Source: an uncultured Bdellovibrionales bacterium (GTDB taxonomy: Bacteria; Patescibacteriota; Minisyncoccia; Moranbacterales; UBA1568). From it: DNA of 64,000 bases. Positions 1 to 64,000 of the stretch are shown here, in pieces. The notes beneath the pieces are model-generated. The model was not told the DNA's origin. It made no database searches and saw only the letters and a list, made by a program, of their open reading frames with translations. The stretch is taken from NCBI GenBank assembly GCA_964530135.1, contig CAZGXN010000003.1, positions 42,942 through 106,941 of the forward strand. Direction: 5' to 3'. Positions within the stretch are counted from its first letter, which is position 1; every line of letters begins with the position of its first letter. Made by a program: the position numbers and the translations under genes.

Positions 1-670
1 CTTCGAGTGAACTCTCACGGTTTCCATCGGTTTTTGGCCAAAAGGCGATCAGGCTTGATTGAGGGAGGGCGGCAATGAAATGATCCTCTTTTCCGAGATC
101 AGTAAGTTTTTCCCAATTAGATCCGTCGGGATAGGCGATATTGAGCGAGCGCTCGCCGGTGGCGGGGTCGGTGTATTGGTAGAGGATGCGGTCTCCGAGA
201 CTCGTCCAGGTGAGTCGAGACATCTCTTTCTTGAGCGGTATGAAGCTTTTATTGCGGAGATTGGCATAGTACCAGAGGTCGCCACCAGGTTCTTTCATGA
301 GGATCAGGACGCTCAGCCGGTTTGGGGACCAGACGAGGCGGGCGGGGTGACTCTCGAGGCGTCCGAGTTGCGTGATGACTTCTTTGCCATCGAGGGTAGA
401 TTCTTTGAGGATATTGTCGCGTTTGGAGTAATAAAAGAGGCTGTTTTCGCCAGCGACGGGCTGGATGACACTCTCAGTGACGACTTGCTGGAAAACGACT
501 GGACGAGTAGCGGCCTCTGTCTCAAGGGCCCGTTTCTGATCGAGTTCCTCCTTTTTTTTTGGATCAGCGACGGGGTTAGCACTATTATTTTTGAAGGCAA
601 AGTTATACACCGCCAAAAAGATGAGGACGAGAAGAAAGAACGATCCGGAAATAATGAACAGCTTTTTCAT
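1..670 (-). CDS. Partial CDS (3' end lies beyond the window start). It has an N-terminal membrane anchor followed by a TolB-like beta-propeller repeat region. It is absent from the ORF track because there is no in-window stop.
   Basis: Hand translation from the ATG at 670..668 (reverse complement of cat) gives MKKLFIISGSFFLLVLIFLAVYNF...LVWSPNRLSVLIL...YQYTDPATGERSLNIAYPDGSNWEKLTDLG with no stop down to position 1. The opposite-strand ORF 59..754 is D/E/F-rich and looks like a shadow ORF. Confidence 0.55.
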   Translation of the reverse strand, partial: MKKLFIISGSFFLLVLIFLAVYNFAFKNNSANPVADPKKKEELDQKRALETEAATRPVVFQQVVTESVIQPVAGENSLFYYSKRDNILKESTLDGKEVITQLGRLESHPARLVWSPNRLSVLILMKEPGGDLWYYANLRNKSFIPLKKEMSRLTWTSLGDRILYQYTDPATGERSLNIAYPDGSNWEKLTDLGKEDHFIAALPQSSLIAFWPKTDGNRESSLE

Positions 671-707
671 GAATGGATGTTTCCGACGGTTTCAACACCT
701 AATTTCA

Positions 708-2096
708 CTACCATTCGGCATGGATATGGTCTGCTCGAGAATCATCGCAGCTGACATATACCGTAACACGGTTGACAGTGATATCACAAAGGACATTTGT
801 CGCCCCCACCCCCGCCCCTCTGAGTGCTGATTGGACGAGTGGCCACTGAGCCTTCGGCGCATCTGGCACGATATCGACAGCCCGTCCTTGATAGTGGGCG
901 CTATTTGGGGCATGGCTACCGCCAGTAAAGCTCGTAACCATAAAAGGATAGGTCGCCGCTACAGAGAGCAGACCACTGAGCATATTCGCACTCAGTCCCG
1001 TTGTCTGGGTGCACAGGCCAGTGCCAGGGCAGCCGTTTTGGCAGCGGGTAACTGGCTGATTAGTGGCTGCCTGGGACATTGAGAGTGTTGGGCTGATAGC
1101 TCCAGCGGTACCACTACAACTTCCGCTGGACGAAAGTCTGATGCCACTGCCACTCAAGCGTATCTGCTGAGCCAACTGAGCTGGTGTTGCCCATGTTCCG
1201 GTCACACTTCCGGTCGATGTCCCAGTTCCAGTGGTCGTTCCAGCGGCGGGGGCAGGGACGGTGGCGATGCTGACGGTTGGCAGTGAGAGATTGACGAAAT
1301 CAGGGTTGATCATGTAGAGGAAGAGCCAGGCCACGAGCGCGAGAATGAGGCCGAGGATCGCGTCAAAGATGATTGTCTTGGCGCTTTCCATCCGTGAGGT
1401 GTTGCCAGCCGAAGTCAGGTACATGAAGCCGCCGATCGTCAGCATAAAGACAACGGCGATGCCAATGGCCCAAAAAGCAAAGCGATAAATATCCTGGAGA
1501 TAGGTGTTGAAATTTCCAACGGTATTATCCGAACCCGGGATTTGTTCCAGGAGCTGATAGTTTAGGTAGCCGGGACTGGTAACGGTGATTAATGAAAGGG
1601 AAGTGTCACCCGCAGAACCGGTAGGTACACAGCAGCCATCAGCATTTGTCAGGAGTGTCGTTCGGCAGAGACCAATAAAAGATTCGGTTGAATCACTACA
1701 GCCGTTAGACCAAGGGACGGCACGGGTTCTACAGACACCCCCACTTCCTCCGCTGGCGACGGAACCTTCACAGCTACTCTCGGGTATCGAACGGCTCACG
1801 ATGGGGCCAGTGGCCGTGCTCGTAATCGGTACACAACAACCCTGTGTACCGGTGTTGTAGGTATCGCCACAGACACCGACAAAGCGCTCGGTCGCATCAT
1901 TGCAACCATCGAGCTGCATAATGAGCGGTCCGCGATCACGGCAAGTCCCACCCCAACCACCGGACGTCGGTGAATTGGTACAAGCACTGCTTGATATGAC
2001 ACTGTATGTTCCACTCGGCAGTGTTCCAGCACTGACCCCCGCTGGCAGGCCCGAGAGGAAGGCGGCAACAGCAAACAACGAAAAAATTTTTTTCAT
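708..2096 (-). CDS. Secreted, membrane-associated protein. It has a signal peptide, two roughly 50-aa Cys-rich repeats, a two-helix hydrophobic hairpin with VirB2/TrbC-pilin-like topology, a Thr/Gly-rich linker, and a C-terminal peptidase M15-like zinc hydrolase domain.
   Basis: The track ORF is 462 aa. The N-terminus is MKKIFSLFAVAAFLSGLPAGVSA. The repeats are C..GG.CR....GC.D.TE.F.G.C......GCCVP, seen twice. The hairpin is FAFWAIGIAVVFMLTIGGFMYL...IIFDAILGLILALVAWLFLYMI. The C-terminus has TGGSHAPNSAHYQGRAVDI and DHIHAEW, which match the M15 S.H..G.A.D and D..H.H zinc-ligand motifs. Confidence 0.6.
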   Translation of the reverse strand: MKKIFSLFAVAAFLSGLPAGVSAGTLPSGTYSVISSSACTNSPTSGGWGGTCRDRGPLIMQLDGCNDATERFVGVCGDTYNTGTQGCCVPITSTATGPIVSRSIPESSCEGSVASGGSGGVCRTRAVPWSNGCSDSTESFIGLCRTTLLTNADGCCVPTGSAGDTSLSLITVTSPGYLNYQLLEQIPGSDNTVGNFNTYLQDIYRFAFWAIGIAVVFMLTIGGFMYLTSAGNTSRMESAKTIIFDAILGLILALVAWLFLYMINPDFVNLSLPTVSIATVPAPAAGTTTGTGTSTGSVTGTWATPAQLAQQIRLSGSGIRLSSSGSCSGTAGAISPTLSMSQAATNQPVTRCQNGCPGTGLCTQTTGLSANMLSGLLSVAATYPFMVTSFTGGSHAPNSAHYQGRAVDIVPDAPKAQWPLVQSALRGAGVGATNVLCDITVNRVTVYVSCDDSRADHIHAEW

Positions 2097-2202
2097 AGAT
2101 TTTTCTTTTCCTCCTCATTATACACTGCTTTGTGAGAAGTTAAAGAAAGGACATCATCCCTGCATCGTGCTATGCGCCCCTGGAGTTTCTTTATCGGCGG
2201 GG

Positions 2203-3267
2203 CTAGAAATCCCAACTGCCATTCATGCTAGTGGATTGGGTATAGTTGACCACGGTAGTTTCGAAGAAATTCCCCTTATCACTATTGGTATCCTGGAGTC
2301 GATCGAGGTGTTTGTAGGGATTGGTTACGGCTTCTGGATAAAGCGGGTTGATGTTGAGCATAGCGAGGCGATTATTGGCGAGCCACCGAGTATACCCCTC
2401 AGTCGTCTCTCCATTGATGCCAGGGATACGATTGCCGAGGATGTGCTTTCCCCATTCGATCTCTTGTTTTACCGCCTCAGCCATCATGTCTCGGATCAGT
2501 GTTTCGTCATAGAGGGCGGGGAATTCTCGGCGAATTTCGCGGAGGATATTGGCAAAGATAGTAACATGGGTGAGCTCATCGCGTCGGATATATGCGATCA
2601 TCCGGCCGGTTGCCAGCATTTTCATATGATCGACGAGCGTGTCAAAGAACGCAAAGCCATTGTAGAAATAGAGTGATTCGAGGAGAAAGTTAGCAACAAT
2701 CCCGCGGAAAAAAGTCGTATCGGAAGGCTGATCAACGAAATCTTGGTAGATCTGGCCGATGTATTTGTTGCGCTCGAGGAGCGTTTTGTCAGTGCGCCAG
2801 AAGTAGTAGATCTCATCGCGTTCATTGCTGTCCACCACGGATTCGAGGATGGTGGCATAGGATTGGGAATGAATTGCTTCCTGATAGGCCTGGATTGCCA
2901 AGACGAGATTGACTTCCGGTGAGGTAACATAGTCAGCAAAATGCGGGAGATTGACCGTCTGGATCGAGTCGAGAAAAATCAAGAAAGAGAGAATCCCTTT
3001 GTAGGCAGTCTGTTCCTCTGGGGTGAGATCAGCATGAAACATGCGTGCATCATCCTTCAGACCAGAGACTTTTTCTGGCACCCAAAAATTCCCGATCATC
3101 ACCTGATAGAGGGATTTGGCCCAAGGATATTTTGTAGCATTGAGATTGAAGAGCCCGGTAGTCGTCCCCTTGATGATAGTTCGGACCCCGACAGCATCAT
3201 CACCCTTTGGGTTAAACATGAGGTTGCGTCGCATTGCTTCGGTCATAGCGGTGGGATAGAGAATCAA
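2203..3267 (-). CDS. nrdB: Ribonucleotide reductase class I beta (small) subunit.
   Basis: 354 aa with ferritin-like di-iron and radical-site regions (FLIFLDSIQ, EAIHSQSYA, VANFLLESLYFYNGFAFF). It sits immediately downstream of nrdA on the same strand. Confidence 0.85.
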   Translation of the reverse strand: MILYPTAMTEAMRRNLMFNPKGDDAVGVRTIIKGTTTGLFNLNATKYPWAKSLYQVMIGNFWVPEKVSGLKDDARMFHADLTPEEQTAYKGILSFLIFLDSIQTVNLPHFADYVTSPEVNLVLAIQAYQEAIHSQSYATILESVVDSNERDEIYYFWRTDKTLLERNKYIGQIYQDFVDQPSDTTFFRGIVANFLLESLYFYNGFAFFDTLVDHMKMLATGRMIAYIRRDELTHVTIFANILREIRREFPALYDETLIRDMMAEAVKQEIEWGKHILGNRIPGINGETTEGYTRWLANNRLAMLNINPLYPEAVTNPYKHLDRLQDTNSDKGNFFETTVVNYTQSTSMNGSWDF

Positions 3268-3337
3268 GAATTGAGGTACTCTTTGTTAAATCCAGAGTTT
3301 TGACGATTGCATCCTTCTGGATGCCGCACATTTTCTG

Positions 3338-5950
3338 CTAGCCACTACAGCTGACGCAGCCATCATTGACTTCGGCTGAGAGACTCCGGACATAGTAGAC
3401 GGTCTTGATGCCTTCTTCCCAGGCCTTCATGTAGTAGCTGTAGAGTTGGGCGGGGCTGACGCGCGACGGATCAATCATCCACTCAAAGGAAACGGACTGG
3501 TCAATCCAGGGATAGATAACAGCCATCATATCGATGACATCGCTCATATTCATGTTGATGTACTCTTTGTAGTACCAGAAGTTCTCCTTTGAGAGCTTGG
3601 GGGCGACTCGAAGCGTTGGAGCAGAGAGATTGGTTTCGACAAAGAATTTTTTGTAGATCGGGAGGAGTGCGGCAGTGGTACCGACGACACCTGCGGTTGA
3701 AGTGTTGGGTGCCGGAGCCGTATGATAGGCGAAACGGACACCAAAGTCCTGCATATCGGCAAAGAGTTGTTTCCATTCGGCCGCGAAGGGAGTGTTCTTT
3801 TCAAACCATTCACTGGAACGCCCGAGGAGCCGTCCTTGGGAATATTCACTCCCGGGGTAGAGCTCGTAGGTACCACGCTCTTTGGCTAGGTCGATAGAGG
3901 CCCGATATGTGTGGTAGGTGTAGCGTTCAAAGAGTCGGTCTACTTCTTTGCGCGCTTCCTCGGTGTCATAGGCGAGCTGGTGGGTGGCCAAGTATTCGGC
4001 CAGTCCGAGATAGCCGAGACCGACACTGCGGTAACGCAGAGAAGTTCGCTTTGCTTCCTGAATGGGGTAATAGTTGAGAGTGATGACATTGTCGAGGACA
4101 CGCATCACAATCGGAAAGACTTCGGCGATGACCGCGGGTTCGAATACAGTCGCGATGTTGATAGAGGCCAGGTTGCAAACAACGAGGTCGCCAGGCTCAT
4201 AACGAATGACAATTTTTCCATCTTCAATTACTTCCTCGATGAATTTGGTATCCGAAGTGTTTTGGCAAATCTCAGTACAAAGCTGTGTCGAATAGATATT
4301 TCCCGCATGTTTATTGGGATTGAGACGATTTACCGTATCACGAAAGAAAACATACGGCATACCTGTTTCAACCGTTGATTTGAGAAATTTCTTGAAAATC
4401 TCCTTGGCTTTTACGGTTTTTCGCATTTCTATTCGAGTATCTTGTTCGAGAGTGAGATAAAATTCCTCGAATGCTTTGTCGAAAGAGTCCTGAAGTCGTT
4501 TCCCATAGAGCTTCTCGATTTCGTGTGGATCAAACAGAGTGATGTCAGCGTCGTCTTTTAAGCGCTGCATGAAAAGGTCGGGGATAGAGACAGCCGGAAA
4601 GATGTCAAACGCTTTGGATCGGATATCGCCAGTCTCTGTCTGGAGATCGAGAAAGTCATAGATATCGAGATGCCAGATGTCGAGTGTGACGGAAATGGCT
4701 CCAAGTCGTGAGCCGAGCTGGTTGACGGCAACAGCGGTATCATTGATGACTTTGACCCAAGGATTCACTCCGCCAGACATACCTTTGACGCCGCGGATCG
4801 AGCTCCCCCGCGAACGGATATTGCCGAGGTATACACCAACGCCGCCGCCAAACTTGGAAATCTGAGCCATGTTCTCGATGGCATGATAGATGGCGCGCAA
4901 GTCATCATTGACATTAATTTTGAAGCAGCTCGATAGCTGATTGTGATTGGTGCGCGCATTGAGAAGGGTCGGCGTCGGGAGTGAGATGCGCTGTTCGGAA
5001 CAGTGTTTATAGATCTGGAGAGCAAAAGCCAATCGATGTTCAGGCTTTTCTGGAATCGCGAGAAATAATGCGACTGACATGTACATTTCTTGCGGCAGTT
5101 CCTTGATAATCTTGTTGGGATTGAGGAGGTAGCGTTTGATGAAGGAGACGACCGTTGTGTATTCGTAGCTGGTGTCGGTATCTCGTGAGAGGTGTCGTCC
5201 GGCTTCGAGGATATCTTCAGCGGAATAGTATTGATAGAAATCTTTGTAGTACAGTCCACGCTCGATATAATCATCAAAGAGTTTTTTGTAGGCTTCAGCC
5301 GAATAGATATCTTTTTGTTCCAAACCGCGGTTTTTGATCGCCTTTTTGTAGAGGTCGCCCAAAAGGATGCGGGCGGCGATATTTTGCCAAAAAATATTTT
5401 CTACTGTAACGAGATCAATGCAGGTTTTGACGAGGAGCTTGCTTAAGTCCGAGGTTTTGATTTCATCAACAATATTTTTTTTGAAGGCTTCGATGAGGTC
5501 TTCAAAAGTGCAGAGCGTTTCGTAGCCGCTGGCAGCTCGGTCGAACACTGCTTTGATTTTCTGGATACTAAACAGCTCCTTCGATCCATCCGCCTTGGTA
5601 ACCTTCATCGAGTGATGCTCGAACTGTTCGACCAATTTCTCTTTGCGCTCATCGCGTTTTTCGTTCTGTTTCTCTCGGTAGAGGATATAGGCTTTGGCGA
5701 TTTCATACTTCCCCTCCTTCATCAGGTGTTTTTCGACGAGATCTTGGATGGTTTCGACAGATGGAATATGAGTTTCGCTGCTGCCACAAGACAGAATCAA
5801 ATCTTCGATGACCGCATCAGTCATCTTGGGGATAAATTCCTTTTCAGTTTCTCCCGTGGCATCGCACGCGAGCGTGATGGCAGTCTCGATACGGGAGCGA
5901 TCAAAGGCAACCACCTCACCGTCCCGTCGTTTGATCTGATTCAGAGTCAT
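3338..5950 (-). CDS. nrdA: Ribonucleotide reductase class Ia alpha (large) subunit with an N-terminal ATP-cone.
   Basis: 870 aa. The ATP-cone is IKRRDGEVVAFDRSRIETAI. The catalytic core contains CNLASINI. The plus-strand ORFs inside this span are low-complexity shadows. Confidence 0.9.
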   Translation of the reverse strand: MTLNQIKRRDGEVVAFDRSRIETAITLACDATGETEKEFIPKMTDAVIEDLILSCGSSETHIPSVETIQDLVEKHLMKEGKYEIAKAYILYREKQNEKRDERKEKLVEQFEHHSMKVTKADGSKELFSIQKIKAVFDRAASGYETLCTFEDLIEAFKKNIVDEIKTSDLSKLLVKTCIDLVTVENIFWQNIAARILLGDLYKKAIKNRGLEQKDIYSAEAYKKLFDDYIERGLYYKDFYQYYSAEDILEAGRHLSRDTDTSYEYTTVVSFIKRYLLNPNKIIKELPQEMYMSVALFLAIPEKPEHRLAFALQIYKHCSEQRISLPTPTLLNARTNHNQLSSCFKINVNDDLRAIYHAIENMAQISKFGGGVGVYLGNIRSRGSSIRGVKGMSGGVNPWVKVINDTAVAVNQLGSRLGAISVTLDIWHLDIYDFLDLQTETGDIRSKAFDIFPAVSIPDLFMQRLKDDADITLFDPHEIEKLYGKRLQDSFDKAFEEFYLTLEQDTRIEMRKTVKAKEIFKKFLKSTVETGMPYVFFRDTVNRLNPNKHAGNIYSTQLCTEICQNTSDTKFIEEVIEDGKIVIRYEPGDLVVCNLASINIATVFEPAVIAEVFPIVMRVLDNVITLNYYPIQEAKRTSLRYRSVGLGYLGLAEYLATHQLAYDTEEARKEVDRLFERYTYHTYRASIDLAKERGTYELYPGSEYSQGRLLGRSSEWFEKNTPFAAEWKQLFADMQDFGVRFAYHTAPAPNTSTAGVVGTTAALLPIYKKFFVETNLSAPTLRVAPKLSKENFWYYKEYINMNMSDVIDMMAVIYPWIDQSVSFEWMIDPSRVSPAQLYSYYMKAWEEGIKTVYYVRSLSAEVNDGCVSCSG

Positions 5951-6005
5951 AGTGTTTATGTTAGCTGCTCACTCTTTGAAAACTTTGAAAAATATTGAGG
6001 ATCAC

Positions 6006-6599
6006 TCAACCAGCTGTCTTGGCGGTGAAACGCTTTTCGACAGTCGCCCAATCGACGGCTCGCATGAAAGCAGTAATATAATCAGCCCGCTTCAGTCCGT
6101 AGTCGAGAACGAAGGCGTGCTCGAAAACATCCATGACGAGGAGTGGTTTGGCACCGACGAGATGTCCCCCATCATGTTCATTGACCCAGATATTGTAGAG
6201 TTTCCCTGTCGCCTCATCTCCAACGAGGATCACCCAACCGATACCGCGCATTGCACCTGTACTGACAAAGTTTTTCTCCCAGTTTTCGATGCTGCCGTAG
6301 GCGGCGATGAGCTGCTCTCTCAATGATCCATTTGCGAGTACGGAGGTATCCTTCGTCATGGCATCGAAGTAGAGCTCATGCAAGCGCATCCCGTTCCATT
6401 CCCAACCAAAGCGCCGTTTTAATTCAGCAAATTCTGGCGTAGAGAACTCGCCTTTTTCGACGAGAGCCTTCAGTCTGTCCGAGAGTGCGTTCGTATTTTT
6501 TACATACCCCTCATACAGCGTGAAATGATTGGTGAGGAGTGTGTCAGAAAATCCAGTGAGTCCGATGAGGTGCGAGTAGTTTTTTGCACTGTAGGCCAT
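6006..6599 (-). CDS. sod: Fe/Mn-family superoxide dismutase.
   Basis: 197 aa, MAYSAKNYSHLIGLTGFSDTL...FEHAFVLDYGLKRADYITAF..WATVEKRF, with the typical SodA/SodB N- and C-terminal signatures. Confidence 0.85.
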   Translation of the reverse strand: MAYSAKNYSHLIGLTGFSDTLLTNHFTLYEGYVKNTNALSDRLKALVEKGEFSTPEFAELKRRFGWEWNGMRLHELYFDAMTKDTSVLANGSLREQLIAAYGSIENWEKNFVSTGAMRGIGWVILVGDEATGKLYNIWVNEHDGGHLVGAKPLLVMDVFEHAFVLDYGLKRADYITAFMRAVDWATVEKRFTAKTAG

Positions 6600-6603
6600 A
6601 AGA

Positions 6604-7293
6604 TTAAATTTTTCCGACGAGATCGATACCGGGCTTCAGAGTTTTACCGCCCTTCTTCCAGTTTGCGGGGCAGACTTCACCGCCGTGTTCACGGACGAAA
6701 ATCGCTGCCTCGAGTTTTCGGAGGAGTTCATCTGCACTGCGACCCACATTGTTTGCATGGATCTCATAGGCCTGGAGTACACCATCTGGATCGATGATGA
6801 AGGAACCGCGGAGCGCGAGCCCGTAATCCTCGTTCTTTGGATCGGTGATGAGGACACCGAATGCGTCCGAGATGTCGCCCGATGGATCAGCGATCATCGG
6901 ATACTCGAGTGTCTTGATTGCTGGTGAATGATCATGCCAGGCCTTGTGTGTGAATTTCGTATCAGTCGAGACCGAGAGGACTTCGGCGCCAAGCTCTTGG
7001 AACTTCTTATAGTTTTTCTGCATCTCTTCGAGCTCGGTCGGACAGATGAAGGTGAAATCCGCTGGGTAGAAGAACACGACCGTCCACTTAGCACGGAAAT
7101 CCGAGAAGTGCGCCTTGTGGAAAGACTCCTTCTGATAGTAATCGAACTCGAGGTCCGGCACCTTGCTTCCGATTACCGGGAAGTATTCTGGCATGTCGGT
7201 CGCCTGATTGTCGTCGCAGCATCCGCCGCCGCAGCAGCCTTCTTGCTGGTACATAAAGTTGGAAGAAAATGAGTTAAAAGTGTTGTTGTGCAC
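6604..7293 (-). CDS. Typical 2-Cys peroxiredoxin (AhpC/Tsa family). It may carry a Cys-rich N-terminal extension (CCGGGCCDD). The canonical start could be the internal MPEYFP.
   Basis: FFYPADFTFICPTELEEM contains the peroxidatic Cys and GEVCPANWKKGG the resolving Cys. MPEYFPVIGSKVPDLEF matches canonical Prx N-termini. The 32 codons upstream of it are in frame and encode MYQQEGCCGGGCCDDNQATD. Confidence 0.85.
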   Translation of the reverse strand: MHNNTFNSFSSNFMYQQEGCCGGGCCDDNQATDMPEYFPVIGSKVPDLEFDYYQKESFHKAHFSDFRAKWTVVFFYPADFTFICPTELEEMQKNYKKFQELGAEVLSVSTDTKFTHKAWHDHSPAIKTLEYPMIADPSGDISDAFGVLITDPKNEDYGLALRGSFIIDPDGVLQAYEIHANNVGRSADELLRKLEAAIFVREHGGEVCPANWKKGGKTLKPGIDLVGKI

Positions 7294-7448
7294 CCTTGAA
7301 ATTTGAGAGATGCTTCACCATGATAGTGATGTCAAATCGGGGTGTCAACTATTGCGCAAATCCCGCCTAAAATCACCAATGCAACAGTAAAAAATAGATT
7401 AATATACTACCTATAGTATATATAAACCATTAACAAGTACAACTGGCA

Positions 7449-7477
7449 TTGACATGCTTGATGACGAATGGCATACT
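7449..7477 (+). promoter_or_regulatory. Candidate sigma70-type promoter for rluD in the AT-rich divergent intergenic region.
   Basis: TTGACA at 7449-7454, a 17-nt spacer, then CATACT at 7472-7477. This lies about 60 nt upstream of the 7537 ORF start. Confidence 0.3.
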
Positions 7478-7536
7478 GGAGCTTGGCCGAAAAGAATAAT
7501 TTCGGGGAAAAGTAATGCAGGCTATTCGGTCGCTGA

Positions 7537-8547
7537 GTGGTCGAGCCAAGAGTCAATCAGAACAGTCTTATGTCAGAAGAAAAAAACTCTATTTTTGTAA
7601 AGGAGCGGCACAATGGCTGGCGTCTGGATCGTTTTTTACTCGATGCTTGTCGGCCCCTTACGCGTCCAGATGTCCAAACCCTCATTGAGTCAGGTGCGGT
7701 TGCGATTGATGGCAAGGTGATGGTGCGTTCTGGGCTTCGAGTAAAACCAGGGATGACAGTCCATGTGAGAGGCGTCGCTCGGGGGCGTAAGCCAGTGGTG
7801 GAAAAGACAGAGATGCCTCATCCCGTAGTTGTCGCTGAAACTGAGACTTTTCTTGTGCTTTCCAAACCGGCGGGTATTGCTATGCATCCAGCTGGTCATT
7901 CGCAACAATTGACGATTTCTGATTGGATATCCACGACTTATCCACAGATCGTGGGAATTGGTGATGATATAAAACGCCCGGGCATGGTGCACCGTTTGGA
8001 TAAAGACACCTCGGGTCTCATCCTTGTTGCTAAAACGCAGAAGTCGTTTTTGGCTCTAAAGAAGCTTTTTCAAGAGAGAAAGATTGAAAAAACCTATGTG
8101 GCATTGGTCTATGGAAATATCCCTGACCCAAGTGGTCGTATGAATGCACCAATTGGTCGGGTGAAGGGTGAGAAAAAACGGGCGATTCCCGCTGGAAAGC
8201 GTATATTCGCTGGATTACTGCGTGAAGCTGTAACAGAATACATGTTACACACACGCTATACAGGCTATGATTACCTATCTGTTAAGCCAAAAACTGGCAG
8301 AACCCATCAAATCCGAGTCCATTTGTCGGCACTGGGATACCCGATAGTCGGCGATCGGCTGTATCGCTTCAAAGAACACCGCCGTGATCCCCTCAAGCCC
8401 CCCTTTCAACTTCTCCACGCCGCCAATCTTCGTTTTCAGCTAGGAAAAAAGAAGTATTCCTATGCTGCCCCGTTACCCCGTTATTTTTCCGATACTTTGA
8501 AGATGCTTGACGCCGAGGCGGGAAGAGGCTATGATTGGAGCGCTTGA
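7537..8547 (+). CDS. rluD: RluA-family 23S rRNA pseudouridine synthase with an N-terminal S4 domain (RluD-like).
   Basis: S4-like region WRLDRFLLDACRPLTRPDVQTLIESGAVAIDGKV. Catalytic motif HRLDKDTSGLILVAKT. 336 aa. Confidence 0.8.
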   Translation: MVEPRVNQNSLMSEEKNSIFVKERHNGWRLDRFLLDACRPLTRPDVQTLIESGAVAIDGKVMVRSGLRVKPGMTVHVRGVARGRKPVVEKTEMPHPVVVAETETFLVLSKPAGIAMHPAGHSQQLTISDWISTTYPQIVGIGDDIKRPGMVHRLDKDTSGLILVAKTQKSFLALKKLFQERKIEKTYVALVYGNIPDPSGRMNAPIGRVKGEKKRAIPAGKRIFAGLLREAVTEYMLHTRYTGYDYLSVKPKTGRTHQIRVHLSALGYPIVGDRLYRFKEHRRDPLKPPFQLLHAANLRFQLGKKKYSYAAPLPRYFSDTLKMLDAEAGRGYDWSA

Positions 8548-8661
8548 GTAGCCTGCCTGATACGCTTCATGCGAGTCATGTGGGTGGGGCCTTTCTCTGA
8601 AATGGGGTCCCCTTTTTATTACTATAGTAATCTTCCGTCCATTCGGCAGAGTCACACTCCT

Positions 8662-9126
8662 ATGAATCAAAAACTTGTTGCCTTCAATCAGAATCTCCGA
8701 ACAGCGCGTACAGATCTCCCTCAGCTCCAAGCTGGCGATGTCGTGAAAGTGCGCCGAAAAATCAAGGAGGGAGAGAAAATTCGAACCCAGATGTTTCAGG
8801 GTATGGTCATCGCTCTCAAGGGCGGCCAGAGCTCTTCTCAGATGGTAACAGTTCGCAAGGTCTCTTCAGGGATTGGTGTTGAGATTATTTTCCCTCTCCT
8901 CTCCTCTCAGGTGGAGTCAATCGAGCTCGTAAAACGAACCAAGGCTCGGCGTGGTAAACTATACTTTGTCCGTACGAAGTCAGCCAAAGTTATTGGTAAA
9001 AAGCTTAAGGAGGTCCCATTTGAGATCGGGAAAGCGGGTAAGGAAGTAAAAGATGTTGTGAAAGAAGTGAGAGCAGCCGCTCAAGCGAGTGCTGAAGAGG
9101 TGAAGGTTGAAGCGAAGTCAGAGTAG
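8662..9126 (+). CDS. rplS: Ribosomal protein L19 with a Lys/Glu-rich C-terminal extension. The track ORF starts at 8569, but the likely true ATG is at 8662.
   Basis: MNQKLVAFNQNLRTARTDLPQLQAGDVVKVRRKIKEGEKIRTQMFQGMVIALKGG...IELVKRTKARRGKLYF is the canonical L19 fold. A roughly 60-aa K/E/A-rich tail follows. Confidence 0.85.
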   Translation: MNQKLVAFNQNLRTARTDLPQLQAGDVVKVRRKIKEGEKIRTQMFQGMVIALKGGQSSSQMVTVRKVSSGIGVEIIFPLLSSQVESIELVKRTKARRGKLYFVRTKSAKVIGKKLKEVPFEIGKAGKEVKDVVKEVRAAAQASAEEVKVEAKSE

Positions 9127-9244
9127 GGCGTGATTCTTGTGCCAAAATCCCGAGAGACTTTCATTTCTAAGCGAGGATGGACACAAGTTCAGGGAGGTTG
9201 TGAATAATGGAGATCAGTCTTTTGTAGTTTGAACAAAATTAGGG

Positions 9245-9328
9245 GCCCAGGTGGCGGAATTGGTATACGCGCTAGCTTGAGGTGCTAGTTCCCGCAAGGG
9301 ATTGGAGGTTCGAGTCCTCTCTTGGGCA
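9245..9328 (+). tRNA. tRNA-Leu (anticodon GAG), type II with a long variable arm.
   Basis: Acceptor stem GCCCAGG/CTTGGGC. Anticodon arm CTAGC-TTGAGGT-GCTAG. Variable arm TCCCGCAAGGGAT. T-loop TTCGAGT. Confidence 0.8.
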
Positions 9329-9400
9329 CAAAGGAATGCAGCTGGTACATGATTGCCAGCTTTCTTTTTTGTCAGAGTCTCAGTACCATAGGGAAAGCCA

Positions 9401-9474
9401 GGGCAGTTAGCTCAGTTGGTTAGAGCACCTCGTTTACACCGAGGGGGTCAGAGGTTCGAGTCCTCTACTGCCCA
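9401..9474 (+). tRNA. tRNA-Val (anticodon TAC).
   Basis: Acceptor stem GGGCAGT/ACTGCCC. Anticodon arm CCTCG-TTTACAC-CGAGG. T-arm AGAGG-TTCGAGT-CCTCT. Confidence 0.85.
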
Positions 9475-9624
9475 CAGTGAATGTATTCACTATAGAGCAG
9501 GCCAACTGCTTGGCCTGCGTGAGGACGAGAAAGCCAGAGCGATGTCCGAGTTTTCTTTTCAGAGAAAGGCGAAGACCGCGAGGCGGGGTCGAGAGATTTT
9601 CCCGTCAGGGAAAATACTCGTGAC

Positions 9625-9644
9625 CGAGTCCTCTACTGCCCACA
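9625..9644 (+). repeat. 20-bp direct repeat of the tRNA-Val 3' end (CGAGTCCTCTACTGCCCACA), 168 bp downstream of the tRNA copy at 9457-9476. This looks like an att-site-like remnant.
   Basis: The 20-mer is identical at 9457-9476 and 9625-9644. The segment between them has hairpins GTGAAT-GT-ATTCAC, GCAGGCCAA-CTGC-TTGGCCTGC and TTTTCCC-GTCA-GGGAAAA. Confidence 0.6.
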
Positions 9645-9807
9645 CGAAAAAAAGCGTTTCAAAGAGTTGCTTTTTTCGGTAGTTTCGGGATAATGGGAGA
9701 TGTTTCGCTGGAGTCTTTCCGCGCTCAGGCTTCGGATGGACAGCATGTATAGAAACATCAGAAAAAAGAAGAATATTGTTGGGCCCTACGAAGTTTTAAC
9801 GAAGCAG

Positions 9808-9879
9808 GCCGGGGTAGCTCAGTGGTAGAGCGAAGGACTGAAAATCCTTGCGTCGGCAGTTCAATTCTGCCCCCCGGCA
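9808..9879 (+). tRNA. tRNA-Phe (anticodon GAA).
   Basis: Acceptor stem GCCGGGG/CCCCGGC. Anticodon arm AAGGA-CTGAAAA-TCCTT. T-arm GGCAG-TTCAATT-CTGCC. Confidence 0.85.
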
Positions 9880-9981
9880 CACACCAAAACACATCTCAAT
9901 AAAGATGAGATGGAAAAAGTAGAGGTGGTGTGCGTGTGCCCCAGCTGAGTTCCTGTGGTATAAAAATGATGGAGAGAGATC

Positions 9982-10054
9982 GGGTCCGTAGCTCAGCGGT
10001 TAGAGCAGGCGACTCATAATCGCTTGGTCGATGGTTCGATTCCATCCGGACCCA
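9982..10054 (+). tRNA. tRNA-Met (anticodon CAT). Elongator-type, or possibly a tRNA-Ile2 lysidine substrate. It is not initiator-like.
   Basis: Acceptor stem GGGTCCG/CGGACCC. Anticodon arm GGCGA-CTCATAA-TCGCT, with no GGG/CCC anticodon stem. T-arm GATGG-TTCGATT-CCATC. Confidence 0.8.
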
Positions 10055-10076
10055 CAGGCCAGGTAAAATCAGATCC

Positions 10077-10148
10077 GCGGGTATCGTATAGCGGCTATTA
10101 TGTGACCTTGCCAAGGTCAAGATACGGGTTCGACTCCCGTTACCCGCT
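10077..10148 (+). tRNA. tRNA-Gly (anticodon GCC).
   Basis: Acceptor stem GCGGGTA/TACCCGC. Anticodon arm TGACC-TTGCCAA-GGTCA. T-arm ACGGG-TTCGACT-CCCGT. Confidence 0.8.
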
Positions 10149-10517
10149 CAGCTAAAGAAAAAGGATTGGTCTTGCACTGATCTTTTTTTCTTTTGTTTGG
10201 ATTGGGAACGGGAGGCGAACGGGAAAGGGGTCGGGAAAACGGGAGTTTTCCTGTAAGCGGAGAGCAGCGAGTTTACGAAGCGTTGAGAACCGAGGGGTTC
10301 TTAAAGAGCGAAGCGAGTGAGATTCTCCCGTTAACTGCTCCAATAAAAATGAGGCTCATTAGAGTCTTATTTTTTATTACGTCTAAAGTCGTCGAATTAA
10401 TGGTGGACAAGGCCATTGTGAACTGATATGTTTTTTTTTGTACCTTAACAACCCCGAAAGGAACTCTATCGGAGAAAATCCATCTAATTTTGAGTAATAC
10501 TTCTTTGTAAACTCGGA

Positions 10518-11846
10518 TTGGAGATTGAAATGAGAAAGCGTTTGATTTCTTTTGCACTGTTCCTGTCTTTCATTCAATCAGCCTTCGCTTTTGACTGGAA
10601 TTCGTTCACGGCTCCCCCAAGAAATATTCCGTTCACCGTAGGAACTGTGACTTACACATCATTTGTGCAGGTCAGGCATCCTTGGTATGCACTCAACTAT
10701 ATTGTCTATTACCCGGATGGAATAAGCGATGCCCTGAAGCCAGTTGCGGTCGACTATAACCAAGGATATCCCTACCAACACATCTAGTTCCTGCTCAACC
10801 CAACTTCTCAAAGCCAGGCTTATGACAGTGCAGACTACAATCCGAATGTGATTGCTTACTACTGCTCCGGAGTTTCGGCCTGTGAGAATAACAACTGGGG
10901 TGATTCGATAACGCCGACGCAAATCTGGTATCGACAATATACCTGGTTTGACTGGAATTACGCCGGGCCGACTGGTTATAACCTCCAGAATGATCTGGTG
11001 CGAGCAGTTGGCATCGATGTCAAGGTGAACTTTGGCTATGCCTGGGGTGGGCAATTCGGCCTGTCCACGCTTTCAGCGAATGATGTGGTGGTGACAGGCG
11101 CTGCTGCTCCGTCATACCTGAGCTTTCCGCTTGCGGGAGAGACTGCTTACACGGCAGGGGTTTCCTCCGTGATGGATCACTCGATGACGGCTCTATATGC
11201 GGGCGATACCAACAATACGGTCACTGCCTTCAATGGCGAAGCCGGAACTGTTGGTCCGTATGGAAGCAGTACTTGCTACCGAAAGACAGACAGCTCTGTT
11301 TTTCTTGTGGGGACCATAAATTACACGGGTGCTTTTAGTGGCGGAGGTGATACCTATCTCTGCTACAACGGTCACCCGGGTTACGATTACCCCAAGGTGC
11401 AAGGCACGGCAATCCTCGCTCCTGCCGGGGGAACGCTGTGCGTAGCCACTGCAACTCCTACTTCCAAGCCAACACCTTCGGCCGTGTGGAGAAATACCAG
11501 TCAGTGCCCGTTGTCTGTGGCGCCCGGTACCTCCACGGTTAACTGGAGTAGCCACCATGTCTTCTACATCCTCCATGGCTCAATGCTGATGAATGGATCC
11601 ACGGATGAGTACATGACCGTATTCCTCCACAGCAACAACCTGGAATCAACGGTCCTGGCCGGAATCTATGACGATGGCTACAAAGTTGTCACAAGGTTGC
11701 AGGAGATCGCCGCCGTCGGCGATATCGGTGCATCCGGTGCGTACCATATACATCTTGAGGTGTATAAGAAGGTGAGTGGCACCTGGAACCGTGTCGACCC
11801 ATATGGCGATGGTACGAGCAACTTGCTTTGGCCGAAGCCCTACTGA
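10518..11846 (+). pseudogene. Secreted M23-family metallopeptidase (LytM/lysostaphin-like) interrupted by a single in-frame TAG at 10785-10787. It is either a pseudogene or a sequencing error.
   Basis: ORF 10518..10787 has a signal peptide (MRKRLISFALFLSFIQSAFAFDW). ORF 10848..11846 is in the same frame and carries the M23 motifs NGHPGYDYP and HIHLEV. The 20 codons between the two are open. TAG serves as the terminator for pnp, thrS, comM and the yabE-like gene in this window. Confidence 0.6.
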
Positions 11847-11866
11847 AATCTCGTCGGAAACAATTT

Positions 11867-11905
11867 AAAACCCCTTCAAACTTGGAGGGGTCTTTTCTTT
11901 TTTAA
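11867..11905. terminator. Bidirectional rho-independent terminator between the M23 gene (plus) and the 11909..12601 gene (minus).
   Basis: AAAA-CCCCTTCAA-ACT-TTGGAGGGG-TCTTTTCTTTTTT. A 9-bp stem is flanked by an A-run and a T-run. Confidence 0.55.
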
Positions 11906-11908
11906 AAC

Positions 11909-12601
11909 TTATGGAAGAAACTTGAATGTTGAGAGAAACTTTGCTGCCAAGTCTTCGGTTACATCATCATGAATACTCACATGGTATTGTATATTTTCAT
12001 GTTGAAAAATCCCATCTCTTCTCTTGTTCATCCAAACTACTTTTTCACCACTAACAATGGATTCATTTAATTCTTCCCTATCAGGATTGGCAAATCCTAG
12101 ATATGGCTTTTCGGGAGAAAGTGTAATCCAGGTATTTTCAAGCTCTCCTTGTTCTTTAGGGATAGCCTCAATCCAAATACCACTCGACTTCCCACCACTT
12201 ATAGCCTCTATACTTGGAGCAAACATAACTTGATTGATACGCCCTCCAGCTAACAACTCCTTTTTAACATTGTTACAGTCATTCACGACTTGAAATCCTC
12301 GTATATCATCCCCTACAATCATTATCCATTCATCTGGATACTTGACCTGATATCCCCCAGAAATATTTTTACACATTTTTTTCCAATTCGCTGCCGGCTC
12401 AGTGACGACTAGTGGTACTATTTCCGGCTTCTGGATAGGGGATTGTGTCGTGGTCGGTTGTTGTTCTTGCATCACCCTATCTCGTTCAGTCTTTTGTCTC
12501 GCTTTCTCATCAAAATACCGTGCCATTAGAAGCATCCCTCCAAAGAGCATGACGAGACCTAGTCCGATTATCAACACCCCTCTTTGTTTACTGTTTTGCA
12601 T
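11909..12601 (-). CDS. Hypothetical protein with an N-terminal membrane anchor.
   Basis: 230 aa. A transmembrane segment (VLIIGLGLVMLFGGMLLMA) is followed by a Q/P/T-rich linker and a globular domain. No family was recognised. Confidence 0.55.
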   Translation of the reverse strand: MQNSKQRGVLIIGLGLVMLFGGMLLMARYFDEKARQKTERDRVMQEQQPTTTQSPIQKPEIVPLVVTEPAANWKKMCKNISGGYQVKYPDEWIMIVGDDIRGFQVVNDCNNVKKELLAGGRINQVMFAPSIEAISGGKSSGIWIEAIPKEQGELENTWITLSPEKPYLGFANPDREELNESIVSGEKVVWMNKRRDGIFQHENIQYHVSIHDDVTEDLAAKFLSTFKFLP

Positions 12602-12752
12602 AGTTCTCTTTAAAAATCCTGATTCTCCATCGCTTTGATGATACCAGAGATTTCAGCTCCGAGGAACAAAATGATCGTTAAACTTCGGACTGGTTTTAAC
12701 CCTCTATACCAGCTAGCTCAGATTTAGAAAAGAGACTCACAGAGACTTTTTA

Positions 12753-12983
12753 GTGTATTATCGTAAATATATGCAAAGGATCGCCACCAGAATTTTTATT
12801 TACGCTTCCATTACCTTTGGCATTATTGGTATCGCGATGGTACTCTCTGGTCCTTTTGGGCCGAATCAGCCGGACACACCGCTTCAGATTATTTTCATCC
12901 GGCTGCTCATGATTACGGTCTTCATCATTCTCCCATCGTTTGCTCTGAGTGTCGCGGGAAAATATTTGAACGGTAAATTTTAG
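12753..12983 (+). CDS. Small two-TM membrane protein (hypothetical).
   Basis: 76 aa with two hydrophobic helices (IFIYASITFGIIGIAMVL and FIRLLMITVFIILPSFALSVAG). Confidence 0.35.
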   Translation: MYYRKYMQRIATRIFIYASITFGIIGIAMVLSGPFGPNQPDTPLQIIFIRLLMITVFIILPSFALSVAGKYLNGKF

Positions 12984-13143
12984 TTCCAAACCACCAACTT
13001 GTCTCAGGACTTTTTTCTTCTTTGAGTAGCAAAAATAAAAATCTTCCATAATCTCCCTGGGCTCGTACTCAGAAAGATTTAGCGTGCCGATATCTTCGAT
13101 CCTGAGAGTTCTCGGTATATACTAGGAAGAGCAGATATCTTTT

Positions 13144-13839
13144 ATGTTTGATCTCGATCCGCGGGCCGTCATGACGAGAAAGCTCTGGTTGCATTCGTGT
13201 TCTATCGCACTGGCAATCGCTGCTTTCTTTTTTCTTTATGTGTCGTATCTCGATGGGCCATTCACACTCGTCTCATTTGCGAAAGTGATGGCCGGAACGG
13301 CGAATTTTCTCTTTGCCATGTCGCTGTCGCTTTCGTCATTTGGATACTTCTTCAATTTTCTCGATAGCAAAATTGTGTATCGAAAATACTTTGGCCTCCT
13401 CGGCTACGGTGCTGCCCTGGCCTATACCCTCCTCCTCCCCGTGCTCCGACCTGAGCGTTACGGTTCGGGACTGGCCGAATATTTTTGGACGAGTGATGTC
13501 CTCCTCGGACTAGCGGCCATGGCGATCTTCACTGGCATGGCAATCATCTCAAATGATCGGGCGATGCTTGCCATCGGTCCGGTGCGTTGGCGCAATCTAC
13601 TCCGACTCGGCTATGTCGCCTTTTTTCTCCTCGTCATCCGCGCGGTCATGAACGAGAGCAATCCAATCGGTGCTGATCCGCGGCCGGAATATTGGAGTCT
13701 CTACCTCCAATCTTTCGACACGCTTCCACCGACCCGATTCCTCTTTTCGGTCGTGGCGAGTACGGTGATATTTCTTCGTCTGGCGGTCGAATTTGATAGG
13801 TGGCGGAAGCGAATGGTTCCAGCGGCTCCCAACGCATAA
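13144..13839 (+). CDS. Polytopic membrane protein (about 6 TM), hypothetical.
   Basis: 231 aa with hydrophobic helices evenly spaced across its length. No motif was recognised. Confidence 0.55.
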   Translation: MFDLDPRAVMTRKLWLHSCSIALAIAAFFFLYVSYLDGPFTLVSFAKVMAGTANFLFAMSLSLSSFGYFFNFLDSKIVYRKYFGLLGYGAALAYTLLLPVLRPERYGSGLAEYFWTSDVLLGLAAMAIFTGMAIISNDRAMLAIGPVRWRNLLRLGYVAFFLLVIRAVMNESNPIGADPRPEYWSLYLQSFDTLPPTRFLFSVVASTVIFLRLAVEFDRWRKRMVPAAPNA

Positions 13840-13894
13840 AGAAAAAGAAAGGTAACCGAGAAAGTGTCAGCCTAATGTCAGATTAGATTGTCGT

Positions 13895-14533
13895 ATGCCG
13901 GAAAATATTTTTGGGCTGAGCAAAAAAGAAGCGGCATTCTTTCGACGACTCTCGACGCCTGAAAAAATACAAGATTATCTCGACACGCTCCCCTTCAACT
14001 TTGAAAAAAAAGGACTGACCTTTTATTCGCCGCGCGTGATATTGTGCGAAGGCAAGGCGCACTGCATCGAAGCAGCCTGTCTCGCGGCCGCCGCACTTTG
14101 GCTTCACGGTGAGGAGCCGCTCATTCTCGATCTGCGTTCGCTCCGCTACGATTTCGATCACGTGGTTACGCTGTTCAAACGGAATGGCTACTGGGGTGCG
14201 CTGTCCAAGACAAATCATGGAGTACTCCGTTATCGCGATCCGATCTATCGAACGGTGCGTGAACTTGCCCTCACTTATTTCCACGAGTACTATCTGACCA
14301 CGACCGGCCAAAAGACATTGCGTGAATATTCGCGGCCGTTCAATTTGAAACGCTTTGGGACAGACTGGGTAACGAGTGAGAACAGCCTCATCGATATCGC
14401 CGAGGCACTCGATCTGTCACAGCACTACCGGATCATCCCACATGTGAACGAACGGCTTCTCCGGCCCGCGTCCGAGATTGAAAAGAAGGTGGGTGCAATT
14501 CCAGAATGGCGGAAAGCGGATCGGATGACATAA
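13895..14533 (+). CDS. Cytoplasmic protein with a papain-like / peptidase C39-like (BtrH-like) Cys-His core.
   Basis: 212 aa. CEGKAHCIEAACLAAAALWLHG resembles the C39 CG.ACLAM motif. A His about 35 residues downstream (DFDHVV) could be the catalytic histidine. Confidence 0.45.
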   Translation: MPENIFGLSKKEAAFFRRLSTPEKIQDYLDTLPFNFEKKGLTFYSPRVILCEGKAHCIEAACLAAAALWLHGEEPLILDLRSLRYDFDHVVTLFKRNGYWGALSKTNHGVLRYRDPIYRTVRELALTYFHEYYLTTTGQKTLREYSRPFNLKRFGTDWVTSENSLIDIAEALDLSQHYRIIPHVNERLLRPASEIEKKVGAIPEWRKADRMT

Positions 14534-14557
14534 GCCCAATGTTCGAGGGACAAAAAA

Positions 14558-14590
14558 AAGACGGCCTATCTTTTGGAGCCGTCTTTTTCT
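14558..14590 (+). terminator. Rho-independent terminator after the 13895..14533 gene.
   Basis: AAGACGGC-(12-nt loop)-GCCGTCTT followed by TTTTCTTTTT. Confidence 0.5.
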
Positions 14591-14814
14591 TTTTGGTATT
14601 GTACACTATTTTTCGTACTTATCTTTCATACTCGCGCGTATTGTGGGCGGCAGCAGATATAGCTGGATGCAAAGGCGGGTAGTGTTCACTAGAAATAGGG
14701 TCTCTGCCCAGCGTCCGATGATGATCCGTACCTCCGGTATTGTGAGATAATTCCAAACCGTATACCATGAGTACTATAGCCTCATCCACTCTCTAACAGT
14801 GATATACGGAAATT

Positions 14815-15201
14815 ATGAATGAAAATCCTTTTAAGCGACCAAAGATCTGCGTTATTGATGATGATGCCGATCTCTTGGAGATCTATCTTCTCAACCTGAA
14901 TCGAGAGAACTTTGATGCCGTGCTTGCAAAGGACGGGGAAGAGGGTCTGAAAATCATTCGCGAACATATCCCCGATGCGATCATTCTGGATCTTCAAATG
15001 CCAAAGAAAAATGGCTTTGAAGTGCTGGCTGAATTAGCCAAAGATTCTACCCTGAGTCATATTCCTGTAGTCATTCTCTCCAATGCTGATGATGAAGCCT
15101 CTTTCAAAAAAGTGGGAAAGTTTGAGACGCATTTCTATCTTGTGAAGGCTCTCACAACACCAGAGAAAGTGGTAAAGATCCTCCGTGAAGTGATACGCTA
15201 G
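14815..15201 (+). CDS. Stand-alone response-regulator receiver domain protein (CheY-like).
   Basis: 128 aa. KICVIDDDADLLEIY carries the acidic pocket. ILDLQMPKKNGFEVL carries the phospho-acceptor Asp. There is no output domain and no histidine kinase nearby. Confidence 0.8.
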   Translation: MNENPFKRPKICVIDDDADLLEIYLLNLNRENFDAVLAKDGEEGLKIIREHIPDAIILDLQMPKKNGFEVLAELAKDSTLSHIPVVILSNADDEASFKKVGKFETHFYLVKALTTPEKVVKILREVIR

Positions 15202-15235
15202 TACCGGTTGCCAAAATACATTGAGACAAAAGAAA

Positions 15236-15269
15236 AACGAGGGACTTGCTCATGAGCAGGTCCCTCGTT
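15236..15269. terminator. Bidirectional terminator hairpin between the receiver gene (plus) and the HTH gene (minus).
   Basis: AACGAGGGAC-TTGCTCATGAGCAG-GTCCCTCGTT, a 10-bp stem. Confidence 0.5.
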
Positions 15270-15305
15270 GTATTAGCGCGTTACGCCAATGGCGGTGTAG
15301 AGGTT

Positions 15306-15674
15306 TTAGATGGTTGTTGCGTCAGGAAAACACATCGTCTGAAAGTCCTGGGCGGTTATCCGAAGCATCTTGAGTGATGGATCGACATATCCGAGGGTAT
15401 AGCGTTCATCCCAGACCTTTTTTGCTTCGAAGAAACCGGTCCGCGTCAGGTGGTAACAGCATTTACCCTGTCGACGCACAACAGCCACAAATTTGCGTTC
15501 CCGAAGACGCTCGAGGTACAGCACAAGGGTGCCGAAATTATACGAGCGATCGGGAAATGTGTTGCGCATCTTGATCGTGATCGAGCGGAACGATGTAACA
15601 CGCTCCGTATCAGTGTCGTAGTCTCCAGTGCTCCCCATGACGATAAGGAGTCGTTTTTGGGCGTTTAAGGACAT
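15306..15674 (-). CDS. Small winged-helix DNA-binding protein (PadR/MarR-like transcriptional regulator). The family call is tentative.
   Basis: 122 aa. FGTLVLYLERLRERKFVAVVRRQGKCCYHLTRTG resembles a recognition helix plus wing. Confidence 0.45.
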   Translation of the reverse strand: MSLNAQKRLLIVMGSTGDYDTDTERVTSFRSITIKMRNTFPDRSYNFGTLVLYLERLRERKFVAVVRRQGKCCYHLTRTGFFEAKKVWDERYTLGYVDPSLKMLRITAQDFQTMCFPDATTI

Positions 15675-15970
15675 CTATGCGCTCTCCAATTAATTGTTAG
15701 TGGACAAAAAAGCAGCCCGAAATGCCTGTTAGCTGCCAAATGATTCTGTCATATCCCGAGAAATGTGTCAAGAGCCGAGAGATTTTTCACCCGACGCGCT
15801 ATTGTTCGGGTTTTTAGATATTTGACCAAGGTGTCCTAAAGTCCGCTTTAAACCATTGACAGAATACTAGAAATATGATAGAGTGTTCAGTCGTGCTTTT
15901 AAGAGCCGATTTGGGTGCCCTGGTGAAGTGACAGCGATGTACCAGCCCAATGTATCCATAACTTTCCCCT

Positions 15971-16510
15971 ATGCGTTTTATAGTTTTACTGCTTTCGAGT
16001 GTCATTATCTGGTCAATGTTCTCTCAACCGGTCCAGGCTGCTTTGCCTGAAATTGCAGTGGTGCGTTATGACATTGCTGCCGATCCGCTCCTGTTGATTT
16101 GGACTTTTGGTATCGGTAAACACAACCCCGCTATTACAGCGACGGGCGAATTGAGCGGTGATGAGAAGAAACTTGCTCGTTGGAGAGAAAAGCAGTCCCG
16201 TTTGTGGGCTGAGCTTGAGGTGGGTAAGCGTTTTACGATCAATGCGTCGGCGTATACTGCAGCGGCTGATGAATGTGGAAAAAATGACGGTATTACAGCC
16301 TCAGGCTTGAAAGTTGAAGAACAGCGGACACTGGCGTGCCCGCCCAATTACCCATTTGGCGCCAAGATCGCTATCGAAGGGATGGGTGAATTTCGTTGTG
16401 AAGATCGCGGTGGAGCAATCAAGGGGAACAAGTTTGATATCTATATGGAAACCAAGAGTGAAGCCTTTGCTTTTGGCCGGCAGTTCCTGGAGGCGGAAAT
16501 TATTGATTAA
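15971..16510 (+). CDS. Secreted 3D-domain protein (MltA/YuiC-like cell-wall-binding or lytic domain).
   Basis: The signal peptide is MRFIVLLLSSVIIWSMFSQPVQAALP. The C-terminus (INASAYTAAADECGKNDGITASG...NKFDIYMETKSEA) matches the 3D domain. Confidence 0.7.
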   Translation: MRFIVLLLSSVIIWSMFSQPVQAALPEIAVVRYDIAADPLLLIWTFGIGKHNPAITATGELSGDEKKLARWREKQSRLWAELEVGKRFTINASAYTAAADECGKNDGITASGLKVEEQRTLACPPNYPFGAKIAIEGMGEFRCEDRGGAIKGNKFDIYMETKSEAFAFGRQFLEAEIID

Positions 16511-16623
16511 GCCAGTGTCATTTCATGGGGAGCGGCTTCTCCCCGCCCCCATAAAGCCAGTGAATGTTGATTCAGAGGCTTTACAAGGGATTGGTCCTTT
16601 TCAACTCTCTCAGGGAGATACGC

Positions 16624-16815
16624 ATGCTTTTCAAGAAAACGCAGCATAGTTTGGCGGCGATCGCACTGTGCCTCTTCCTCTTTGCCTTTGTACAGCTTGA
16701 GGGTGAAACTGACATTTTCTTTGGCAACATACTGCTGGGCCTATCGGCCTTGACCGCCATCGCGTCATTCATCGTCGCGGGTGTACATTGGTACAAATAT
16801 CGGAAAAAACGTTAA
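16624..16815 (+). CDS. Small membrane protein (hypothetical). The likely start is the internal ATG at 16624 of track ORF 16564.
   Basis: MLFKKTQHSLAAIALCLFLFAFVQL...ILLGLSALTAIASFIVAGVHWYKYRKKR, two TM helices. Confidence 0.4.
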   Translation: MLFKKTQHSLAAIALCLFLFAFVQLEGETDIFFGNILLGLSALTAIASFIVAGVHWYKYRKKR

Positions 16816-16923
16816 ATTGATATGAGCCAAATATTTTGACTCATCGGACACGCTCTCATGGAGCGTGTATTTTTTTCATTGACGCAGAGGAATGGCTTTG
16901 CTAGGCTTCAGTTGTTTTCTACC

Positions 16924-16994
16924 GGTCCGATGGCCGAGCGGTTAGGCAAGGGTCTGCAAAACCCTGAACAGCGGTTCAACTCCGCTTCGGACCT
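16924..16994 (+). tRNA. tRNA-Cys (anticodon GCA).
   Basis: Acceptor stem GGTCCGA/TCGGACC. Anticodon arm AGGGT-CTGCAAA-ACCCT. T-arm AGCGG-TTCAACT-CCGCT. Confidence 0.75.
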
Positions 16995-17008
16995 CAGACA
17001 TATCCCAC

Positions 17009-17091
17009 GCTGGGGTGGCGGAATGGTATACGCACGACACTTAAAATGTTGCGCCCGTAAGGGCTTGTGGGTTCGAGTCCCACCCCCGGCA
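17009..17091 (+). tRNA. tRNA-Leu (anticodon TAA), type II.
   Basis: Acceptor stem GCTGGGG/CCCCGGC with a U3:G70 wobble. Anticodon arm CGACA-CTTAAAA-TGTTG. Long variable arm CGCCCGTAAGGGCTTGT. T-loop TTCGAGT. Confidence 0.8.
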
Positions 17092-17157
17092 CAGACCGAG
17101 ACCCTGTTGTATCAACCAGGATATTCGCTCAGAGTCTTGAAATAAAACAAGGATTTT

Positions 17158-18948
17158 ATGAATACGCATATTACTTCAATTGAAAACATACGACATTCTT
17201 TGGCGCATCTGCTCGCGGCCGCAGTTCTTGAATATGATCCAAAAGCCAAACTCGGCATTGGTCCAACAATTGAGAATGGTTTTTATTATGATATCCAATT
17301 TTCTCAGTCTTTTTCTGAGGAAACACTCCCGAAACTCGAAGAGCGGATGCGAACACTCGTGCAACAAGACCTCCCCTATACTCGAAGAGCAGTATCCTCC
17401 ACAGTTGCACGTGAGCACTTCTTCGACCAGCCATTCAAATTGGAACTCATTAACGAACTTGAGGCCAAAGCTGAGCCCATCACGCTGTATGCGACTGGTG
17501 ACATCTTTGTCGATTTGTGTCGGGGTGGGCATGTCGAGCGTACGGGCGAGATAGTGTCAGATGCATTTACACTCACACATATCGCCGGAGCATACTGGAG
17601 AGGGAGTGAAAAAAATCCGATGCTGACCCGCATATATGGCCTGGCATTTGCCTCCAAAGAAGAGCTGGACACCTATCGCGCGCAGCAAGAGGCAGCAAGA
17701 CAGCGAGATCATCGTCTCCTCAATGAACAGCAGGATTTTTTCCTGATATCGGAAGAAGTGGGCAAGGGACTCCCCCTCTATCTCCCCAATGGAGCATATA
17801 TCCGCAAGAAGCTAGAGGATTTTATGTACGAAAAGGAGTCGGCTCATGGATATCGCTATGTGTACACGCCAGTGCTGACACATCGGCGGCTATACGAGCA
17901 GTCCGGACATCTGGCACACTATCGGGCCGATATGTATAGCCCGATTGATATCGAGGGCGAAGAGTACTATCTGCGTCCGATGAATTGTCCACACCATCAT
18001 CAAATCTTTCGGCATCGTCCCGTGAGCTATCGGGATCTGCCTCTCCGTTTGGCTGAAGCCGGACTCGTTCATCGTTTTGAGCGGTCGGGAGTATTGACCG
18101 GTCTTATTCGGGCGCGCTGCTTTACTCAAAATGATGCACACATTTATTGTGCAAAAGCGGATCTCAAACACGAGATTTTGGGAGTACTTGCCCTTTTTCG
18201 GGAAGTATACGATGAAGTCTTTCATATTCGAGACTACTGGTTTCGTCTCTCACTTCCTGATTTTGAAAATACCGAGAAATTTGGTGATATCGAAGATCAA
18301 TCAATGTGGGAAGAAGCGACGACTGTGGCTCGGGGTGCACTTCAAGATTTCGGCGCGCGATATGTTGAGGGTGGTGGCGAGGCAGCATTTTACGGTCCAA
18401 AGATTGATGTGCAAATACGCAATGTGAATGGTAAAGAAGATACGATTGCTACGATTCAGATTGATTTTTATTCGGCGCGGCGTTTTAACCTGAGTTTCAT
18501 CAATGCGCACGGTGAAAAGGAATCACCAGTTATTATTCATCGGGCTATCATGGGTTCGTTTGAACGCTTTTTTGCATTCCTCATCGAACAATATGCTGGT
18601 GCGTTTCCGGTCTGGCTCTCGCCAGTGCAGGCGATCATTCTCCCGGTGAGTGAGAAACAAGCCGAATATGCAAAGGTCATAGAGGAAAAATTGCGTGCTG
18701 GTGGCATTCAGGTGCGGATGGAGAACTCTGGTGATACGCTTGGGAAACGAGTGCGAAAGGCGAAAGCCTCAAAGACACCTTATTTTCTCGTACTTGGAGA
18801 ACGCGAAGCAGAGTCCCAGACCATCGCGGTCGAAAGTCGTGATGAAGGAAAGCTTGGTCCGATGACCGCTGCTGATTTTCTTACTCGTCTTCGGTCCGAA
18901 ATTGATACCCGAAAGAATACGGGACTATCTGAGGAAAAGACAAGTTAG
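17158..18948 (+). CDS. thrS: Threonyl-tRNA synthetase.
   Basis: 596 aa. Class II aaRS motifs YRADMYSPIDIEG and LRPMNCPHHHQIF, with an anticodon-binding C-terminus. Confidence 0.9.
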   Translation: MNTHITSIENIRHSLAHLLAAAVLEYDPKAKLGIGPTIENGFYYDIQFSQSFSEETLPKLEERMRTLVQQDLPYTRRAVSSTVAREHFFDQPFKLELINELEAKAEPITLYATGDIFVDLCRGGHVERTGEIVSDAFTLTHIAGAYWRGSEKNPMLTRIYGLAFASKEELDTYRAQQEAARQRDHRLLNEQQDFFLISEEVGKGLPLYLPNGAYIRKKLEDFMYEKESAHGYRYVYTPVLTHRRLYEQSGHLAHYRADMYSPIDIEGEEYYLRPMNCPHHHQIFRHRPVSYRDLPLRLAEAGLVHRFERSGVLTGLIRARCFTQNDAHIYCAKADLKHEILGVLALFREVYDEVFHIRDYWFRLSLPDFENTEKFGDIEDQSMWEEATTVARGALQDFGARYVEGGGEAAFYGPKIDVQIRNVNGKEDTIATIQIDFYSARRFNLSFINAHGEKESPVIIHRAIMGSFERFFAFLIEQYAGAFPVWLSPVQAIILPVSEKQAEYAKVIEEKLRAGGIQVRMENSGDTLGKRVRKAKASKTPYFLVLGEREAESQTIAVESRDEGKLGPMTAADFLTRLRSEIDTRKNTGLSEEKTS

Positions 18949-19179
18949 CCATTTCGGAGAAGCTTTTTGTTTGAATATAGAGAGTGGGTCGAGCATTAAG
19001 TGTTCGGTGGTTGGATCTGCGATCCGACAGGTAAATTTTTATGTGCTCGAGAGGACAATCCTCTCTCGTTTTCCATTCATAGCAACTCGTGTGATGTGAA
19101 CATATATTTTTTCCTATGGTAAAAAATATGTTTGCACGGTACGGTTTGCTACAATAAAGAAAATAAACAAGGCATTTTT

Positions 19180-20286
19180 ATGGGTATTGGCGCATTTCTT
19201 ATTGTCATCCAATCGATTATTACTTTTGTCCATTGGGTCGTTTGGCGTGTGCTCGATACTCACTGGCCGCTGACGGGACCGGCACACACCATTGCTTTTG
19301 CCTTTTTGATCGCGTTCTCATTTTCATTTCTCACTTTCAATATCTTGACGCGTCTCGTGCCTGGAAATATAACGCGCACACTCTATTTTTATGCGGCCAT
19401 GTGGTTGGGTACAGTGCACTTTCTTTTTCTGGCTGCAGTACTTCTTTCGGGCACCTCATTGATTGCAAATATCTTTGACATACCACTTTCACCCTGGATA
19501 GCCCCCCTCTTTTTTATGGGGGCATTGGGGATGAATGGCTTTGCTTTGTGGAGCGGATTTCAGATCCATCCGAGGCATTATGCAGTTGCTCTCCCCAACC
19601 TCCCTGAGTATTGGGTCGGAAAAAAGATCGCCTTTTTTGCTGATACACATTTTGGCAATGTACACCGCGAGCAGACAGCAGTTGATATCGTTAGACTCTT
19701 GGAAAAAGAAAATCCCGCATTGATTCTGATGGGCGGTGATTTTTTCGATGGGCCACCGATTGAGGCTGAGCGCGTTACCATCCCCTTTCGGTCGCTCACG
19801 GCACGCATCCCCACATATTTTGTTTCAGGGAATCATGAAGAATACGGTGATACTATTGGATTTTTGCGCGCGCTCCAATCAGCTGGCTTCAGAGTGATTA
19901 ATGATCGGCGAGTTGAGGAGCAGGGACTACAGATTGTTGGGCTCGATTTCATGACGACTCGAACACCGGAGGCTACGGCAATGGTGATGCTCCATCTCAT
20001 GGTGAATGATGCCCTTCCAACGATCGTGTTGAAGCATATCCCTCGCAATATCACACAGCTTGTCGATGGAGGTGCGGATCTGACACTCCATGGTCATACA
20101 CATGAAGGTCAGATGTGGCCTTTTAGCTGGATAACATGGCTCATCTATCAAGGGTATGACTTTGGCTTGAAGCCATATGGTGATGCGCTGGTATATACCA
20201 CGAGTGGATCGGGAAGTTGGGGCCCGCCACAACGCCTTGGTACCGCGGCTGAGATTGCCCTTTTTACACTTACTCGGAAAAAGTAA
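19180..20286 (+). CDS. Membrane-anchored calcineurin-like metallophosphoesterase. The track ORF starts at 19132; the internal ATG at 19180 is likelier.
   Basis: N-terminal TM helices are followed by GGDFFDG, GNHE and HGHTH metallophosphatase motifs. Confidence 0.7.
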   Translation: MGIGAFLIVIQSIITFVHWVVWRVLDTHWPLTGPAHTIAFAFLIAFSFSFLTFNILTRLVPGNITRTLYFYAAMWLGTVHFLFLAAVLLSGTSLIANIFDIPLSPWIAPLFFMGALGMNGFALWSGFQIHPRHYAVALPNLPEYWVGKKIAFFADTHFGNVHREQTAVDIVRLLEKENPALILMGGDFFDGPPIEAERVTIPFRSLTARIPTYFVSGNHEEYGDTIGFLRALQSAGFRVINDRRVEEQGLQIVGLDFMTTRTPEATAMVMLHLMVNDALPTIVLKHIPRNITQLVDGGADLTLHGHTHEGQMWPFSWITWLIYQGYDFGLKPYGDALVYTTSGSGSWGPPQRLGTAAEIALFTLTRKK

Positions 20287-20437
20287 TCTCAGAAGCGTCA
20301 ACGAAAGACTTTAAGTTACTTGATCGTTCCATGTGCATGTTGTCTCTCTGTGCATTGTGAGACCCCATGCTTACCTATACCTCACATATTTTCTGTGAAT
20401 GGGGAATTGAGCTTAGAATGAGTAGGGTGGGAACGGG

Positions 20438-21034
20438 CTATACCCTACCAGTTTTTATCTTTTTAATAAGCTGTGGAATTTTTTTGAAATCCTCGATGAG
20501 TGTCTGGCGCATACTGCCATTGTAGAGTGCGGCAGCCGGATGATAGAGTGCAAAAAAAACTTGTGGACCCATGTCAGGGAAAGTCCGACGAAAGGCCTGG
20601 CCATGTACTTCGGAAATTTTTTTCTCGGGAATGAAGTGTTCCATGGCGTAGCGGCCGAGAGTAACGATAACGATCGGCTGGATGATCTGGATCTGTTCAT
20701 GGAGCCAGGGCATGCAGGCTTCAATTTCGGCAGGTAGGGGGTCGCGATTGTTGGGTGGTCGATACTTTACGACATTGGTAATGTAAACATTTTCGCGCGT
20801 GAGGTGAATGCTTGCGAGCATTTCAGTGAGGAATTTTCCAGCGGCTCCGACAAATGGAAGTCCCTGGAGATCCTCGTTTTTTCCAGGGGCTTCACCGATA
20901 AACATAATTTCTGCTTCGGCACTGCCGTCACCAGGGACAGCCTGCGTCGCTGTTTCACGCAGTGTGCAGGTACACTCAAGCCGCATACGGGCATTGAGAA
21001 TCTTCAATCGTTTTGCTTTGAGAGTATCCTCCAT
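20438..21034 (-). CDS. Family 4 uracil-DNA glycosylase.
   Basis: 198 aa. FIGEAPGKNEDLQGLPFVGAAGKFL is the family-4 UDG motif A. A 4Fe-4S Cys pattern is present and HPAAALY is motif B. Confidence 0.8.
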   Translation of the reverse strand: MEDTLKAKRLKILNARMRLECTCTLRETATQAVPGDGSAEAEIMFIGEAPGKNEDLQGLPFVGAAGKFLTEMLASIHLTRENVYITNVVKYRPPNNRDPLPAEIEACMPWLHEQIQIIQPIVIVTLGRYAMEHFIPEKKISEVHGQAFRRTFPDMGPQVFFALYHPAAALYNGSMRQTLIEDFKKIPQLIKKIKTGRV

Positions 21035-21052
21035 AATGTTTGAAGGAGTGGT

Positions 21053-22012
21053 CTATGCTATATGCCAGCCGTCAGCTGACTCGATGATTTTTCCGTTGAC
21101 CTCAAATCCACTTGCGAGTTTGTGCCCTCCCCCGCCGAGCATATGGGCGATAGCCGAAACATCGACACCGTGATGTTCTGAGGCGCGAAGGCTCCCCCGA
21201 ACGGTTTTTTCATCACGTTCAGAAAGGACGAGAGCAAATTTTGCTTCCGGAACTGTCGAAAGGATAGAGGCAACTTGATAGATGTCATCGGGTGTCGCTT
21301 CGCACTCGTCGATATCAGATCGAGTAACGGCCGTAACGAGAAGCCCAGATTGTGGAACAAACTTTGCCTTTTCAAACGCCTTCCCCCAAAGCTTCATGGC
21401 AGAAATATTTTTATTTGTAAAAATTGTGTTTGATATTTTTGTCAGTGGCGCACCGAGTTTCATCAGGCGTGAAGCGATATCCATCACCTGGGGTGAAACC
21501 GATGAATGCTGGAAATTTCCCGTGTCAAAAAGTATTCCAGTGAGCAGAGCAGTGGCCATGTCCCTCGTTATATGCGCCTGGGTGTGTATGAAAAAAAGAT
21601 ATACTAATTCGCTTGATGAAGAATATTTTGGATCAATAATCACGATATCGGCAGACAGATTGATATCAGGATGATGATCTATGAGGGCGATAACCTGATG
21701 TTCTGCAAAGCGATCACGGAAAAGATGGAATCCGCGATCAACCGAATCGACAGCGATGATGGCATCATAGTGTGTGAGATCGAGCTGATCAGGATGTAAA
21801 AATTCAGCATGAAAGAGGACATTCAAACTTTCAGGAAACGGATCATAGCAAGCGATCACCACCTCTTTCCCCTGTTCTTCAAGAAAGTACTTCAGCGCAA
21901 GGTTTGCCCCGACCGTATCGGGATCAGGGCGTTTATGTGCGACAAGCAAGATGGATGTTGCTTGACTGATAACAAAATGAAGGGTTTTAAACTCTTTTCC
22001 GAAATAACGCAT
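21053..22012 (-). CDS. DHH/DHHA1 phosphoesterase (NrnA-like oligoribonuclease/pAp phosphatase). The track ORF extends to 22069 and overlaps rbfA; the internal start MRYFGKE is likelier.
   Basis: DHH-family motifs (VAHKRPDPDTVGANLAL, IDHH) and the DHHA1 GGGGH motif. Confidence 0.7.
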   Translation of the reverse strand: MRYFGKEFKTLHFVISQATSILLVAHKRPDPDTVGANLALKYFLEEQGKEVVIACYDPFPESLNVLFHAEFLHPDQLDLTHYDAIIAVDSVDRGFHLFRDRFAEHQVIALIDHHPDINLSADIVIIDPKYSSSSELVYLFFIHTQAHITRDMATALLTGILFDTGNFQHSSVSPQVMDIASRLMKLGAPLTKISNTIFTNKNISAMKLWGKAFEKAKFVPQSGLLVTAVTRSDIDECEATPDDIYQVASILSTVPEAKFALVLSERDEKTVRGSLRASEHHGVDVSAIAHMLGGGGHKLASGFEVNGKIIESADGWHIA

Positions 22013-22022
22013 ACAGTTTCGT

Positions 22023-22367
22023 TTATTTCCGTTCGTCTTTAATCGTGCGAAGTAAATGCTCAACCTCATCTGCTTTTTCCTCAGTTGTATCGAGCTCGAA
22101 GAGAATAGTTGGAAGTGGACGAGTAGCTAGTTTCCGATGAAAAATCCGTTGAATAGTCCGGCGTTCATGCTCGAGAGTTTTCATTCCATAATTTCGGTCT
22201 TCAATTGGAAGAATACTCAGAAAGACACGTGTTGTACGTAGGTTGCGTGCAGTTTCAACCCGAGAGAGTGTGATAATCACCCCTTGTTTAAGAGAAATCT
22301 CTCGCGTTAAAATCTCTCCAAGAATATCTCGGATAAGATCATTGAGTTGTGTAATTCGGTCATGCAT
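22023..22367 (-). CDS. rbfA: Ribosome-binding factor A.
   Basis: 114 aa. The KH-like pattern ITLSRVETARNLRTTRVFLSILP with DTTEEKADEVEHLL is characteristic of RbfA. Confidence 0.6.
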   Translation of the reverse strand: MHDRITQLNDLIRDILGEILTREISLKQGVIITLSRVETARNLRTTRVFLSILPIEDRNYGMKTLEHERRTIQRIFHRKLATRPLPTILFELDTTEEKADEVEHLLRTIKDERK

Positions 22368-22439
22368 AGTGCCCCCACCAGGAATCGAACCCAGATCTCT
22401 CCCTTAGGACGGGATAGCTCTATCCATTGAGCTACAGGG
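22368..22439 (-). tRNA. Probable tRNA-Arg (anticodon CCT), with several G-U pairs or mismatches in its stems.
   Basis: The reverse complement reads GCCCCTG-TA-GCTC-AATGGATA-GAGC-T-ATCCC-GTCCTAA-GGGAG-...CTGGG-TTCGATT-CCTGG-TGGGGGC-A. The anticodon loop has T33 and A37 flanking CCT. Confidence 0.5.
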
Positions 22440-22685
22440 GCGATTGGTTACTGTAGAGGAAAACCATCACTCTGGCAAGACATTGTACCGACGCCTGTAT
22501 CCGTATTGTAACAGAGGATATCTGTGGATAACTGGAGGATAAGTCGTAAAAACTCATCCAATAGGTACCTAAATGGCCCATATAAACAAAATGGAGTGTC
22601 GAGGCTATTCGAGTACCATAAAATCACAACAAGGCTCTACGGTGATATAGTCGTAGAAAAATAAGCAAAGGATCCCTATGAAGTG

Positions 22686-22758
22686 TGGACCATACCGGAT
22701 TCGAACCGGTCACCCCTTCCATGCCATGGAAGTGCTCTACCAAATGAGCTAATGGCCC
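22686..22758 (-). tRNA. tRNA-Ala (anticodon GGC) with the G3:U70 identity pair.
   Basis: The reverse complement reads GGGCCAT TAGCTCATTTGGTAGAGCA CTTCC-ATGGCAT-GGAAG ...ACCGG-TTCGAAT-CCGGT ATGGTCC A. Confidence 0.8.
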
Positions 22759-22813
22759 AGAGGAAAAAAAAGTATAACACCTTATAATCATAGGGATATT
22801 CCCTATTTCGTCA

Positions 22814-24205
22814 ATGCTGGCAGGATGGCGTGCATGCGCTATACTGTATGACTGTATGAAAATAATTCGTAAATATCTTGAGGGTGTAGAGGCGGTGTTG
22901 GTCTATGCCTATATTTGGCAGATACCGTTTTCGTGGCGCTTTATTCTTGATCCAAACCGCAGCCAGAGAAGTGCTGGATTTAACGAATACATGGATATTT
23001 CCCTATACATAGGAGAGATTTTGCTTATTATTGCACTTCTTATACACATATTACGATACAATATAGAAAAGAAGTCAATATATAAAAATAGGTTTAAAGT
23101 ACTTATTTCTAAATTGTTCCACGTGGAACATCGAAAAAAAATATTTTTTATTGGAATAATAACCCTTGTATTACTGAATGTATTTTTCTCAATAGATTGT
23201 CCACTGACACTTATGTCGATATTCCATTGGATAAACTTTGCTTTTTTTGTACTTCTTATTAAAGGACTATATGTTTCACGTGGAACAATAATTATAAGCT
23301 CAATATTTTTTATATTATCAATTAGTGTCTTTTTACAAACCTTTGTTTCTTTAAATCAGGTTATTTATGGATCATCAATAGGTTTTAAGATGCTAAATGA
23401 ATCAATTCTTTCATTGCATGAAATAAATATTGCTAAATCAAATATTTTTTCGCACCTTATTCTCAGAGGATATGGCACATTTCCTCATCCAAACATATTG
23501 GCCGCCTATGCAGCATTTACTATCATATATGGAATTTTATTCAAAAAAATTATGTTCCACGTGGAACATTTATATCCAGTAACATTATTTTTCTCTACCT
23601 TTCTTATAATTCTCACTCAGTCAAAACTAACATTTATATTTATTACAATCATGTATCTCTATTTAGTGTTAAAAAACTATAAAAGAAGAAAATTGTTCCA
23701 CGTGGAACATCTGTATTTACTAGTAATAACGGTACTATTTCTTATTTTCTTTAGTTTTCTCTTTAAACAGGATATTTACAATTCGTTTAAAACAAGAGTG
23801 GATCAGTATAGAATCCAGTTAAGTCATCTAAATGTAACACTTTTTGGATCTGGTTTAGGAACATATCGTTTATCATACGATACCCAATCTGCTGATTGGT
23901 GGAACATGGAACCAATTCACTTCACTCCAATAATTGCATTATCAGAGATTGGGATAGCTTTGCTACTTTTCGGATCTTATGTGCTCTATAAATATATTAA
24001 AATTGTTCCACGTGGAACATGGATTGGCATTTCTTTACCGATGTTTTTTCTGGTGTTTATATTGGTCTTTGACCATTATGCCTGGGATATATACCAGGGA
24101 AATTTTCTTTTACTCTCTATATCACTTCTCATAGCCTATAGAGTAATAATTGACATAGATTATAAAAAGTGTTATAGTATTGATAACTTTAACAATCGAG
24201 ACTAG
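22814..24205 (+). CDS. Polytopic membrane protein (10 or more TM; O-antigen ligase/Wzy-like by topology only) in an AT-rich island. Its ORF is maintained across five embedded palindromic repeats.
   Basis: A 463-aa ORF is open in roughly 30% GC DNA, which argues for a real gene. It is hydrophobic throughout. The repeat-encoded peptides are LFHVEH, MFHVEH, LFHVEH, YVSRGT and IVPRGT. Confidence 0.6.
   Translation: MLAGWRACAILYDCMKIIRKYLEGVEAVLVYAYIWQIPFSWRFILDPNRSQRSAGFNEYMDISLYIGEILLIIALLIHILRYNIEKKSIYKNRFKVLISKLFHVEHRKKIFFIGIITLVLLNVFFSIDCPLTLMSIFHWINFAFFVLLIKGLYVSRGTIIISSIFFILSISVFLQTFVSLNQVIYGSSIGFKMLNESILSLHEINIAKSNIFSHLILRGYGTFPHPNILAAYAAFTIIYGILFKKIMFHVEHLYPVTLFFSTFLIILTQSKLTFIFITIMYLYLVLKNYKRRKLFHVEHLYLLVITVLFLIFFSFLFKQDIYNSFKTRVDQYRIQLSHLNVTLFGSGLGTYRLSYDTQSADWWNMEPIHFTPIIALSEIGIALLLFGSYVLYKYIKIVPRGTWIGISLPMFFLVFILVFDHYAWDIYQGNFLLLSISLLIAYRVIIDIDYKKCYSIDNFNNRD
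23115..23130. repeat. Palindromic repeat copy 1: TGTTCCACGTGGAACA, a perfect 16-bp palindrome with a CACGTG core, frame A.
   Basis: Read at line 23101 as aaaTTGTTCCACGTGGAACATcg. Confidence 0.9.
23272..23287. repeat. Palindromic repeat copy 2 (one substitution): TGTTTCACGTGGAACA, frame B.
   Basis: Read as atgtttcacgtggaacaat. It matches the consensus at 15 of 16 positions. Confidence 0.8.
23553..23568. repeat. Palindromic repeat copy 3: TGTTCCACGTGGAACA. Extended by its flanks, ATGTTCCACGTGGAACAT is an 18-bp perfect palindrome. Frame A.
   Basis: Read as ttATGTTCCACGTGGAACATtt. Confidence 0.9.
23694..23709. repeat. Palindromic repeat copy 4: TGTTCCACGTGGAACA, frame A.
   Basis: Read as aaaattgttccacgtggaacatctg. 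Confidence 0.9.
24004..24019. repeat. Palindromic repeat copy 5: TGTTCCACGTGGAACA, frame B. A half-site GTGGAACA lies at 23899-23906.
   Basis: Read as aaaattgttccacgtggaacatgg. The half copy is ggtGGAACAtgg. Confidence 0.9.
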
Positions 24206-24829
24206 TAATATTACTGGTTGTTATTTAAAACATGAGCTTTCTCTGTTTTGAACCTTTTTTAGAAATAATTTGAGAAAATTTTGTTTTTAAGGTATTTTAG
24301 GAAATTTCTAGCTTAATAAGCTACGTTTGAAGCAAAGTAATTTGTGAAATAGCTTGTTTGAGGGATAATTTATTCTTAAATAAAGGTGGAAAATTGTGAA
24401 GTGTGTACATTTGACTTCGGACTATATTGTTATATCAGACCTTTTTTGGGTAACTGGAGGGCTCAAGAAAGCCGTGTATAATCGTTTTTTAATCCCTTGG
24501 GTCGGTTTGGTGTGTAGAAGTTGAGTGGTAGTTGGTAAGTCTGGTGAGTTATCAGAGGAGTTGCTAAGTGTTGTAGCAATATATCCACACAAAACCCAGA
24601 TAAAAAATTTATTTCAACCAAATAGACAAGTCAAATCTATTTTTTATTGCCATTTTTAGGAGGGACATAAAAAGGGGTAATGTTTTGAAGTGTACGCCTG
24701 AATTATGTATTAGATGGCCGATTCTGATTATATGAACAGATATCGGATAAAAGGCTTTGGTGGACTCATATTGTTTTAAGGATGAGGCGACTGTTGCAAA
24801 AAAAATATTGTGATATACTTTCTTTATAT

Positions 24830-25825
24830 ATGGGAGTAATACACACAAAAAATAATTTGCGTTGGAGCATTTTTGTTTTTTCATTTCTCTGTCTTTTCAG
24901 TTCGGCGTTGTATGTTGCCGCTGATGAAACATCGACGACAGATACGATCGTTTTTGATGATGCTGATTCGGATAACCTCTCAAGTGAGGAAGAAAAAATT
25001 TATGGCACGGATCCGAGTGTGGCAGATACGGACGGTGATGGATATAGTGATGGGGTTGAAATTGAGGGAGGATTTGATCCATTGAAACCAGCGCCTGGGG
25101 ATCGAATGATACCGGACGAGGTGAAAACTGAAACGAGTGGAGAGGCTGTTGACGCAGCGTCGGTGAATCTGACAGAGGTGGCAGCGACCGGACTCGCAGG
25201 GTTTGTTTCGGAAAAAATGGATACAGATAAGGGATCGGAAGTAACATCCGATGACCTCAATTCCGTTATGGAAAATATCATGGCGGTGAGTGGAGAGGAA
25301 GTAGTGTTGCCGGAAATTGATACTGCTGCAATTAAGGTAAAGAAAATCTCAGCGAAGCTTTCGGAAGAAGAACGAAAAGAGCAGAATCGCCAAGATGTGA
25401 TTGAATATCTCACGCTGACGAGTTATATACTCATATCAAATGCGCCGGTGCAAATCCGAGATACACAAGCACTCAAAAGTTTTACAATGGATGCAGGGAG
25501 TAAGATGGTAGCGGGATTGCTTTCAGGAAATTATGATTACCTTGATACGATTGAAGAACGAGGCAAGAAGGCGCTCGATGAAGTGAGTAATGTAGAGGTG
25601 CCTGAGAGCATGATTGATACTCATGTGAAGACTATTAAAATGCTGACTTTTGCTTCGAATCTAAAACAATCAATTAAGGTAACCACTCGTCCAGATGATC
25701 CTCTTGGGCAGATGTATATGTTTTCAAAAGCGCAGGGCTTTCTCATGTCGCTCGGTGGCTTTATGCAAGAAACTCAAGGGAAGTTATCTGATATTGGTAT
25801 TGAGAACATCCCACTGGATATTTAA
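24830..25825 (+). CDS. Secreted protein with a thrombospondin type-3-like calcium-binding Asp repeat. The track ORF starts at 24782; the ATG at 24830 gives a signal peptide.
   Basis: MGVIHTKNNLRWSIFVFSFLCLFSSALYVAADE is followed by DTDGDGYSDGVEIEGGFDPL. The rest is acidic and low in complexity. Confidence 0.6.
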   Translation: MGVIHTKNNLRWSIFVFSFLCLFSSALYVAADETSTTDTIVFDDADSDNLSSEEEKIYGTDPSVADTDGDGYSDGVEIEGGFDPLKPAPGDRMIPDEVKTETSGEAVDAASVNLTEVAATGLAGFVSEKMDTDKGSEVTSDDLNSVMENIMAVSGEEVVLPEIDTAAIKVKKISAKLSEEERKEQNRQDVIEYLTLTSYILISNAPVQIRDTQALKSFTMDAGSKMVAGLLSGNYDYLDTIEERGKKALDEVSNVEVPESMIDTHVKTIKMLTFASNLKQSIKVTTRPDDPLGQMYMFSKAQGFLMSLGGFMQETQGKLSDIGIENIPLDI

Positions 25826-25829
25826 AGTT

Positions 25830-26906
25830 ATGCGTGAGCTAGGTCAAAAAAATCATTTGCGGAAATTCGTACTGATGGTTTTGATTGGTGCTATATTGAC
25901 GACGAGCTCGGCTCCATTACCAGTGCAGGCGGGTGTCTGGGGTGAGAGCATCGCGTCTACATTTCTCAAGGAAGCACTGGAATACATCGCAAGAAATATT
26001 CAGGCAGTGCTGCTCGGTATTGCAAAAAAGGTGGCGGTTACATTGGCAAGAGATGCAGCCAATCGACTGACAGCTGGTGGATCGTCCAAAAAGGCAGCCT
26101 TTATAACAGACTATAAACAGTATATTTATGATGCAGCTCTCGATGAAGGGCTCATCTATATGAATGATCTGCTCACCTCGGCGACGGGTGGCAAGAATTC
26201 AGCCCTCAATTATGTTGTCGCGGGTGGCCCGAGCCTCCAATCGTTGGGGATGAACTATATGAATTATCTGAATGCTGAGGTAAATGCAGCCTTTGTCAAT
26301 GATCGCTGTCGTTATACTCTCGATCAGTATACCCGCAATGTTACGGTTTCACTTGGAGAAGGGGACTGGCGCATACTGAACGCGGTCGTATCCAATGATT
26401 GTAATAACCCGCTTGGGATGAGTATCAATATCAAAAATAAAACACAGCAGAAAATCAATGCGCAGCAAGAAATCGCCAAGACAAAAGCCATCGCAAATAA
26501 GGGGTTTAAAGGAGTTGAAATCAATGGAAAAACAGTTTCTCCCGGGTCCATCATCGCTGATGTTACGGGGGCAGCGCAAAAACTTCCTTTTGAACTGATT
26601 GTTGGGTCAAAGGACTTCGCTGAGCTTCTGGCTGCTGCTGCTGGTACTTTTGCTAATACGGCGCTCAATAATCTCTATCAGCGTGGATTTGAACAGGTTT
26701 CACAAAATATCAGCCGCGAATTGGGGAAAGTGGACTCGCAAATCCGGGGTGCTCGGCAGAACTTGCAACAACAGCTTGGTCCCGGGTCGCAATTTCTCCG
26801 TAATGCCAATCAGCAACTGGGTGGTTGGAACGGTGCTTCGACCGCGGGGAAATATACAGGTGTACAGCAATCAAATATAAACTTCAACTCAGCCCCTGCT
26901 CCCTAG
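25830..26906 (+). CDS. Secreted hypothetical protein, starting 4 nt after the previous stop (operon). The track ORF starts at 25695; the ATG at 25830 gives a signal peptide.
   Basis: MRELGQKNHLRKFVLMVLIGAILTTSSAPLPVQAGVWG. It is rich in A/N/Q/G with no recognisable domain. Confidence 0.55.
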   Translation: MRELGQKNHLRKFVLMVLIGAILTTSSAPLPVQAGVWGESIASTFLKEALEYIARNIQAVLLGIAKKVAVTLARDAANRLTAGGSSKKAAFITDYKQYIYDAALDEGLIYMNDLLTSATGGKNSALNYVVAGGPSLQSLGMNYMNYLNAEVNAAFVNDRCRYTLDQYTRNVTVSLGEGDWRILNAVVSNDCNNPLGMSINIKNKTQQKINAQQEIAKTKAIANKGFKGVEINGKTVSPGSIIADVTGAAQKLPFELIVGSKDFAELLAAAAGTFANTALNNLYQRGFEQVSQNISRELGKVDSQIRGARQNLQQQLGPGSQFLRNANQQLGGWNGASTAGKYTGVQQSNINFNSAPAP

Positions 26907-27037
26907 TTGGTAGAAAGGTGTGAAGATTTTCTTTTCTCGCCACACAACTTGTTGTGTGTTTGAGTGATTGTTTGTACTGTAGTTGTTTTGCTCCAGAGGC
27001 CAAGGATCATCTCTGTCGGACCGTCTGAAAATGAGAG

Positions 27038-27111
27038 TGGGCTTGCCCAGATTCGAACTGGGGACCTCTACAATGTCAATGTAGCGCTCTAACCAACTGA
27101 GCTACAAGCCC
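27038..27111 (-). tRNA. tRNA-Val (anticodon GAC).
   Basis: The reverse complement reads GGGCTTG TA GCTC AGTTGGTTA GAGC G CTACA-TTGACAT-TGTAG AGGTC CCCAG-TTCGAAT-CTGGG CAAGCCC A. Confidence 0.85.
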
Positions 27112-27155
27112 GCAAACTTTCGATACTGTAGCACGATTTTTCTCCGGCGCCAATC

Positions 27156-28040
27156 CTAGCTTGGTGTGATGCTAGAGGAGCTCTCACTTGTCTCCAGGGC
27201 CACCTTTTTTGTCAGTGGTTTTTTTGGGGGAGTTGCGACGGCCCGAAAGAAGAAGAGTCGGAGTGTTTGATCAAAAATGAAATAACCACCAAGTGGGATG
27301 AAGGTAAAGAAATAAGCCATTCGGTTGAGGTCGGAAAGAGAGAGCCCTAGGATTTTTTTAGCGGCTTCAAAGAGAAGTCCGAAAAAGAGTGCCAGGAGCG
27401 CGGCATAAAAGAAAAACAGGACAATAGTGAATGTTTGGCGTTGGAACAGACGAAATCCTAGATCAACCGCCGTTGTGAAGCGTACCTTTCCTAAAAGTGC
27501 ATAGAAGAGCGAAAGTTCTTTTATGAAATGGAGATATATTGCAAGAGTGAGCAATAACAACAGTCCAAGTTCAATGAGTACTGGGAGTACAGATGGGTTG
27601 AAGTGCCAAGCCAGAAGACTGGGGAGACAGACGAGGGCGGCAGTCCCGATGAGAAAGAGCCAGTAGGTGAGTTCAAAAGTGATCGCAATATAGATCGCTC
27701 GGATAGCTTTGAGCCAGGTAATGGTTTGGCTGAGGTCATGTTTGATTGTGGGTTTGCGATTGAGGAGTATGAGGAGCGGACCACGAATGATTGATTGGCC
27801 AAATGTGGCCACAAAAACTAGTCCAACAGCTATGAGCCAGGACTGGTTTGTGAAAAGCGAGATCCAGAGTGCGGCATCGGCGGTTTCGGTTGGGAGGGTA
27901 GACTGGAGTTTTTGGCTCGCCAGTGACCCGATGCCGATACAGAGGCTGGCGGGAAATGCGAACCACCACAAAGACCGGCGTTCATATGCGAGACGGAGAG
28001 CGTCTCGGGTGATCATGGCGAGAGAGGCTATCTCAGGCAT
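27156..28040 (-). CDS. Polytopic membrane protein (hypothetical).
   Basis: 294 aa with at least 7 hydrophobic helices and a Ser/Thr/Pro-rich C-terminal tail. Confidence 0.55.
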   Translation of the reverse strand: MPEIASLAMITRDALRLAYERRSLWWFAFPASLCIGIGSLASQKLQSTLPTETADAALWISLFTNQSWLIAVGLVFVATFGQSIIRGPLLILLNRKPTIKHDLSQTITWLKAIRAIYIAITFELTYWLFLIGTAALVCLPSLLAWHFNPSVLPVLIELGLLLLLTLAIYLHFIKELSLFYALLGKVRFTTAVDLGFRLFQRQTFTIVLFFFYAALLALFFGLLFEAAKKILGLSLSDLNRMAYFFTFIPLGGYFIFDQTLRLFFFRAVATPPKKPLTKKVALETSESSSSITPS

Positions 28041-28060
28041 AAATGGTGTAACAAGAGGGT

Positions 28061-29908
28061 CTACAGGGCGGTTGGGGTTTGGATGGATGTGGTAGTTCCT
28101 TTGACAAGCGCATCAAATTCATCTTTTTCGAGCGTTTCTTTCTCGAGCAAGGTCATCGCAATACGGTCGAGAACGGCACGTTTTTCGGTGAGGATTTTTG
28201 TCGCCTGGTCAAATGCTTCTGCAATCAAGCGGGAGACTTCACTATCAATAGAACGCGCTGTTTCTTCGGAGTAATTGCGTTCTTCGTGCATTTCACGACC
28301 GAGGAAGATAAGCTCTTCTTTTTTTCCGAATGTGCGGGCACCGAGGCGACTCATACCGTAGCGAGTAACCATGTTGCGGGCCATCTGGGTGGCGCGTTCG
28401 AGATCATTGGATGGGCCGGTCGTAACATTGCCGAAAATGAGCTTTTCACTCGCGTAGCCTCCAAGGAGGACAGCAAGCTCATCGATGAAGTAGTGGTCGG
28501 TATGGAGGGTTTTGTCTTCGGAGGGGACAGCCATAGTGTAGCCACCCGCATGACCGCGCGAGATGATGGAAACTTTGTGGACGGGATCAGCATTTTCGAG
28601 ACTGGCACCGACGAGCGCATGTCCACCTTCGTGATACGCAACAATTTTCTTTTCATCAACATTGATGATGCGACTTCGTCGTTCTGGTCCGAGAATGACT
28701 TTTTCAATTGATTCTGCGAGTTCCTTCATCCCGATACTCTTCATATCACGCCGTGTCGCGAGGATCGCTCCCTCATTGACCAGGTTGGCGAGATCAGCAC
28801 CGGAGAATCCAGGGGTTCGCTCAGCGATGCGGCGCATCTGAACATCGGTTCCGAGAGGTTTATTCTTTGTGTGAATTTTCAGGATCGCTTCGCGTTCATT
28901 GATATCGGGGAGATCCATCGTTACTCGTCGGTCAAAACGCCCCGGACGAAGTAGTGCTGGATCAAGGACATCGGGCCGATTGGTCGAGGCGATGACGATG
29001 ACGCTTTGATCAGTTTCAAAACCATCCATTTCGACCAGAATTTGATTGAGTGTTTGTTCGCGTTCGTCATGCCCACCGCCCAGTCCAGCTCCGCGGTGCC
29101 GACCGACGGCATCAATCTCATCGATAAAGACGATCGCTGGAGCATTCTTTTTGGCCTGCTTGAAAAGATCACGGACGCGGGAAGCACCGACCCCGACAAA
29201 CATCTCAACAAATTCCGAACCACTGATATTGAAAAAAGGGACACCTGCTTCGCCCGCGACAGCTTTGGCCATAAGAGTCTTGCCTGTTCCTGGGGGGCCG
29301 AGGAGAAGGACGCCTTTTGGTATTTTGGCACCCATCGCGAGAAATTTCTTTGGCATCCGAAGGAATTCAACCACCTCCATGAGCTCTTGCTTTGCTTCGA
29401 TCGCTCCTGCGACATCCTTGAACATGATACGCTTCTTTTTATCTTTGGGATCTACGACTCGTGCGCGGCTCATGCCGAAATTGAGTGCTTGAGCATTGCC
29501 TCGCTGCGCTTGGCGCATCATGAACCAGATAAAGGCTGAAATGAGAATGAAGGGGAGAATAAAAGGTAAGAGCGTAAGCACCCAGTATCCGAAACCGGTA
29601 TCCTCTCGAACAGTAACCGAAACTGATTTGAACTGTGCCTGGTCGATTTGATAATTTGCGAGTGTCTCAGTGAGTGAACTTTCGGATTCTTTACTTGCTT
29701 TTTCCTTGGAACCGTCCTGTTTCACGATTTCAAGCGTATTGCCAGTGACGATAATCTCTTTGATTTCACCATTATTAATCTGAGTTACGAGCTCCGAGAG
29801 GGAGATATCGGAGGACCGCTTTTCGGGTGATGAGTAGAGAATCATGATGCCCGAGAGCATGAGAAACAAAAACACAACGAGCCCAATATTTTTCAGCAAC
29901 TTGTCCAT
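28061..29908 (-). CDS. ftsH: ATP-dependent zinc metalloprotease FtsH.
   Basis: 615 aa. Two N-terminal TM helices. AAA+ Walker [12 protein letters not shown] region. Zinc motif HEGGHA. Confidence 0.9.
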
Positions 29909-29981
29909 AGTGATTGAGGGTGAAAAAGGAGCATGAGTTAATTGAAAGTAGTCTCTACCTTATCATGAAAACAGGCAAGGC

Positions 29982-30710
29982 TCAAGTATCCACTTCGGGC
30001 TGGGAAGAGTGTTTTTTGGTGTTCCCCAGGCGACGAGCGGTTTCGGCCAATGTCTCAATAATGGACGGATTGAATGTCTGAAGAAGAGGGAGGAGGTCGT
30101 GTCGGATACGATTTCTCGTGAAGCGTCTCGAATTGTTGCTTCGATCGATACGGAAAACAATATTTTCTTGTTTCAGAAACTCAAGAATCTCATCTTTGCA
30201 GATATTGATGAGGGGACGAACGAGATGGGCGGGAGACCGCTGAAAAGGAGTAAGCCCCGCTTGTCCAGAACCGCGGATAAGATTCAGGAGAAATGTTTCA
30301 GCCACATCGTTGAGAGTGTGGGCGGTAACGACATAATCGAAACCATGTTGTTTCCGTAGGCGCTCGAAGAATCGGTAGCGGATGATGCGTAAGCGTTCCT
30401 CGATATTGTTTTTTGGCCGCTCTTTTGGATACAGCACAGAAATCGGAACAGACCATTCTGTGCAGAGCTTTCGGACCAATGCCTCGTCTCGGTCTGAATC
30501 GCGGCCGCGGAGTTGATAGTTTACATGCGCAACAGAGAGAGTGAACCCATGCTTCTCACGGAGTCGTGCGAGGAGTGCGAGGAGTGCGATACTATCCGGA
30601 CCACCCGAGACGGCGATGATGATCTTTGAACCGCGCGGGAGAAGGCGGTGCTTGGCGATGATGTTTTGAAAACGACGAACAAAAACAAGTCCGCTATGTG
30701 TTTCGCTCAA
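29982..30710 (-). CDS. tilS: tRNA(Ile)-lysidine synthetase. The track ORF runs to 31004 and overlaps gmk; the true start is probably near 30700.
   Basis: PP-loop SGGPDS within IIAVSGGPDSIALLALL. It is followed by ftsH, the conserved tilS-ftsH neighbourhood. Confidence 0.7.
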   Translation of the reverse strand: MSETHSGLVFVRRFQNIIAKHRLLPRGSKIIIAVSGGPDSIALLALLARLREKHGFTLSVAHVNYQLRGRDSDRDEALVRKLCTEWSVPISVLYPKERPKNNIEERLRIIRYRFFERLRKQHGFDYVVTAHTLNDVAETFLLNLIRGSGQAGLTPFQRSPAHLVRPLINICKDEILEFLKQENIVFRIDRSNNSRRFTRNRIRHDLLPLLQTFNPSIIETLAETARRLGNTKKHSSQPEVDT

Positions 30711-30714
30711 ACGG

Positions 30715-31278
30715 CTACTTTTCGAGGTGGGACTCGATGATTTTTTTGACGCGCTCAATCGTCTGATCGAGCTTGTTTTCTTCATTTTCGACTTGATAGT
30801 CATAGATATCGAGATGTTTGAGCCATTCACGGGTGTAGTCCATTCGATCTTGAAAATACGATTCTTCTTTTCCAGCATCGCGTGTCCGTAGTCGGGCCTC
30901 AAGGATTTCGAGTGGGGCTGAAATATAAATGGCGGGTATGTTTGGGTAGAGTTTCTTGATAGCAAGAACACCTTTCCAATCGACACGCCATATCGCGATA
31001 CCACCCTTTTCAGTGATGCGTTTGAGTTCAGTATGGGTTACACCATAGTATCCGCCGTTCTCGTTGATAGAGTGTTCGGCGAATTCATTATTTGCGACGC
31101 GTCGTTTGAATTCCTCAGGCGAAATAAAGTAGTAAGGATTTCCCTCAACTTCCCCTGAGCGTTTTGCTCGTGTAGTGGTTGTAATGATGCGCTCTACTCG
31201 AAGCCGCGACTGAAGCCCATCAATGACGGAATCTTTTCCTGATCCAGCAGCACCGGAAATGATGAAAACATTTTTCAT
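30715..31278 (-). CDS. gmk: Guanylate kinase-like P-loop NMP kinase.
   Basis: 187 aa. P-loop IISGAAGSGKDS. The TTTTRAKRSGEVEGNPYYFIS region matches the GMP-binding region. Confidence 0.7.
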   Translation of the reverse strand: MKNVFIISGAAGSGKDSVIDGLQSRLRVERIITTTTRAKRSGEVEGNPYYFISPEEFKRRVANNEFAEHSINENGGYYGVTHTELKRITEKGGIAIWRVDWKGVLAIKKLYPNIPAIYISAPLEILEARLRTRDAGKEESYFQDRMDYTREWLKHLDIYDYQVENEENKLDQTIERVKKIIESHLEK

Positions 31279-31335
31279 GGTCGTCGGGGTTGATATTTAC
31301 GAAAGCGCCCCTCACACGAGGGGCGCGGTGGCACA

Positions 31336-32469
31336 TTACTTCTTCACAGGGAGGAGTCCGAGACGGTGTGTTCGTGGTTCGATGGAGAGGATCTTCCAGG
31401 TGTACGGTTTTCCAATCTCAAAGACTTCTTCCATTTTTCGGCCCGGGTAAATATCGGAGAATTCCGAAACATGTGCGAGGCCATGGATGTCTTTATCGAG
31501 ATAGACGAAGGCACCGAAATGATTCATTTTATCGACGGTTCCCGTAACTTCATCGCCGACTTTGTAGCGTTCCGCAACATTTTCCCATGGATCAGCCTTT
31601 AAGGCCTTCATAGAAAGCGAAATACGGTTATCATCAATGCCGATGATTTTCGCAGCGACGACATCACCGGTCTTTATAATCTCTCGCGGATCGTCGATGA
31701 GCTGCCACGCTAATTCGGAAATATGAACGAGTCCCTCGAGCCGCTTGTCAGCATGTTCGCCTGGCAGAGAAAACTTTACAAAAGCACCGAAATCAACAAC
31801 GCCAGAAATAGTCCCCTCGATGGTATCACCGACATGGAGAAGGTTGAGAAATGCCTTCTCTTTTTCACTCTGGGCGGCCTTCTCGGAAACAATAAGTTTC
31901 TCACTCTCTCGATCAGCATCCAAAATCCGGACGGAAAGCGTTTCACCGACGAGTTTCTTCAAGAGGTCAAGAATTTTGTTTTTGTCACCGTCCTCAACCC
32001 GGGGATAGTGTTCACTCGCGAGCTGGGAGACGGGGAGAAAGCCAGGGATGCCGTTTACCTCAATCATGAGTCCACCTTTATTCGCATCGCTTACTTTCGT
32101 TTCAACTACCTCTTTCTTGAGGAGCTTCGTTTCGATGTCCTCCCAACTTTTGTCATAGGAGGCCTCACGGATGGAGAGCTCGATCATACCATCCTCGTTT
32201 TCGAAATCCATGAGTGTCGCCTGGACAGTGTCGCCGAGGCGCAGCTTCACGCCGCCACCGAGGCCATCCCGCATCTCTTTACCGAGAACGATGCCAGTGC
32301 CAAGAGGACCGAGATCGACCAGAGCCGAGCTGGATCCAACGTGGATGACGGTCCCGGGGACGACCTCGCCGATATCCGGTATTGGGGCAGAGTGAGCTTC
32401 GTAGAGCTGTTCAAGCTCCGACATATTACTTTTCAACTTCAGATCGGTCATGTTACTGGCCATGGTCAT
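31336..32469 (-). CDS. rpsA: Ribosomal protein S1 (four S1 domains). The track ORF runs to 32538; the internal start MTMASN is likelier.
   Basis: S1-domain repeats are GDTVQATLMDFENEDGMIELSIRE, GETLSVRILDADRESEKLIVSEK, GDTIEGTISGVVDFGAFVKF and GDVVAAKIIGIDDNRISLSMK. Confidence 0.85.
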   Translation of the reverse strand: MTMASNMTDLKLKSNMSELEQLYEAHSAPIPDIGEVVPGTVIHVGSSSALVDLGPLGTGIVLGKEMRDGLGGGVKLRLGDTVQATLMDFENEDGMIELSIREASYDKSWEDIETKLLKKEVVETKVSDANKGGLMIEVNGIPGFLPVSQLASEHYPRVEDGDKNKILDLLKKLVGETLSVRILDADRESEKLIVSEKAAQSEKEKAFLNLLHVGDTIEGTISGVVDFGAFVKFSLPGEHADKRLEGLVHISELAWQLIDDPREIIKTGDVVAAKIIGIDDNRISLSMKALKADPWENVAERYKVGDEVTGTVDKMNHFGAFVYLDKDIHGLAHVSEFSDIYPGRKMEEVFEIGKPYTWKILSIEPRTHRLGLLPVKK

Positions 32470-32856
32470 AAGGTGTATTGTGATTCGGAGAGGGGAAAGC
32501 TCCGGATAAAAAATTAAAACCCCGCGGGAGGGGTGCAAAAACGGCCAAAAGAGAAGGAAAACAGAGAAAACTACTTCTCAATCAGGATTCAAGCATCCCG
32601 TATTCAATTGTGTTACCAGAAATTAAGGTGCTACCAGTCTAACAGGGAAGGAGAAAAGAATCAAGCTTGCTACCGGCCTCTCGGACGAGATGAGTCTGCT
32701 GACAGGATCAAGTCAGATTTGGGAGAAATGTAATGTATGAAACACCAAGTATACAGGCATCAGTCAAGGGGAGAAAAGGCTAAAATGAGGCTTGTCGGAG
32801 GGGTGATTTCTTGCTAAGATAGCTGTATTCAAGGGTTATAAAGACTGATTTTTGCT

Positions 32857-33516
32857 ATGAATATCCAGTATTACGGCGACTATTGCTTCAAAATCACAAC
32901 GAAACCCAATGGCCGGGCGACCGAAGATGTGGTGATTGTAACCGATATACCCGAAAAAGGACTCGGTTTGCGGGCGCCTCAGGGCGAAGCGGATCTCATA
33001 TTACTTTCGCATCAGTTGCCTACGGCTGACGAGCTCACAGCGGTTAAGGGGTCACCGGTAAAAATCTTTGCGCCCGGGGAGTATTCAGCCAAGGGGGTTG
33101 CGGTGCTTGGCTTTCCAAGCTTGCGGGCCGTAAAAAAAGGTGTTGGACAGGGATTAAATACGATATTTCTTTTCGAAACTGAAGAAATGAAGCTGTGTTT
33201 TCTCGGGAGTTTGGGTGATGAACCGGCAGCGGATGTGATTGAGCAGCTCTCGGGTATTGATGTACTCTTTGTGCCGGTCGGTGGAGTGGATACTTTACCT
33301 GTGGATGCTCTCGATGAGTTGATTCGGAAAATTGAACCAAAGACGGTTATCCCAATGCACTATAAAATTTCTGGGATGATGACAGATTGGCCAGATGAAA
33401 AACCCTTTTGTAAATTGATGGGGAATTGTCCGAATGAGGCAATCGTTAAGTGGAATGTGAAGAAAAAGGATTTGGAAGGGAAAAATGCTGAGGTGGTTCT
33501 CTTTGCCAAGAATTAA
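32857..33516 (+). CDS. MBL-fold metallo-hydrolase.
   Basis: 219 aa. MNIQYYGDYCFKITT...ADLILLSHQ carries the beta-lactamase-fold metal-binding pattern. Confidence 0.7.
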   Translation: MNIQYYGDYCFKITTKPNGRATEDVVIVTDIPEKGLGLRAPQGEADLILLSHQLPTADELTAVKGSPVKIFAPGEYSAKGVAVLGFPSLRAVKKGVGQGLNTIFLFETEEMKLCFLGSLGDEPAADVIEQLSGIDVLFVPVGGVDTLPVDALDELIRKIEPKTVIPMHYKISGMMTDWPDEKPFCKLMGNCPNEAIVKWNVKKKDLEGKNAEVVLFAKN

Positions 33517-33529
33517 GCGGTTGTAGAAT

Positions 33530-33913
33530 ATGCGTTGGAATTTTCAAAACTGGATTGAGGAAGTCAAGGCGAAGCCAGAGCATATCCGGCATCGTTATGT
33601 GATCGGGTGTGTTGCTGCATCGATGTTTTTCGTTATCATCGTGTGGTCATTGACGGTGAGTGAAAACTTCAAAAAGGCAATAACTCAAACGGCTGAAAAC
33701 AACCCAAACGGTATTTTGCCAAAGCCCTCGGACTTCTCGCTGGATGAGATGCTTTCGGGAGAACAGCCTCTCGATGCGTCGAAACCGAAATCGGGTGAAG
33801 AGTTTCTCCGCGAACAGGTAGAGAATCGTGCGCGTATCAGTCCGGATGAGTCAGGTGTAGCGCCGAAATCAGATGAGCCTGCTACCGAAGATGAGACACT
33901 TATCCCTCGCTAA
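33530..33913 (+). CDS. Small single-TM membrane protein (hypothetical).
   Basis: 127 aa. The TM helix is [20 protein letters not shown], with an acidic C-terminal tail. Confidence 0.4.
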
Positions 33914-33920
33914 AAAGCAT

Positions 33921-36371
33921 ATGTCAGAAAAAAACAGTTTTCATTCTGGACGCATTGAGGCTCGGAGCATCACAGATGAAGTGAAGCAATCCTACCTTGA
34001 CTATGCGATGTCAGTGATCGTTGGACGGGCATTGCCGGATGTACGGGATGGTTTGAAACCAGTTCATCGCCGTATCCTTTATTCGATGTGGTCAACGGGT
34101 CTGCGTTCGACAGCAAAGTTTCGAAAATCGGCGACGGTGGTCGGTGAAGTACTCGGAAAGTATCATCCGCATGGTGACACAGCCGTGTATGACACCATGG
34201 TGCGTATGGCACAGGACTTTTCATTGCGCTACCCACTCATTTGGGGCCAAGGAAACTTTGGATCGATGGATGGTGATCGAGCAGCAGCGTACCGATACAC
34301 GGAAGCAAAGTTGAAGGCGATTGCGGAGGAGATGCTGGTTGATATCGAGAAGGATACGGTGGATTTTATCCCGAACTTTGATGGTGTTCACGAAGAGCCA
34401 GTGGTGCTGCCGGCGAAACTCCCTCAGTTGCTTCTGAATGGAACCGTTGGAATCGCGGTGGGTATGGCATCAAATATCGCGCCGCACAATTTGAACGAGC
34501 TCGTTGATGCCATTTGCTATCAGATCGATAATCCAGAGTGTGATATTGATGATTTGATGCAATTCATCAAGGGACCGGACTTTCCGACGGGCGGTATTAT
34601 TTACAATGCAAAAGAGATTCGGGAGACATACGTTACGGGTCGGGGGCCAATCACAGCTCGTGCGGTAACAGAAATCGTTGAGAATAAAGCCGGTACATTT
34701 CAGATCATCGTGTCTGAAATGACTTATGCAACCAACAAAGCAACACTCATCGAGAAAATCGCCGATCTTGTAAAAGAAGACAAGATTCAAGGCATCCGAG
34801 ATTTGCGCGATGAGTCTGATAAAGACGGTGTCCGGATTGTTATTGATTTGAAAAAAGATGCCTTTCCACAGAAAGTCCTGAACAAGCTGTACGCACTCAC
34901 TGATCTCCAGAAAAATTTCAATGTGAACATGTTGGCTCTGGTTGATGGTGTCGATCCACAGATTCTCAATCTGAAGTCCATCCTCGAACACTATATCGTC
35001 CATCGTGAGCGCGTCGTTACGCGCCGGAGTGAATACGAACTGCAAAAGGCGAAGGATCGCGCCCATATTCTTGAAGGTCTGAAAATTGCGCTCGATCATA
35101 TCGATGAGGTTATCAAGGTCATCAAGCAGTCGCCGACGAAGGAAGTAGCACATACAAATCTGATGAAGAAGTTTGCGTTGTCCGAAAAACAGTCGGCAGC
35201 GATTCTCGAAATGCGTTTACAGACTTTGGCTGGACTGGAGCGGAAAAAAATAGAGGACGAACTGGCGGAAAAGCTGAAGTTGATCGCTTTCCTTGAAGAC
35301 CTGCTCAAGCACAAGAAAAAAATTCTCGCGCTTGTGAAGACAGAGTTACTCGAAGTCCGAGAAAAGTTTGGTGATGAACGACGGACAAAAGTGATGAAGA
35401 ACGGCATCGGTGAATTTCGGCAGGAAGATCTGATTCCGAACGAAGAGGCCATTGTAACCCTGACGGATGATGGATATATCAAACGGATGAACCCGACTGT
35501 GTATCGTGTTCAGAAGCGCGGCGGCAAGGGGGTAATCGGTGCAACAACCAAAGAAGAGGATAAAATTGCCAAGGTGCTCGCGATCGAGATGCATGACAAT
35601 CTCATGTTTTTCACCAACACGGGCAAAGTCTTTCAGACAAAAGCCTATGAAATCCCAGAGTCCTCTCGGACCGCAAAGGGCCAAGCTATTGTAAACTTTC
35701 TTCAGCTTTCAAATGAGGAACGGATTACCGCGATGATTGCTCTCGGAAAGAATGATATCTCGAAGTTTCTCTTTATGACGACGACTGATGGAACGGTCAA
35801 AAAATCAAAGATCGAGGAATTTGCAAATGTTCGTCGTTCGGGTCTCATCGCGATTAGTCTCGAAAAAGGCGATACGCTGAATTGGGTTGCGCCGACCACC
35901 GGCACTGATGAAGTGATCATTACGACTGAGAACGGGCAGGCCATCCGTTTCAAAGAAGGCGATGTGCGCGCGATGGGACGCAATGCGGCTGGTGTCCGTG
36001 GTATCAAACTCCGCACACAGGATCATGTTGTCGGGATGGATGTCGTTGAAAGGGGGAGTCATGATCGTGAATTACTCATTCTCTCGGAAAATGGGTATGG
36101 CAAGCGGAGTGATTTGAAACACTACAAGATCCAAAAGCGTGGCGGTTCGGGTATCAAAACTATGAATGTAACCGCGAAGACGGGGAAGCTCGTCGGCGCC
36201 CATATCACGAGCACGGCTGATCAGGAATTCGATATGCTTGTTACTTCGGAAAAAGGGATTATTATCCGCGTACCATTCAAGTCAGTACCATTGCTCTCGC
36301 GGGTAACACAGGGGGTGCGCGTTATGCGTCCACAAGCGGGAGATCGGGTCGGCGCATTTACTCTCCTCTAA
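33921..36371 (+). CDS. gyrA: DNA gyrase subunit A. The track ORF starts at 33873; MSEKNS at 33921 is the likely start.
   Basis: [30 protein letters not shown]. The active-site Tyr is in [11 protein letters not shown]. The C-terminal beta-pinwheel repeats are present. Confidence 0.9.
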
Positions 36372-36398
36372 ACCAGGAGGTCTTCAAAAAAGAAAGAA

Positions 36399-36425
36399 GC
36401 CCCGATCGCTGGTTCGCGTCGGGGC
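36399..36425. terminator. Bidirectional terminator hairpin between gyrA (plus) and the 36466..36852 gene (minus).
   Basis: GCCCCGATCGC-TGGTTC-GCGTCGGGGC followed by TTTGCTTTCT. Confidence 0.55.
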
Positions 36426-36465
36426 TTTGCTTTCTCGACCGGTGGGGCATGTCGGACGGCTGGGT

Positions 36466-36852
36466 TCAGCCGATGTGGAAGAGGATGTGGCCGGTGTCCT
36501 TGGGAAATTCGACCCGGAACGGTTCACGTCGACCGCTTTGCGTGACATGACCGTCGAGACCATTTTCGCGAGTGAACTTCACCAGCGCCTCCGCCACCAG
36601 CGTGACTGGCGTGGCGCCAGGACCGGAGTTGAGTGCGAGACTCAGCGTGATACCACGGTCGTCGTGATAGGCAGTTTCAATGGCTTGTCGCATCGCCTGA
36701 GCGAGCGGGGAGTCGGAAATCTGGATGACGGTTTTCGGCATATTGCCTCCTGAAAAGTACAGAAAGGGGGGGAATCCTTTGTCCCAAAGTATATGGGACG
36801 CCTCATTAAAACAGGCCGAAAGGAGATTGTCAAAATGTCTGAGACTTGCCAT
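36466..36852 (-). CDS. Hypothetical small protein. Its likely start is the internal MPKTVIQ, which would make it about 93 aa.
   Basis: MPKTVIQISDSPLAQAMRQAIETAYHDDRGITLSLALNSGPGATPVTLVAEALVKF... No family was recognised. Confidence 0.35.
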   Translation of the reverse strand: MASLRHFDNLLSACFNEASHILWDKGFPPFLYFSGGNMPKTVIQISDSPLAQAMRQAIETAYHDDRGITLSLALNSGPGATPVTLVAEALVKFTRENGLDGHVTQSGRREPFRVEFPKDTGHILFHIG

Positions 36853-36951
36853 GAGGGAGAAAGCGTGTTATGCTTGGAAAGTAATTTTTATACATCGAGC
36901 GTGCATTGGTCGGTCAAGGGACAGACGAATTCACCGCTGACAGAAGGTTTT

Positions 36952-37215
36952 ATGGCGCTCTCGCACAAGCAGAAGGAAAAGGTAACCGGAGAAGTCAAGC
37001 GACATGCTTCGGACACCGGTTCTCCTGAGTATCAAATCGCACTCTTTACAGAGCAGATCAAGCGACTCACGACTCACCTGAAGAAGAATAAGAAGGACTT
37101 TCATTCCCGCCGCGGTCTCCTGAAAATGGTCGCCAAGCGCAAGAAGCTCCTCGCCTATCTCGAGAAAGTGAATGAGAAGGCTCAGAAGGCTCTCGTGAAA
37201 AAACTTGGACTGTAA
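36952..37215 (+). CDS. rpsO: Ribosomal protein S15. The track ORF starts at 36793; the true start is MALSHK.
   Basis: MALSHKQKEKVTGEVKRHASDTGSPEYQIALFTEQIKRLTTHLKKNKKDFHSRRGLLKMVAKRKKLLAYL is the canonical S15. It lies upstream of pnp. Confidence 0.85.
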   Translation: MALSHKQKEKVTGEVKRHASDTGSPEYQIALFTEQIKRLTTHLKKNKKDFHSRRGLLKMVAKRKKLLAYLEKVNEKAQKALVKKLGL

Positions 37216-37284
37216 GTATTTCCGCCACATAAGTGGCGGTTTCCGTTCAGGTTCAGAATCTTTTAAACTAGTGAAATATTTTTT

Positions 37285-37782
37285 ATGACTCAATTCAGCG
37301 ATCAGCGTGTCGGCATACTCGTCGACATTCAAAACTTGTACTATAGTGCACGAGTTTTGTATAGCAAGAAAGTGAACTTTAAAGCTGTACTTGAAGCTGG
37401 AACCAATGAACGCAAGCTCATTCGGGCTCTCGCTTATGGGATCAAGACGACCGAAGGTATGGAGGAGAAATTTTTCGAAGCCCTCACAAAGAGCGGCTAT
37501 GATGTGATGACCAAGGATCTCCAGATTTTCCCAGATGGATCGCGCAAAGGTGATTGGGATGTCGGTATTGCGATTGATGCGATCAAGATGGCGGCAAAAC
37601 TTGATGTGATCGTGCTTGTCTCAGGTGATGGAGACTATGTTCATCTCGTGGAGTATCTCCAAAATACCTTTGGCTGTCGTGTGGAAGTCATCGCGTTTGC
37701 GGAATCAGCCTCGGCAAAACTCATCGAAAAAGCCGATGCTTTTATGAATCTCTCCGAAAATAAGAAGCGTTTCCTTATCTAG
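37285..37782 (+). CDS. NYN-domain (LabA-like, PIN-related) predicted RNase.
   Basis: 165 aa. VGILVDIQNLYY carries the conserved Asp and LVSGDGDY the DGD motif. The gene sits between rpsO and pnp. Confidence 0.7.
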   Translation: MTQFSDQRVGILVDIQNLYYSARVLYSKKVNFKAVLEAGTNERKLIRALAYGIKTTEGMEEKFFEALTKSGYDVMTKDLQIFPDGSRKGDWDVGIAIDAIKMAAKLDVIVLVSGDGDYVHLVEYLQNTFGCRVEVIAFAESASAKLIEKADAFMNLSENKKRFLI

Positions 37783-37797
37783 CGAAAGATATTGACG

Positions 37798-37830
37798 AAA
37801 AAGCGCCTTACTTAAGGTGCTTTTTACTTT
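37798..37830 (+). terminator. Rho-independent terminator after the NYN gene.
   Basis: AAAAAGCGCCTT-ACTT-AAGGTGCTTTTTACTTTTT. Confidence 0.5.
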
Positions 37831-37951
37831 TTCCAAGCTGTTTTTGACAAGACTGAATTTGGGGAGTAGGCTGTTCGCATCGTTTTCAAGTATCTTGTTC
37901 TTTTAAAAACCTATCCGACCCTACCCCCCTCAACTACCCGAAGGAGTTGCT

Positions 37952-38416
37952 ATGCAAAGAGATGGGCTCACTACTTTGATTCAAGATCCCGCGCATCCAA
38001 AGGCATCAGATCAGGGAGAATCATCTGCACACTCTCTGGAAAGCCTGAAGAATCTGATGGCTCGCCGTCCGCATGCTTTAGTGCCAAATGGTTCCCTCGA
38101 GACACAAGTCATGGCTTTTGAACTGATGATGAGAAATCTCGAGCACGGGTTGGGATGGCATGACAATAAGTTCCGACCACTGCTTCTTGATGTCCTCTCA
38201 CAAAAGAGCTCTACCCAGCTTGCAGTGCTCGAGTTTCGTCTCCGGCAACTCGCCTGGGAGCTCGGTTCAATTGCGCAGACAGTCGCTCTTTCCAGTCGGC
38301 TGTCCAAGCTCCACCCGACCATTCGCGCTATTATCGGTCGTGAAATCGGGCTATGGCAAGCAAGTGGCTTACCAATAGAAGAGTGGCTTAAATGTCATTC
38401 TCGCTTTCGTGGATGA
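37952..38416 (+). CDS. Hypothetical protein.
   Basis: 154 aa. An AGGAG-type RBS (aaggagttgctATG) precedes the start. No family was recognised. Confidence 0.5.
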   Translation: MQRDGLTTLIQDPAHPKASDQGESSAHSLESLKNLMARRPHALVPNGSLETQVMAFELMMRNLEHGLGWHDNKFRPLLLDVLSQKSSTQLAVLEFRLRQLAWELGSIAQTVALSSRLSKLHPTIRAIIGREIGLWQASGLPIEEWLKCHSRFRG

Positions 38417-38683
38417 CGGACCGTTCAGCTCACTTTTCCATGGCAGCGGTTCTCGTCAGACTACTGCTGTCTCAAAGAGAGAGTATGTTTGCGTCCCAGG
38501 AGTGCAGAGGAAAGTACGGATAAGCCTGCGAAGGAAGAGAAATTCCTCGATTGAATGCGGCTGCTGAAAACACCAGGCAGTCGCATTTTCCTTTGACAAA
38601 ATTGGTAAAAAAGGGTTAGAGTGCAGGCACTAACTAATAATTTCCGTCAATTGGGTTTATAGGTACACGGTTTTGTCTGAGAC

Positions 38684-40876
38684 TTGCTTGGACGAAGCCG
38701 CGTGTTTATGAGCCCGGGGCGGTTCAATTCTATGCAAGGAGCCAGACAATGGTCTCTCCAGCTCGGTGGGCGTGAATTAAGTATCTCTACCGGTCTCCTC
38801 GCCGGCCAGGCGAATGGTGCCGTGACGGTCCAGTATGGCGACACGGTCGTTTTGGCGACAGCGGTTATGAGTCAGTCGATGTCAAAGATCACGGGCTATT
38901 TTCCGCTCATGGTCGATTTTGAGGAACGGTACTACGCTGCGGGCAAGATTAAAGGTTCGCGCTTTATCAAGCGTGAAGGTCGTCCGTCAGATGATGCCAT
39001 CCTTTCGGGCCGCGCGGTGGACCGCACCATCCGACCACTCTTTCATAGCCGGATGCGCAATGAGGTTCAGGTTGTGACCACTGTCCTTTCAATTGACGGT
39101 GAAAATGATCCGGATATTGTCGCGATGATTGCAGCTTCGGCGGCGCTGACCCTTTCCGATATCCCCTGGGGTGGCCCGATTGGGGCGGTGCGGGTTGGCA
39201 TGGATGCTGAAAAAAAGTTTATTCTCAATCCTTCGCGAGAGGAACAGATGGTGAGCACGCTCGACCTCCTGGTGTCGGGCACTCATGACAAGATCAACAT
39301 GATCGAGTGCGGCGCACAGGAAATTCCTGAAGAGCAGATGACAGAAGCATTTCGTTTTGGTCATGAAGCCATTCAGAAAATTACTGATTTTATCGAATCA
39401 GTGAAGAAGGAGGCTGGTCGAGAGAAGCGACCAGCAGCACTGCTCGTCGGGACACCGGAATTTGAGTCGGGTATGAAAGCGTATATCGCTTCACTTGGTC
39501 TCGCAGACGCCCTCTATCTTCGTCCGAAATCTGCTATGGTAGCCAAAGTGGCTGAAATTGAACGTCAGACTGCTGAGTATGCAGCGGAAAACTTTCCGAA
39601 TGAGAAAAATCAGGCGGAAATTCTCTCGCTGATCAACGAAGAGATTTCAGACGAGGCTTTACACACGAATATCCTTGAACATGAGGCTCGTCCCGATGGT
39701 CGGAAATTGACTGAGATTCGCCCCCTTGCCTCTCAGGTTGGTCTCTTGCCGCGCACTCATGGCACGGGGCTGTTCACGCGTGGTGAGACACAGGTTTTGA
39801 CCGTAACGACACTTGGTGCGCCAGGGGATGAGATGGTGGTTGATACGATGGAAACGGATGAGAAAAAACGTTACATGCACTTCTATAACTTCCCTGCTTA
39901 TTCGGTGGGTGAAATTAAACCGATGCGTGGTCCCGGCCGGCGCGAAGTCGGTCACGGTGCCCTCGCAGAGAAGGCGCTCTTGCCGGTCCTCCCTTCCAAA
40001 GAGGAGTTCCCATATACTATCCATCTCGTTTCGGAAGTGCTTTCCTCAAATGGTTCATCGTCTATGGGTTCGGCCTGTGGCTCGACACTGTCTCTTATGG
40101 ATGCGGGAGTTCCTATCAAGAAGCCGGTTTCCGGTATTGCGATGGGTGTCATTACTGGAAAAGATGGCCGTTTCAAAGTACTCACTGATATTCAGGGTCT
40201 TGAGGATCATTATGGCGACATGGACTTCAAAGTTGCAGGGACAAAAGACGGTATTACCGCGATGCAAATGGATGTAAAGATTGATGGCCTCACACCGGAC
40301 ATGCTTGGAATTGCTATCCAACAGGCGCAAGTGGCTCGGCTCGAGATCATGGATGTCATGCTCGCTGCCATCCCAGAACCGCGTAAGGAGATGTCTCCGT
40401 ATGCACCGCGTATCATCACCCTCCATATCAATCCTGAAAAGATTCGTGATGTTATCGGTCCGGGCGGGAAAATGATCAATCAAATCATCGACGAAACAGG
40501 CGTGTCGATCGATATTGAAGACGACGGATCAGTCTTCATTACCGCAGTCGATGAAGCTGGTGCGGCTCGCGCGGTTGAATGGATTCAGAGCATCACTCGA
40601 GAAGTGGCGGTCGGAGAGATGTTTCAGGGTCGGGTAACACGCATTATGAACTTTGGCGCTTTTGCTGAGGTGCTCCCCAATCAAGAAGGACTGATCCATA
40701 TTTCGGAATTAGCCGATCATCGAGTAGAAAAGGTGGAGGACGTTGTCAATGTTGGTGATGTTGTGGCGGTGATTGTGAAGGAAATTGATGCCCAGGGTCG
40801 AATCAACCTTTCGCACAAGATGGCGAAGGCGAAGATGGCCCATCAAACATCAGACGACAAGGCTTCGGAAGCGTAG
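38684..40876 (+). CDS. pnp: Polynucleotide phosphorylase. The true start is probably the internal MQGARQ, around 38732.
   Basis: 730 aa with two RNase PH domains, a KH domain and an S1 domain (VAVGEMFQGRVTRIMNFGAFAEVLPNQEGLIHISEL). Confidence 0.9.
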   Translation: MLGRSRVFMSPGRFNSMQGARQWSLQLGGRELSISTGLLAGQANGAVTVQYGDTVVLATAVMSQSMSKITGYFPLMVDFEERYYAAGKIKGSRFIKREGRPSDDAILSGRAVDRTIRPLFHSRMRNEVQVVTTVLSIDGENDPDIVAMIAASAALTLSDIPWGGPIGAVRVGMDAEKKFILNPSREEQMVSTLDLLVSGTHDKINMIECGAQEIPEEQMTEAFRFGHEAIQKITDFIESVKKEAGREKRPAALLVGTPEFESGMKAYIASLGLADALYLRPKSAMVAKVAEIERQTAEYAAENFPNEKNQAEILSLINEEISDEALHTNILEHEARPDGRKLTEIRPLASQVGLLPRTHGTGLFTRGETQVLTVTTLGAPGDEMVVDTMETDEKKRYMHFYNFPAYSVGEIKPMRGPGRREVGHGALAEKALLPVLPSKEEFPYTIHLVSEVLSSNGSSSMGSACGSTLSLMDAGVPIKKPVSGIAMGVITGKDGRFKVLTDIQGLEDHYGDMDFKVAGTKDGITAMQMDVKIDGLTPDMLGIAIQQAQVARLEIMDVMLAAIPEPRKEMSPYAPRIITLHINPEKIRDVIGPGGKMINQIIDETGVSIDIEDDGSVFITAVDEAGAARAVEWIQSITREVAVGEMFQGRVTRIMNFGAFAEVLPNQEGLIHISELADHRVEKVEDVVNVGDVVAVIVKEIDAQGRINLSHKMAKAKMAHQTSDDKASEA

Positions 40877-40902
40877 CATTTGAAAATCAGAAAGAGTATA
40901 CT

Positions 40903-40926
40903 AAGAAGAGGGTAACCTCTTCTTTT
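40903..40926 (+). terminator. Rho-independent terminator after pnp.
   Basis: AAGAAGAGG-GTAA-CCTCTTCTT followed by TTGTATTTT. Confidence 0.5.
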
Positions 40927-40933
40927 GTATTTT

Positions 40934-42160
40934 ATGGATTGGTTCAAAACAAAAAAACCAGCCCAGACGGCTGATTCTTCCGACCACCTACTCGGTTTTG
41001 TTCGGACAATGCAAGATGATCTTGATGGACGCGCGGTATTGACGGAGCGCTCGGCTCCACCGGAACCATTGGTGGCTTTTCGGCCAGATACGACAGCGGG
41101 AGCCCCTTTTTTTGTTGCGCCAGGTGCCAAGGCAGATGTGGAAACAGTAGCCTCAGACGACCTCATTCCAAGCCCTTTCCTTCAGACTGATTCTCCAGTT
41201 TCGGCCGGCACTGCTTCGGAGGAGAATACCCCAACATTTGATCCACCCCTTCCTACCCAAACAGTTTCTGAGGATGCCGTCTCAGCAGCTCAGGAGAAGA
41301 CATCTATTCCTCTAACACTGAACACGATACCAGAGCCCACCTCACCGTCGCTGCGGGCAAGATTAGCTTCTTTACCAAAATCTCTCGGTCAAATTAGGCC
41401 CTTGTTTCAGGATAGAAAAATCCGCGCCGTAACACTGATTGCGGCGATTCTCTTATTTCTGGTTCTGGTGGCAGGATTGTACCTCGGGTGGCGTTCCTTC
41501 TCAGGGGACCAGACTGCAAAGAACCTGCCACCGAGCGTAGTTATTGAGTCTCCAGAAAAACCTGAGACTATGCCCGAAGTTCTGCCGGTGGTGCAAACAA
41601 AATATGTTGCAGAGCAGCCGAACATCCTCTCTTTTGATACAGAAACGGTTACGGCTGAGCAGATAAAGGACACGCTGCTTCAGGCTGGTCAAGCGCTCAA
41701 GAAAGATAATCTCTCGGGAGCCATTGAATTTTTGGTGCGTGATCAAAAGCTCAACCCATTGGCCCTTTCCCGCTTTGTGTATTTGGCGAAATTGCCATTC
41801 TCCACCGAACTCCTCAGCACGCTCGATGAGCCCTTCTCTCTCTATATCACCATCGATGATGGACGACCGCGGATTGCGCTCTTGACTTACATCAAAGATG
41901 AACCAGCCTTTACCGCTGAACTGCGGCGGAGTGAAAAAAATCTCGCCCAAATTCTTGACCCGCTCTTTCTCGATGTAACAACGGCTCCCAAGGGCAACCT
42001 GACTTTTCGGGACGGTCTCTATCTCGATCGACCTGTGCGCTTTGCCAATGTCGATACGACCCTGGGCCTCTCGGTTGACTATGCGGTTCGTGGCCGTCAG
42101 TGGGTTCTCGCGACGAGCAAGAATGCTCTTCGATCCGTCCTCGACAAAACGGGCCTCTGA
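40934..42160 (+). CDS. Hypothetical membrane-anchored protein with a long Pro/Ser/Thr-rich N-terminal region. The track ORF starts at 40925 with TTG.
   Basis: MDWFKTKKPAQTADSSD... A TM helix (VTLIAAILLFLVLVAGLYLGW) sits near aa 170. A globular C-terminal domain follows. Confidence 0.55.
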   Translation: MDWFKTKKPAQTADSSDHLLGFVRTMQDDLDGRAVLTERSAPPEPLVAFRPDTTAGAPFFVAPGAKADVETVASDDLIPSPFLQTDSPVSAGTASEENTPTFDPPLPTQTVSEDAVSAAQEKTSIPLTLNTIPEPTSPSLRARLASLPKSLGQIRPLFQDRKIRAVTLIAAILLFLVLVAGLYLGWRSFSGDQTAKNLPPSVVIESPEKPETMPEVLPVVQTKYVAEQPNILSFDTETVTAEQIKDTLLQAGQALKKDNLSGAIEFLVRDQKLNPLALSRFVYLAKLPFSTELLSTLDEPFSLYITIDDGRPRIALLTYIKDEPAFTAELRRSEKNLAQILDPLFLDVTTAPKGNLTFRDGLYLDRPVRFANVDTTLGLSVDYAVRGRQWVLATSKNALRSVLDKTGL

Positions 42161-42276
42161 GCCGTATTAAAAAAAGTCTCGCACTTAATTCCTCAGGAGA
42201 TACAGTAGAGGCTGCACTTCTTGTATTGCAAGGATGAGAAAAAATCGCGCCGTAGAGATATTTTTCGCCCATAAGA

Positions 42277-42305
42277 TTGACTTGAGTGATTTTTTCTGCT
42301 ATACT
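42277..42305 (+). promoter_or_regulatory. Strong sigma70-like promoter (TTGACT, 17-nt spacer, TATACT) at the head of a roughly 500-nt non-coding stretch.
   Basis: TTGACT at 42277-42282, a 17-nt spacer, then TATACT at 42300-42305. Confidence 0.45.
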
Positions 42306-42311
42306 AGATCT

Positions 42312-42812
42312 ATCGAAGTGAGAAAGTTACTTGAAAATATAATCTGAACAGCGAAAGACCTCTCTTCCGCAGCTTGTTGTGGGGTGGAGAAGTCTTTCAC
42401 TGTTTAACCGTTCGGTGCATCGTCACCAGCTGCTCCTATTCTGGTCTGGAGCGTGCCGCCAAAACAAAAACAAAAAAGTTGAGAAAAATAATATTACGCT
42501 CAACCTCGAAACAAAAAAAAACAACAAAAACCAGTACCTTCAAAAAATTGTTTGGCATAGCCAAAGAACGGTGAAAGATCAGGATACAACCAGAAATGTC
42601 CTATTTGCGTGGGCATCAAACCACATACCTCTCACGGTGGAAGCGAATTGCCTCTCACCCGGGCTATACTTCTCCAGAGATATGTTGGGCACACGCACGC
42701 TGGGCGCTTGTACAGCCAATTTTTTTAAAATATTGGGCGTCGTCAAGCGCCCGGCACCAACACTTTTCAGCTGGGCTGAAGGAATGTAAATGGCTTATAA
42801 GAGCCTTTTTTT
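42312..42812 (+). ncRNA. Candidate non-coding transcript of unassigned class, bounded by the promoter above and a weak hairpin plus T7 at 42792-42812. It contains a perfect GTTGAG...CTCAAC hairpin and A-rich tracts.
   Basis: No convincing ORF is present; the 136-aa and 66-aa track ORFs are K/N-rich translations of A-runs. There is a hairpin at 42478-42507. No RNase P or tmRNA signature could be matched by eye. Confidence 0.2.
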
Positions 42813-42889
42813 GTTGCTAAAAAGATGAGAGCACCTCTATAAATATCGAAGTGATTTTTTTGAGTCTTTGATATACTCGAGTTAGTGGG

Positions 42890-43291
42890 ATGGTTTATAT
42901 TTCGGGATGTATGTTGCAACAGAATATCGGTCAATCAGGGGAAGAAGTGGCTGCTACCTATCTTAAAAAATCTGGATATCAGATTTTGGATCGGAATTAT
43001 GCCAATGTTCGGGGGATTCGGCTGGGTGAGATTGATATTGTTGCTGAAAAAGACAAACACATCGTTTTTGTTGAGGTGAAGGCAGCTTGGATCGAAGCGG
43101 GTAGAGAATCGCGTCTTCCGGAGTGGCAAGTAACCCGGGGAAAACTCCGAAAAATGGAGAAGATTGCAAACATCTACCTCAAAGAGAAACGGTTGGAAGA
43201 TCGAGAGTATTCTTTCGATGTCGTGGCAGTAACCTTTTTTTCAATGGGAGAACCAGAGATAAGACACTTGGATCATGTCTTTTTCTCATAG
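42890..43291 (+). CDS. yraN: YraN-family (UPF0102) predicted endonuclease.
   Basis: GEEVAATYLKKSGYQILDRNYANVRGIRLGEIDIVAEKDKHIVFVEVKA is the YraN signature. Confidence 0.7.
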   Translation: MVYISGCMLQQNIGQSGEEVAATYLKKSGYQILDRNYANVRGIRLGEIDIVAEKDKHIVFVEVKAAWIEAGRESRLPEWQVTRGKLRKMEKIANIYLKEKRLEDREYSFDVVAVTFFSMGEPEIRHLDHVFFS

Positions 43292-43341
43292 ACAGATAGG
43301 GGTGAATCATTTATACTTAAGCTAACTTTAATGGAACATAT

Positions 43342-43692
43342 ATGGCTTTAGATTCGGTTACCTTGGCTCATTTGAAGGAAAAACTGCTCGCTGAAAAATC
43401 TCGGCTTGAAGGTGAGCTTGGTCGTTTTGCGAAACCGTCTGGCACGGAGGGAAATTATACAACTCAGTTTGAAAATATCGGGACGGATCCCGATGAAAAT
43501 GCCAGCGAGGTTGAAGAGTATGTTGATACGCTTGCGATCGAGGGGTCGCTTGAGGCCGAGCTTCGAGATGTGAATATCGCGTTGGCAAAAATGGAGAATG
43601 GAAAATACGGATTTTGTGAAAAGACCGGTGAGGTCATCCCGCTTGAGCGTCTCGAGGCCTATCCTGCTGCCCGGACACTAGTTGGCGCCTGA
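43342..43692 (+). CDS. DksA/TraR-family C4 zinc-finger protein.
   Basis: 116 aa. A coiled-coil N-terminus is followed by MENGKYGFCEKTGEVIPLERLEAYPAARTLV; the C..C zinc-finger portion is visible. Confidence 0.65.
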   Translation: MALDSVTLAHLKEKLLAEKSRLEGELGRFAKPSGTEGNYTTQFENIGTDPDENASEVEEYVDTLAIEGSLEAELRDVNIALAKMENGKYGFCEKTGEVIPLERLEAYPAARTLVGA

Positions 43693-43701
43693 ATTCCCAC
43701 T

Positions 43702-44130
43702 ATGTTTGCTTTGCGACTGAGAACGGTGCCTGCCGTTCTCAGTTTTTTTCTACTGTTGGGGATATTGGATATGGCACTTCGCTTCGGACTTTTTCCAGCG
43801 GTCCGGACGATCTGTAATGCTGGTATCGCTTGGGGAATAGCTTTACCAGCGCCAGCACTCTGGTTCGGAGTCAGTCTGTGTTTAGTTATCGTCATTTTGA
43901 ATGCGTGCTGGGCGTCCTCTGTCGGCCAGCGTTTGGCTTGGATGGCCATCGTACTAGGTGGGGGGGTGAACACTGCTGACCGACTGTATCACGGTTGTGT
44001 GGCAGATTATTTTCACCCCCTACTCTTTCCAAGTTTTAATGTGGCTGATATGATGATTTTTCTCGGGGTTCTGTTTCTTCTAGTCTCAGTTTCAGGAATA
44101 TTTCCTAAGATAAAATCCTATGGCGGCTAA
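43702..44130 (+). CDS. lspA: Lipoprotein signal peptidase II.
   Basis: 142 aa with four TM helices. The conserved motifs are NAGIAWGI and FNVADMMIFLGV. Confidence 0.75.
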   Translation: MFALRLRTVPAVLSFFLLLGILDMALRFGLFPAVRTICNAGIAWGIALPAPALWFGVSLCLVIVILNACWASSVGQRLAWMAIVLGGGVNTADRLYHGCVADYFHPLLFPSFNVADMMIFLGVLFLLVSVSGIFPKIKSYGG

Positions 44131-45640
44131 AGTATATTCTGGAGCCACAGTCGGGCTTGACGGTGTTTTGGTCGAGATTGAAGCCGATGTTTTGACCAAG
44201 GGACTGCATCAGTTCAATGTGGTTGGGCTGCCAGATACAGCGGTGAAAGAGGCGCGGGATCGGGTGAGCGCCGCTATCAAGAACACGGGTTTTCGTCCGC
44301 CACATCACAGTGGTCGGGTTACGATCAACCTTGCTCCAGCGGACCTCCCCAAGGGTTCAGCCGCCTATGATCTCCCCATGGCTCTTGCATTTCTTTTGGC
44401 AACGAAGCAAATCACTTTCACCCCTGAGAAACGGTTTTTTATTGGTGAGTTGGCCCTGGACGGACGACTTCGACCCGTCTCCGGTGTGCTTCCGTTAGTG
44501 CTCTTTGCTCAGCGTTCTGGTTTTGAAGAGGTTTTTGTCCCAGCGGAGAATGCGCGTGAAGCAGCCCTGGTTCCAGGGATGTGTGTGAGAGCGATTTCGG
44601 GATTGGATATGCTCGTGGCTCATCTCGATGGAAGAAAACCAATTTTGGCTTTCTCTGAAACTCGTCCGAGGGAAGCCAGCGCAGGGACAAATGCGACGGA
44701 TTTTTCTTTGATTCGGGGTCAAGAGCATGCCAAACGGGCGCTGGAAATTGCAGCCGCTGGGGGGCACAATATTCTCATGGTCGGTCCACCTGGGTCGGGC
44801 AAAACATTGCTGGCCAAGGCGTTGCCGACAATTCTGCCGACACTTACATTTGAGGAGTGCTTGGAGGTAACGCAGATTTTCTCGGTGGCCGGCCGATTGA
44901 CGCGGGGTGAAGCACTTGTGGAACAGCGGCCTTTTCGCGCTCCACATCATACAGCGAGTGGCATCTCGCTTATCGGTGGCGGGACACTGCCTCGCCCGGG
45001 AGAGATCAGTCTCGCGCATCGGGGTGTGCTCTTCTTCGACGAGTTTGCTGAGTTCCCCCGCTCGTTGCTCGAGAGTCTTCGTCAGCCGCTTGAGGACGGT
45101 ATCGTGACGGTCGCCCGGGCCAAAGGAACGCTCACTTTCCCAGCTCGTTTTATGCTCGTTGCAGCCATGAACCCATGTCCGTGTGGCCACCATGGCGATC
45201 CAGATCGAGTGTGCAGCTGTAGCGCCTATCAGATAGAGAAGTACCGCCAAAAAGTCTCAGGCCCTATCCTGGACCGGATTGATCTCCATGTAGATGTGCC
45301 ACGATTATCATTTGATGAGTTGCGCAATCGGTCGGTGGGAGAAACGAGCGCGGATGTTCGACAACGAGTTGAAGCTGCCCGGAAACGAGGCCGCGAACGG
45401 CTGCAAGGCACGCAGAAGCAATCCAATGCCGAAATGGATAACAAACTCTTAGAGGTACACTGCGGACTCGATGAAATAGGTCAGGGGCTCCTCCGTCAGG
45501 CGGTGGAACATTATCACCTCTCCCCACGCGCCTATACGCGTATCCTGAAGACAGCCCGGACTATCGCTGATTTGGCCGATGCAGAGCATATTGCCGATGC
45601 ACATCTGGCTGAGGCACTTCAGTATCGATTTCGTGACTAG
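44120..45640 (+). CDS. comM: ComM/YifB-family Mg-chelatase-like AAA+ ATPase (competence-associated).
   Basis: 506 aa. An N-terminal Lon-like domain is followed by Walker A ILMVGPPGSGKTLLAK, Walker B VLFFDEF and a C-terminal ChlI domain. Confidence 0.85.
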   Translation: MAAKVYSGATVGLDGVLVEIEADVLTKGLHQFNVVGLPDTAVKEARDRVSAAIKNTGFRPPHHSGRVTINLAPADLPKGSAAYDLPMALAFLLATKQITFTPEKRFFIGELALDGRLRPVSGVLPLVLFAQRSGFEEVFVPAENAREAALVPGMCVRAISGLDMLVAHLDGRKPILAFSETRPREASAGTNATDFSLIRGQEHAKRALEIAAAGGHNILMVGPPGSGKTLLAKALPTILPTLTFEECLEVTQIFSVAGRLTRGEALVEQRPFRAPHHTASGISLIGGGTLPRPGEISLAHRGVLFFDEFAEFPRSLLESLRQPLEDGIVTVARAKGTLTFPARFMLVAAMNPCPCGHHGDPDRVCSCSAYQIEKYRQKVSGPILDRIDLHVDVPRLSFDELRNRSVGETSADVRQRVEAARKRGRERLQGTQKQSNAEMDNKLLEVHCGLDEIGQGLLRQAVEHYHLSPRAYTRILKTARTIADLADAEHIADAHLAEALQYRFRD

Positions 45641-45652
45641 ACTATCCAAAAC

Positions 45653-46600
45653 ATGAAAAGTACTTTGTGGATCGTTTTTATTGCGGTTGCCGCTTTCTTC
45701 TCCTGGGTGATGATGACCCCTCCATTTGCCGATTCGAGGGAAGTGTTTTTGGTGGGTCGGCCACTGCCGGCTGCCGTCGTGCTTTCAGGGATGCGCTACC
45801 CATTCGTCTTTGATGCTGGATTGACGGTCGCCGAGGCATTGAATCGCGCTGGATTTCAGTGGCAGGATGGCGATGAGGTTTTTCCGGCGGCCGAGAGTCA
45901 GTTATTGGCTGGGACAACGATATTTTGGGCACCAGTTCGGACGATACATGTTTCGGCTGATGCGAGCAAACAAACGGTCTCAGTACTTGCACCGACGAGT
46001 GAAGGGATTATTGCTGAAATAGGGCTGGTGCTTGATGAGGATGATATCGTCGTACCGGCGCGCGAGGTGACGGTTTCAGAAGGTGAGACGATTGTTATCA
46101 CGCGAGTCGAAATTCGGGAAGAAACGAAAGAGGTTAAGATTCCATTTACAACCAAGACTGAGGAAGATGCAGAGCTGTCGTGGCGGAAGAAAATTGTGAA
46201 ACAAAAAGGTGAAAATGGCACCAAGACAACTACCTATCGTGTAAGCTATCATAATGGCAAAGAGGTGAATCGGAAGCTACTTTCAACTGAGGTAACGAAA
46301 GAGCCGGCGATGGAGATCGTGACGCAGGGAACCTATGTAAAAACCGGCAAAAGCCATCGGGGCGCGGCGTCATGGTATGCTTGGACCGGAACCATGGCCG
46401 CGGCCAATCCGTGGCTCCCCAAAGGCAGTTTTGTAAAAGTGACGAATCTTGATAATGGCAAATCGGTCATCGTCGTCATCAATGATCGCGGGCCGTTCGT
46501 CCCAGGGCGTATCATCGATCTCGACCGTGTCGCCTTTGAAAAGATCGCCTCGATCGGCGCTGGTGTCATCAATGTAAAAATGGAAGAGATCGTGAATTAG
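45653..46600 (+). CDS. YabE-like cell-wall protein (DUF348/G5-like region plus a C-terminal 3D/RlpA-like double-psi beta-barrel).
   Basis: N-terminal TM anchor. The C-terminus reads GAASWYAWTGTMAAANPWLPKGSFVKVTNLDNGKSVIVVINDRGPFVPGRIIDL. The position next to ksgA mirrors the Firmicutes yabE-ksgA synteny. Confidence 0.65.
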   Translation: MKSTLWIVFIAVAAFFSWVMMTPPFADSREVFLVGRPLPAAVVLSGMRYPFVFDAGLTVAEALNRAGFQWQDGDEVFPAAESQLLAGTTIFWAPVRTIHVSADASKQTVSVLAPTSEGIIAEIGLVLDEDDIVVPAREVTVSEGETIVITRVEIREETKEVKIPFTTKTEEDAELSWRKKIVKQKGENGTKTTTYRVSYHNGKEVNRKLLSTEVTKEPAMEIVTQGTYVKTGKSHRGAASWYAWTGTMAAANPWLPKGSFVKVTNLDNGKSVIVVINDRGPFVPGRIIDLDRVAFEKIASIGAGVINVKMEEIVN

Positions 46601-46609
46601 TCAGAAATT

Positions 46610-46729
46610 ATGAAATTCATAATACTCAATGGACCTTCATGTAGCGGAAAAAGTACCGTGATTAAGCGTGTGCTACCACAAAAAAATCACCTCTTTTCAG
46701 AGAGAAGTGTAGTTGTATACCATTTATGA
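46610..46729 (+). pseudogene. A 39-codon remnant of a P-loop kinase/NTPase gene, below the ORF-track cutoff.
   Basis: ATG at 46610 gives MKFIILNGPSCSGKSTVIKRVLPQKNHLFSERSVVVYHL, then a stop. The Walker A motif GPSCSGKST is intact, but the protein is truncated after about 40 aa. Confidence 0.4.
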
Positions 46730-46818
46730 AACAGAAAAAAATACAGCAGCTATTATGTATAGAACTGATAAACAATCCATTGACGAAGTAGTCGATGATG
46801 TACTGAAGTTTTTCTAAG

Positions 46819-47628
46819 ATGCTGAAAGCGAAAAAATCACTCGGGCAGAATTTCTTGAAAGACGAAACGGTCATCGAGCGAATTTTGACTGTGGCCGATG
46901 TCCAGCCGGAAGACAAGATTTTTGAAATCGGCCCGGGAACAGGGATACTGACTGGCGCCCTGGACGGACGAGCGAAGCAGGTGGTCGCGATGGAGCTCGA
47001 TCATCAACTGGTCGAACGGTTGACGAAGCAGTTTGAAGTCAGTGAGGGGGTGTCAATTCTCGAAGGGAATATCCTCGAAGTGAATCTCAACGAAATGCTT
47101 TCACAGGCTGAGTTCGAATCCAGAAAGTATAAGGTCGTCGCGAATATCCCGTACTACATCACGGCACCAATCATTCGGACGCTTCTTTCACTTGAAACAC
47201 AGCCCGAGAGCCTGACCCTGATGGTCCAAAAGGAGGTAGCTGAGCGGATGACTGCACTGCCGGGCAGCATGAGCCTACTCTCTATTATGGTGCAATACTA
47301 CAGCGATGCGCGGATTGCTTTTGAAGTCCCCAAAGAGGCCTTTGACCCGATGCCAAAAGTGGATTCGGCCGTGGTGTACCTCGTTCCGAAACGGGCTTAT
47401 GACCCCGAAGAGGATCGGAAGCTCTTCCGCATTGCTCGGGCTGGTTTCGCCGCGCGGCGCAAGACACTCGCGAATAATCTCGCCTCCAGTCTGCACCTCG
47501 AGAAAGAAACCGTAGCTCGATTACTCAAAGATTGCGGCCTGAGAGCTGATATACGAGCGCAGGCTTTGTCACTTGCTCAGTGGGAAAGCCTTCAGTCGGC
47601 TCTGAGTCATCTGACAAAAGAGATGTAG
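46819..47628 (+). CDS. rsmA: 16S rRNA (adenine1518/1519-N6)-dimethyltransferase.
   Basis: MLKAKKSLGQNFLKDETVIERI...IFEIGPGTGILTG...VVANIPYYIT is the canonical KsgA. Confidence 0.9.
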   Translation: MLKAKKSLGQNFLKDETVIERILTVADVQPEDKIFEIGPGTGILTGALDGRAKQVVAMELDHQLVERLTKQFEVSEGVSILEGNILEVNLNEMLSQAEFESRKYKVVANIPYYITAPIIRTLLSLETQPESLTLMVQKEVAERMTALPGSMSLLSIMVQYYSDARIAFEVPKEAFDPMPKVDSAVVYLVPKRAYDPEEDRKLFRIARAGFAARRKTLANNLASSLHLEKETVARLLKDCGLRADIRAQALSLAQWESLQSALSHLTKEM

Positions 47629-47663
47629 TCTAGGAGATTGCCCCGCCCTTTCTTCAAGGACGG

Positions 47664-49316
47664 CTATTGTATCATCGCGAGAGTGAGAAAGAGGCTGTAG
47701 CCCGCAGCGAGTACAACGAACCAGCCCGGGAGTTTCCGATAGGAGAAGTAGCGGTGATCAGCTGAAGAGAACTGGAGTACCCAGAAGGCCATCGCTCCGA
47801 AGAAAAGTCCGAGTGGGAAAAGCGAGCGCAGAGAGAGAACAAAGGGGCTTGCTACAAAGACCATAAAGACGAAGGCACCGATAATACGCTTGGCCCACTC
47901 CTCGCCAAACAAAACAGGAAGCGTGATGACACCGTCAGTTCGGTCTCCTGCGATGTCCTTAAAATCCTTTATTGGAATGATAGTGAGGTAGGCAAAAAAG
48001 AGTAGTGTCGCTATGGAAACTGGTAGCGCAGAGATATTTTTCGTGGTTGAAAAAACAATGAAGCCAACCCAGAGGATAAGTAGACTGGCGCTGGCCGCGA
48101 GTGCAGTCGCGATAACAGGGAAGCGTTTGAGGCGGAGGGGATCAGCTGAATAGAGGAAAGCGATCGCTTGGTAGAGTACCAGGAGGAGTGCAGCTTGAGT
48201 TGAGACGAGTGCTGCCAGGAAGATTGATGCACCGAAAAAGAGGAGGCCGATGGTCTTGTACATGGGGACATCAATAACTCCGGTAATGAGTGGCCGCTGA
48301 GGATTTGTGATGCGATCAATTGCGATATCGCGGAGGTCATTCAGCACTACCGAAGCGAGCCAGGCACATTCGACTGCTGCGAGGAGGACAAGGGCGCCAG
48401 TGATATGGAAAAAATCGAATCGAGCACTGGGTGTATCAAAGAGGAATGTGAGGGCGGCACCGATTGAAAAAAGCCCCGCATGATACAGTAGTTGCGGAAA
48501 GCGGGCATTGTGGAAAAGGGCCCAGAATACTGGTCGGAAATAACTAAAAACGAGAGCTGCGATGAGGGGGATGATGAGGACGCCATACACAAGACTCATC
48601 TTGATAGCAAGAACACTCGCGATATCGGGTGGGTTGAGGATAAAGAGGGGGGCGGGTGAAAGCATGACGCGGGCAATGTCATGCTCGGTAACAGCCAGAA
48701 ATCCGGTACTTGGTCCCAAGAGGAGTATCGTAACGATAGAGGGCAAGACACCAATGATGAAAAGTGCGGTGTAGAGCAAGAGACTGGCCGAAAGTGTTCG
48801 GATGAGGGATCGAGATTTGATCCAGGTGTAGCCAAAAGCCAAGAGAACAACAATACCAACTTCAAATCGGACACCATAGGTGATACCAATATCCGGTTTG
48901 TCGCCAAAGAAAGTCAGATAGCGTTCGAGGAGTCCGAGTAGGCTGTCAAAACTATAGAAACTCCAGAAGCCGGCCCCGCGGGAGATAATCTCATCAACGA
49001 TGGGTGGGGTCCATATGACGAGGAATCCAGCCAAGAGAATATTGGCTGCCTGACGCAGCGGGACACGGCCTGCCCAAGCAATGATGGGGAGGGCGGCGAG
49101 GAAAATGGTCGTGAAGGTTAGGAAGTGATGTGAGAATTGATAAAAGTACTGATCGGCAAAGCGAAACGGGAGGGATTCAAGGGAATTTTCGATCCCAATC
49201 CGGACGGCAATGATGGCGAACAGCGTCGTTATCCAGGATCCGAGCGAAAGTGGTAGACCTTCAATCCGTTCGAAGAGGGCGTGTATTCGGGCTTGCATAG
49301 TTTCATAGTATAGCAT
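47664..49316 (-). CDS. UbiA-superfamily prenyltransferase (DPPR-synthase-like Asp motifs) fused to a roughly 300-aa N-terminal polytopic membrane domain of unknown function.
   Basis: 550 aa. The first motif is NDLRDIAID near aa 325. The second is KDFKDIAGDRTDG near aa 455. More than 15 predicted TM helices in total. Confidence 0.65.
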   Translation of the reverse strand: MLYYETMQARIHALFERIEGLPLSLGSWITTLFAIIAVRIGIENSLESLPFRFADQYFYQFSHHFLTFTTIFLAALPIIAWAGRVPLRQAANILLAGFLVIWTPPIVDEIISRGAGFWSFYSFDSLLGLLERYLTFFGDKPDIGITYGVRFEVGIVVLLAFGYTWIKSRSLIRTLSASLLLYTALFIIGVLPSIVTILLLGPSTGFLAVTEHDIARVMLSPAPLFILNPPDIASVLAIKMSLVYGVLIIPLIAALVFSYFRPVFWALFHNARFPQLLYHAGLFSIGAALTFLFDTPSARFDFFHITGALVLLAAVECAWLASVVLNDLRDIAIDRITNPQRPLITGVIDVPMYKTIGLLFFGASIFLAALVSTQAALLLVLYQAIAFLYSADPLRLKRFPVIATALAASASLLILWVGFIVFSTTKNISALPVSIATLLFFAYLTIIPIKDFKDIAGDRTDGVITLPVLFGEEWAKRIIGAFVFMVFVASPFVLSLRSLFPLGLFFGAMAFWVLQFSSADHRYFSYRKLPGWFVVLAAGYSLFLTLAMIQ

Positions 49317-49372
49317 AGCGCTGGCAATGCGTGGGTGTACCCGTCGGGGCTAGCGAGCAAGGTGCGTGAGGG

Positions 49373-51634
49373 GTGAAGAATCAACGGGAGATGGTACAAT
49401 ACAGGCCTATGTCATTTTGGGAAGCGGGACTCAACCCAGAGCAGAAGCGTGCTGTCGAGACGGTCGACGGACCGGTTTTAATTTTGGCTGGTGCCGGAAG
49501 TGGAAAAACGAAAACTTTGACGCATCGTATCGCATACCTCCTTGCAGAAAAGCGTGTTCGACCAGAGTCAATTCTCGCGGTTACTTTTACCAACAAAGCG
49601 GCTCAGGAGATGCGTGAGCGCGTTGGTCAGATGTTGGCGCGGGCAGCAGCGGCGGGTGGAGCACATTATCGGACACCCCAATTCATTGGAACTTTCCACA
49701 ATATTTCGGCACGAATTTTGCGCCGTGATATCGACCGTTTGGGGTATGGAAAAAACTTCAATATCGTCGATACAGACGAACAGCTCGCATTGGTAAAAAA
49801 ATCCATGAAAGAGCTTGAAATGAATCCCGATCAAGTGAAACCTCGTTCAATCCTTGAGGCAATCTCGGGTGCCAAAAACCGTGAACTGTCAGCGGAACAG
49901 TTTCTCGGTATGACGGAGGGTTATTTCGAAGAACTCGTTGGCAAAGTCTATCAACGGTATCAGGCAGGCCTCAGGGCAGCGAATGCGCTTGACTTCGATG
50001 ACTTGATTTTACTGACGGTGCGATTATTGGCCGAGTATCCAGACGTGTTGGAGTCCTATCAGGAAACATTCCGTTATATCATGGTGGATGAATATCAGGA
50101 TACAAACCCGCTGCAGTATCGGTTGGTGAAGCTGCTCGCCGCCAAGTATCGGAACCTCTTTGTGATCGGGGATGACTACCAGTCAATTTACTCTTGGCGC
50201 CAGGCGGACATTCGCAATATTCTCTCCTTTGAAACTGACTACCCTGAAGCAGTAGTGATCACGCTCGACCAAAATTACCGTTCAACACAGATCATTCTCG
50301 ATGCGGCTACCGCCGTTATCGGAAACAATGTAAACCAACGGCACAAGAAATTGTGGACAGATAAGTCTGCGGGTGACACGATCGCGTTGTATCCGGCAGA
50401 GAGCGAAGCGGATGAAGCTGAATTTGTCGCTCGTGAGATACGCCAGATCATCCAGAAGCAACAGATACCCTATCATTCGTTTGCGGTACTCTATCGAACC
50501 AATGCTCAATCGCGAAGTCTTGAGGAGGCTTTTCTCCATGAATCATTACCGTATAAAATTGTCGGTGGATTGAAATTCTATCAGCGCAAAGAGGTCAAGG
50601 ATGTGATTGCGTATGTGCGTTTTCTCGCCAATCCGCGAGATATCCTCGCTCTTGAGCGGATTGTAAATGAGCCAAAGCGCGGCATTGGACCGACGACTTT
50701 CAAAGCTTGGACCGATGCGGCGCGGGATCAGGGGCAGGATTTCCGGTCGATTCTTCCAACTTTGAAATCAGCCGGTATTTTGCCAGATCGGAAAGTTGCC
50801 AGCATTGAAACATTTATGGAGCTGTTTGTGCATTGGCAGGACAGTCTCTCTCATGAGGCGGGGATGACGCTTCGGTCGCTCCTGGATATGGTAACGCGCG
50901 AGAGTGGATATCTCGAGAGTCTTCGCGATGGAACGCCTGAGGGTGAAGCACGCGAGGAAAATGTTCAAGAGCTTTTTTCGGTTGCTCAAAAATATGATGG
51001 CGTGGCAGTACAGGAAGCATTGAATCGGTTTCTCGAGGAAGTTGCTTTGGCATCGGACACTGATACGATCGATCAGCGGGCGGATGCCATCCATCTCATG
51101 ACAGTGCATTCAGCCAAAGGTCTCGAGTTTCCCATAGTTTTCATTGTTGGTCTTGAAGAGGGGATTTTCCCTCATTCACGGAGCGCACTTTCGGGAGCCG
51201 AACTCGAAGAGGAGCGGCGGCTCATGTATGTCGCACTGACCCGAGCAAAGGAAAAAGCGTACCTCATCCATGCCGATATGCGTACGCTGTTTGGTTCGAC
51301 TCAAATGAATCCACCCTCGCGCTTTCTCGAGGAAATCCCCGCCGCGCTCATCACGAAGCGTGAATCCAATGGCACACACCTCTCATTTTCCAAGCCAAAG
51401 CGGAAAAGTTATGCAGCCCCCATTCGCCGTTTTACAGCTCCCATCAAGAGTCCGGTCGCCGAAGGTGAAACCATTCAGCCAGCCAAAGATCTGCGCCCGG
51501 GGGACATGGTGGAGCATCAGCAGTTTGGCAACGGGCTTGTCATTGCGCTTGATGGCACATTGGTTTCTGTTGCCTTCAAGCGCGCCGGTGTGAAGAAAAT
51601 GATGCTGGGCGTTGCGCCACTCAAAAAGCTTTGA
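49373..51634 (+). CDS. pcrA: UvrD/PcrA-family superfamily-1 DNA helicase.
   Basis: 753 aa. Walker A LILAGAGSGKTKTLTHRIAYLL. DEYQDTN. Motifs III to VI (VIGDDYQSIY, TVHSAKGLEF). A C-terminal Tudor-like tail. Confidence 0.85.
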   Translation: MKNQREMVQYRPMSFWEAGLNPEQKRAVETVDGPVLILAGAGSGKTKTLTHRIAYLLAEKRVRPESILAVTFTNKAAQEMRERVGQMLARAAAAGGAHYRTPQFIGTFHNISARILRRDIDRLGYGKNFNIVDTDEQLALVKKSMKELEMNPDQVKPRSILEAISGAKNRELSAEQFLGMTEGYFEELVGKVYQRYQAGLRAANALDFDDLILLTVRLLAEYPDVLESYQETFRYIMVDEYQDTNPLQYRLVKLLAAKYRNLFVIGDDYQSIYSWRQADIRNILSFETDYPEAVVITLDQNYRSTQIILDAATAVIGNNVNQRHKKLWTDKSAGDTIALYPAESEADEAEFVAREIRQIIQKQQIPYHSFAVLYRTNAQSRSLEEAFLHESLPYKIVGGLKFYQRKEVKDVIAYVRFLANPRDILALERIVNEPKRGIGPTTFKAWTDAARDQGQDFRSILPTLKSAGILPDRKVASIETFMELFVHWQDSLSHEAGMTLRSLLDMVTRESGYLESLRDGTPEGEAREENVQELFSVAQKYDGVAVQEALNRFLEEVALASDTDTIDQRADAIHLMTVHSAKGLEFPIVFIVGLEEGIFPHSRSALSGAELEEERRLMYVALTRAKEKAYLIHADMRTLFGSTQMNPPSRFLEEIPAALITKRESNGTHLSFSKPKRKSYAAPIRRFTAPIKSPVAEGETIQPAKDLRPGDMVEHQQFGNGLVIALDGTLVSVAFKRAGVKKMMLGVAPLKKL

Positions 51635-51693
51635 TTTTTTTGTGCTCTGCCACCCAGATTTTAGTTTCGGCGGCTTGGTATTTTTTCTTCCAA

Positions 51694-52653
51694 CTATTTC
51701 TTCTTCCGCTTGCCGTGAAAGGACTGATGAACTTCTTTCAGGCGTTCATTGGTAACATGGGTATAGATCTGTGTCGTGGTGATAGAGGCATGACCGAGCA
51801 TCGCCTGGACGGATCGGATATCTGCACCATTCATGAGGAGGTCAGTGGCAAAACTGTGCCGGAGCGTATGGGGATGGACATCTTTTACAATGCCGGCTTT
51901 TTTCGCATAGTGTTTCACGAGTCGAGCGATCGTTCGGGGAGTCAGTCGGAGGGTTTCGCGCGCAGCATTCCTTTTGTTGACCAAGCCTCGCTTGGGGTGG
52001 GCAACGAATAGAGCGGGGTCGATATCGGATCGGTGCTCGAGGTAGTGTGCGATGGCCGTTTTAGCGCTTTTGGAGAGAAACACGATGCGCAGTTTTGAAC
52101 CCTTGCCCCGGACGCTAAATTCATCCTTGGCGAGATTCACCTGATCGCGATTGAGGCCTGTGAGCTCTGAGACGCGGAGACCAGCTGAAAAGAGAAGCTC
52201 GAGCAGTGCTCGGTCGCGCCGACTTCGGAGAGTGTCTCCGGTCGGAGCAGCGAGGAGTCGTTCAATTTCATCAGACTCAAGGAATTCAACCTGGCGCTCA
52301 GGTATTCGGCCAATTTCAATCTTTTCAGCGGGCAGGGTTTCGATATCGTGTTTTGCGAGATACTTGAGAAAAGTCCGAAGAACGATAATATGATGGGCCT
52401 GCGTGCTCTTTTTGAGTGTGCTACCAGGCTTGGTCTCACGCCGATTGAGGGCGAGTCGGTACTGGCGGATCTGCTCAGCGGTGATATCGCTGGGGTGGTG
52501 GATATCGCCCCATGTAAAGAAGGCCTGTAGTGTTCGTTGATAGCTATCAATAGTACGATGGGAGCGATTCATCTCGATTTCGAGGTGGTCGAAAAACGCC
52601 TGGGCGAGTCGTTCAATTTCAGTTTTTTGTTTGGAAGGTGAGTGGTCAGACAT
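51694..52653 (-). CDS. xerD: Tyrosine recombinase of the XerC/XerD family.
   Basis: 319 aa. An N-terminal SAM-like domain. Catalytic residues in GLRVSEL, HTLRHSFAT and LGHASITTTQIYTHV. Confidence 0.85.
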   Translation of the reverse strand: MSDHSPSKQKTEIERLAQAFFDHLEIEMNRSHRTIDSYQRTLQAFFTWGDIHHPSDITAEQIRQYRLALNRRETKPGSTLKKSTQAHHIIVLRTFLKYLAKHDIETLPAEKIEIGRIPERQVEFLESDEIERLLAAPTGDTLRSRRDRALLELLFSAGLRVSELTGLNRDQVNLAKDEFSVRGKGSKLRIVFLSKSAKTAIAHYLEHRSDIDPALFVAHPKRGLVNKRNAARETLRLTPRTIARLVKHYAKKAGIVKDVHPHTLRHSFATDLLMNGADIRSVQAMLGHASITTTQIYTHVTNERLKEVHQSFHGKRKKK

Positions 52654-52773
52654 ACAGTATACGACCCGTATTGTAGCATGAGCCGAGTGTTCATGGATAA
52701 CACAAGTATTCTATAAAAGGCTTTATATAAAGCAAAAAAGTAAAATTAATAACCAAAAGACATTGACCAATGC

Positions 52774-54117
52774 TTGATTCTGCCGTATGCTACAGCTTGT
52801 AACTCTTGGGGGAAATCCCGGATGTGCCGCTCTCATTCAGATACTCGAGCGGGGCTAGGGGATTATCCTAACAGAAAGGGTGGACCTATTTTTTCACACT
52901 TGATATCTCGGGCCCGGCGTTCCTGGCGGAGCGTACGACAGCTGGTTGATTTTGCCCGTTGGAATACGGTTTTTCACCAGGGACAGACCCGATTTCTTGT
53001 CTGGTTCAAGGAAGGTTCCGGCTATATTCCGGTCATTCTTTTTCGTAAATATTCAACCTTTTCGCTCGTAGTTTCTTCGGCCCTCCTGGTCTCAGCGACC
53101 AATTACGGTCAAGAAGTCGGTGGTCTCGAGCGTCTCTCGGCCTCGCTCAATGTCAATCTGCCCAGTGAGAATCGCGTTGTGTTGCGCCGTGCGGCCCAAG
53201 AATCCCAGCAACATAATCTCTCACTTGTTTCATTGGCGGCGCCCTTGCTCGCGGCTGATATGTCCGTTCAGACGGAAACCAATGTTCTGGATGAGGCTTA
53301 TTTGTCGCCTGAAAATCAGATGTTTATCGCTCAGGCGGTAGGTGCCAATAGCGCTCGTGATCCTGAAGAAGATGGGGGCGTGAAAATCTACACCGTAGCA
53401 GCCGGTGATACGGTATCTGGCATCGCTGCGGTCCATGGGGTAACGGTCAATACGATTCTCTGGGCAAATGATCTCGACAATGTTGATTCGATCAGGCCGG
53501 GTGATCAGATCTTTATTTTGCCGGTTGCTGGATTCAACTATACAGTCAAAAGCGAAGATACAATTGACTCTATCGCTGCCAAGTATAAAGCGGACCGAAG
53601 CCGCATCATTGCCTATAATGGACTACCGGCTAATGGTGATCTGACGGCTGGAACAGAGCTTATTATCCCTGACGGAGTAAAAGAGAGCGCTCCAGCGGCA
53701 CCCGTAACCACAGGGTTGGCGCGACGCGAGTATGCATCACAGACAGGGAGTGGGGTCGCGACAGATATCACTCCGAGTTTTGCGCGGCCGCGTGAAGGGA
53801 AGATTGGGCAAGGGCATCGTTTTCCATATGGTTATTGCACCTGGTATGTCGCTCAGAAGCGATATGTCCCGTGGGGTGGCAATGCGGGTACCTGGCTCTA
53901 TAATGCGCGTGCCCAGGGCTACAAAACTGGAAAAACACCGACGGTGGGTTCAATTGTTGTAACGACTGAGAATCGGTTTTATGGGCATGTCGCACTGGTT
54001 GAGAAGGTGAGTGGCGATATGATCACAGTGTCTGAAATGAACTATACTGGCTGGGCAAAAAAAAGCGTGCGTCAATTATCTCGCTCGAGTCGGGTGATCA
54101 AGGGGTATATTTACTAG
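52774..54117 (+). CDS. Membrane-anchored peptidoglycan hydrolase with two LysM domains and a C-terminal CHAP amidase/peptidase domain. It is the likely VirB1-like lytic enzyme of the adjacent T4SS. The true start is probably internal.
   Basis: LysM 1 is YTVAAGDTVSGIAAVHGVTVNTILWANDL...GDQIFILP. LysM 2 is YTVKSEDTIDSIAAKYKADRSRIIAYNGL...GTELIIP. The CHAP domain is GYCTWYVAQKR...GHVALVEKV. Confidence 0.7.
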   Translation: MILPYATACNSWGKSRMCRSHSDTRAGLGDYPNRKGGPIFSHLISRARRSWRSVRQLVDFARWNTVFHQGQTRFLVWFKEGSGYIPVILFRKYSTFSLVVSSALLVSATNYGQEVGGLERLSASLNVNLPSENRVVLRRAAQESQQHNLSLVSLAAPLLAADMSVQTETNVLDEAYLSPENQMFIAQAVGANSARDPEEDGGVKIYTVAAGDTVSGIAAVHGVTVNTILWANDLDNVDSIRPGDQIFILPVAGFNYTVKSEDTIDSIAAKYKADRSRIIAYNGLPANGDLTAGTELIIPDGVKESAPAAPVTTGLARREYASQTGSGVATDITPSFARPREGKIGQGHRFPYGYCTWYVAQKRYVPWGGNAGTWLYNARAQGYKTGKTPTVGSIVVTTENRFYGHVALVEKVSGDMITVSEMNYTGWAKKSVRQLSRSSRVIKGYIY

Positions 54118-54322
54118 CTGATTTGTGGGAAAGGGTGGAGCGAAGACGGTTACAAGAATGAGTGGGGAGGATGGTGAGGCAAGAAAAGCAGCGGGTTTCA
54201 ATGCCTCTCCTTGAGTTTCAGCGCTTGATCCCCGCCACTCTCTTCTTTGTGTGTCCCAATCCTGTGGGCTTGTGGTATACTATTTTTGTATCCGATGTCG
54301 TCGTCTGTATCGCTGCGTACTT

Positions 54323-56338
54323 ATGCGTTGGGTGAAACAAAATACAAAAAAAATTCTCATTGGTTTTTTTGCGTGTGCACTCATTGTTCAGAGTGGTGCT
54401 GTTGCGGTCCAGCCAGTCTTTGCTACTGCCCCGACAGTTGGCAGTCAGATCGAAACCAGTGCTCAAGCGGCTGGCAATCCAAACTCCCCTCCGACCGGCA
54501 ATGAGATAGAGGGAGGTTGTTCCTGGTATAATTGGCTTGCCTGTGGTAAAGACCTTATCGTCTGGTTTTTGAAAGAGATCCGCGATCTTATCTATCGCGG
54601 TTTTGCTGTTCCGGCCGCGGCGGGATTTGCCTGGGCGCTGAATCCGGCCAATATCTCTGGACCGACTGGAGTGTTGAATCTCTCGGCAGTCTATACTCTC
54701 TGGCAGTTTATCCGAGATTTCTTCAATCTCTTTTTCATTCTCATCCTCCTTTTTTCGGCTTTTGCGACAGTTTTCCAGGTGGATAGTTTCAATATCCGCA
54801 ATATCTTCAAAAATGTCCTCTTGGTCGCACTGCTCATCAATTTCAGCTTTCCAATTACTCGATTTCTCATTGATGCGGCCAATGTGCCGATGTACTACTT
54901 CATCAATGATGTGATCGGTGATGGCACGGGGAATGGTGGTATGATCGCCATGAATAACATGCTCCGACACTCGGGTGCCGGCGCGGGCGCCATGGTTACT
55001 ACCGGAGACAACAGCAGTGTCGTCCAGATTCTCTTGTCGATTATTTTCGTTTTTTTATTTGGTATCTCGCTCCTGGTGTTGGCGGTGATGATGATTATCC
55101 GTCTCCTCGCGCTCACATTATTGCTGATCTTTTCACCGATTGGCTTTGCCTCGGCGCTGCTCCCGGGACTCAATGAATATGGCCAACGATGGTGGAGCAA
55201 CTTTTGGAACTATGCACTGTTTGGACCGGCGGCCGCGCTCATGCTCGTAGTGTCATTGAAGTTTCTCGAGGCGAGCGGATCACTCTTTACCTCGATGCAG
55301 CAGGTATCGACCAATGTCAGTGTCGACCCGAGCGGAGCTACTTCGGTGGCTCAGGTCATTTTCTTCACGATCCCGATTATCCTCATCTGGTTTACTATCG
55401 GCCTGGCGAGCAGGTTCAGTGTGGCTGGTGCCGCGACCGTCGTCGGCCTCGGCTATGGCGCCGCACATTGGACGCGGAAGAAGCTACAGAAAGGTGTGGG
55501 ATTTGTCGGCAAGAAGGTCGTCGTTAATCCTGTTACCAGGGGAGTGGGGAGCGGTATCGCCCAACGTTTCAATGACAACAAGATAGTGAAGTATGTAAAA
55601 TCTCCAGGCAAGGTTGAGGCGCGGATCAGAGGGGCTGTTGGTACTGGTACCGTCAGTGGAGAATTGGGTAAACTCCATGAGCAGCAGGTAAGGAGAGAGC
55701 TGGATGAATTGAAGAAGAACAAGGCGAGTTATTCTGAGGCTCGGGCGGGAATGACAAGTGGGAATCAGGCATCACGTCAGGCAAACGCAATGTATCTTGC
55801 TCAGAATGATGATATCCGAAACGCAAGTGATTTTAGAGATGGACTCGCTGCTATGGCGGGCAATGCAGAATTTACCAGTGAATTTGTTAAAAAATCTCAA
55901 GGAGCGATTGATAATGTTACGGACTTGGCGACAGCTCTCAATGCCCTGGGCACTGACAGCAAGACTGCCGCAGCAGTTATCGATAAGATAAATCCAGGCG
56001 CCCTCCCTGCGAATTCAGCTGACTATGCGTCAATCCTTGCAGCCCCAGCCTTTACTTCCCCAGCTTCACAGAAGCAACTTCAGAGTAAGATGAAGAAAGA
56101 GGGTCGGATAAGTTCAGTGATAGATCATGAGGTTAGGACGACAGGCGCGAGTATGGCTTCGGTGGTTGATCGCCATTTGGATAGCATGACAGTCGAAGAG
56201 ATAGCAAAACAAGATAGCTTACTTCGGAGCAATCCTGATGCGCACGGCTATGTACTCGGTCTAAGGACGAGTGACCCAGCAAAGTATCAAGAGATTAAAA
56301 ATAAGATGAAATCGGGTACAAGTGCATTGTTTCCGTGA
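54323..56338 (+). CDS. VirB6/TrbL-like polytopic inner-membrane T4SS channel protein with a hydrophilic C-terminal extension. The track ORF starts at 54251 with GTG; the ATG at 54323 gives a signal or TM start.
   Basis: MRWVKQNTKKILIGFFACALIV followed by at least 7 TM helices in a VirB6-like arrangement, then about 250 aa hydrophilic. It lies in an operon with the VirB4 gene. Confidence 0.55.
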   Translation: MRWVKQNTKKILIGFFACALIVQSGAVAVQPVFATAPTVGSQIETSAQAAGNPNSPPTGNEIEGGCSWYNWLACGKDLIVWFLKEIRDLIYRGFAVPAAAGFAWALNPANISGPTGVLNLSAVYTLWQFIRDFFNLFFILILLFSAFATVFQVDSFNIRNIFKNVLLVALLINFSFPITRFLIDAANVPMYYFINDVIGDGTGNGGMIAMNNMLRHSGAGAGAMVTTGDNSSVVQILLSIIFVFLFGISLLVLAVMMIIRLLALTLLLIFSPIGFASALLPGLNEYGQRWWSNFWNYALFGPAAALMLVVSLKFLEASGSLFTSMQQVSTNVSVDPSGATSVAQVIFFTIPIILIWFTIGLASRFSVAGAATVVGLGYGAAHWTRKKLQKGVGFVGKKVVVNPVTRGVGSGIAQRFNDNKIVKYVKSPGKVEARIRGAVGTGTVSGELGKLHEQQVRRELDELKKNKASYSEARAGMTSGNQASRQANAMYLAQNDDIRNASDFRDGLAAMAGNAEFTSEFVKKSQGAIDNVTDLATALNALGTDSKTAAAVIDKINPGALPANSADYASILAAPAFTSPASQKQLQSKMKKEGRISSVIDHEVRTTGASMASVVDRHLDSMTVEEIAKQDSLLRSNPDAHGYVLGLRTSDPAKYQEIKNKMKSGTSALFP

Positions 56339-56358
56339 TCCTTTAACATTGAATTGGT

Positions 56359-57510
56359 GTGAGTGGAGATACTGTAAAAAACATCCTTTTCTTTCCAATG
56401 CTTGTCTCTGAAAGTGGGACAGGTGAGGCTATGACGCCAGAAGTTTCGGAAGAATTATGGATGAAACTTCGAAATCTATCTCCTAATAAGCGAGACATTC
56501 TTGTCTGTCGAGAATTGCCCCAGAAGCTCCTGATTCTCAAGGAGAAGTTAAATTTGGATGAAAAAGCTATAGGCCGTATCAGTTTGGTGATTCGGAAGAT
56601 TTTTTTTAACGAACTTGATCTTGCTGGTGCTGAGGCTAAGATTGCTTCGATGCTTGGGGCGGGTGGAGCAGAGAATCCGAACCATGCTAAGGCTATTGTT
56701 GAGTTTATTAAAAAAGAAATACTAACCATTAAGCCAGTAAAAGAAGTCGTGCCAGATGAATCTTTGTCAAGTGAGCCAGTTATCAAAACCGCGCGGCTGC
56801 CGCTCCTCAAGGCGATGAGTGAGTACCCGCATTTGTCAGAACAACTCTTGACCAGAGAAAAGATCAAATTGAAATCATCGACGGAACCGGTGCGACCATC
56901 GCTTGGGAATTGGCTGAAGAGCTATCGTGAAGAGCTCGGTATCGGGTTCCATGAGCCAGTCAAGCGGGGAAATTTTCTCTTTCAATCCCAGAATGGCAAG
57001 CGTCTGTCCAATGAGGAGCGAGCGAGATTCAATCTCATCTTGAAGTCGGTCGAAGAGGAATTTCCGCTTGACATCGATACGGAACGCCAGGCAATAGTCT
57101 TTCCATCGTCTGGCGATGTGGCGATGGAGCTGACTCAGATCCGAACCAATCCATCCCAGCCTACTCCAAACAGGATGATTCGAGCACGGGGTCTGTCGAC
57201 CAGTCTACCGGCCTCTGAAACTACACCAGAAACATCTTCACCAACCGCCTTTCAGTCCTTCAAACCACTGTTTGCGAAATCAGTATCGCCGGAGAAGAAT
57301 GTTTCAGGTGAGACATTACATTTCTCTACAGGGCATGTGTTGCCAGCGGAACGCGAGGCGGGCGCTCCAACATCCGATGGGAGCGAGGCACTCCGTCAGA
57401 TGCAGCATCCGACGCAGGGTATTCGGCGTGAACCCAATCCAGCGCTTTCTCGGAGTCCGTACTCGATCCGTCCGCTCCGTCCTCGGAGTGGGGACAATGA
57501 AAACGCCTAG
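56359..57510 (+). CDS. Hypothetical soluble protein inside the T4SS-like operon, with a Pro/Ser/Thr-rich C-terminus.
   Basis: 383 aa. It starts 20 nt after the VirB6-like stop. No motif was recognised. Confidence 0.5.
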   Translation: MSGDTVKNILFFPMLVSESGTGEAMTPEVSEELWMKLRNLSPNKRDILVCRELPQKLLILKEKLNLDEKAIGRISLVIRKIFFNELDLAGAEAKIASMLGAGGAENPNHAKAIVEFIKKEILTIKPVKEVVPDESLSSEPVIKTARLPLLKAMSEYPHLSEQLLTREKIKLKSSTEPVRPSLGNWLKSYREELGIGFHEPVKRGNFLFQSQNGKRLSNEERARFNLILKSVEEEFPLDIDTERQAIVFPSSGDVAMELTQIRTNPSQPTPNRMIRARGLSTSLPASETTPETSSPTAFQSFKPLFAKSVSPEKNVSGETLHFSTGHVLPAEREAGAPTSDGSEALRQMQHPTQGIRREPNPALSRSPYSIRPLRPRSGDNENA

Positions 57511-57603
57511 CATTTTCTTCAACATGATATACTGCACAGTGTAGGTTGGATTTTTGTTTGTCGGAAAGATGAAACGAGGAAATAGTTTGAAACAAAAACC
57601 GTT

Positions 57604-57999
57604 ATGATGTTCAGCGTCCCCCAGTTTATTGATGTTGAAGACAAAATTGCTGGCCCACTCACTTGGCGTCAGTTGTTGTGGATGATCGGGATGGGGATTC
57701 TTCTCCTCGTCATATACAATACTATCGGTACAGCTGGTTTTTTGATTGTGGCGGTCCCGATTGTCTTACTGTTTTGTGCCCTAGCCTTTTATCGGCCACA
57801 GGGTCAACCGCTCATTGTGTTTCTCTTCCATGGATTTACCTATTTCTTCCGGCCGAAAATTGCTGTCTGGGAGCGCCCAATAGCCCGCCGCCAGGCAGCT
57901 CCTGAGGTTGAAGCTGCTCCCGTGAAAGCAGCGGCGAAAGCCAAACAGCTTTCACCAGAAGCTCTCCGCGATTTGGCTCGGCTCATGGACACCCACTAG
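57604..57999 (+). CDS. PrgI/VirB3-like small two-TM T4SS protein.
   Basis: 131 aa. MMFSVPQFIDVEDKIAGPLTWRQLLWM is followed by two TM helices and a basic tail. It sits immediately upstream of VirB4, as VirB3/PrgI does. Confidence 0.5.
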   Translation: MMFSVPQFIDVEDKIAGPLTWRQLLWMIGMGILLLVIYNTIGTAGFLIVAVPIVLLFCALAFYRPQGQPLIVFLFHGFTYFFRPKIAVWERPIARRQAAPEVEAAPVKAAAKAKQLSPEALRDLARLMDTH

Positions 58000-58008
58000 T
58001 TTTCATGT

Positions 58009-58683
58009 ATGGAATTTCTCTCTAAGAAAAAATCTGGCAGTTTGAGTACACAGCGATATGTCGATGTCGAAGAGCTGCGTGATGGCGTTCTCGTTCTCAA
58101 AACCGGAGCGCTGCGGGCGGTACTCCTTGTCTCATCGATTAATTTTGATCTGAAATCGAGCGAAGAACAGGATGCGATTATTTCTCAGTATCAGAATTTC
58201 CTCAATTCACTGGATTTTCCCATTCAAATTGTCGTGCAGTCTCGCCGGTTCAATATCGATCCGTATATCGAACTCCTCCGTGGGAAAGAGGCACAGCAGG
58301 CCAATGAGCTCCTTCGATTCCAGATGAAAGAGTACCAAAGCTTTATCAGGAACCTGACGGATGTTTCGAATATTATGTCGAAGTATTTTTATGTTGTTGT
58401 ACCATTTTCACCAGTTGAAAATGTCGAGACGGGATTTTTCGGAAAAATGGGAGACATTTTCAATCAGCGGAAAACCGTCGGCCTCAAAAATGAATTGTTT
58501 GATACCTACCGAACACAGATCATGCAGCGCGTCGAACATATTGTCGCGGGTCTTTCTCCGATGGGAATCCGCGCAACAGCCCTGGGCACCGAAGAATTGA
58601 TCGAGCTCCTCTACAATAGTTATAATCCATCACTCTTTGCATCAACGATCGTGAAAAATGTCGAGGCGATTGAGCTCCAGTAA
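58009..58683 (+). CDS. VirB4-family N-terminal domain encoded as a separate ORF (the N-terminal piece of a split VirB4).
   Basis: 224 aa. VDVEELRDGVLVLKTGALRAVLLVSSINFDLKSSEEQDAIISQYQNFLNSL resembles the N-terminus of Gram-positive VirB4 proteins (TraE/PrgJ). It ends with TAA at 58681-58683. Confidence 0.55.
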   Translation: MEFLSKKKSGSLSTQRYVDVEELRDGVLVLKTGALRAVLLVSSINFDLKSSEEQDAIISQYQNFLNSLDFPIQIVVQSRRFNIDPYIELLRGKEAQQANELLRFQMKEYQSFIRNLTDVSNIMSKYFYVVVPFSPVENVETGFFGKMGDIFNQRKTVGLKNELFDTYRTQIMQRVEHIVAGLSPMGIRATALGTEELIELLYNSYNPSLFASTIVKNVEAIELQ

Positions 58684-58687
58684 ACTT

Positions 58688-60919
58688 ATGGGACGAGAAC
58701 TGATTATTTTTGACCGGCCAATCAAGAAAGTATCCGTGGTTGATCCGATGAATATCGCGACCCCTGGTCTTGGTGAGCTTTCTGTACCGCCTCGCTCACG
58801 TGGCCAAGCGGGAGCCGCCCTGCCATCCGCGCGTGCCACAAATGCCGATGGAGTCCGGCCACCCCAGCCAGATGATACTGTGCTGCCGACCGACATCCAC
58901 TCAGAGAAAGTGGCATCAGCTCCAGCGAGTCCAGTTTCGCGTCGAGCGCCAGAGCCACGCGAGACAGTCTCAGCTCCTGATCGAGGAGGAAGGCTTGCCC
59001 CACCAGAAAAGAATCGCGCCGTCTGGGCAGAGGAGGTTGTGGCCCAGGCTTTTCCAGTTGATAATCCATCGACTATCAAGTCGGAGAAAAAGAGTTTTCT
59101 TGGGAGTCTTTTTGGAAAAAAATCCCAGACCCCAGTTTTGGATACAAATCGGGAAACAGAACAGCTCTATCAGAAGGGTCTGGCAACGATCCGTGATCTC
59201 ATTGCTCCGCCAGCGATTCGAGTGAGTCCAGCGACCATGCAGATCGGCGATGTCGTCGCTCGGACACTGTTCATCATCGCGTACCCGCGGTTTCTTTCGA
59301 CCAATTGGTTTTCTCCGATTATCAATATCGACTTTCCGATGGATACGGCGCTGTTCATTCATCCGATAGATACAGCTGAAATCCTGAAACAACTCCGTAA
59401 ATCCGCGACCCAGGTGCAATCACAGATGAATATCGAAATTGAGGAGGGGAAGATCCGCGACCCAGTACTTGAGGCGGCGCTTCAAAATATTGAAGAATTG
59501 CGTGATCGTCTCCAGCAAGGGACAGAAAAGTTCTTTCGCTTTGGTCTCTATATGACGCTCTATGGGGCAGATGAGAAAGATCTCTCCCAAAAAGTGCAGT
59601 CGATTGAAGCGATTCTTGAGGCGCAGCTCGTGTATACCAAACCCGCTGTCTTGCGAATGGATGTTGGGTTTGCGTCGACTCGACCGCTGGCCAATGATGC
59701 ACTGGATGTGGCCAATAACCTCAACACTGAGCCGCTTTCGACTACTTTCCCCTTTGTCTCTTCAGATCTCTCCTCCAATGAGGGTATCCTGTATGGCATC
59801 AACCGGCATAACAATTCGCTTATTCTGTTTGATCGGTTCAAGATGGAAAATGCCAATATGGTGGTCTTTGCAAAGTCTGGTGCGGGTAAGAGCTATACGG
59901 TAAAACTTGAAGTTTTGCGGGCGCTCATGCTCGATACAAGCGTTATTATTATTGATCCAGAAAATGAATATAAGCATCTCTGTGAGACGGTCGGTGGAGC
60001 CTTTCTGAAAATTTCTCTCAACTCGGATATTCATCTCAATCCGTTTGATATGCCGAAAGTCGGTGCGGAAGAAGAGTCAGATGGCGTTTTCCGAAACACT
60101 ATTGCCAATCTCATCGGACTTCTCCACCTCATGCTCGGGACTTTATCAGCCGAAGAAGATTCGATCTTGGACCAGGCTATCCGTGAGGCGTATGCGATTC
60201 GTGATATTCACGAAGATTCAAATTTCGGCGCATTGCTTCCGAATTCCTTTCCAACAATGTCTGATCTGCATGCAGTCCTGAAGAATATGGAGGGTGCGGA
60301 TTCGATTGCTGCTCGACTGCGACGCTATACAGAGGGTATTTTCTCGGGTTTTCTGAATGAGCAGACGAATATCGATACGGATAACCAGCTTGTTGTCTTC
60401 AATATTCGAGATCTGGAAGAGGAACTCCGTCCGATTGCGATGTATATCATCCTTCAGTACATCTGGAATGATATTCGCTCAAAGCTTCGCCAACGCATCA
60501 TCGTCGTCGATGAGGCCTGGATCATGATGCAAAATGAGGATGCAGCCTCGTTCCTATTTGGCATCGCCAAGCGCTGCCGCAAGTACTACACTGGTCTTAC
60601 GACGATCACTCAGGACATCAGCGACTTTATGTCTTCGCGCTACGGCAAGCCGATTATCACCAACTCTTCGATGCAGCTGCTCCTCCGTCAATCACCCGCA
60701 TCGATTGACTATATCACCGAGACTTTTTACTTGACGGATCATGAGAAGTTTCTTCTGCTCGAGTCGAATGTGGGGGAAGGAATTTTCTTTGCCGGGACAA
60801 AACACGCCGCTATAAAAGTCATTGCTTCATATAGTGAAGATCAGATTATCACTTCGGACCCGCGTCAGCTTCTCGAAATTGAAGAAGCGAAGCGCGACTT
60901 CGATTCCAACAACCCTTAA
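58688..60919 (+). CDS. VirB4/TrbE/CagE-family T4SS ATPase (central and C-terminal ATPase domains) with a roughly 130-aa Pro/Ala/Ser/Arg-rich low-complexity N-terminal segment. The track ORF starts at 58658; the ATG at 58688 lies 4 nt after the upstream stop.
   Basis: Walker A is FAKSGAGKSYTVK. Walker B is RIIVVDEAWIMM. The middle region QIGDVVARTLFIIAYPRFLSTNWFSPIIN is VirB4-like. The reading frame differs from that of 58009..58683. Confidence 0.8.
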   Translation: MGRELIIFDRPIKKVSVVDPMNIATPGLGELSVPPRSRGQAGAALPSARATNADGVRPPQPDDTVLPTDIHSEKVASAPASPVSRRAPEPRETVSAPDRGGRLAPPEKNRAVWAEEVVAQAFPVDNPSTIKSEKKSFLGSLFGKKSQTPVLDTNRETEQLYQKGLATIRDLIAPPAIRVSPATMQIGDVVARTLFIIAYPRFLSTNWFSPIINIDFPMDTALFIHPIDTAEILKQLRKSATQVQSQMNIEIEEGKIRDPVLEAALQNIEELRDRLQQGTEKFFRFGLYMTLYGADEKDLSQKVQSIEAILEAQLVYTKPAVLRMDVGFASTRPLANDALDVANNLNTEPLSTTFPFVSSDLSSNEGILYGINRHNNSLILFDRFKMENANMVVFAKSGAGKSYTVKLEVLRALMLDTSVIIIDPENEYKHLCETVGGAFLKISLNSDIHLNPFDMPKVGAEEESDGVFRNTIANLIGLLHLMLGTLSAEEDSILDQAIREAYAIRDIHEDSNFGALLPNSFPTMSDLHAVLKNMEGADSIAARLRRYTEGIFSGFLNEQTNIDTDNQLVVFNIRDLEEELRPIAMYIILQYIWNDIRSKLRQRIIVVDEAWIMMQNEDAASFLFGIAKRCRKYYTGLTTITQDISDFMSSRYGKPIITNSSMQLLLRQSPASIDYITETFYLTDHEKFLLLESNVGEGIFFAGTKHAAIKVIASYSEDQIITSDPRQLLEIEEAKRDFDSNNP

Positions 60920-60924
60920 ACGCT

Positions 60925-61695
60925 ATGGCCGAGGATATTGATTCGGCGTTTGAACAGCTCCACCAGAGCAAATGGATGCAACTTCGGAACGCTACTCGTC
61001 TGGCTTTTGAACACCGGAAGAGAGTGGCGGCTGGTGATTTGTCGGTCTTCATTCTGCCATTAGCTCTGGCCATGGCTAAAGACGGACTTTTGGACTTCAT
61101 TCCGTTTATCGGGTTATTTTTCGGGCTTTTTATCACTACATACCTCTTTATTTTCATGTGGGGTCGGGGTCGGTGGATACTGCGCATCCTCTTCTTCTTT
61201 GTGGCTACTGTCGGTAATCTTCCTTTCATCAAACTCTTGCCTTTTGATACGATCAGCGTTCTCTTCGCTTATTTCTTGGCACGCAAAGATGTGGCAAAGG
61301 CCAAAGAGAAATTGGAGAAAGTTAATCAGGTGATACCGCGGCTGGCGGATGATCTCCGCGGTGTGGCGCGCCAGCGTGCGCGGGCCCAAGAGGCGGCCCA
61401 AGAGGCAGAGGCATCCGCTGCCCAAAGCGCTGCCCAGATGGATACAGCATCTCGCTCGCCTGAACGGTTAGTGGGAGCTGCTCCAGTACTCGCTGTCCCT
61501 CGGGGACAGGTAATACCTTCTCGTTCGGACCAGGCGACTGCGCTTCGTCATAGTCAAAGCGCGGTTAACGAAGCTACCTTGAGAATACAAGCTGCGGGAC
61601 GTCAATTGGCTCAGAGTTCTCTGGCGTATACAGCGGGTATGCGCCAGTCTGGAGCACCAAGAGGGGTTTCGGAAAAGCGGCAACGAGCGGTTTAA
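60925..61695 (+). CDS. Membrane protein in the T4SS-like operon (3 to 4 TM) with an Ala/Gln-rich coiled-coil C-terminus.
   Basis: 256 aa. It starts 6 nt after the VirB4 stop. TM helices are LSVFILPLALAMA, IPFIGLFFGLFITTYLFIFMW and ILFFFVATVGNLPFI. Confidence 0.5.
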   Translation: MAEDIDSAFEQLHQSKWMQLRNATRLAFEHRKRVAAGDLSVFILPLALAMAKDGLLDFIPFIGLFFGLFITTYLFIFMWGRGRWILRILFFFVATVGNLPFIKLLPFDTISVLFAYFLARKDVAKAKEKLEKVNQVIPRLADDLRGVARQRARAQEAAQEAEASAAQSAAQMDTASRSPERLVGAAPVLAVPRGQVIPSRSDQATALRHSQSAVNEATLRIQAAGRQLAQSSLAYTAGMRQSGAPRGVSEKRQRAV

Positions 61696-61790
61696 TCAGT
61701 AGAACCGTCACAGAAGGTGATCGGTTGGCTCAGAGTGATAGTCCTTTGTCCTATCAGTGTATAATAAGGAAGTAAAGCAGCTTTGTTTCT

Positions 61791-62453
61791 ATGGAACACT
61801 GGATGCGTCTGGTCATGCGGCACAAAGAGTTCATCGGCACTACGACGGTTGTAGTGGCGGCTATCTTTTTACTTGGGTACTTTCCAGAAAGTGAGAATGT
61901 GAGCCCGACACTGGAAAACTTTATAGTTGCGACTGGTGTGTTCTTGGTCATTCCGTTTGCCTATTGTAGAATAATGTTAGGGCGTTCTTTTTCAGCAATT
62001 GGGTTTCAGCGGGGGAATATCTGGGCTGGTGTAGGTGGAGGTCTCTTGGCGCTCATCGTCGCGCTAGCTGCTCTCTTCGTGCTCTGGAATTTTACCCCCT
62101 TACTCGCCGACTATCGTCTGCCCGTTATCGTCGAGGAGCAGTTTCTTTTCTTCGTTCTGTATGAAGTGTTTCTGAGCGGGTCTATCGTTTTCATGTTCGA
62201 GGTGTTCTTTCGAGGGTTTGTTATGCTGCTGTGGCTCCGGAAATGGGGCATCTGGTCTGTCGTCGCTCAGGCCGTTCTTTTCGGAACATTGATGTATGCT
62301 GGAAATGACCTGAGTGCGACGATGATTCCCTATCTTATCTTTGCCCCGTTCGCTGGTCTGATCGCTTATCAGTCCCGATCGATCTGGTACAGTTATGGGG
62401 CAGCGTGGTTCTATCTTTTTTTGACGGATGCCATCGTCCTTATCTTCCGCTGA
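61791..62453 (+). CDS. Polytopic membrane protein, possibly CPBP/Abi-family-like (weak).
   Basis: 220 aa with 6 TM helices. There is an E...R motif (FEVFFRG), but the canonical His motifs are not evident. Confidence 0.4.
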   Translation: MEHWMRLVMRHKEFIGTTTVVVAAIFLLGYFPESENVSPTLENFIVATGVFLVIPFAYCRIMLGRSFSAIGFQRGNIWAGVGGGLLALIVALAALFVLWNFTPLLADYRLPVIVEEQFLFFVLYEVFLSGSIVFMFEVFFRGFVMLLWLRKWGIWSVVAQAVLFGTLMYAGNDLSATMIPYLIFAPFAGLIAYQSRSIWYSYGAAWFYLFLTDAIVLIFR

Positions 62454-62455
62454 TT

Positions 62456-64000
62456 ATGTCGCGTACTATGCACAGAAAAAAACAGTTTCAACTCATTTCA
62501 GTTTTGATGAGTTTGCAGATATTTTTTACATCTGCACTACCGGCCGAAGCGCTTTTTTCTCGTCCGAGGGTGCCATCAGCCTCCCAATCCGCCTCTGAGC
62601 TCGAGGCACGCTATCATATCAATACTGGTGCGGTTCAGGAACAGGGCGAATCACTGAATGTCGCGGATAACAAAAAGGTTACGCCTGAAGTATCGCTTTT
62701 TTTCTCGCCTTCGGATCCCAAAGAAGGGGAGAGGGTAACAGCACGCTCTTTTCCAACTTATTTTGCCAACGATACAAGCAAGCTCTATTTTACTTGGTTC
62801 TTGCAAAGAGCTGACTGTCGACCGGGTAGCGCGGTTACGCCGCAGTGCGATCTCGATGGTAATGGTCTCATCAATCACAATGATTGGAAAATCATGGCCC
62901 ATCGGATCCTGGCATCCAATGATCTCGATTTGGCCAATGTCGGCTATGGAGCAGATACCGATGCCGATGGTTATACGGCCCGTTTCGGCGGAGACAATCG
63001 AGTCAATGTCCCCAACCACTGCTATTTCCATGACAATACGACTGGCGAGAACTATGAACTCTCAAGCGGCAGTGGTACAACCTCTTGGGCCTGTAATCCT
63101 GGACTCCAGCCGGTCTGTATGGTCGGGAGTATCGATGTGTCTTCCGGGACGCTGGATCTCAGTGCGGGTGGAGGGACATCAGATGCTTCGGGGAGCGGAT
63201 CGACTGGCGGTACGGCAACCGCGAGTGGTTCGGTAGTTGAGTTTATCGATGGAGATGCGTATGTCTCAGGCCTGCCCTATTGTCAGGCGAGCGGAGTGCC
63301 GGCTTGCGCTACGGGTGTGCCTTGCTGTGTCTCCAATCCAGCGACGGCCCGTGAGTGTACCCAAACCCTCGACACATGCAGTTTGCCAGTGGGCAGTCGG
63401 CCTAATCCGATTTGTCGCCACCTCTTTCCAGTAGCACCGGGCCATGTCGCGGGTGATGGGCTCTATAGTGCGAGTGAAGAGCAGTTTTGGCAAACTGATC
63501 CCAATGACCCTGATACGGCCGATAATGGGAACAAGGATGAGGCTAATATCACTGGTCTCGGGCGCGATACTTTCACCTGGAACTACATCTCAGGTGATCG
63601 TATCGGAGTCGTTGTCGAAGGTACCTCGATGATTCCAACCAAACACCAGGATTCTTCCAATGGCATCATGTGGGCGTTTTCTAAGAATCGCTGTCAGCCC
63701 TCTGGTCCAACAGGATCATACACGACAAACATCAAAGGATACGCTGTGGTTATTCCGACTATCGACATGGACCTCAACGACTGTCTCGAAGATAATCTCG
63801 TCGATCCGACTGAAGGTGGTCAAGCGACGAATCTGGAGCTCTCCGTTACAGCCTCGCCGGATGACCCGCTGAATGATGTGACCGTTCGGGCAGATGGAGA
63901 TGTTCTTGATGTGGTGGCCACGGTGAATAATGCCATCCAGGGTATCCAAGGGATCTACTATGATTGGCGGGTTGAATTGTCGTCTGATGGAACGGCAAAT
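62456..64000 (+). CDS. Partial CDS (more than 515 aa; the 3' end is beyond the window). It is a large secreted or surface protein with an EF-hand/dockerin-like calcium-binding loop and Cys-rich segments. It is absent from the ORF track because there is no in-window stop.
   Basis: ATG at 62456, 3 nt after the previous stop. The signal peptide is MSRTMHRKKQFQLISVLMSLQIFFTSALPAEA. DLDGNGLINHND fits the DxDxNGxIxxxD pattern. Hand translation finds no stop through position 64000. Confidence 0.6.
   Translation, partial: MSRTMHRKKQFQLISVLMSLQIFFTSALPAEALFSRPRVPSASQSASELEARYHINTGAVQEQGESLNVADNKKVTPEVSLFFSPSDPKEGERVTARSFPTYFANDTSKLYFTWFLQRADCRPGSAVTPQCDLDGNGLINHNDWKIMAHRILASNDLDLANVGYGADTDADGYTARFGGDNRVNVPNHCYFHDNTTGENYELSSGSGTTSWACNPGLQPVCMVGSIDVSSGTLDLSAGGGTSDASGSGSTGGTATASGSVVEFIDGDAYVSGLPYCQASGVPACATGVPCCVSNPATARECTQTLDTCSLPVGSRPNPICRHLFPVAPGHVAGDGLYSASEEQFWQTDPNDPDTADNGNKDEANITGLGRDTFTWNYISGDRIGVVVEGTSMIPTKHQDSSNGIMWAFSKNRCQPSGPTGSYTTNIKGYAVVIPTIDMDLNDCLEDNLVDPTEGGQATNLELSVTASPDDPLNDVTVRADGDVLDVVATVNNAIQGIQGIYYDWRVELSSDGTAN

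Follow-up and report, generated by a model that had tools for sequence, protein, structure and literature searches.

Modular type IV pilins (T4P), such as those of Streptococcus sanguinis, consist of a conserved polymerising pilin core onto which a bulky functional module is grafted. No VirB2 pilin is known to carry an enzyme domain, and none was found in the literature searched for such proteins. VirB2-like pilins and pilin arrays have been described in Patescibacteria, as have VirB1-like hydrolases with extra domains. In published work, the VirB2-like pilins that Patescibacteria possess are equated with proteins of the family PF18895 (PMC12102498; PMC12857230). VirB2-like pilins are widespread and are essential in one Saccharibacterium (PMC12102498, PMC10633639), and in Saccharibacteria both the type IV secretion system (T4SS) and the pilins are essential for epibiotic growth, the relaxase and coupling protein (T4CP) being usually absent (PMC10633639, PMC12102498).

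The gene described in this study, which belongs to an ultra-small bacterium (Patescibacteria/Moranbacteria), lies near one end of a 64-kb window, the whole stretch of DNA that was analysed, and joins a pilin hairpin of this kind to a predicted peptidase. Its product is best explained, with a probability of about 0.6, as a modular pilin of the VirB2-like kind that bears a peptidoglycan peptidase exposed at the cell surface. The parts are of known kinds; as far as could be found, the fusion is not described in the literature searched. That search returned no pilin-hydrolase fusion and had incomplete coverage, so its result amounts to an absence of evidence.

Architecture of the gene and its product

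The open reading frame occupies positions 708-2096 of the minus strand, exactly as a previous reading of the sequence alone (the sequence-only reading) had placed it, and comprises an ATG start and 462 codons plus a stop, encoding 462 amino acids, with GGAGG ~13 nt 5' of the ATG. A promoter and terminator scan of window positions 500-2400 found none. The features are listed below by window coordinates and strand.

708..2096, minus: whole gene, modular VirB2-like pilin/LAS peptidase fusion (ORF list, 64 homologues, AlphaFold mean pLDDT 80)
2028..2096, minus: predicted Sec-type signal peptide, residues 1-23 (MKKIFSLFAVAAFLSGLPAGVSA, then G), read from the sequence by hydropathy and an A-x-A-like site
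1821..2009, minus: Cys-rich repeat 1, residues 30-92, Cys 39, 52, 65, 76, 87 and 88 (pLDDT 77-94, beta-rich in the AlphaFold model)
1617..1799, minus: Cys-rich repeat 2, residues 100-160, Cys 109, 122, 133, 144, 155 and 156 (47% identical to repeat 1)
1521..1616, minus: disordered linker and Y-x-L-L-E-x-I-P-G motif, residues 180-188 (Y180, E184, P187 and G188 >=90% conserved)
1287..1520, minus: VirB2-like pilin hairpin, residues 193-270: TM1, loop SAGNTSRMESAK, TM2, then INPDFV
1197..1286, minus: Pro/Thr/Gly-rich flexible linker, residues 271-300 (AlphaFold pLDDT 35-37)
711..1196, minus: C-terminal LAS (Hedgehog/DD-peptidase-fold) zinc peptidase domain, residues 301-462, six Cys, predicted peptidase
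873..896, minus: H401-x6-D408 zinc-ligand motif (HYQGRAVD), invariant in 25 sequences, aligned to H141/D148 of Sonic hedgehog (Shh)
720..728, minus: H457-I-H459, H-x-H motif, predicted catalytic His and third zinc ligand, invariant in 25 sequences
1..670, minus: co-oriented downstream gene, cut by the window edge, orthologue of a ~378-aa TM and propeller-like protein
52774..61695, plus: T4SS-like cluster of monoderm type (LysM+CHAP hydrolase, VirB6-like, PrgI/VirB3, VirB4-like ATPase)

The predicted signal peptide is hydrophobic over residues 3-23 and ends in VSA, followed by G. The 18 cysteines of the protein form three groups of six. Two of these groups lie in the tandem repeats, which are 47% identical (about residues 30-92 and 100-160; BLASTP E 4e-19), have almost equal cysteine spacing and each close with a CC-x-P motif (G-C-C-V-P). 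The sequence-only reading had described two tetra-Cys repeats; the tandem repeats are real, but each holds six cysteines, not four. Local BLAST detected hexa-Cys repeats in seven homologues, and the module of repeat 1 occurs in the homologues P0017, P0054, P0058 and P0047. In P0054 and P0058, the hexa-Cys repeats are followed by two tandem pilin hairpins in one polypeptide. A word-index search of a large protein database, which is of limited sensitivity, returned no match to the repeats, and among PDB sequences the sole match was cyanovirin-N at an insignificant E of 0.25; the fold of the repeats is therefore left unclassified. In short members of the family the Y-x-L-L-E-x-I-P-G motif comes directly after the signal-peptide A-x-A site and forms the mature N-terminus, whereas in the 462-aa protein it is internal (residues 180-188) and C-terminal to the disordered linker. 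By this difference, the Cys-rich repeats are an insertion between signal peptide and pilin core.

Hydropathy places two hydrophobic stretches at residues 203-231 and 236-268 with the polar turn SAGNTSRMESAK between them, and AlphaFold predicts helices at 196-228 and 233-263; by these two measures the protein has the signal peptide and the two-TM hairpin with a short polar loop that are found in PF18895. The hairpin is a member of this family (T4SS_pilin): residues 193-262 score 32.6 bits against a gathering threshold of 26.6, and the isolated hairpin segment scores 36.1 bits. All of the 18 diverse homologue hairpins surveyed also matched PF18895 (best E 1.6e-12); three of them matched TrbC/VirB2 PF04956 (best E 1.6e-5) and one matched CagC, in each case below threshold. 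The 462-aa query gave no match to PF04956 at E<=1, and its distant relative P0061 scored 20.7 bits against that model, below the GA of 27.9. NCBIfam yielded only a sub-threshold match, to a mycoplasma ICE pilin-like family, and a search of PDB sequences with the hairpin profile found no solved VirB2/TraA pilin, only chance matches (RNase kappa, E 0.24). The T4SS-pilin-like hairpin proposed earlier is thus borne out through PF18895, but not through a TrbC/VirB2 match of the query itself, and the sequence matches support kinship with classical VirB2 at family level only.

The Thr/Gly linker that had also been noted is present at residues 271-300, with a pLDDT <40. A match to 3-ketoacyl-CoA thiolase (E 0.018) was attributed to the composition of the Ser/Gly-rich part of the protein and discarded.

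The C-terminal domain, a predicted peptidase

The C-terminal domain (160 aa; AlphaFold pLDDT 94) has, as modelled, the characteristic fold and motifs of the LAS, or Hedgehog/DD-peptidase, clan (MEROPS clan MD, which includes M15). The motifs SAHYQGRAVD (399-408) and DHIH (456-459), both picked out in the sequence-only reading, are present, and the zinc-site residues are invariant in an alignment of the domain from 25 homologues, in which G393, H395, S399, H401, Y402, G404, D408, H457 and H459 do not vary. The combination of H-x6-D and H-x-H is the published Hh/DD-peptidase signature (PMC6027127). A profile of the 25 domain sequences matched the Sonic hedgehog N-domain with an E of 1e-5, over the zinc-site half only, placing GGsHsatSaHYsGRAVDI opposite DGHHSEESLHYEGRAVDI; the matches of the single sequence to the Hedgehog N-domain were weak. 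The pairing of H457-I-H459 with Shh H181-I-H183 was made by eye, on the order and spacing of the motifs, and is not given by the HMMER alignment. Read from the sequence in the register of the profile alignment, the Ca2+-binding residues E127, D130 and D132 of Shh are replaced by V387, F390 and G392.

The AlphaFold model of the domain matches the Shh N-domain, the Streptomyces Zn DD-peptidase, the phage T5 L-Ala-D-Glu peptidase, MepA and VanX. The fold comparison gave the following values.

Shh N-domain: 8.5
Streptomyces albus G Zn DD-peptidase (1lbu): 7.0
Phage T5 L-Ala-D-Glu peptidase: 6.2
MepA: 5.9
VldE C-terminal domain: 5.7
LysB4: 5.6
VanX: 5.5
Ply500: 5.4

None of the Pfam M15 models (PF01427, PF02557, PF05951, PF08291 and PF13539) matched the query at E<=1, and the Hedgehog N-domain model PF01085 gave 13.9-15.3 bits, below its threshold of 22.1. 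Sub-threshold matches among the 25 relatives were to HH_signal (7/25), Peptidase_M15_3 (5/25; best E 4e-4) and Peptidase_M15_4 (5/25). The M15 peptidase of the sequence-only reading therefore holds at clan level, by LAS fold and invariant zinc motifs, and not at the level of a Pfam M15 model, none of which reaches threshold. Given scores below every Pfam threshold of the clan and the replacement of the Shh Ca2+ residues, the domain represents an unclassified branch of the LAS/MD peptidases, nearest to the Hedgehog/M15A corner and outside every named family. A relative without a pilin hairpin, P0064, carries two PG_binding_1 domains N-terminal to the same peptidase domain; the M15A enzyme likewise has PG_binding ahead of its peptidase domain, and this arrangement supports a peptidoglycan substrate. 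No close relative of the domain was found in the IMG/VR collection of viral contigs.

Both the hairpin helices and the LAS-type C-terminal fold are seen in the AlphaFold model. The proposal of a pilin-like or cell-wall-remodelling protein is supported overall, pilin similarity and the M15 motifs both having been recovered.

Fusion family, genomic slot and module exchange

In a database clustered at 90% identity, 64 homologues were found, mostly in MAGs of Candidatus Moraniibacteriota/Moranbacteria and often annotated as 'pilin'; about 30 of the 64 have the hairpin and C-terminal domain in common and differ in their N-terminal regions. When the C-terminal domain was used by itself in an exhaustive search with HMMER, 242 representative clusters (50% identity) were recovered. 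These two sets rule out chance as the origin of the ORF architecture. Among the best 150 of the 242 clusters, the hairpin is N-terminal to the peptidase in 115, in invariable order, and the other 35 are fragments, lipoproteins or PG_binding fusions. The median hairpin start in the 115 is residue 46, so that the typical member is a protein of ~300 aa with signal peptide, hairpin and peptidase. Judged from these sequences, the fusion architecture is widespread in Patescibacteria. The sister proteins P0052/P0053 have an SLT lytic transglycosylase domain C-terminal to the same hairpin, and the gene for P0061, itself a fusion of pilin and Hh-like peptidase, stands first among five PF18895 pilin genes in tandem. 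This array lies at L004:10001-14868 in a distant CPR genome (GCA_030698885.1).

On the same strand, ahpC, sodA and nrdA-nrdB precede the pilin-peptidase gene, and a gap of 37 nt separates it from the downstream gene. The ~378-aa protein has an N-terminal TM helix and beta-propeller-like repeats, with no Pfam match. In Moraniibacteriota its gene always follows the pilin-peptidase gene immediately and in the same orientation, and the propeller-like protein may be a functional partner. Eight related loci keep the same order (L19, RluD / AhpC, SOD, NrdA, NrdB, pilin fusion, propeller protein), followed by Wzy, GT2, flippase, Jag and YidC in those that reach further; dnaA is reached in L001 and L002 only and RnpA in L002 only. 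None of the eight syntenic loci has virB4 or other T4SS genes beside the gene, the neighbours being nrdAB instead.

A VKOR gene found near the locus in relatives was sought in the 64-kb window and is not there. Window positions 22000-26000 form a low-GC stretch (0.36-0.39 vs ~0.48-0.50 elsewhere) with a strong GC-skew spike, in which lie the genes for a Wzy_C-like membrane protein (22814-24205) and for a protein with bacterial TSP3 repeats (24782-25825); it may be a horizontally acquired surface-polysaccharide/adhesin island. Elsewhere in the window, further cell-wall enzymes are represented by a gene at 10848-11846 (plus) with a weak Peptidase_M23 match (24.2 bits, below the cut-off) and one at 45653-46600 (plus) for a protein with G5, DUF348 and DPBB_1 domains (RlpA/YabE-like lytic transglycosylase).

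Within the slot after nrdB, the hairpin core is ~80-85% identical across loci, a level comparable with that of NrdB, and at least four classes of C-terminal module occur there.

Class A, Hh/DD-like: the window, L001, L002, L005 and L006
Class B, GGTETGH..HGxGxxxVD..HFH: L007 (gene at 6253-7839)
Class C, CHTNGTCAD..SFHV: L009 (gene at 7758-9038)
Class D, HHRxGDYAIDL..HWH: L008 (gene at 7401-8825)

Classes B and D prove homologous to class A in hhalign, with their zinc motifs in register (93.5% probability, E 2e-7). For class C the hhalign probability is 6.8% and a local HMM gave E 9e-5; its homology to class A is weakly supported and is treated here as motif-level only. Syntenic loci vary, too, in how many N-terminal Cys-rich modules they encode and of what type. 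A chassis that is kept while the ectodomains are exchanged is what would be expected of a surface protein that faces a variable target.

The T4SS-like cluster of the window encodes a VirB6-like protein of 695 aa, unknown proteins of 383 and 224 aa and a 256-aa TM protein, and its virB4-like gene (58658-60919) is about 50-56 kb from the pilin-peptidase gene. No pilin gene and no adjacent relaxase or coupling protein were detected for the cluster (52774-61695), and a hairpin HMM run over the 64-kb window found one copy only, the gene at 708..2096. A partnership with this T4SS, as suggested previously, is plausible, but the link is only circumstantial in view of the ~50 kb between them and the synteny with nrdAB. 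Directly upstream of the cluster is a tyrosine recombinase (Phage_integrase with a SAM-like N-domain; 51694-52653, minus), which could be XerC/D or the remnant of an integrative element.

Possible function and relation to known systems

From VirB2 biology and the sequence we infer that the protein would be exported by Sec and its signal peptide cleaved, leaving two helices in the cytoplasmic membrane in an N-out/C-out topology. The short basic loop SAGNTSRMESAK would face the cytoplasm, which would put the N- and C-terminal modules both outside the cell. The hexa-Cys repeat pair, presumably disulfide-rich, would likely be a binding or spacer module; CPR bacteria are enriched in MdbA/VKOR-type oxidoreductases (PMC6744442). 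Carried on the flexible Thr/Gly linker and provided with the full H-x6-D ... H-x-H set, the putative zinc metallopeptidase would most likely act on peptidoglycan, cleaving a peptide bond of the stem peptides or of the cross-links. The conserved hairpin would thus anchor exchangeable enzyme or binding modules at the cell surface and, if the VirB4 machinery extracts it as it does VirB2, the modules would be shown on a T4SS pilus.

The reading as a peptidase-bearing modular pilin is supported by the PF18895 score above the gathering threshold, with family-wide PF18895 and sub-threshold TrbC/CagC matches, and by the match of the C-terminal profile to Shh-N (E 1e-5) together with the invariant H395, H401, D408, H457 and H459. 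It gains further from the company that the modules keep: PG_binding_1 with the peptidase domain in P0064, SLT in the sister fusions, an upstream hairpin in 115 of the best 150 clusters, a distant member heading a five-pilin array, and at least four module classes in one slot. The pilin-less T4SS-like cluster in the same window and the essential pilins of a Saccharibacterium (PMC12102498, PMC10633639) are in keeping with it as well. Against it stand a gene without T4SS neighbours whose synteny in eight genomes is with housekeeping nrdAB, sodA and ahpC, a hairpin profile that retrieves no solved VirB2/TraA pilin, a query with no PF04956 match, and the lack of a Pfam M15 model at threshold. With ectodomains of ~140 and ~160 aa on each subunit, assembly into a filament of the VirB2 type would also be sterically difficult.

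Whose wall would be cut separates two narrower explanations. It is possible, though rather improbable, that the hairpin is an unpolymerised anchor and the LAS peptidase a housekeeping autolysin, which would trim or open the cell's own peptidoglycan as the cell grows, divides or assembles its envelope, together with the propeller-like protein. Anchor-only action on the own wall is favoured by the housekeeping synteny, to which can be added the co-oriented TM/propeller gene downstream, the nearby Wzy/GT2/flippase envelope genes (near dnaA in L001 and L002) and the single copy in the 64-kb window, not adjacent to virB4. An enzyme for the cell's own, invariant wall, however, would not be expected to swap at least four catalytic classes and its N-terminal module while its anchor is kept at 80-85%, nor does this explanation account readily for an anchor that is specifically a PF18895 pilin, with a distant member in a pilin array. 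An enzyme-armed T4SS pilus, in which the protein would be a minor or tip pilin assembled by the VirB4 machine and the peptidase and Cys-rich adhesin would break through the wall of the host bacterium, or remodel it, at the point of attachment, seems unlikely; the large ectodomains pose a steric problem and the T4SS genes lie elsewhere. Its appeal is that the exchange of modules while the hairpin is kept is a pattern typical of proteins that interact with a host, that the T4SS cluster lacks a pilin gene and has a LysM-CHAP hydrolase for the own wall, and that epibiotic Saccharibacteria need T4SS and pilins for growth, usually with neither relaxase nor T4CP (PMC10633639, PMC12102498). Display on a T4SS pilus against the host wall is favoured by the swapping, the pilin-less cluster and the separate LysM-CHAP protein that already serves the T4SS; the first and last of these tilt the balance toward a foreign or host wall.

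Very unlikely, by comparison, is a ligand or adhesin without hydrolytic activity, whose zinc site would bind an envelope or matrix glycan or peptide in the manner argued for Hedgehog. The Hedgehog N-domain is the closest match in both sequence and structure, and its own peptidase activity is debated (PMC6027127). All of the LAS catalytic residues, including H395 and the first His of H-x-H, are nevertheless invariant in 25 diverse sequences, which makes a purely non-catalytic role unlikely; furthermore, the Hedgehog Ca2+ site is absent and close fold neighbours are active peptidoglycan peptidases.

As a tentative extension, in our view doubtful at present, Patescibacteria may possess armed conjugative-type pili, in which a VirB2-like chassis carries wall-degrading modules (several LAS-peptidase classes, SLT) and Cys-rich binding modules, all swapped by recombination, and the T4SS displays the enzymes on a filament to open the host wall. 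If true, such armed pili would make up a class of pilin with a new function and would provide epibionts with a means of reaching host resources. VirB2-like pilins and T4SS are essential for epibiotic life in the sole genetically tractable Patescibacterium, and a large, conserved family that joins pilin hairpin covalently to hydrolase gives the testable hypothesis that T4SS and pilins serve to act on a cell wall. The enzyme module is exchanged at one locus, where the hairpin is kept. The family also adds a Hedgehog-like, unclassified branch of LAS peptidases outside current Pfam models, and 'pilin' annotations hide multi-domain enzymes.

With the PF18895 pilins of Patescibacteria, including the Saccharibacteria arrays, the protein shares a signal peptide, a two-TM hairpin and the GG-F-x-Y-x-T-S-x-G turn; it scores above the HMM threshold, its distribution at phylum level is the same, and a T4SS is encoded in its genome window. 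Typical members have ~100-130 aa and are often encoded beside virB4 or in arrays, whereas this one has 462 aa and two large ectodomains, and its gene is in synteny with nrdAB, ~50 kb away from virB4. To the TrbC/VirB2 conjugative pilins (PF04956; T-pilus, F-pilus TraA, archaeal CedA1-type pilin 8dfu) the 462-aa protein shows no significant sequence match. With the VirB1-type hydrolases (SLT/CHAP; for example TraG of pIP501 and PrgK of pCF10) it would share a wall hydrolase tied to a monoderm-type T4SS, the tie being a proposed one here, and its sister proteins join the same hairpin to an SLT domain; it differs in its LAS rather than SLT/CHAP fold, its position outside the T4SS cluster and its covalent linkage to a pilin, and the cluster in the window already has a LysM-CHAP protein besides. 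Among LAS peptidases, the Shh N-domain, 1lbu (MEROPS M15A), the phage T5 L-Ala-D-Glu peptidase (M15C), MepA (M74) and VanX (M15D) serve for comparison. The domain is set apart from them by sub-threshold scores for all Pfam families of the clan, an N-terminal subdomain of its own with conserved cysteines, and the fusion to a pilin hairpin; it differs from Hedgehog in lacking the Ca2+-binding acidic residues. With the modular T4P pilins, finally, it shares the concept of a conserved pilin core with a grafted module, although the pilin fold is unrelated and the assembly machine there is that of T4P, not a T4SS.

Follow-up and report, generated by a model that had tools for sequence, protein, structure and literature searches.

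The window, that is, the whole 64,000-nt stretch of DNA analysed here, contains an intact tRNA-Val(TAC) gene that ARAGORN and Rfam both place at 9401-9474/5. The 3' part of this gene is found twice. The 20-mer CGAGTCCTCTACTGCCCACA occurs at 9457-9476 and at 9625-9644, with 20/20 identity, and at no other position even if 3 mismatches are tolerated; a second copy appeared in 0/100 dinucleotide-preserving shuffles, and none is expected by chance. Given the placement of the tRNA, repeat 1 begins at T-loop C56 and ends 2 nt beyond the discriminator. Neither ARAGORN nor the Rfam tRNA model calls a tRNA between 9476 and 9807, which rules out a second tRNA or tmRNA at repeat 2. An earlier, sequence-only reading of this DNA had pointed out the duplicated 20-mer, argued that its second copy is not another tRNA and listed three hairpins in between, and on these counts it was correct: the stems GTGAAT/ATTCAC (9477-9482/9485-9490), GCAGGCCAA/TTGGCCTGC (9497-9505/9510-9518) and TTTTCCC/GGGAAAA (within 9597-9615) are all present. 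It was mistaken in denying the second copy a T-stem partner: GAGGAC at 9521-9526 pairs with GTCCTC at 9628-9633, and an equivalent of the GAGGAC segment is found in every member of the family described below. The neighbouring tRNA-Leu matches the 20-mer at 16/20 positions. The features of the locus are as follows, where "the element" denotes the block that separates the tRNA from the end of repeat 2.

9401-9474, + strand: tRNA-Val(TAC), intact; host gene and target of the element (ARAGORN; Rfam tRNA, 72.5 bits).
9457-9476, + strand: direct repeat 1 (X), comprising T-loop C56, the T-stem 3' strand, the acceptor 3' strand, the discriminator and CA; part of the functional tRNA.
9477-9490, + strand: 5' hairpin 1 (GTGAAT-GT-ATTCAC), confined to the subfamily of the window, L005 and L006.
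9497-9518, + strand: 5' hairpin 2 (GCAGGCCAA-CTGC-TTGGCCTGC); most members of the family have the CTGC loop as well, with compensating changes in the stem.
9520-9531, + strand: X' (TGAGGACGAGAA), an internal complement of the T-loop and the 3' strand of the T-stem in the tRNA (TTCGAGTCCTC), matching at 9/12 positions and including a tandem G·A.
9533-9584, + strand: core stem II, consisting of GCC/GGC, the internal loop GNA/GA, GCG/CGC, an AU bulge and a variable hairpin (RNAalifold and pair counts).
9585-9586, + strand: GG linker joining stems II and III (invariant alignment columns).
9587-9625, + strand: core stem III, an invariant GGUCG/UGACC base with an invariant G·U, followed by a variable long hairpin, TTTTCCC-GTCA-GGGAAAA.
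9625-9644, + strand: direct repeat 2 (X), which duplicates the 3' part of the local tRNA-Val; dispensable, and decaying in older copies elsewhere.
9667-9694, + strand: promoter-like TTGCTT-16 nt-GATAAT for the downstream tRNA-Phe unit (read from the sequence; conserved in the alignment of relatives; absent from the consensus-scan list).

The block at 9477-9644 measures 168 bp with an interior of 148 nt, and the last C of stem III (9625) doubles as the first base of repeat 2. Hairpin 1 contains a AGTGAAUG-like motif that is also found near the 5' end of other copies. No terminator was found between tRNA-Val and the element, and the promoter-like site at 9667-9694 marks the downstream limit of their transcription unit. 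At a tRNA-Leu gene elsewhere (locus L011), the element is located between the tRNA and the terminator of that tRNA.

Is the block an insertion, or an original part of the tRNA-Val unit? Among Candidatus Moranbacteria relatives with an identical tRNA-Val, the site is empty in L002, L009 and L010; it is occupied in L005 and partly deleted in L006, where only the 5' part of the element is left. The comparison of this locus across relatives, proposed from the sequence alone, has thereby produced occupied, empty and partly deleted sites. Because relatives with the same tRNA-Val lack it, the 168-bp block is a genuine insertion at the 3' end of tRNA-Val, with duplication of the target. A site can also look 'empty' after a precise deletion between the repeats, and gene conversion between two short repeats could preserve their identity without repeated insertion. 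A tRNA-Leu site is likewise occupied in L011 and L017 and empty in the window, L005 and L009. Displaced tRNA-Val 3' fragments lie at the tRNA-Val locus of L001 and L007.

Metagenomic and genomic contigs yielded at least 34 homologous copies of the element, 29 of them with a same-strand tRNA 26-237 nt upstream; 14 isoacceptors are represented. Judged from these sequences, the copies form an apparently undescribed, widespread and non-coding family with about 150 nt (~130-170 nt) per element. Its core is strongly conserved among contigs of 34-62% GC. One subfamily resides at tRNA-Val or tRNA-Leu, both of which contain CGAGTCCTCT, and the cores of L004 and L017 are 94% identical. Decaying, truncated or tandem copies occur in L004 (3669-3760), L006, L022, L103 and L139, with tandem arrays in L103, L139 and L022; in this they behave as a selfish repeat does. 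Viral, plasmid and phage collections held no true copies of the element, and nothing relevant was found in the published literature on tRNA-trailer motifs, on bacterial elements that duplicate a tRNA target or on the core sequence. A 16-mer common to the viral contigs L030, L031, L036 and L038 led us to consider a group I intron, which we rejected: the sharing fits the count expected by chance, and no intron model matched.

The copies have an RNA-type fold in common. It is conserved on the tRNA strand, in stems II and III, with many compensatory changes. RNAalifold finds double changes in 18/29 pairs, and pair counts over the two-helix core find them in 26/37 pairs, with one invariant G·U. Paired cells amount to 89%, as against 35-46% when the partners are slid, and the covariation score is 0.42, as against at most 0.13 in controls; 0/500 shuffles reach the observed values. 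G·U pairs are common in the fold. The base of stem II is invariant, and 9/11 of its distal pairs show double changes. The hairpins that the sequence-only reading had assigned to an integration footprint are therefore not incidental palindromes, but components of a conserved RNA fold with compensatory changes. No Rfam family matches the element (E up to 10 in 8000-12000 of the window; E up to 1 at seven other loci), and no copy is overlapped by a hit for hammerhead, twister, pistol, hatchet, hairpin or HDV-like ribozymes, for Intron_gpI or for group II domains. The stem III base GGUCG/UGACC suggested a Y RNA, whose Ro-binding helix is GGUCCGA/UUGACC; this candidate was dropped for lack of a model hit. 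Hammerhead and hairpin ribozymes were set aside after comparison of the junction sequences by eye, as their cores do not fit.

GTGAC closes each copy, and after it the local sequence is repeated. This repeat starts at a C, either T-loop C56 (type A, including the window) or acceptor-end C72 (type B). In every case the left junction is 1-9 nt beyond the tRNA discriminator, and this variation makes the repeat variable in length: L004, L005, L093 and the window have 20 nt, L011 has 26 nt, L017 has 27 nt, and type B copies have 3-7 nt. In L011 and L017 the repeat reaches 6-7 nt into a lineage-specific trailer, each copying its own, different trailer. The match between repeat and local tRNA also holds where near-identical elements sit at different tRNAs. 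The exception is L139, whose downstream repeats carry the acceptor strand CTCGGGCC, as opposed to CCCTGGCC in the resident tRNA-Cys.

Upstream of the core lies the 12-nt segment X', which ends 1 nt before the core and has the same geometry in 22/26 copies. Its complement in the tRNA spans the insertion point, with 2 nt upstream and about 10 nt downstream. On the tRNA side its mean match is 10.0/12, a value somewhat inflated because that match was found by a best-match search, as compared with 6.5/12 on the repeat-2 side; complementarity to the tRNA persists while the downstream repeat decays. X' is a reverse complement of the T-loop and not a degraded direct copy, as in L103, where AATCGAA stands opposite TTCGATT. 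Between cores of 88-91% identity, the X' segments differ at 8-10/12 positions, a pattern that simple copying of a donor RNA would not give.

Could the element encode its own means of movement? It contains no conserved ORF. The 48-aa ORF at 9477-9623 has the conserved GTGAC at its end and, like E. coli Tpr, is rich in arginine; it was rejected as coding since L005, the closest relative, and many further copies do not keep the frame open. An all-against-all ORF comparison of 23 loci revealed no enzyme gene shared near the copies; the ORF families that are shared are ClpB-like, IF-2, L19 and RluD-like, together with spurious ORFs that run across the element. Among the 23 inspected loci, no copy has an integrase within or beside it, nor does a DEDD recombinase, TnpB or IscB gene adjoin the copies in the inspected flanks. 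A reverse transcriptase domain is absent from the 64-kb window, and the short loci inspected contain no such partner enzyme. The ORFs of the window are housekeeping genes, except for a Xer-type recombinase 42 kb from the element and type IV secretion-like genes far away.

We think the chances about even that 9477-9644 of the window is an intact copy of a non-coding, non-autonomous family of mobile elements that live in tRNA transcription units and home to tRNA 3' ends by copying rather than by conservative recombination through an integrase. The element would be co-transcribed as a 3' trailer of the tRNA, and its RNA would use X' as a guide to the tRNA 3' region. Spread would occur by copying, most plausibly RNA-mediated, and priming on the target would set the 3' junction at the C that the guide defines. 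The 5' junction may form at the 3' terminus of the pre-tRNA or of its gene, or close to it, and would then resemble either target-primed reverse transcription with a template jump or the hybrid tRNA-element cDNA of a Neurospora retroplasmid. The enzyme would presumably be provided in trans. If this is true, many uncultivated bacteria have in their tRNA operons a compact RNA-structured element that chooses its target by base pairing and then duplicates it; we know of no catalogued bacterial mobile element that combines these two properties. Many of the 'partial tRNA' repeats and unusual spacers within the tRNA clusters of Candidate Phyla Radiation (CPR) genomes would also be accounted for by these elements, which should then not be annotated as prophage att sites. 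With a 12-nt guide and a ~90-nt core, they would offer a small, programmable-looking scaffold whose partner enzyme is possibly useful as a tool.

Does the conserved fold require mobility at all? The element might instead be a resident small RNA of tRNA operons, similar to the rtT repeats of E. coli: a by-product or regulator processed from the tRNA precursor, in which X' pairs with the 3' part of the tRNA and so directs processing by an enzyme such as RNase III or RNase P, and in which repeats and arrays arise through local duplication, unequal crossing-over and gene conversion. The match to the architecture of the tyrT/tyrV rtT units, the lasting complementarity of X' and tRNA, which suggests an RNA-level function in cis, the strong conservation of the core across contigs of such different GC content and the tandem arrays all speak for this account. 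We nevertheless consider it rather unlikely. Close relatives whose tRNAs are identical differ in whether they have the element; related genomes carry near-identical cores at different tRNAs; decayed and truncated copies exist; and the 14 different tRNAs each have a locally matched repeat and X', while local duplication is unable to carry a unit between tRNAs. An explanation by chance, or by the remains of a second tRNA gene or of a prophage att site without present function, deserves next to no credence: tRNA 3' ends are indeed alike, as the 16/20 agreement between tRNA-Leu and the 20-mer illustrates, but the shuffles are against it, as are the full-length homologues with covariation in dozens of unrelated contigs and an X' that is the reverse complement, not a degraded copy, of the T-loop.

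Two further accounts would move the element as DNA. The sequence-only reading favoured a classic footprint of site-specific integration by a tiny or mostly deleted element, with either a remnant att site or a miniature element as the outcome. Miniature the element is, but it is neither a remnant att site nor mostly deleted: the window copy is full length (87 bits, model positions 1-104) and belongs to a family of similar-sized elements. Such an att cassette would be non-autonomous, excise as a circle and recombine conservatively into tRNA 3' ends through a tyrosine or serine integrase acting in trans. Direct repeats of a tRNA 3' end from the T-loop onwards are its textbook signature, the repeats of L139 (CTCGGGCC, with CCCTGGCC in the resident tRNA) resemble an element-borne or displaced att half, and the displaced tRNA-Val 3' fragments of L001 and L007 point the same way. 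However, one repeat should be foreign when the element sits at a different tRNA, and both are local at the Val sites, the Leu sites and a second tRNA-Val allele. The repeat varies from 3 to 27 nt and extends 6-7 nt into lineage-specific trailers (L011, L017); no copy among the 23 inspected loci has an integrase in or near it, the only recombinase of the window being the distant Xer-type one; a circle of ~170 bp is a poor substrate for recombination; and neither the strand-specific fold with its invariant G·U nor the guide-like X' is given a role. We thus judge this account improbable. RNA-guided DNA transposition, with the element as guide and scaffold RNA only and the enzyme encoded elsewhere (compare an orphan IS110 bridge RNA or the omega RNA of TnpB/IscB), would explain a conserved scaffold that bears a target-complementary segment spanning the insertion point. 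An RNA with both X' and X could pair with both strands of the tRNA gene, and the target tracks X', in that the Val and Leu sites have the same X'-paired sequence. Yet no DEDD recombinase, TnpB or IscB gene stands beside any copy in the inspected flanks, the known omega RNA models of Rfam give no hit, known bridge RNAs have guides split between two internal loops and make no long duplication, and the fixed geometry of a recombinase would not give repeats of variable length. This makes RNA-guided transposition distinctly improbable.

How does the reading we prefer, a tRNA-homing element spread by copying, compare with known systems? As in tyrosine-integrase islands and prophages, tRNA 3' repeats from the T-loop (here 20/20 identical) flank the insert and the tRNA stays intact, but the element has no integrase and no cargo, its repeats are local and variable, its RNA fold is strand-specific and it contains a complement of its target. 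An att repeat of its own, of fixed extent, is not seen (3-7, 20, 26 and 27 nt); L139 alone fits. MITEs are also small, non-coding and multi-copy, with target duplications at their flanks. Unlike them, the element has no terminal inverted repeats that we could find, its duplication is long and variable where that of MITEs is short and of fixed length, its target is strictly a tRNA 3' end, and the RNA fold is conserved rather than the termini. With the EBS/IBS pairing of group II introns and the bridge RNA of IS110 it shares an internal segment that is complementary across the insertion point and tracks the target at a new site. It differs from both in that most of the pairing is downstream of the junction, a duplication arises and no recombinase is adjacent, and from group II introns in its size (~150 nt versus >400 nt), the absence of Rfam intron or ribozyme hits and the absence of an adjacent intron-encoded protein.

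Retroelements offer a further parallel. Like SINEs and R2, which move by target-primed reverse transcription, the element is short and non-coding with a structured 3' domain, a precise 3' junction and a variable target duplication, and would need an enzyme in trans. A junction that always reads GTGAC and then C, combined with duplications of 3-27 nt, is what a retroelement would leave. The element is joined to a tRNA 3' end, as are the Mauriceville and Varkud retroplasmid variants of Neurospora, which reportedly make hybrid tRNA-plasmid cDNAs. On the side of the differences, no reverse transcriptase was found in the 64-kb window or the short loci inspected, the element has no poly(A) or simple tail, and its target-specific guide has no counterpart in SINEs or retroplasmids. 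Retroposition usually yields 5'-truncated copies; none was seen among the family copies. To our knowledge, a class of SINE-like or target-primed, non-autonomous retroelements has not been known in bacteria. More tentatively, and with clearly less confidence than in a mobile family as such, we suggest that the element could be a bacterial counterpart of SINEs or a self-mobile RNA: a ~150-nt structured tRNA-trailer RNA whose internal guide reads tRNA 3' ends and which is copied back into tRNA genes. It might then represent a new RNA-guided class common in CPR bacteria, with the rtT/tpr repeats of E. coli as enterobacterial relatives or fossils.

These repeats, the 178-bp rtT units of E. coli tyrT/tyrV (rttR, Rfam RtT, with the tpr ORF), are the closest known analogue of the element. 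Those of tyrT have been known since the 1970s, and we know of no explanation for them. If the interpretation above holds, the element family would provide the first comparative handle on them. The function known to us for rtT, reportedly that of Bösl and Kersten (1991), explains neither the rtT case nor the element. A preprint (bioRxiv 10.1101/2024.07.17.603846) mentions rtT once. Both systems have a structured unit of ~170-210 nt on the same strand after a tRNA gene, tandem arrays and an incidental arginine-rich ORF. An rtT unit consists, in order, of a complement of the T-stem/acceptor 3' strand (GGGGAAGG), RTGAGAA, ~90 structured nt and the tRNA-Tyr 3' 19 nt from the T-loop; read from the E. 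coli sequence and compared with the family copies, the general plan, namely a T-stem/acceptor complement with a GAGAA motif after it, a structured body and a tRNA 3' end as terminus, is also that of the element. The differences are that the E. coli repeat includes the encoded CCA, and that rtT is found in enterobacteria at one tRNA, whereas the element family occurs at many tRNAs of uncultivated bacteria. Sequence homology is not detectable, and Rfam RtT has no hit (E up to 10 in 8000-12000 of the window; E up to 1 at seven loci). The element covariance model R1 aligns three rtT units over their full length, at a weak 3-5.5 bits (E 0.29-1.3 in 2.2 kb).

The sequence CGAGTCCTCTACTGCCCACA is present at exactly two sites in the window, 9457-9476 and 9625-9644, and the sequence-only reading was correct in calling the two copies identical. 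No third site was detected in the window with up to 3 mismatches allowed, and 0 of 100 dinucleotide-preserving shuffles contained a match. The locus is laid out as follows (window positions).

8569-9126, ribosomal protein L19 gene, upstream of the tRNA cluster
9340-9361, terminator of tRNA-Leu
9401-9474/5, tRNA-Val(TAC), called by ARAGORN and Rfam
9477-9490, hairpin 1
9497-9518, hairpin 2
9520-9531, X', an internal complement of the tRNA
9533-9584, stem II
9585-9586, GG linker
9587-9625, stem III
9625-9644, repeat 2

With tRNA-Val so placed, repeat 1 extends from T-loop position C56 through the 3' strands of T-stem and acceptor stem and the discriminator to a following CA. Each of the five cluster tRNA genes (9245-10149) shows the discriminator and then CA, with no encoded CCA; this CA is included in the duplicated 20-mer. 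Neither ARAGORN nor Rfam calls a tRNA at repeat 2, in agreement with the earlier view that it is not a second tRNA.

In the window, a gene for an RluD-like pseudouridine synthase precedes the L19 gene, and both programs recognize tRNA-Val as a member of a cluster of tRNA-Leu(GAG), Val, Phe, Met and Gly. The relatives, which are metagenome-assembled genomes, belong to Candidatus Moranbacteria/Moraniibacteriota, a group within the Candidate Phyla Radiation (CPR), and share the order L19, tRNA-Leu, Val, Phe, Met, Gly. Three of the loci compared (L002, L009, L010) have an empty Val site, where ...CCCACA directly joins the promoter-like TTGCTTTTTTCGG...GATAAT of the tRNA-Phe unit; their tRNA-Val is identical or near-identical to that of the window, with two anticodon-stem differences in L010. 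L005, with an L19 91% identical, is occupied by the same 148-nt interior and 20-nt repeat, and L006 keeps only the first ~80 nt of the element. L004 carries a homologous interior behind another tRNA-Val allele (acceptor GCGTGCT, T-stem GGGGG/CCCTC), and its repeat, CGAATCCCTCAGCACGCACA, is copied from its own tRNA; in L017, a close relative of L004, the Val site is empty. Judged from these loci, the 168-bp block is an insertion at the 3' end of tRNA-Val.

Every copy has a common order: tRNA with its 3' part (X), a variable 5' region, X' (~12 nt), one spacer base, a core, and X again as repeat 2. The variable region carries a hairpin whose loop is usually CTGC. The core comprises stem II (invariant GCC/GGC, internal loop GNA/GA, GCG/CGC, an AU bulge and a variable hairpin, as small as a triloop in locus L022), an invariant GG linker, and stem III, in which an invariant GGUCG/UGACC base, including an invariant G·U, is followed by a long variable hairpin. 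All three hairpins named from the sequence alone were found in the element, but repeat 2 does not lack a T-stem partner, as had been claimed: the predicted fold pairs its GTCCTC (9628-9633) with GAGGAC at 9521-9526. RNAalifold predicts 29 pairs, 18 of them with double compensatory changes. When the X'-X helix is added, 89% of cells are paired, versus 35-46% with the partners slid, double changes occur in 26 of 37 pairs (core plus X'-X helix), and the covariation score is 0.42 versus at most 0.13; none of 500 shuffles reached the observed pairing or covariation values. The pairs include many G·U and few A·C, and the fold therefore belongs to the tRNA-carrying strand, as expected of RNA. A chance origin of the repeat is excluded by the 20-mer shuffles, the 34 copies described below and the covariation.

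The element appears placed for transcription as a 3' trailer of the tRNA, because tRNA-Val and the element have no terminator between them in the window, the promoter-like TTGCTT/GATAAT of the next unit comes after repeat 2, and in L011 the element lies between tRNA-Leu and the terminator hairpin of that tRNA. From this promoter-like site to tRNA-Phe, a conserved leader of ~105 nt is found in the window (9700-9807) and in L011 (4017-4116), and is absent in L005, L009 and L002.

A metagenome scan with the invariant 18-mer of the element, CCGCGAGGCGGGGTCGAG, returned at least 120 matches, mostly chance ones in high-GC contigs; among the matches listed, ~20 are true homologues, on contigs of 34-62% GC and nearly all directly behind a tRNA. 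A covariance model built from 23 copies retrieved 34 from the collected sequences, including further ones in Moranbacteria loci; the window contributes one full-length copy (87 bits). A same-strand tRNA lies 26-237 nt upstream in 29 of the 34, representing 14 isoacceptors; for the remaining 5, the copy sits at a contig end, is a second unit or lacks a tRNA that can be recognised. Tandem copies occur in L103, L139 and L022, a decayed copy in L004 (3669-3760), and truncated ones in L006 and the second unit of L022. A 48-codon ORF spanning the window's copy is not conserved among copies. No comparable family was found in Rfam 15, no comparable element in viral, phage and plasmid collections, and no description in the literature, including with the core sequence itself as query. 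The family is widespread and seems undescribed. In L151, a third copy (1232-1300) behind tRNA-Arg(TCG) has its downstream repeat broken by a ~30-nt insertion, CGCCTTCATTAAAATTACGGCGAGATAAAT, after which the repeat resumes and another unit starts.

The right end is always GTGAC and then C; with this C stem III ends and repeat 2 begins. X' ends one base before the core and, as a reverse complement, matches the target across the junction over two upstream bases, the C and ~9 more. In one group, which includes the window, the upstream pair is T54 and T55, and the C is C56; asymmetric T-loops (AATCGAA vs TTCGATT in L103, and likewise X' ATTTGAA opposite TTCAAAT in L151) show X' to be a complement and not a degraded T-loop. 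In the other group (L050, L051, L052, L083, L088, L102, L136, L153) the C is C72, at the acceptor stem end; X' forms one long hairpin with the acceptor end, discriminator and trailer, and the repeat is only 3-7 nt. The left junction lies 1-9 nt beyond the discriminator in both, and it is because of these junction rules that repeat length varies: the window, L005, L004 and L093 have repeats of 20 nt, L011 one of 26 nt and L017 one of 27 nt. In the last two, the element stands behind tRNA-Leu(GAG), and each has its own lineage-specific trailer duplicated (AAGGAA and GAGCGAA, respectively). The X'-paired sequence, CGAGTCCTCT, is common to tRNA-Leu and tRNA-Val, and the cores of L004 (Val) and L017 (Leu) are 94% identical, which fits the use of both sites by one subfamily.

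On average across copies, 10.0 of the 12 X' positions match the tRNA side, versus 6.5 of 12 for the repeat 2 side; between cores 88-91% identical, X' differs at 8-10 of 12 positions. In the older copies L115, L134, L141, L147 and L157, substitutions or indels have arisen in repeat 2, and tRNA and X' still match. The maintained interaction, as these sequences indicate, is that of X' with the tRNA 3' region; repeat 1 is used by the tRNA and repeat 2 is dispensable.

Could this arrangement result from conservative site-specific recombination of the tRNA with a site borne by the element? The locus had been read as a footprint of such integration. A non-random insertion at a tRNA 3' end is indeed present; its integrase-type character is argued against by the guide-like complement of the tRNA and the variable, local duplication. 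An integrase would leave one element-derived repeat, but both are local, at two tRNAs and two tRNA-Val alleles; it predicts a fixed extent of identity, which instead reaches into the unique trailer, and the repeat varies in length. In the flanks compared, no copy has an integrase gene, or any other shared enzyme gene, nearby, and the window offers only housekeeping genes, an Xer-type recombinase 42 kb off and type IV secretion-like genes. The one favourable observation comes from L139, where the downstream repeats have an acceptor strand unlike that of the resident tRNA-Cys. Nor did the idea of a remnant att site or scar survive: the element is intact, conserved, structured and a member of a widespread family.

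Because the precise 3' junction is set by a guide, the 5' junction tracks the tRNA 3' end and the duplication varies in length, the data point to copying in which an RNA takes part; the tRNA 3' end is a landmark present in RNA, not in DNA. Beyond the anatomy, we infer the following steps. X' of the trailer RNA would recognise the tRNA 3' region, and synthesis would be primed at the C, leaving the donor's X tail uncopied. The copy would extend to the 5' end of the element RNA and be joined at or near the 3' end of the pre-tRNA or its gene, and repair would leave the local sequence between both junctions duplicated. Similar schemes are target-primed reverse transcription combined with a template jump, and the formation of hybrid tRNA-plasmid cDNAs by Neurospora retroplasmids. 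Against copying stand the lack of a known reverse transcriptase for these genomes, the absence of 5'-truncated copies among those found, and the re-matching of X' on a move to a tRNA of different sequence, for which templated correction of the imperfect X-X' long hairpin (quasipalindrome template switching) is one possible route. The element could instead be a resident small RNA like rtT, the RNA from the E. coli tyrT/tyrV repeat units, with repeats arising by local duplication; the conserved X'-tRNA pairing and the tandem arrays fit this, whereas its occurrence behind 14 tRNAs, with repeats that match each one locally, does not. For an RNA-guided DNA recombinase encoded elsewhere, a further rival, the guide geometry fits but the variable duplication does not.

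The nearest described thing, by its plan, is the E. coli rtT unit. Like X', GGGGAAGG after each tRNA-Tyr is a complement of the T-stem/acceptor 3' strand; RTGAGAA and a structured body follow, and the unit ends with the last 19 nt of the tRNA, like repeat 2. The E. coli units are tandem and contain an arginine-rich ORF, tpr. The Rfam RtT model gives no match to the element, and three rtT units (E. coli K-12, 1286723-1287507) align full length to our covariance model with the same helix order, at non-significant scores of 3-5.5 bits. Homology is not demonstrable, and the element is best placed beside the rtT units, within the same poorly understood kind but outside the RtT family. As for integrative islands, MITEs, known ribozymes or introns, and bridge or omega RNAs, the element failed the tests that define them.

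Other rearrangements were seen at related loci. In L001 (3954-3990) and L007 (3800-3900), a tRNA-Val allele with acceptor GGACGAT is followed by a window-type tRNA-Val 3' fragment that begins in the anticodon stem and is decayed in L007; the arrangement resembles the scar of a tRNA gene replaced at the same locus. L003 has a second tRNA-Val-like fragment directly after tRNA-Val, at the contig end (3426-3489), whose anticodon arm holds a 20-nt perfect palindrome, CCTGCCTGCCGGCAGGCAGG. In L019, ~2.1 kb is inserted between tRNA-Leu and tRNA-Val (3599-5728), and in L020 a ~270-nt insertion that looks like a group I intron interrupts the anticodon loop of tRNA-Phe (~4047-4370), a gene missed by ARAGORN.

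Elsewhere in the window, an Xer-type tyrosine recombinase (51694-52653, minus strand), a VirB4/TraC-like ATPase (58658-60919, plus strand) and a protein with a type IV secretion pilin domain (708-2096, minus strand) are encoded far from the element, with no link seen. A stretch of low GC (22000-26000; 0.36-0.39 vs ~0.48) between tRNA-Arg/tRNA-Ala (22369-22758) and tRNA-Val(GAC) (27037-27111) carries genes for a TSP3-repeat protein and a Wzy_C-like protein, and is possibly a surface-polysaccharide island of acquired origin.

Follow-up and report, generated by a model that had tools for sequence, protein, structure and literature searches.

Five in-frame parS-type palindromes in a membrane-protein gene form a candidate origin-proximal centromere in a CPR bacterium

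What does a long AT-rich stretch beside a tRNA gene represent in the chromosome of a Candidatus Moraniibacteriota-like member of the CPR/Patescibacteria? The DNA analysed here is a stretch of 64,000 nucleotides (hereinafter designated the window), in which the original prediction described an island of roughly 30% GC against roughly 48% elsewhere. This contrast is real: GC is 0.489 in the remaining window and 0.314 in 22759-24829, a value 8.4 standard deviations below the background of 2071-bp windows (mean 0.490, sd 0.021, n=28). No other low-GC stretch in the 64 kb is as deep or nearly as long. A sliding scan reveals only one other run with 200-bp GC below 0.40, at 11797-12425, which is short and shallow with a gene of about 0.40. 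The drop had been placed right after tRNA-Ala; the adjacency holds but the exact start does not, as GC declines gradually at the left edge from 0.44 through 0.38 to 0.30 between 22650 and 23250. The palindrome-bearing membrane-protein gene noticed in the region corresponds to a 463-aa ORF at 22814-24205, and the non-coding AT-rich tail of about 620 bp corresponds to 624 nt that contain no called gene, the next gene call on the contig starting at 24830. The locus is composed of the following features.

22369..22441, minus strand, tRNA-Arg(CCT), conserved upstream neighbour
22685..22758, minus strand, tRNA-Ala(GGC), an upstream neighbour retained in relatives rather than an integration target
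22814..24205, plus strand, host gene encoding a 463-aa polytopic membrane protein with a WaaL/O-antigen-ligase (Wzy_C) fold
22833..25028, no strand, core of the AT-rich valley, a continuous run with 200-bp GC below 0.40
24206..24829, no strand, AT-rich non-coding tail of 624 nt, a lineage-specific spacer within the valley

Inside the 463-aa ORF lie four copies of the palindrome TGTTCCACGTGGAACA and one copy of TGTTTCACGTGGAACA, all five falling within 905 bp. TGTTCCACGTGGAACA has been validated in P. aeruginosa as parS2/parS3 (PMC4368675), and the chromosomal parS consensus is TGTTNCACGTGAAACA (PMC7022226). Both palindromes are 16-bp inverted repeats that fit this consensus, with all 14 specified positions matching. 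Each site encodes a short turn or loop between helices of the host protein.

23115..23130, no strand, parS site 1, TGTTCCACGTGGAACA, encoding FHVEH at residues ~101-106, turn between helices 90-102 and 107-124
23272..23287, no strand, parS site 2, TGTTTCACGTGGAACA, encoding VSRGT at residues ~153-158, turn between helices 129-152 and 158-185
23553..23568, no strand, parS site 3, TGTTCCACGTGGAACA, encoding FHVEH at residues ~247-252, loop between helices 226-242 and 253-268
23694..23709, no strand, parS site 4, TGTTCCACGTGGAACA, encoding FHVEH at residues ~294-299, turn between helices 271-291 and 297-316
24004..24019, no strand, parS site 5, TGTTCCACGTGGAACA, encoding VPRGT at residues ~397-402, turn between helices 371-396 and 402-419

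When up to 3 mismatches are allowed, TGTTCCACGTGGAACA is found 5 times against 0.23 expected, a number that none of 100 shuffles reaches, and no further site at up to 1 mismatch occurs elsewhere in ~91 kb of the contig. In a family scan of 80 loci, seeded on a motif that is not encoded by parS, we counted 248 sites in 177 kb of gene regions (1.40/kb) versus 11 in 1070 kb of flanks (0.010/kb). The sites are locally over-represented and rare elsewhere, both in the ~91 kb of the contig and across the 80 loci.

The sites hold identical codon positions and frames in 14 orthologs. Among the 74 sites of these orthologs, positions 2-4, 7-10 and 13-14 are invariant; only the outer bases and positions 5 and 12, which are N in the consensus, vary. 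Codon choice follows the same pattern, His being encoded by CAC in 43/43 cases within sites vs 37/125 outside, Arg by CGT in 27/27 vs 26/164, and Phe by TTC in 42/44 vs 129/505. Across relatives, the sites are conserved as DNA beyond coding needs; the identity of the host protein is only 32-48% across eight relatives, and in the six closest of them most of the proteins encoded nearby show 60-94% identity. The orthologs keep the host ORF open alongside this DNA-level conservation and avoid, in a frame-specific manner, the site variant that creates a TGA codon. Sites and reading frame are demonstrably co-constrained. Distant orthologs contain 12-15 copies, with up to 15 in-frame sites, and in the relative L008 a ~37-aa cassette with three sites is present three times, in different loops of one protein. 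The in-frame parS arrangement is conserved across a large, phylum-scale clade of CPR bacteria with ultra-small cells. In what would be an unusual form of dual coding, up to 15 putative protein-binding DNA sites double as the codons of membrane-protein loops. Homologs of the host gene are borne by 527 genomes, and in two lineages (L047 and L156) the array is intergenic.

The host protein has a WaaL-type polytopic fold whose short cytoplasmic turns are specified by the sites. Against PF04932 it reaches 22.8 bits, short of the Pfam gathering threshold of 31.7, and the same model is matched at E<=1e-3 by 19 of the 32 aligned family members (best 6.4e-19). Ten residues (R218, Y220, G221, H225, P226, N227, R328, H369, D420 and H421) are invariant and sit on the side of the protein facing away from the sites. 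Compared with WaaL (PDB 7TPG/7TPJ; PF04932), the host protein shares only ~10% sequence identity, has a putative family function and is fast-evolving, and its gene doubles as a candidate centromere carrier. Since the alignment with orthologs begins near residue 15, translation may in fact start at the ATG at ~22856. To our knowledge, CPR bacteria lack LPS. The glycan cluster of this genome is located elsewhere and includes two ordinary Wzy_C paralogs which, unlike the host gene, have a normal GC of 0.51-0.52 and no sites.

The gene block jag-yidC-rnpA-rpmH, divergent from dnaA-dnaN-dciA, is located 8.1 kb to the left of window position 1, and the site cluster therefore lies ~31 kb from dnaA. 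This distance would make up roughly 2.6% of the genome if, as in a relative with a complete sequence, its size is 1.2 Mb. In the distant relative L007, the cluster is ~26 kb from dnaA. GC skew is positive over the whole window and its sign never changes. With oriC putatively positioned by dnaA synteny and GC skew, the cluster is origin-proximal.

We conclude that the island most probably represents the origin-proximal centromere, comprising five canonical parS sites in-frame in a WaaL-fold membrane-protein gene. By analogy with established ParABS biology, ParB would bind these sites, spread from them and act in segregation. ParB dimers, encoded elsewhere in the genome, would recognise each 16-bp palindrome, be loaded at it as CTP-gated sliding clamps and extend across a few kb of adjacent DNA, and the resulting partition complex would mark and organise the origin region for segregation and/or SMC loading.

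Chromosomal parS examples include B. subtilis Spo0J/parS, P. aeruginosa parS1-4 and the 22-site cluster of M. xanthus (PMC7022226). The array described here has in common with such systems an identical 16-bp palindrome, clustered multiple copies, an origin-proximal location and conservation in relatives. It differs in that the whole array is in-frame in one gene at orthologous codon positions, specifies turns on the cytoplasmic side of a membrane protein, reaches 12-15 in-frame copies in related lineages and lies in a conserved AT-rich valley; furthermore, parS often adjoins parB, whereas no parB or parA was found within at least 40 kb on either side of this array. A parS site can lie in a translated ORF and still function, as in B. 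subtilis, where a site is reportedly located inside the spo0J coding sequence (Lin and Grossman 1998). Known intragenic parS are single sites in assorted genes, in contrast to the 5 to 15 that share one gene here in an arrangement that is co-constrained with the frame and conserved over a phylum-scale clade. An embedded centromere of this kind is apparently undescribed so far, and a full-text literature search returned no paper on parS or ParB in CPR apart from a protein-family table. Chromosome segregation is essentially unstudied in the CPR/Patescibacteria, which make up a very large share of bacterial diversity and are for the most part uncultivated. For a broad clade among them, the locus supplies a candidate centromere that is concrete and defined by its sequence.

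Neither a ParB nor a ParA gene turned up in the window (Pfam on 38 ORFs), in ~91 kb of the contig (30,490-121,723, walked in both directions and past dnaA) or in ~90 related flanks (GERRxRA regex and phmmer), and ParB was not found in the dnaA region of L007. The ParB query works on control loci: among the matches listed from metagenomes (at least 120), which were chosen only for a dense pair of the palindrome, 43 of 120 loci contain parB. Looking for relatives of the lineage among ParB-bearing metagenome loci did not uncover the gene either, and the other dense arrays among the matches listed are mostly intergenic. The same set of at least 120 site-first matches includes no Wzy-like host, an observation with no bearing on the frequency of the embedded arrangement. 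There are bacteria that use ParB-parS but no ParA. In CPR as a whole, published work finds ParB in the majority of genomes, with a ParB family in 1717 of them that is classed as 'equally distributed' with other bacteria (PMC6744442), and a ParA-like family is depleted, with 617 CPR vs 1160 non-CPR genomes (PMC6744442).

The AT-rich valley is centred on the site cluster in 8/8 related genomes examined, with GC of 0.32-0.34 in the central ~1.5 kb and shoulders of 0.41-0.47 out to ~2-3 kb. Homologs that lack the sites follow the GC of their genomes; low GC accompanies site-hosting, not the protein family. The amino-acid composition of membrane proteins was considered as the cause of the low GC and rejected, since equally hydrophobic proteins have GC3 of 0.52-0.59, compared with a strongly atypical 0.28 for the island gene, and since the Wzy_C paralogs and the site-less homologs show no such drop. 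The valley falls outside what the ParB model explains, and we know of no precedent for it in parS regions. The low GC may stem from selection for physical traits of centromere DNA, or from altered repair/recombination under the ParB complex together with AT-biased mutation. Since the GC of the valley is uncoupled from that of the genome, the locus is a natural setting in which to ask whether local base composition is shaped by a DNA-bound complex.

A bolder version of the centromere model, which we consider doubtful, gives the embedding itself a function through transertion, in which transcription and translation of the host gene are coupled to insertion of its product into the membrane. The nascent protein would thereby tether the ParB-parS complex and the origin to the membrane, and the ParB complex would itself create the AT-rich centromere, whose composition could be uncoupled from the genome via altered repair/recombination or via selection on DNA mechanics. 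If true, the transertion tether would constitute a minimal anchoring and segregation device for ultra-small, largely ParA-poor bacteria.

Could the palindromes be bound by something other than ParB? With a CACGTG core that is a common protein-binding motif, a location entirely within one transcription unit and no ParB gene found nearby, they might serve as operators for another DNA-binding protein, such as a repressor or autoregulator of the host gene, or as restriction-modification targets. This is very improbable, given that all 14 specified positions match parS and variation is seen only at the known degenerate positions, and that an origin-proximal array is conserved across a wide clade. 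Operators, moreover, are normally found at promoters and not across 900 bp of coding sequence, and genomes usually avoid restriction-modification targets instead of gathering and conserving them.

It is very improbable that the palindromes are selfish or mobile repeats (REP or Rickettsia-type) that resemble parS and lack any ParB function. The 12-15 copies in distant orthologs, the threefold triple-site cassette of L008, which looks like duplication or spread, and the in-frame tolerance of all copies would suit such elements. A mobile repeat would be dispersed, however, and the restriction of the copies to one gene (0 elsewhere in 91 kb; 0.010/kb in 1.07 Mb of flanks) therefore argues against it, as do the orthologous placement of the five positions across genomes, the identity of the sequence to experimentally validated parS, the palindrome pairs that adjoin parB in unrelated bacteria and the origin-proximal location. 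Rickettsia palindromic elements are reported to be inserted in-frame into genes (Ogata et al. 2000), and the sites resemble them in that in-frame palindromes are tolerated, loop peptides are added and copy number expands, as in L008. Those elements are ~100-150 bp in length, dispersed over many genes and without a known DNA-binding partner, whereas the sites described here measure 16 bp, are identical to parS and occupy a single origin-proximal gene.

A role of the palindromes as RNA (hairpin, attenuator or terminator) or as a repeated functional peptide is extremely improbable. A consensus scan marks three sites as weak terminator-like hairpins, but the possible stems are only ~6 bp, no compensatory changes are seen, the palindrome is identical on both strands, and positions 5 and 12 lack pairing co-variation, with 34 C/A combinations in 288 sites. 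As 65 of the 288 sites are asymmetric at positions 5/12 and the half-sites vary independently, the pattern fits a site bound by a protein dimer and not a hairpin. FHVEH and VPRGT do recur at conserved protein positions; nevertheless, one palindrome is read in three frames as FHVEH, VPRGT and CSTWN, three unrelated peptides, and is therefore not a peptide motif, and the synonymous positions are frozen. For candidate parS sites embedded in genes, the three peptides provide a quick signature in predicted proteins.

The original prediction interpreted the region as horizontally acquired, possibly an O-antigen or glycan ligase-like cassette integrated beside tRNA-Ala, a reading that conserved synteny refutes. 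The region does share with tRNA-associated genomic islands an atypical composition beside a tRNA gene (0.314 vs 0.489 for GC, with GC3 of 0.28), and its protein is fast-evolving. The WaaL fold is borne out as well, but an acquired cassette is not: the gene is present and syntenic in all relatives examined, and the same gene order extends down to 32% protein identity, one complete genome included. The tRNA-Ala(GGC) and tRNA-Arg(CCT) pair is immediately upstream of the host gene in six relatives (L003, L004, L005, L007, L016 and L018) and is kept even in the rearranged L008. The same tRNAs and the GC valley thus accompany the locus in relatives at 32-48% protein identity, and the valley is present in all of them. 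Unlike tRNA-associated islands, the locus displays no presence/absence polymorphism, no integrase within ~27 kb, no mobility gene nearby and no att-like flanking repeat; it abuts the 5' end of the tRNA gene, which is the wrong end, and the real glycan cluster, with its Wzy_C paralogs at normal GC, is elsewhere. The anomaly is ancestral: it is common to the orthologs and tied to the presence of the sites, and is therefore not evidence of recent transfer. Composition-based island finders, and the logic of 'tRNA-adjacent, low GC, therefore HGT', would misclassify this locus.

Searching the tail for structured RNAs or degraded genes had been suggested as a check, and our searches recovered neither. 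It has no Rfam match at the gathering threshold or at E<=1, its fold has a z-score of -1.13, and tblastx against all fetched loci gave no remnant of a gene. As a candidate oriC it was likewise rejected: DnaA-box matches number 17 vs 12.7 expected in the window, with one DnaA-box-like 9-mer in the tail, GC skew passes through without a sign change, and dnaA is ~31 kb distant. The equivalent spacer in relatives measures 95-392 nt, and blastn conservation of the tail with relatives is confined to its last ~40 nt (24787-24829), close to where the downstream gene begins. A second sample of this strain has a 100% identical tail.

The 22759-24829 segment has a GC content of 31.4%, compared with 48.9% in the remaining window, and lies 8.4 standard deviations below same-length background windows (mean GC 0.490, s.d. 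0.021), confirming the AT-rich island beside tRNA-Ala of the original prediction. GC over 200 bp remains below 0.40 in an unbroken run from 22833 to 25028, and the only other low-GC patch in the 64 kb (11797-12425) is short and shallow. The palindrome-bearing gene and the long non-coding tail ascribed to the island are likewise present: five palindromes lie inside a 463-aa membrane-protein ORF (hereinafter the host gene), which is followed by 624 nt without a called gene (24206-24829) before the downstream gene call begins at 24830. The island is most probably the chromosome's conserved, origin-proximal centromere, composed of parS (ParB-binding) sites embedded in-frame within a WaaL-fold membrane-protein gene.

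Features of the island and of the second low-GC patch
11909-12601, minus strand, ORF in the weak low-GC patch: 230-aa hypothetical protein, GC 0.40, GC3 0.35, without Pfam match
22685-22758, minus strand, tRNA-Ala(GGC)
22814-24205, co-oriented with replication, host ORF, 463 aa
23115, 23553, 23694 and 24004, in the host ORF, four copies of the palindrome TGTTCCACGTGGAACA
23272, in the host ORF, single copy of the palindrome TGTTTCACGTGGAACA

Translation of the host ORF shows two recurrent peptides, FHVEH and V[SP]RGT, which are a single 16-bp palindrome read in different frames. Five palindromes are found versus 0.23 expected by chance; there are no further copies with up to one mismatch elsewhere in the window, and no parS-like sites outside the cluster in the ~91 kb of contig scanned. 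The chromosomal parS consensus is TGTTNCACGTGAAACA (review, PMC7022226), and the same 16-mer constitutes parS2/parS3 of Pseudomonas aeruginosa, validated by mutation (PMC4368675). Judged by its sequence, the palindrome is a canonical chromosomal parS site. Because TGTTCCACGTGGAACA is free of stop codons in all six frames, embedded parS can be spotted quickly in predicted proteins by the peptides FHVE[HQ], V[PS]R[GE]T and CSTWN; TGTTTCACGTGAAACA yields TGA in one frame.

The five sites occupy identical codon positions and frames in 14 orthologs. Across the 74 sites of these orthologs, positions 2-4, 7-10 and 13-14 are invariant. Substitutions occur only in the two outermost bases and at positions 5 (C/T) and 12 (G/A), which are degenerate in the parS consensus. 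Codon choice within the sites is nearly fixed, with CAC for His in 43/43 cases (37/125 in the rest of the gene), CGT for Arg in 27/27 (26/164) and TTC for Phe in 42/44 (129/505). Few proteins of the neighbourhood evolve as fast as the host protein (32-48% identity, eight relatives): most of its neighbours retain 60-94% identity in the six closest relatives, and one hypothetical protein alone diverges equally fast. These patterns argue for selection on the sites as DNA. A function of the encoded peptides is excluded, since the palindrome read in three frames gives three unrelated peptides. A hairpin role is disfavoured by the 65 of 288 sites that are asymmetric at positions 5/12, two positions that vary largely independently; such asymmetry would fit the binding site of a dimeric protein.

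Despite the sites it carries, the host ORF is still maintained as a gene. Among 292 sites at 45 loci, 288 lie within a single long ORF (defined stop-to-stop) and only 4 outside. In the frame where A at position 12 would give TGA, G is found in 41/41 sites; in the other frames A occurs in 54/246 (Fisher p = 1.4e-4). Together, ORF confinement and avoidance of the stop-making A indicate that DNA sites and reading frame are maintained together. All five site-encoded peptides (5/5) fall exactly in short turns between transmembrane helices. By helix parity and their Lys/Arg-rich flanks, the turns are assigned to the cytoplasmic face and the conserved loops to the other. The host family (65 sequences) has 14 invariant residues, its profile matches WaaL (7TPG), and 19 of 32 members match Pfam Wzy_C. 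A glycan-synthesis cluster between origin and window (12559-18214 of L090, a leftward stretch of the same contig) encodes two GT2 glycosyltransferases, a Polysacc_synt flippase and two Wzy_C paralogs; the paralogs, with GC of 0.51-0.52 and no palindromes, are a useful internal control.

Horizontal acquisition, proposed from the composition and the adjacent tRNA gene, is rejected. The order 3D - metallophosphatase - UDG - DHH - RbfA - tRNA-Arg - tRNA-Ala - host gene - TSP3 protein - ... - FtsH - ... - GyrA is common to all relatives examined, including a complete 1.217-Mb genome, with the single exception that the L007 contig of a distant relative lacks the metallophosphatase; synteny is kept although host-protein identity is only 32-48%. 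This is the very outcome that the original prediction had set as its refutation. The GC valley recurs in each relative (gene 0.27-0.38 and flanks 0.47-0.54 in close ones), and the mean profile of eight genomes falls from ~0.51 to 0.32-0.34 over the central 1.5 kb, with shoulders to ~2-3 kb. No integrase is found near the island and no att-like repeat flanks it, and the tRNA gene faces it with its 5' end.

Low GC accompanies the site array. Host-gene GC3 is 0.28, compared with 0.52-0.59 in equally hydrophobic membrane proteins of the window. Among homologs without sites (n = 40), gene GC follows flank GC with a slope of 1.06 (r = 0.88; mean gene minus flank GC -0.020); among those with sites (n = 40), the slope is 0.09 (r = 0.13; mean difference -0.086), a difference with Mann-Whitney p = 1e-7 over 80 phylogenetically non-independent loci. 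AT-richness therefore goes with the array and not with the protein, in our view the most interesting unexplained feature. Neighbouring genes (22023-22367; 24830-25825) also have low GC3 (RbfA 0.30, TSP3 protein 0.39, DHH 0.43), and GC3 returns to ~0.5 within 2-3 kb, a graded valley matching the eight-genome mean profile. The tail, proposed as a place to look for structured RNAs or degraded genes, gives no Rfam match, no significant fold signal (z = -1.13) and no protein remnant. Its conservation is limited to the last ~40 nt, beside the downstream gene start. Relatives have 95-392 nt at the matching place, and the tail resembles an AT-rich spacer specific to its lineage, inside the valley. At 24150-24178, a strong promoter-like consensus match (TTGACA-17-TATAGT, 11/12 positions) is directed into the tail. 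GC skew is strongly positive in the tail (24150-24750, +0.31 to +0.37) and negative in the host gene body (down to -0.33).

A genome scan seeded with the peptide [GAS]YG[TL]F[PL]HPN, which is not parS-encoded, found homologs in 527 genomes. The best 80 loci are labelled as many CPR lineages, the names being record labels and some, e.g. "uncultured Bdellovibrionales", at odds with CPR-type synteny. Sites are present in 40 of these 80 loci (at least five in 28), at 1.40/kb in gene regions versus 0.010/kb in 1.07 Mb of flanks. Homologs labelled Peregrinibacteria, Peribacteria or Gracilibacteria have none, and distant orthologs carry 12-15 near-perfect in-frame sites. In the ortholog at L008 10680-11485, a ~37-aa cassette (FHVE..CSTWN..VPRGT) is present three times in different loops; its three parS sites, each in a different frame, are 41 and 50 bp apart. 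This points to array growth from existing sites, by duplication or by gene conversion among them. In L047, a Paceibacterota locus, the Wzy-like homolog has no sites; eight sites with the variant half-sites TGTTTGAC and TGTTTTAC form an array in ORF-free DNA (11864-12335) ~560 bp downstream, past tRNA-Val. Array and neighbourhood remain linked even with the array outside the ORF.

A metagenome contig of 145 kb contains the window, and named homologs of the window's proteins belong to Candidatus Moraniibacteriota, a CPR/Patescibacteria lineage. To the left of the window lies a canonical origin neighbourhood, with jag-yidC-rnpA-rpmH diverging from dnaA-dnaN-dciA (L090 18226-21389; L092, a further leftward stretch, 8019-13126). 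The dnaA start lies 8.1 kb ahead of window position 1, which puts the parS cluster ~31 kb from dnaA; the distance is ~26 kb in the L007 contig. GC skew is positive throughout the window, fitting an origin on the left side. The 216-bp rpmH-dnaA spacer contains just one DnaA-box-like 9-mer at up to one mismatch and so does not clearly mark the exact position of oriC. Dense intergenic parS arrays also occur on other AT-rich metagenome contigs, directly upstream of dnaA in L156 (15 sites, 1044-2027) and adjoining gyrA in L104 (1337-1570), L148 (649-1022) and L151 (108-270). Small-genome lineages, this suggests, differ in which origin-proximal spot holds the array.

No gene for ParB or for ParA, its ATPase partner, was found in the window, the ~91 kb of contig or any related flank examined. 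The ParB query recovered parB in 43 of 120 unrelated metagenome loci picked only for a dense palindrome pair, indicating that the query is valid and that the motif is, in general, linked with ParB. Méheust et al. 2019 list the ParB family (PF02195/K03497) in 1717 CPR versus 947 other bacterial genomes, "equally distributed", and a ParA-like family as depleted in CPR (617 versus 1160 genomes) (PMC6744442, Supplementary Data 1). Given the former count, ParB is likely encoded in this genome; taken together, the counts hint that many CPR bacteria run ParB-parS without a ParA motor.

parS clusters as such are already well known. A literature search for such an arrangement found nothing; a single conserved host gene, dual coding in its cytoplasmic turns, up to 15 in-frame sites and a GC valley that does not track genome GC appear undescribed as a combination. 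Elsewhere, 51694-64000 (into L214, the continuation of the right end) encodes an XerC/D-type tyrosine recombinase, a LysM-CHAP hydrolase, PrgI-like and TraC-like proteins, a VirB4/TraG-type ATPase and large hypothetical proteins, a predicted type IV secretion or conjugation-like cluster; its TraC-like gene is 43% identical to that of L156, and a T4SS-pilin-like gene lies at 708-2096. A Patescibacteria T4SS is described in a preprint (10.1101/2025.01.22.634366) as homologous to monoderm conjugation machinery.

Follow-up and report, generated by a model that had tools for sequence, protein, structure and literature searches.

Five 16-bp palindromes, all of them carried within one gene, match the consensus of parS, the centromere site bound by ParB (TGTTNCACGTGNAACA), and are, judging by their sequence and setting, very probably the chromosomal parS sites, and so the centromere, of this bacterium. 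What we establish here is the identity of the palindromes with validated parS, their proximity to the replication origin, purifying selection on them at the level of DNA, their confinement to a single locus, and the association of the same 16-mer with parAB elsewhere.

A search of the window (the whole 64 kb stretch of DNA analysed here) with TGTTCCACGTGGAACA, allowing up to three mismatches, returned five matches, all inside the intact 463-aa ORF 22814-24205, just as a preliminary description of this DNA had reported. Sites 1, 3 and 4, at 23115..23130 (LFHVEH, in the first of the protein's short basic loops), 23553..23568 (MFHVEH) and 23694..23709 (LFHVEH), share one reading frame, in which the palindrome is translated as (L/M)FHVEH, whilst sites 2 and 5, at 23272..23287 (VSRGT, at a turn between two transmembrane helices) and 24004..24019 (VPRGT), are read in another, as V(S/P)RGT. 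Site 2 (TGTTTCACGTGGAACA) is a variant of the 16-mer that begins TGTTTCAC... and differs from it at one position; the other four are exact copies. Spacings between the palindromes are irregular (157, 281, 141 and 310 bp). By shuffling of the window 0.23 matches are expected, with five found in none of 100 shuffles, and the earlier statement that the motif occurs nowhere else in the window is borne out, bar two 2-mismatch matches at chance level; extending the search at up to two mismatches to ~83 kb (the window together with L084 and L089) brought no further site. Similarity among the copies ends at 16-18 bp, beyond which the flanks are just A/T-rich (65-87% identity), such that the shared unit of about 21 bp proposed previously finds little support; the A-richness of the 5' flank arises because the codons there are the Lys and Arg codons of basic loops.

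The sequence TGTTCCACGTGGAACA is that of parS2 and parS3 of P. aeruginosa, both experimentally validated sites (PMC4368675, Table 1), and also that of P. putida parS (PMC7022226, Table 1), the same table giving TGTTNCACGTGAAACA as the general parS consensus and TGTTCCACGTGGAACG as the sequence of the 22 parS sites of M. xanthus. Set against tGTTNCACGTGNAACa, four of our sites have the very sequence of P. aeruginosa parS2/3 and the fifth has a T at the N position; relative to the general consensus, the sites show zero or one mismatch. A full-text literature search on the exact 16-mer string likewise leads to papers on ParABS. Of the four explanations entertained in the preliminary description, that of 'binding sites with a CACGTG core' came closest, parS itself having gone unrecognised.

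Independent evidence comes from a scan of metagenomes for pairs of exact 16-mer copies lying 15-45 bp apart, which found at least 120 loci. Homologues of Soj and/or Spo0J are encoded in the same short locus in 56 of the 120 listed, a link between the 16-mer and parAB that extends over diverse bacteria, most of them GC-rich. Among the loci listed, four (L157, L180, L181 and L204; GC 0.29-0.38) carry arrays of 7-11 sites within Wzy-like ORFs, and the remaining dense arrays are mostly intergenic. We also considered whether the 'non-coding' arrays of very low-GC contigs might be Wzy-like genes read with genetic code 25, which proved not to be so. On one CPR-like contig, L174, the array directly adjoins dnaA, with no Wzy_C-like host gene detected in the recovered sequence.

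The window itself comes from a metagenome contig of 145 kb (k141_2188592 of ENA ERZ27247837), whose nearest named relatives are Candidatus Moraniibacteriota. Its gene content is CPR/Patescibacteria-like (T4SS pilin, ribonucleotide reductase, gyrA, ftsH and tilS), with many tRNAs, the only Rfam matches in the window, and a conjugation-like T4SS block. By extending the contig outward from the window proteins (38185-121723 being the part examined), we reached the origin region: beyond the left end of the window rpmH-rnpA-yidC-jag lies divergent from dnaA-dnaN-dciA, a cluster of DnaA boxes occupies the dnaA-dnaN spacer, and the GC skew changes sign around dnaA, with the skew of the window's + strand positive throughout and free of any switch. 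Site 1 lies 31.2 kb from the start of dnaA, which has a window coordinate of about -8100; in two other genomes with both genes on a single contig, the host gene is found on that same side of dnaA, at distances of 25.8 kb (L086/L090) and 35.9 kb (L010/L091). Multiple copies clustered in an origin-proximal domain are equally a feature of the chromosomal parS of the ParABS systems of B. subtilis, P. aeruginosa, C. crescentus, M. xanthus and C. glutamicum.

Translated palindromes recur at the same alignment positions in homologues of the ORF. As the first homologue search preselects by shared 5-mers, and is hence biased towards parS-encoded peptides, we drew a second sample with two peptide patterns independent of the palindrome (EYMD.S.Y and RGYGTFPHP), which yielded 501 GTDB relatives; 80 loci were kept. 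These hold 88 sites within the gene and 12 within 2 kb downstream of it, with none in the other ~1.2 Mb of flanking sequence. The close syntenic orthologues (L003-L014) each carry at least five sites in the gene (up to two mismatches), and their flanks, of ~20 kb each, contain no site with one mismatch or fewer. Across 13 orthologues, with protein identities of 33-49%, a site is kept at all five positions in every case, and the spacings hold steady too (157/281/141/310 bp here against 151/281/138/310 bp in L003). Many more distant members of the family are without sites, including homologues in Microgenomates/Daviesbacteria that lie 3-5 kb from dnaA; a diverged palindrome was looked for in these dnaA-adjacent genes, and none is there.

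Codon usage in the 13 orthologues indicates what is being conserved. Inside the sites TTC outnumbers TTT by 39:2, against 120:354 elsewhere in the genes, CAC:CAT stands at 40:0 against 34:84, and CGT makes up 25 of 25 Arg codons as opposed to 26 of 156. Such variation as the sites do show falls at positions 1, 5, 12 and 16 of the palindrome and nowhere else, and it is these positions that are degenerate in parS. Furthermore, the frame changes at a homologous position, some orthologues encoding CSTWN and not VSRGT at position 2, and in more distant relatives the palindrome occurs in each of the three frames (325 FHV, 252 VxRxT and 103 CSTWN). The claim made earlier, that conservation acts on the DNA and not on the protein, is therefore upheld by the frozen synonymous codons, the frame switch and the three frames in relatives; the sites are both rare, over ~83 kb of contig and the ~1.2 Mb of relatives' flanks, and selected as DNA, as befits parS.

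This same evidence bears on three readings to which we give practically no credence: that FHVEH and VPRGT are protein motifs, that the palindrome is a restriction-modification target, or that it is a DNA uptake signal. The peptides do recur in homologues, but the position-2 switch and the use of three frames, which yield three unrelated peptides from frozen synonymous sites, exclude a protein motif. CACGTG is a known restriction site; even so, a count finds it four times outside the sites, with ~10.6 occurrences expected in total, so that its frequency shows neither enrichment nor complete avoidance. An uptake signal, as proposed in the preliminary description, would number hundreds to thousands genome-wide, and is incompatible with a 64 kb window that holds just five copies, confined to a 0.9-kb stretch.

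The host gene (22814..24205, + strand; the true start codon is probably the ATG at 22856, from orthologue alignment) encodes a polytopic membrane protein with a WaaL/Wzy_C fold and a Wzy_C domain, of a family of surface-polysaccharide ligases/polymerases, though its similarity to characterised members of the WaaL O-antigen ligase/Wzy_C family is weak and a PDB sequence search with the protein gave no match. The gene is intact, with conserved catalytic-loop motifs; residues of its long loops are invariant among orthologues (RGYGTFPHPN; H, D/H), which argues that the gene is functional. In a confident AF2 model the parS-encoded peptides coincide with five short inter-helix turns (residues 87-92, 139-144, 233-238, 280-285 and 383-388 in the 449-aa numbering), four of which are preceded by runs of Lys/Arg and would, by the positive-inside rule, be cytoplasmic loops. 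Family members free of parS have unrelated short loops of their own at the corresponding positions, which suggests that the sites were written into permissive turns and did not arrive as long inserts.

An alternative raised from the outset is that the palindromes are RPE-like miniature mobile elements, inserted in frame, and the resemblance to Rickettsia palindromic elements (RPEs) is a genuine one, in that both are palindromic DNA translated within proteins, tolerated in permissive loops, and subject to selection or propagation at the DNA level. Copy number in some relatives might also be taken to speak for mobility: there are 15 sites over 1.4 kb in the syntenic orthologue of L086 and 12 in L087, where a three-site cassette (spacings of 41 and 50 bp, all three frames) occurs three times within the gene with conserved flanks, and single proteins contain up to 18 translated copies, at ~11 extra residues per copy. 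The repeated cassette of L087, however, points to local duplication within the gene, which the expansions in general resemble. Elements of the RPE kind are tens to more than 100 bp long and dispersed over many unrelated genes, those of Rickettsia being about 100-150 bp, and we know of no binding protein for them, whereas the unit shared in the window is just 16-18 bp, fits a known protein-binding site, and has no copy in any other gene of the 64 kb or of the ~1.2 Mb of flanks. Since the sites occupy orthologous positions in proteins that are 33-49% identical, they would be ancient and not recent insertions; the alignment to orthologues that had been suggested as a test for insertion finds, moreover, that the loops pre-exist in parS-free members and that the motif replaces the loop with no long insert. 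We accordingly see only a very slim chance that mobile elements explain the array.

Slimmer still, in our judgement, is the chance that the palindromes serve phase or antigenic variation as recombination sites, with inversion or deletion between them altering a surface-polysaccharide gene. This was a reasonable suggestion to have made of identical repeats in a surface-glycan gene, three of which (sites 1, 3 and 4) share a frame, but the five-site architecture and its spacings are stable over 13 orthologues, no recombinase is adjacent (the nearest integrase lies at 51694-52653), and independent assemblies give the same contig sequence with no sign of rearrangement.

Neither ParB nor ParA was found in the window (Pfam on ~57 ORFs), nor in the ~83 kb of contig at 38185-121723 and 1.55 Mb of related CPR loci, which were searched by phmmer, with B. 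subtilis Spo0J and Soj as queries, and with profile HMMs derived from the 31 ParB and 43 ParA sequences of metagenome loci. That these probes work is indicated by their matches in 56 of the 120 control loci listed. One candidate, an ORF of 294 aa at 27156-28040, of ParB-like length and conserved in the neighbourhood, was rejected, being a hydrophobic membrane protein with no Pfam match. In the literature, of which our coverage is incomplete, we found no report of ParABS or parS in CPR bacteria, nor of a whole parS array in one membrane-protein gene in multiple frames; nor did anything pertinent turn up on the translated peptides or on parS within O-antigen ligase genes. That this organism has a ParB, and that it binds these sites, is what we infer, the examined 83 kb having yielded no such gene.

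The same result could be turned towards regulation: a binder other than the canonical segregation ParB (ParB/Noc-like, or some other HTH protein), or else a ParB acting mainly as a regulator, might silence or time the envelope-polysaccharide gene, with segregation a secondary matter. Consistent with this are the failure to find ParA and ParB in any of the examined CPR loci, the attachment of the array to one particular gene that is itself unusually AT-rich, and the lineage (L027) in which eight sites lie in non-coding DNA directly after the gene, as if the locus mattered and not the ORF. We nevertheless consider regulation improbable as the primary role, given that the parS consensus is matched over all 16 positions, with variation occurring precisely where parS itself varies, that the sites are origin-proximal, that the identical 16-mer sits beside parAB in the 56 independent loci noted above, and that the array of L174 adjoins dnaA with no such gene detected in the sequence recovered.

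Returning to chromosomal parS as the preferred reading, we propose, by analogy with characterised ParABS systems, that ParB would occupy every 16-bp site as a dimer, be loaded there as a CTP-dependent sliding clamp and from there spread into the adjoining few kilobases; the partition complex so formed might then be moved by ParA and/or used for SMC loading, such that the origin region is segregated. Five sites in 0.9 kb could provide a strong nucleation point ~31 kb from oriC. They are written into the coding sequence at five short, basic and presumably cytoplasmic turns between helices; as nearly any peptide would be tolerated at such turns, the gene could remain functional whilst its DNA carries the centromere.

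This 'tolerant host' model, in its simple form, does not account for one conserved property of the gene. Host gene and downstream spacer together form an AT-rich island (22800..24800), with a GC content of ~0.31 against 0.48 for the window; the gene alone has a GC of 0.31 and a GC3 of 0.28, where ftsH and gyrA reach a GC3 of ~0.52. The contig also carries two ordinary Wzy_C paralogues, with a GC of 0.51-0.52, in a locus where no parS was found. The island is conserved in the syntenic orthologues (GC 0.28-0.39 against 0.47-0.51 in their flanks), and recent transfer is no explanation for the AT-richness of a host gene that keeps its synteny and is inherited vertically.

We speculate, as a bolder reading that we hold to be rather unlikely, that one WaaL/Wzy_C-like gene near oriC serves as a dedicated and conserved 'centromere gene' across a large part of the CPR/Patescibacteria, with array, AT-richness and coding function linked functionally. 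Possible forms of such a link include transertion, which would tether the origin and centromere to the membrane in cells that may have no other anchors, and a coupling, through ParB spreading, of the expression of an envelope-glycan enzyme to the cycle of replication and segregation. More radical, as a sub-case of the same idea, would be CPR lineages that lack canonical ParA and ParB altogether and in which parS is read by something else.

Neither parS, which is well known, nor its occurrence inside genes is new: parS sites within coding regions have been described before, and the spo0J-internal site of B. subtilis encodes VPRET. What does appear to be new is an entire parS array, of 3 to ~18 sites and in all three frames, within one syntenic, AT-rich gene of many CPR lineages. 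In known chromosomal parS systems we see no counterpart to an array that lies wholly in one ORF, at codon positions fixed across distant relatives, in three frames and at up to ~18 copies per gene, away from parAB and in a host gene that is a conserved AT-rich island; in the other organisms sampled, among the scan loci listed, most dense arrays lie between genes, next to parA. The parS clusters of Myxococcus xanthus, Streptomyces and Corynebacterium take in many genes and extend over tens to hundreds of kilobases, whereas here 5-15 sites are packed into 0.9-1.4 kb of a single gene. Each of those clusters comprises 10-22 sites concentrated near oriC (PMC7022226, Table 1).

The CPR/Patescibacteria are ultra-small and mostly uncultured, and make up a large share of bacterial diversity; to our knowledge, nothing is known experimentally of how their chromosomes are segregated. 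The array provides a concrete and testable candidate centromere for these organisms, and its host gene could serve to locate the origin region in fragmentary MAGs. It also offers an unusually clean natural case of dual coding, in which an array of protein-binding DNA has long been kept within an ORF, in three frames, at the turns of a membrane protein. For annotation, the recurring FHVEH, VPRGT and CSTWN 'motifs' of these proteins should not be taken as protein features.

Two smaller observations concern the sequence in and around the sites. The half-site GTGGAAC noted previously is indeed present, at 23899..23905, but it overlaps the codons of a conserved WWN, of which W363 is invariant, and other half-sites occur in the window at chance frequency; it is thus probably a coincidence and has been excluded from the parS count. 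Terminator-like structures are also predicted on the minus strand at three of the sites, their source being the palindrome in combination with the A-rich flank of Lys codons.

The replication origin region lies just outside the window, beyond its left end, at 9644-13126 of L089 (the locus covering the origin side of the same contig), which corresponds to contig positions 109939-113421 and window coordinates of about -7750 to -11240. Here rpmH-rnpA-yidC-jag run divergently to dnaA-dnaN-dciA, the dnaA-dnaN spacer carries four DnaA boxes (with at most one mismatch), and the GC skew switches sign. Adjoining the origin, we also observe a conserved cluster encoding ATP-grasp/RimK-like ligases, MATCAP, YdjC and a 7TM_transglut protein, found in three related genomes (L089 15793-21428, L090 15823-19910 and L091 15718-21425).

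In L087, a three-site parS cassette with conserved flanks is present three times, across 10680-11485, inside a single Wzy_C-like gene; the spacings between its sites, 41 and 50 bp, are not multiples of three and so set them in three different frames (1, 0 and 2), with the ORF still open. In L027, from a Paceibacterota genome, eight parS sites sit within ~460 bp (11864-12335) directly downstream of a Wzy-like gene, in a stretch crossed by no ORF of at least 100 amino acids, with dnaA lying ~8 kb past them. In L174, a CPR-like metagenome contig whose gyrA is 71% identical to that of locus L088, five sites lie right next to dnaA (13583-13837), at the end of the locus; array placement in this related lineage differs from the host-gene arrangement. 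A Wzy-like homologue is also found 3-5 kb from a DnaA-like ORF (assigned by its Walker-A motif alone) in Microgenomates, Daviesbacteria and Dojkabacteria-type genomes, and neither parS nor any other repeated palindrome is present in these homologues (loci L045, L049, L051, L060, L061, L063, L066, L068-L073, L080 and L081).

The parS-host gene has a GC content of ~0.31, against 0.48 for the genome, and a GC3 of 0.28, and the AT-rich island at this gene (window 22800-24800) is likewise conserved in the close syntenic orthologue loci L003-L014; GC content is normal, at 0.51-0.52, in two further Wzy_C paralogues that lie elsewhere on this contig, at L089 2352-4899. Six terminator-like calls were made in the region against 1.1 expected, and three of the six are minus-strand parS sites (window 23552-23569, 23694-23709 and 24004-24019), at which the palindrome is followed by a T-run supplied by the Lys-codon flank. 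These minus-strand hairpins could serve to stop antisense transcription, although their stems are weak, with three GC pairs.

Beside the host gene, the mechanical ORFs 24782-25825 and 25695-26906 (window 24782-26906) overlap; gene calls on the source contig place a TSP3 repeat protein gene at 24830-25825 and a second gene at 25830-26906, both of which are kept adjacent to the parS gene in relatives. An XerC/D-like tyrosine recombinase (Phage_integrase plus SAM-like N-terminal domain; 51694-52653) is non-adjacent, lying 28 kb off the parS cluster. A conjugation-type T4SS block, comprising PrgI/TcpE-like and TraG/VirB4 P-loop ATPase genes along with several family-less ORFs, occupies 54251-63236, and a T4SS-pilin-like gene sits apart from it at 708-2096.
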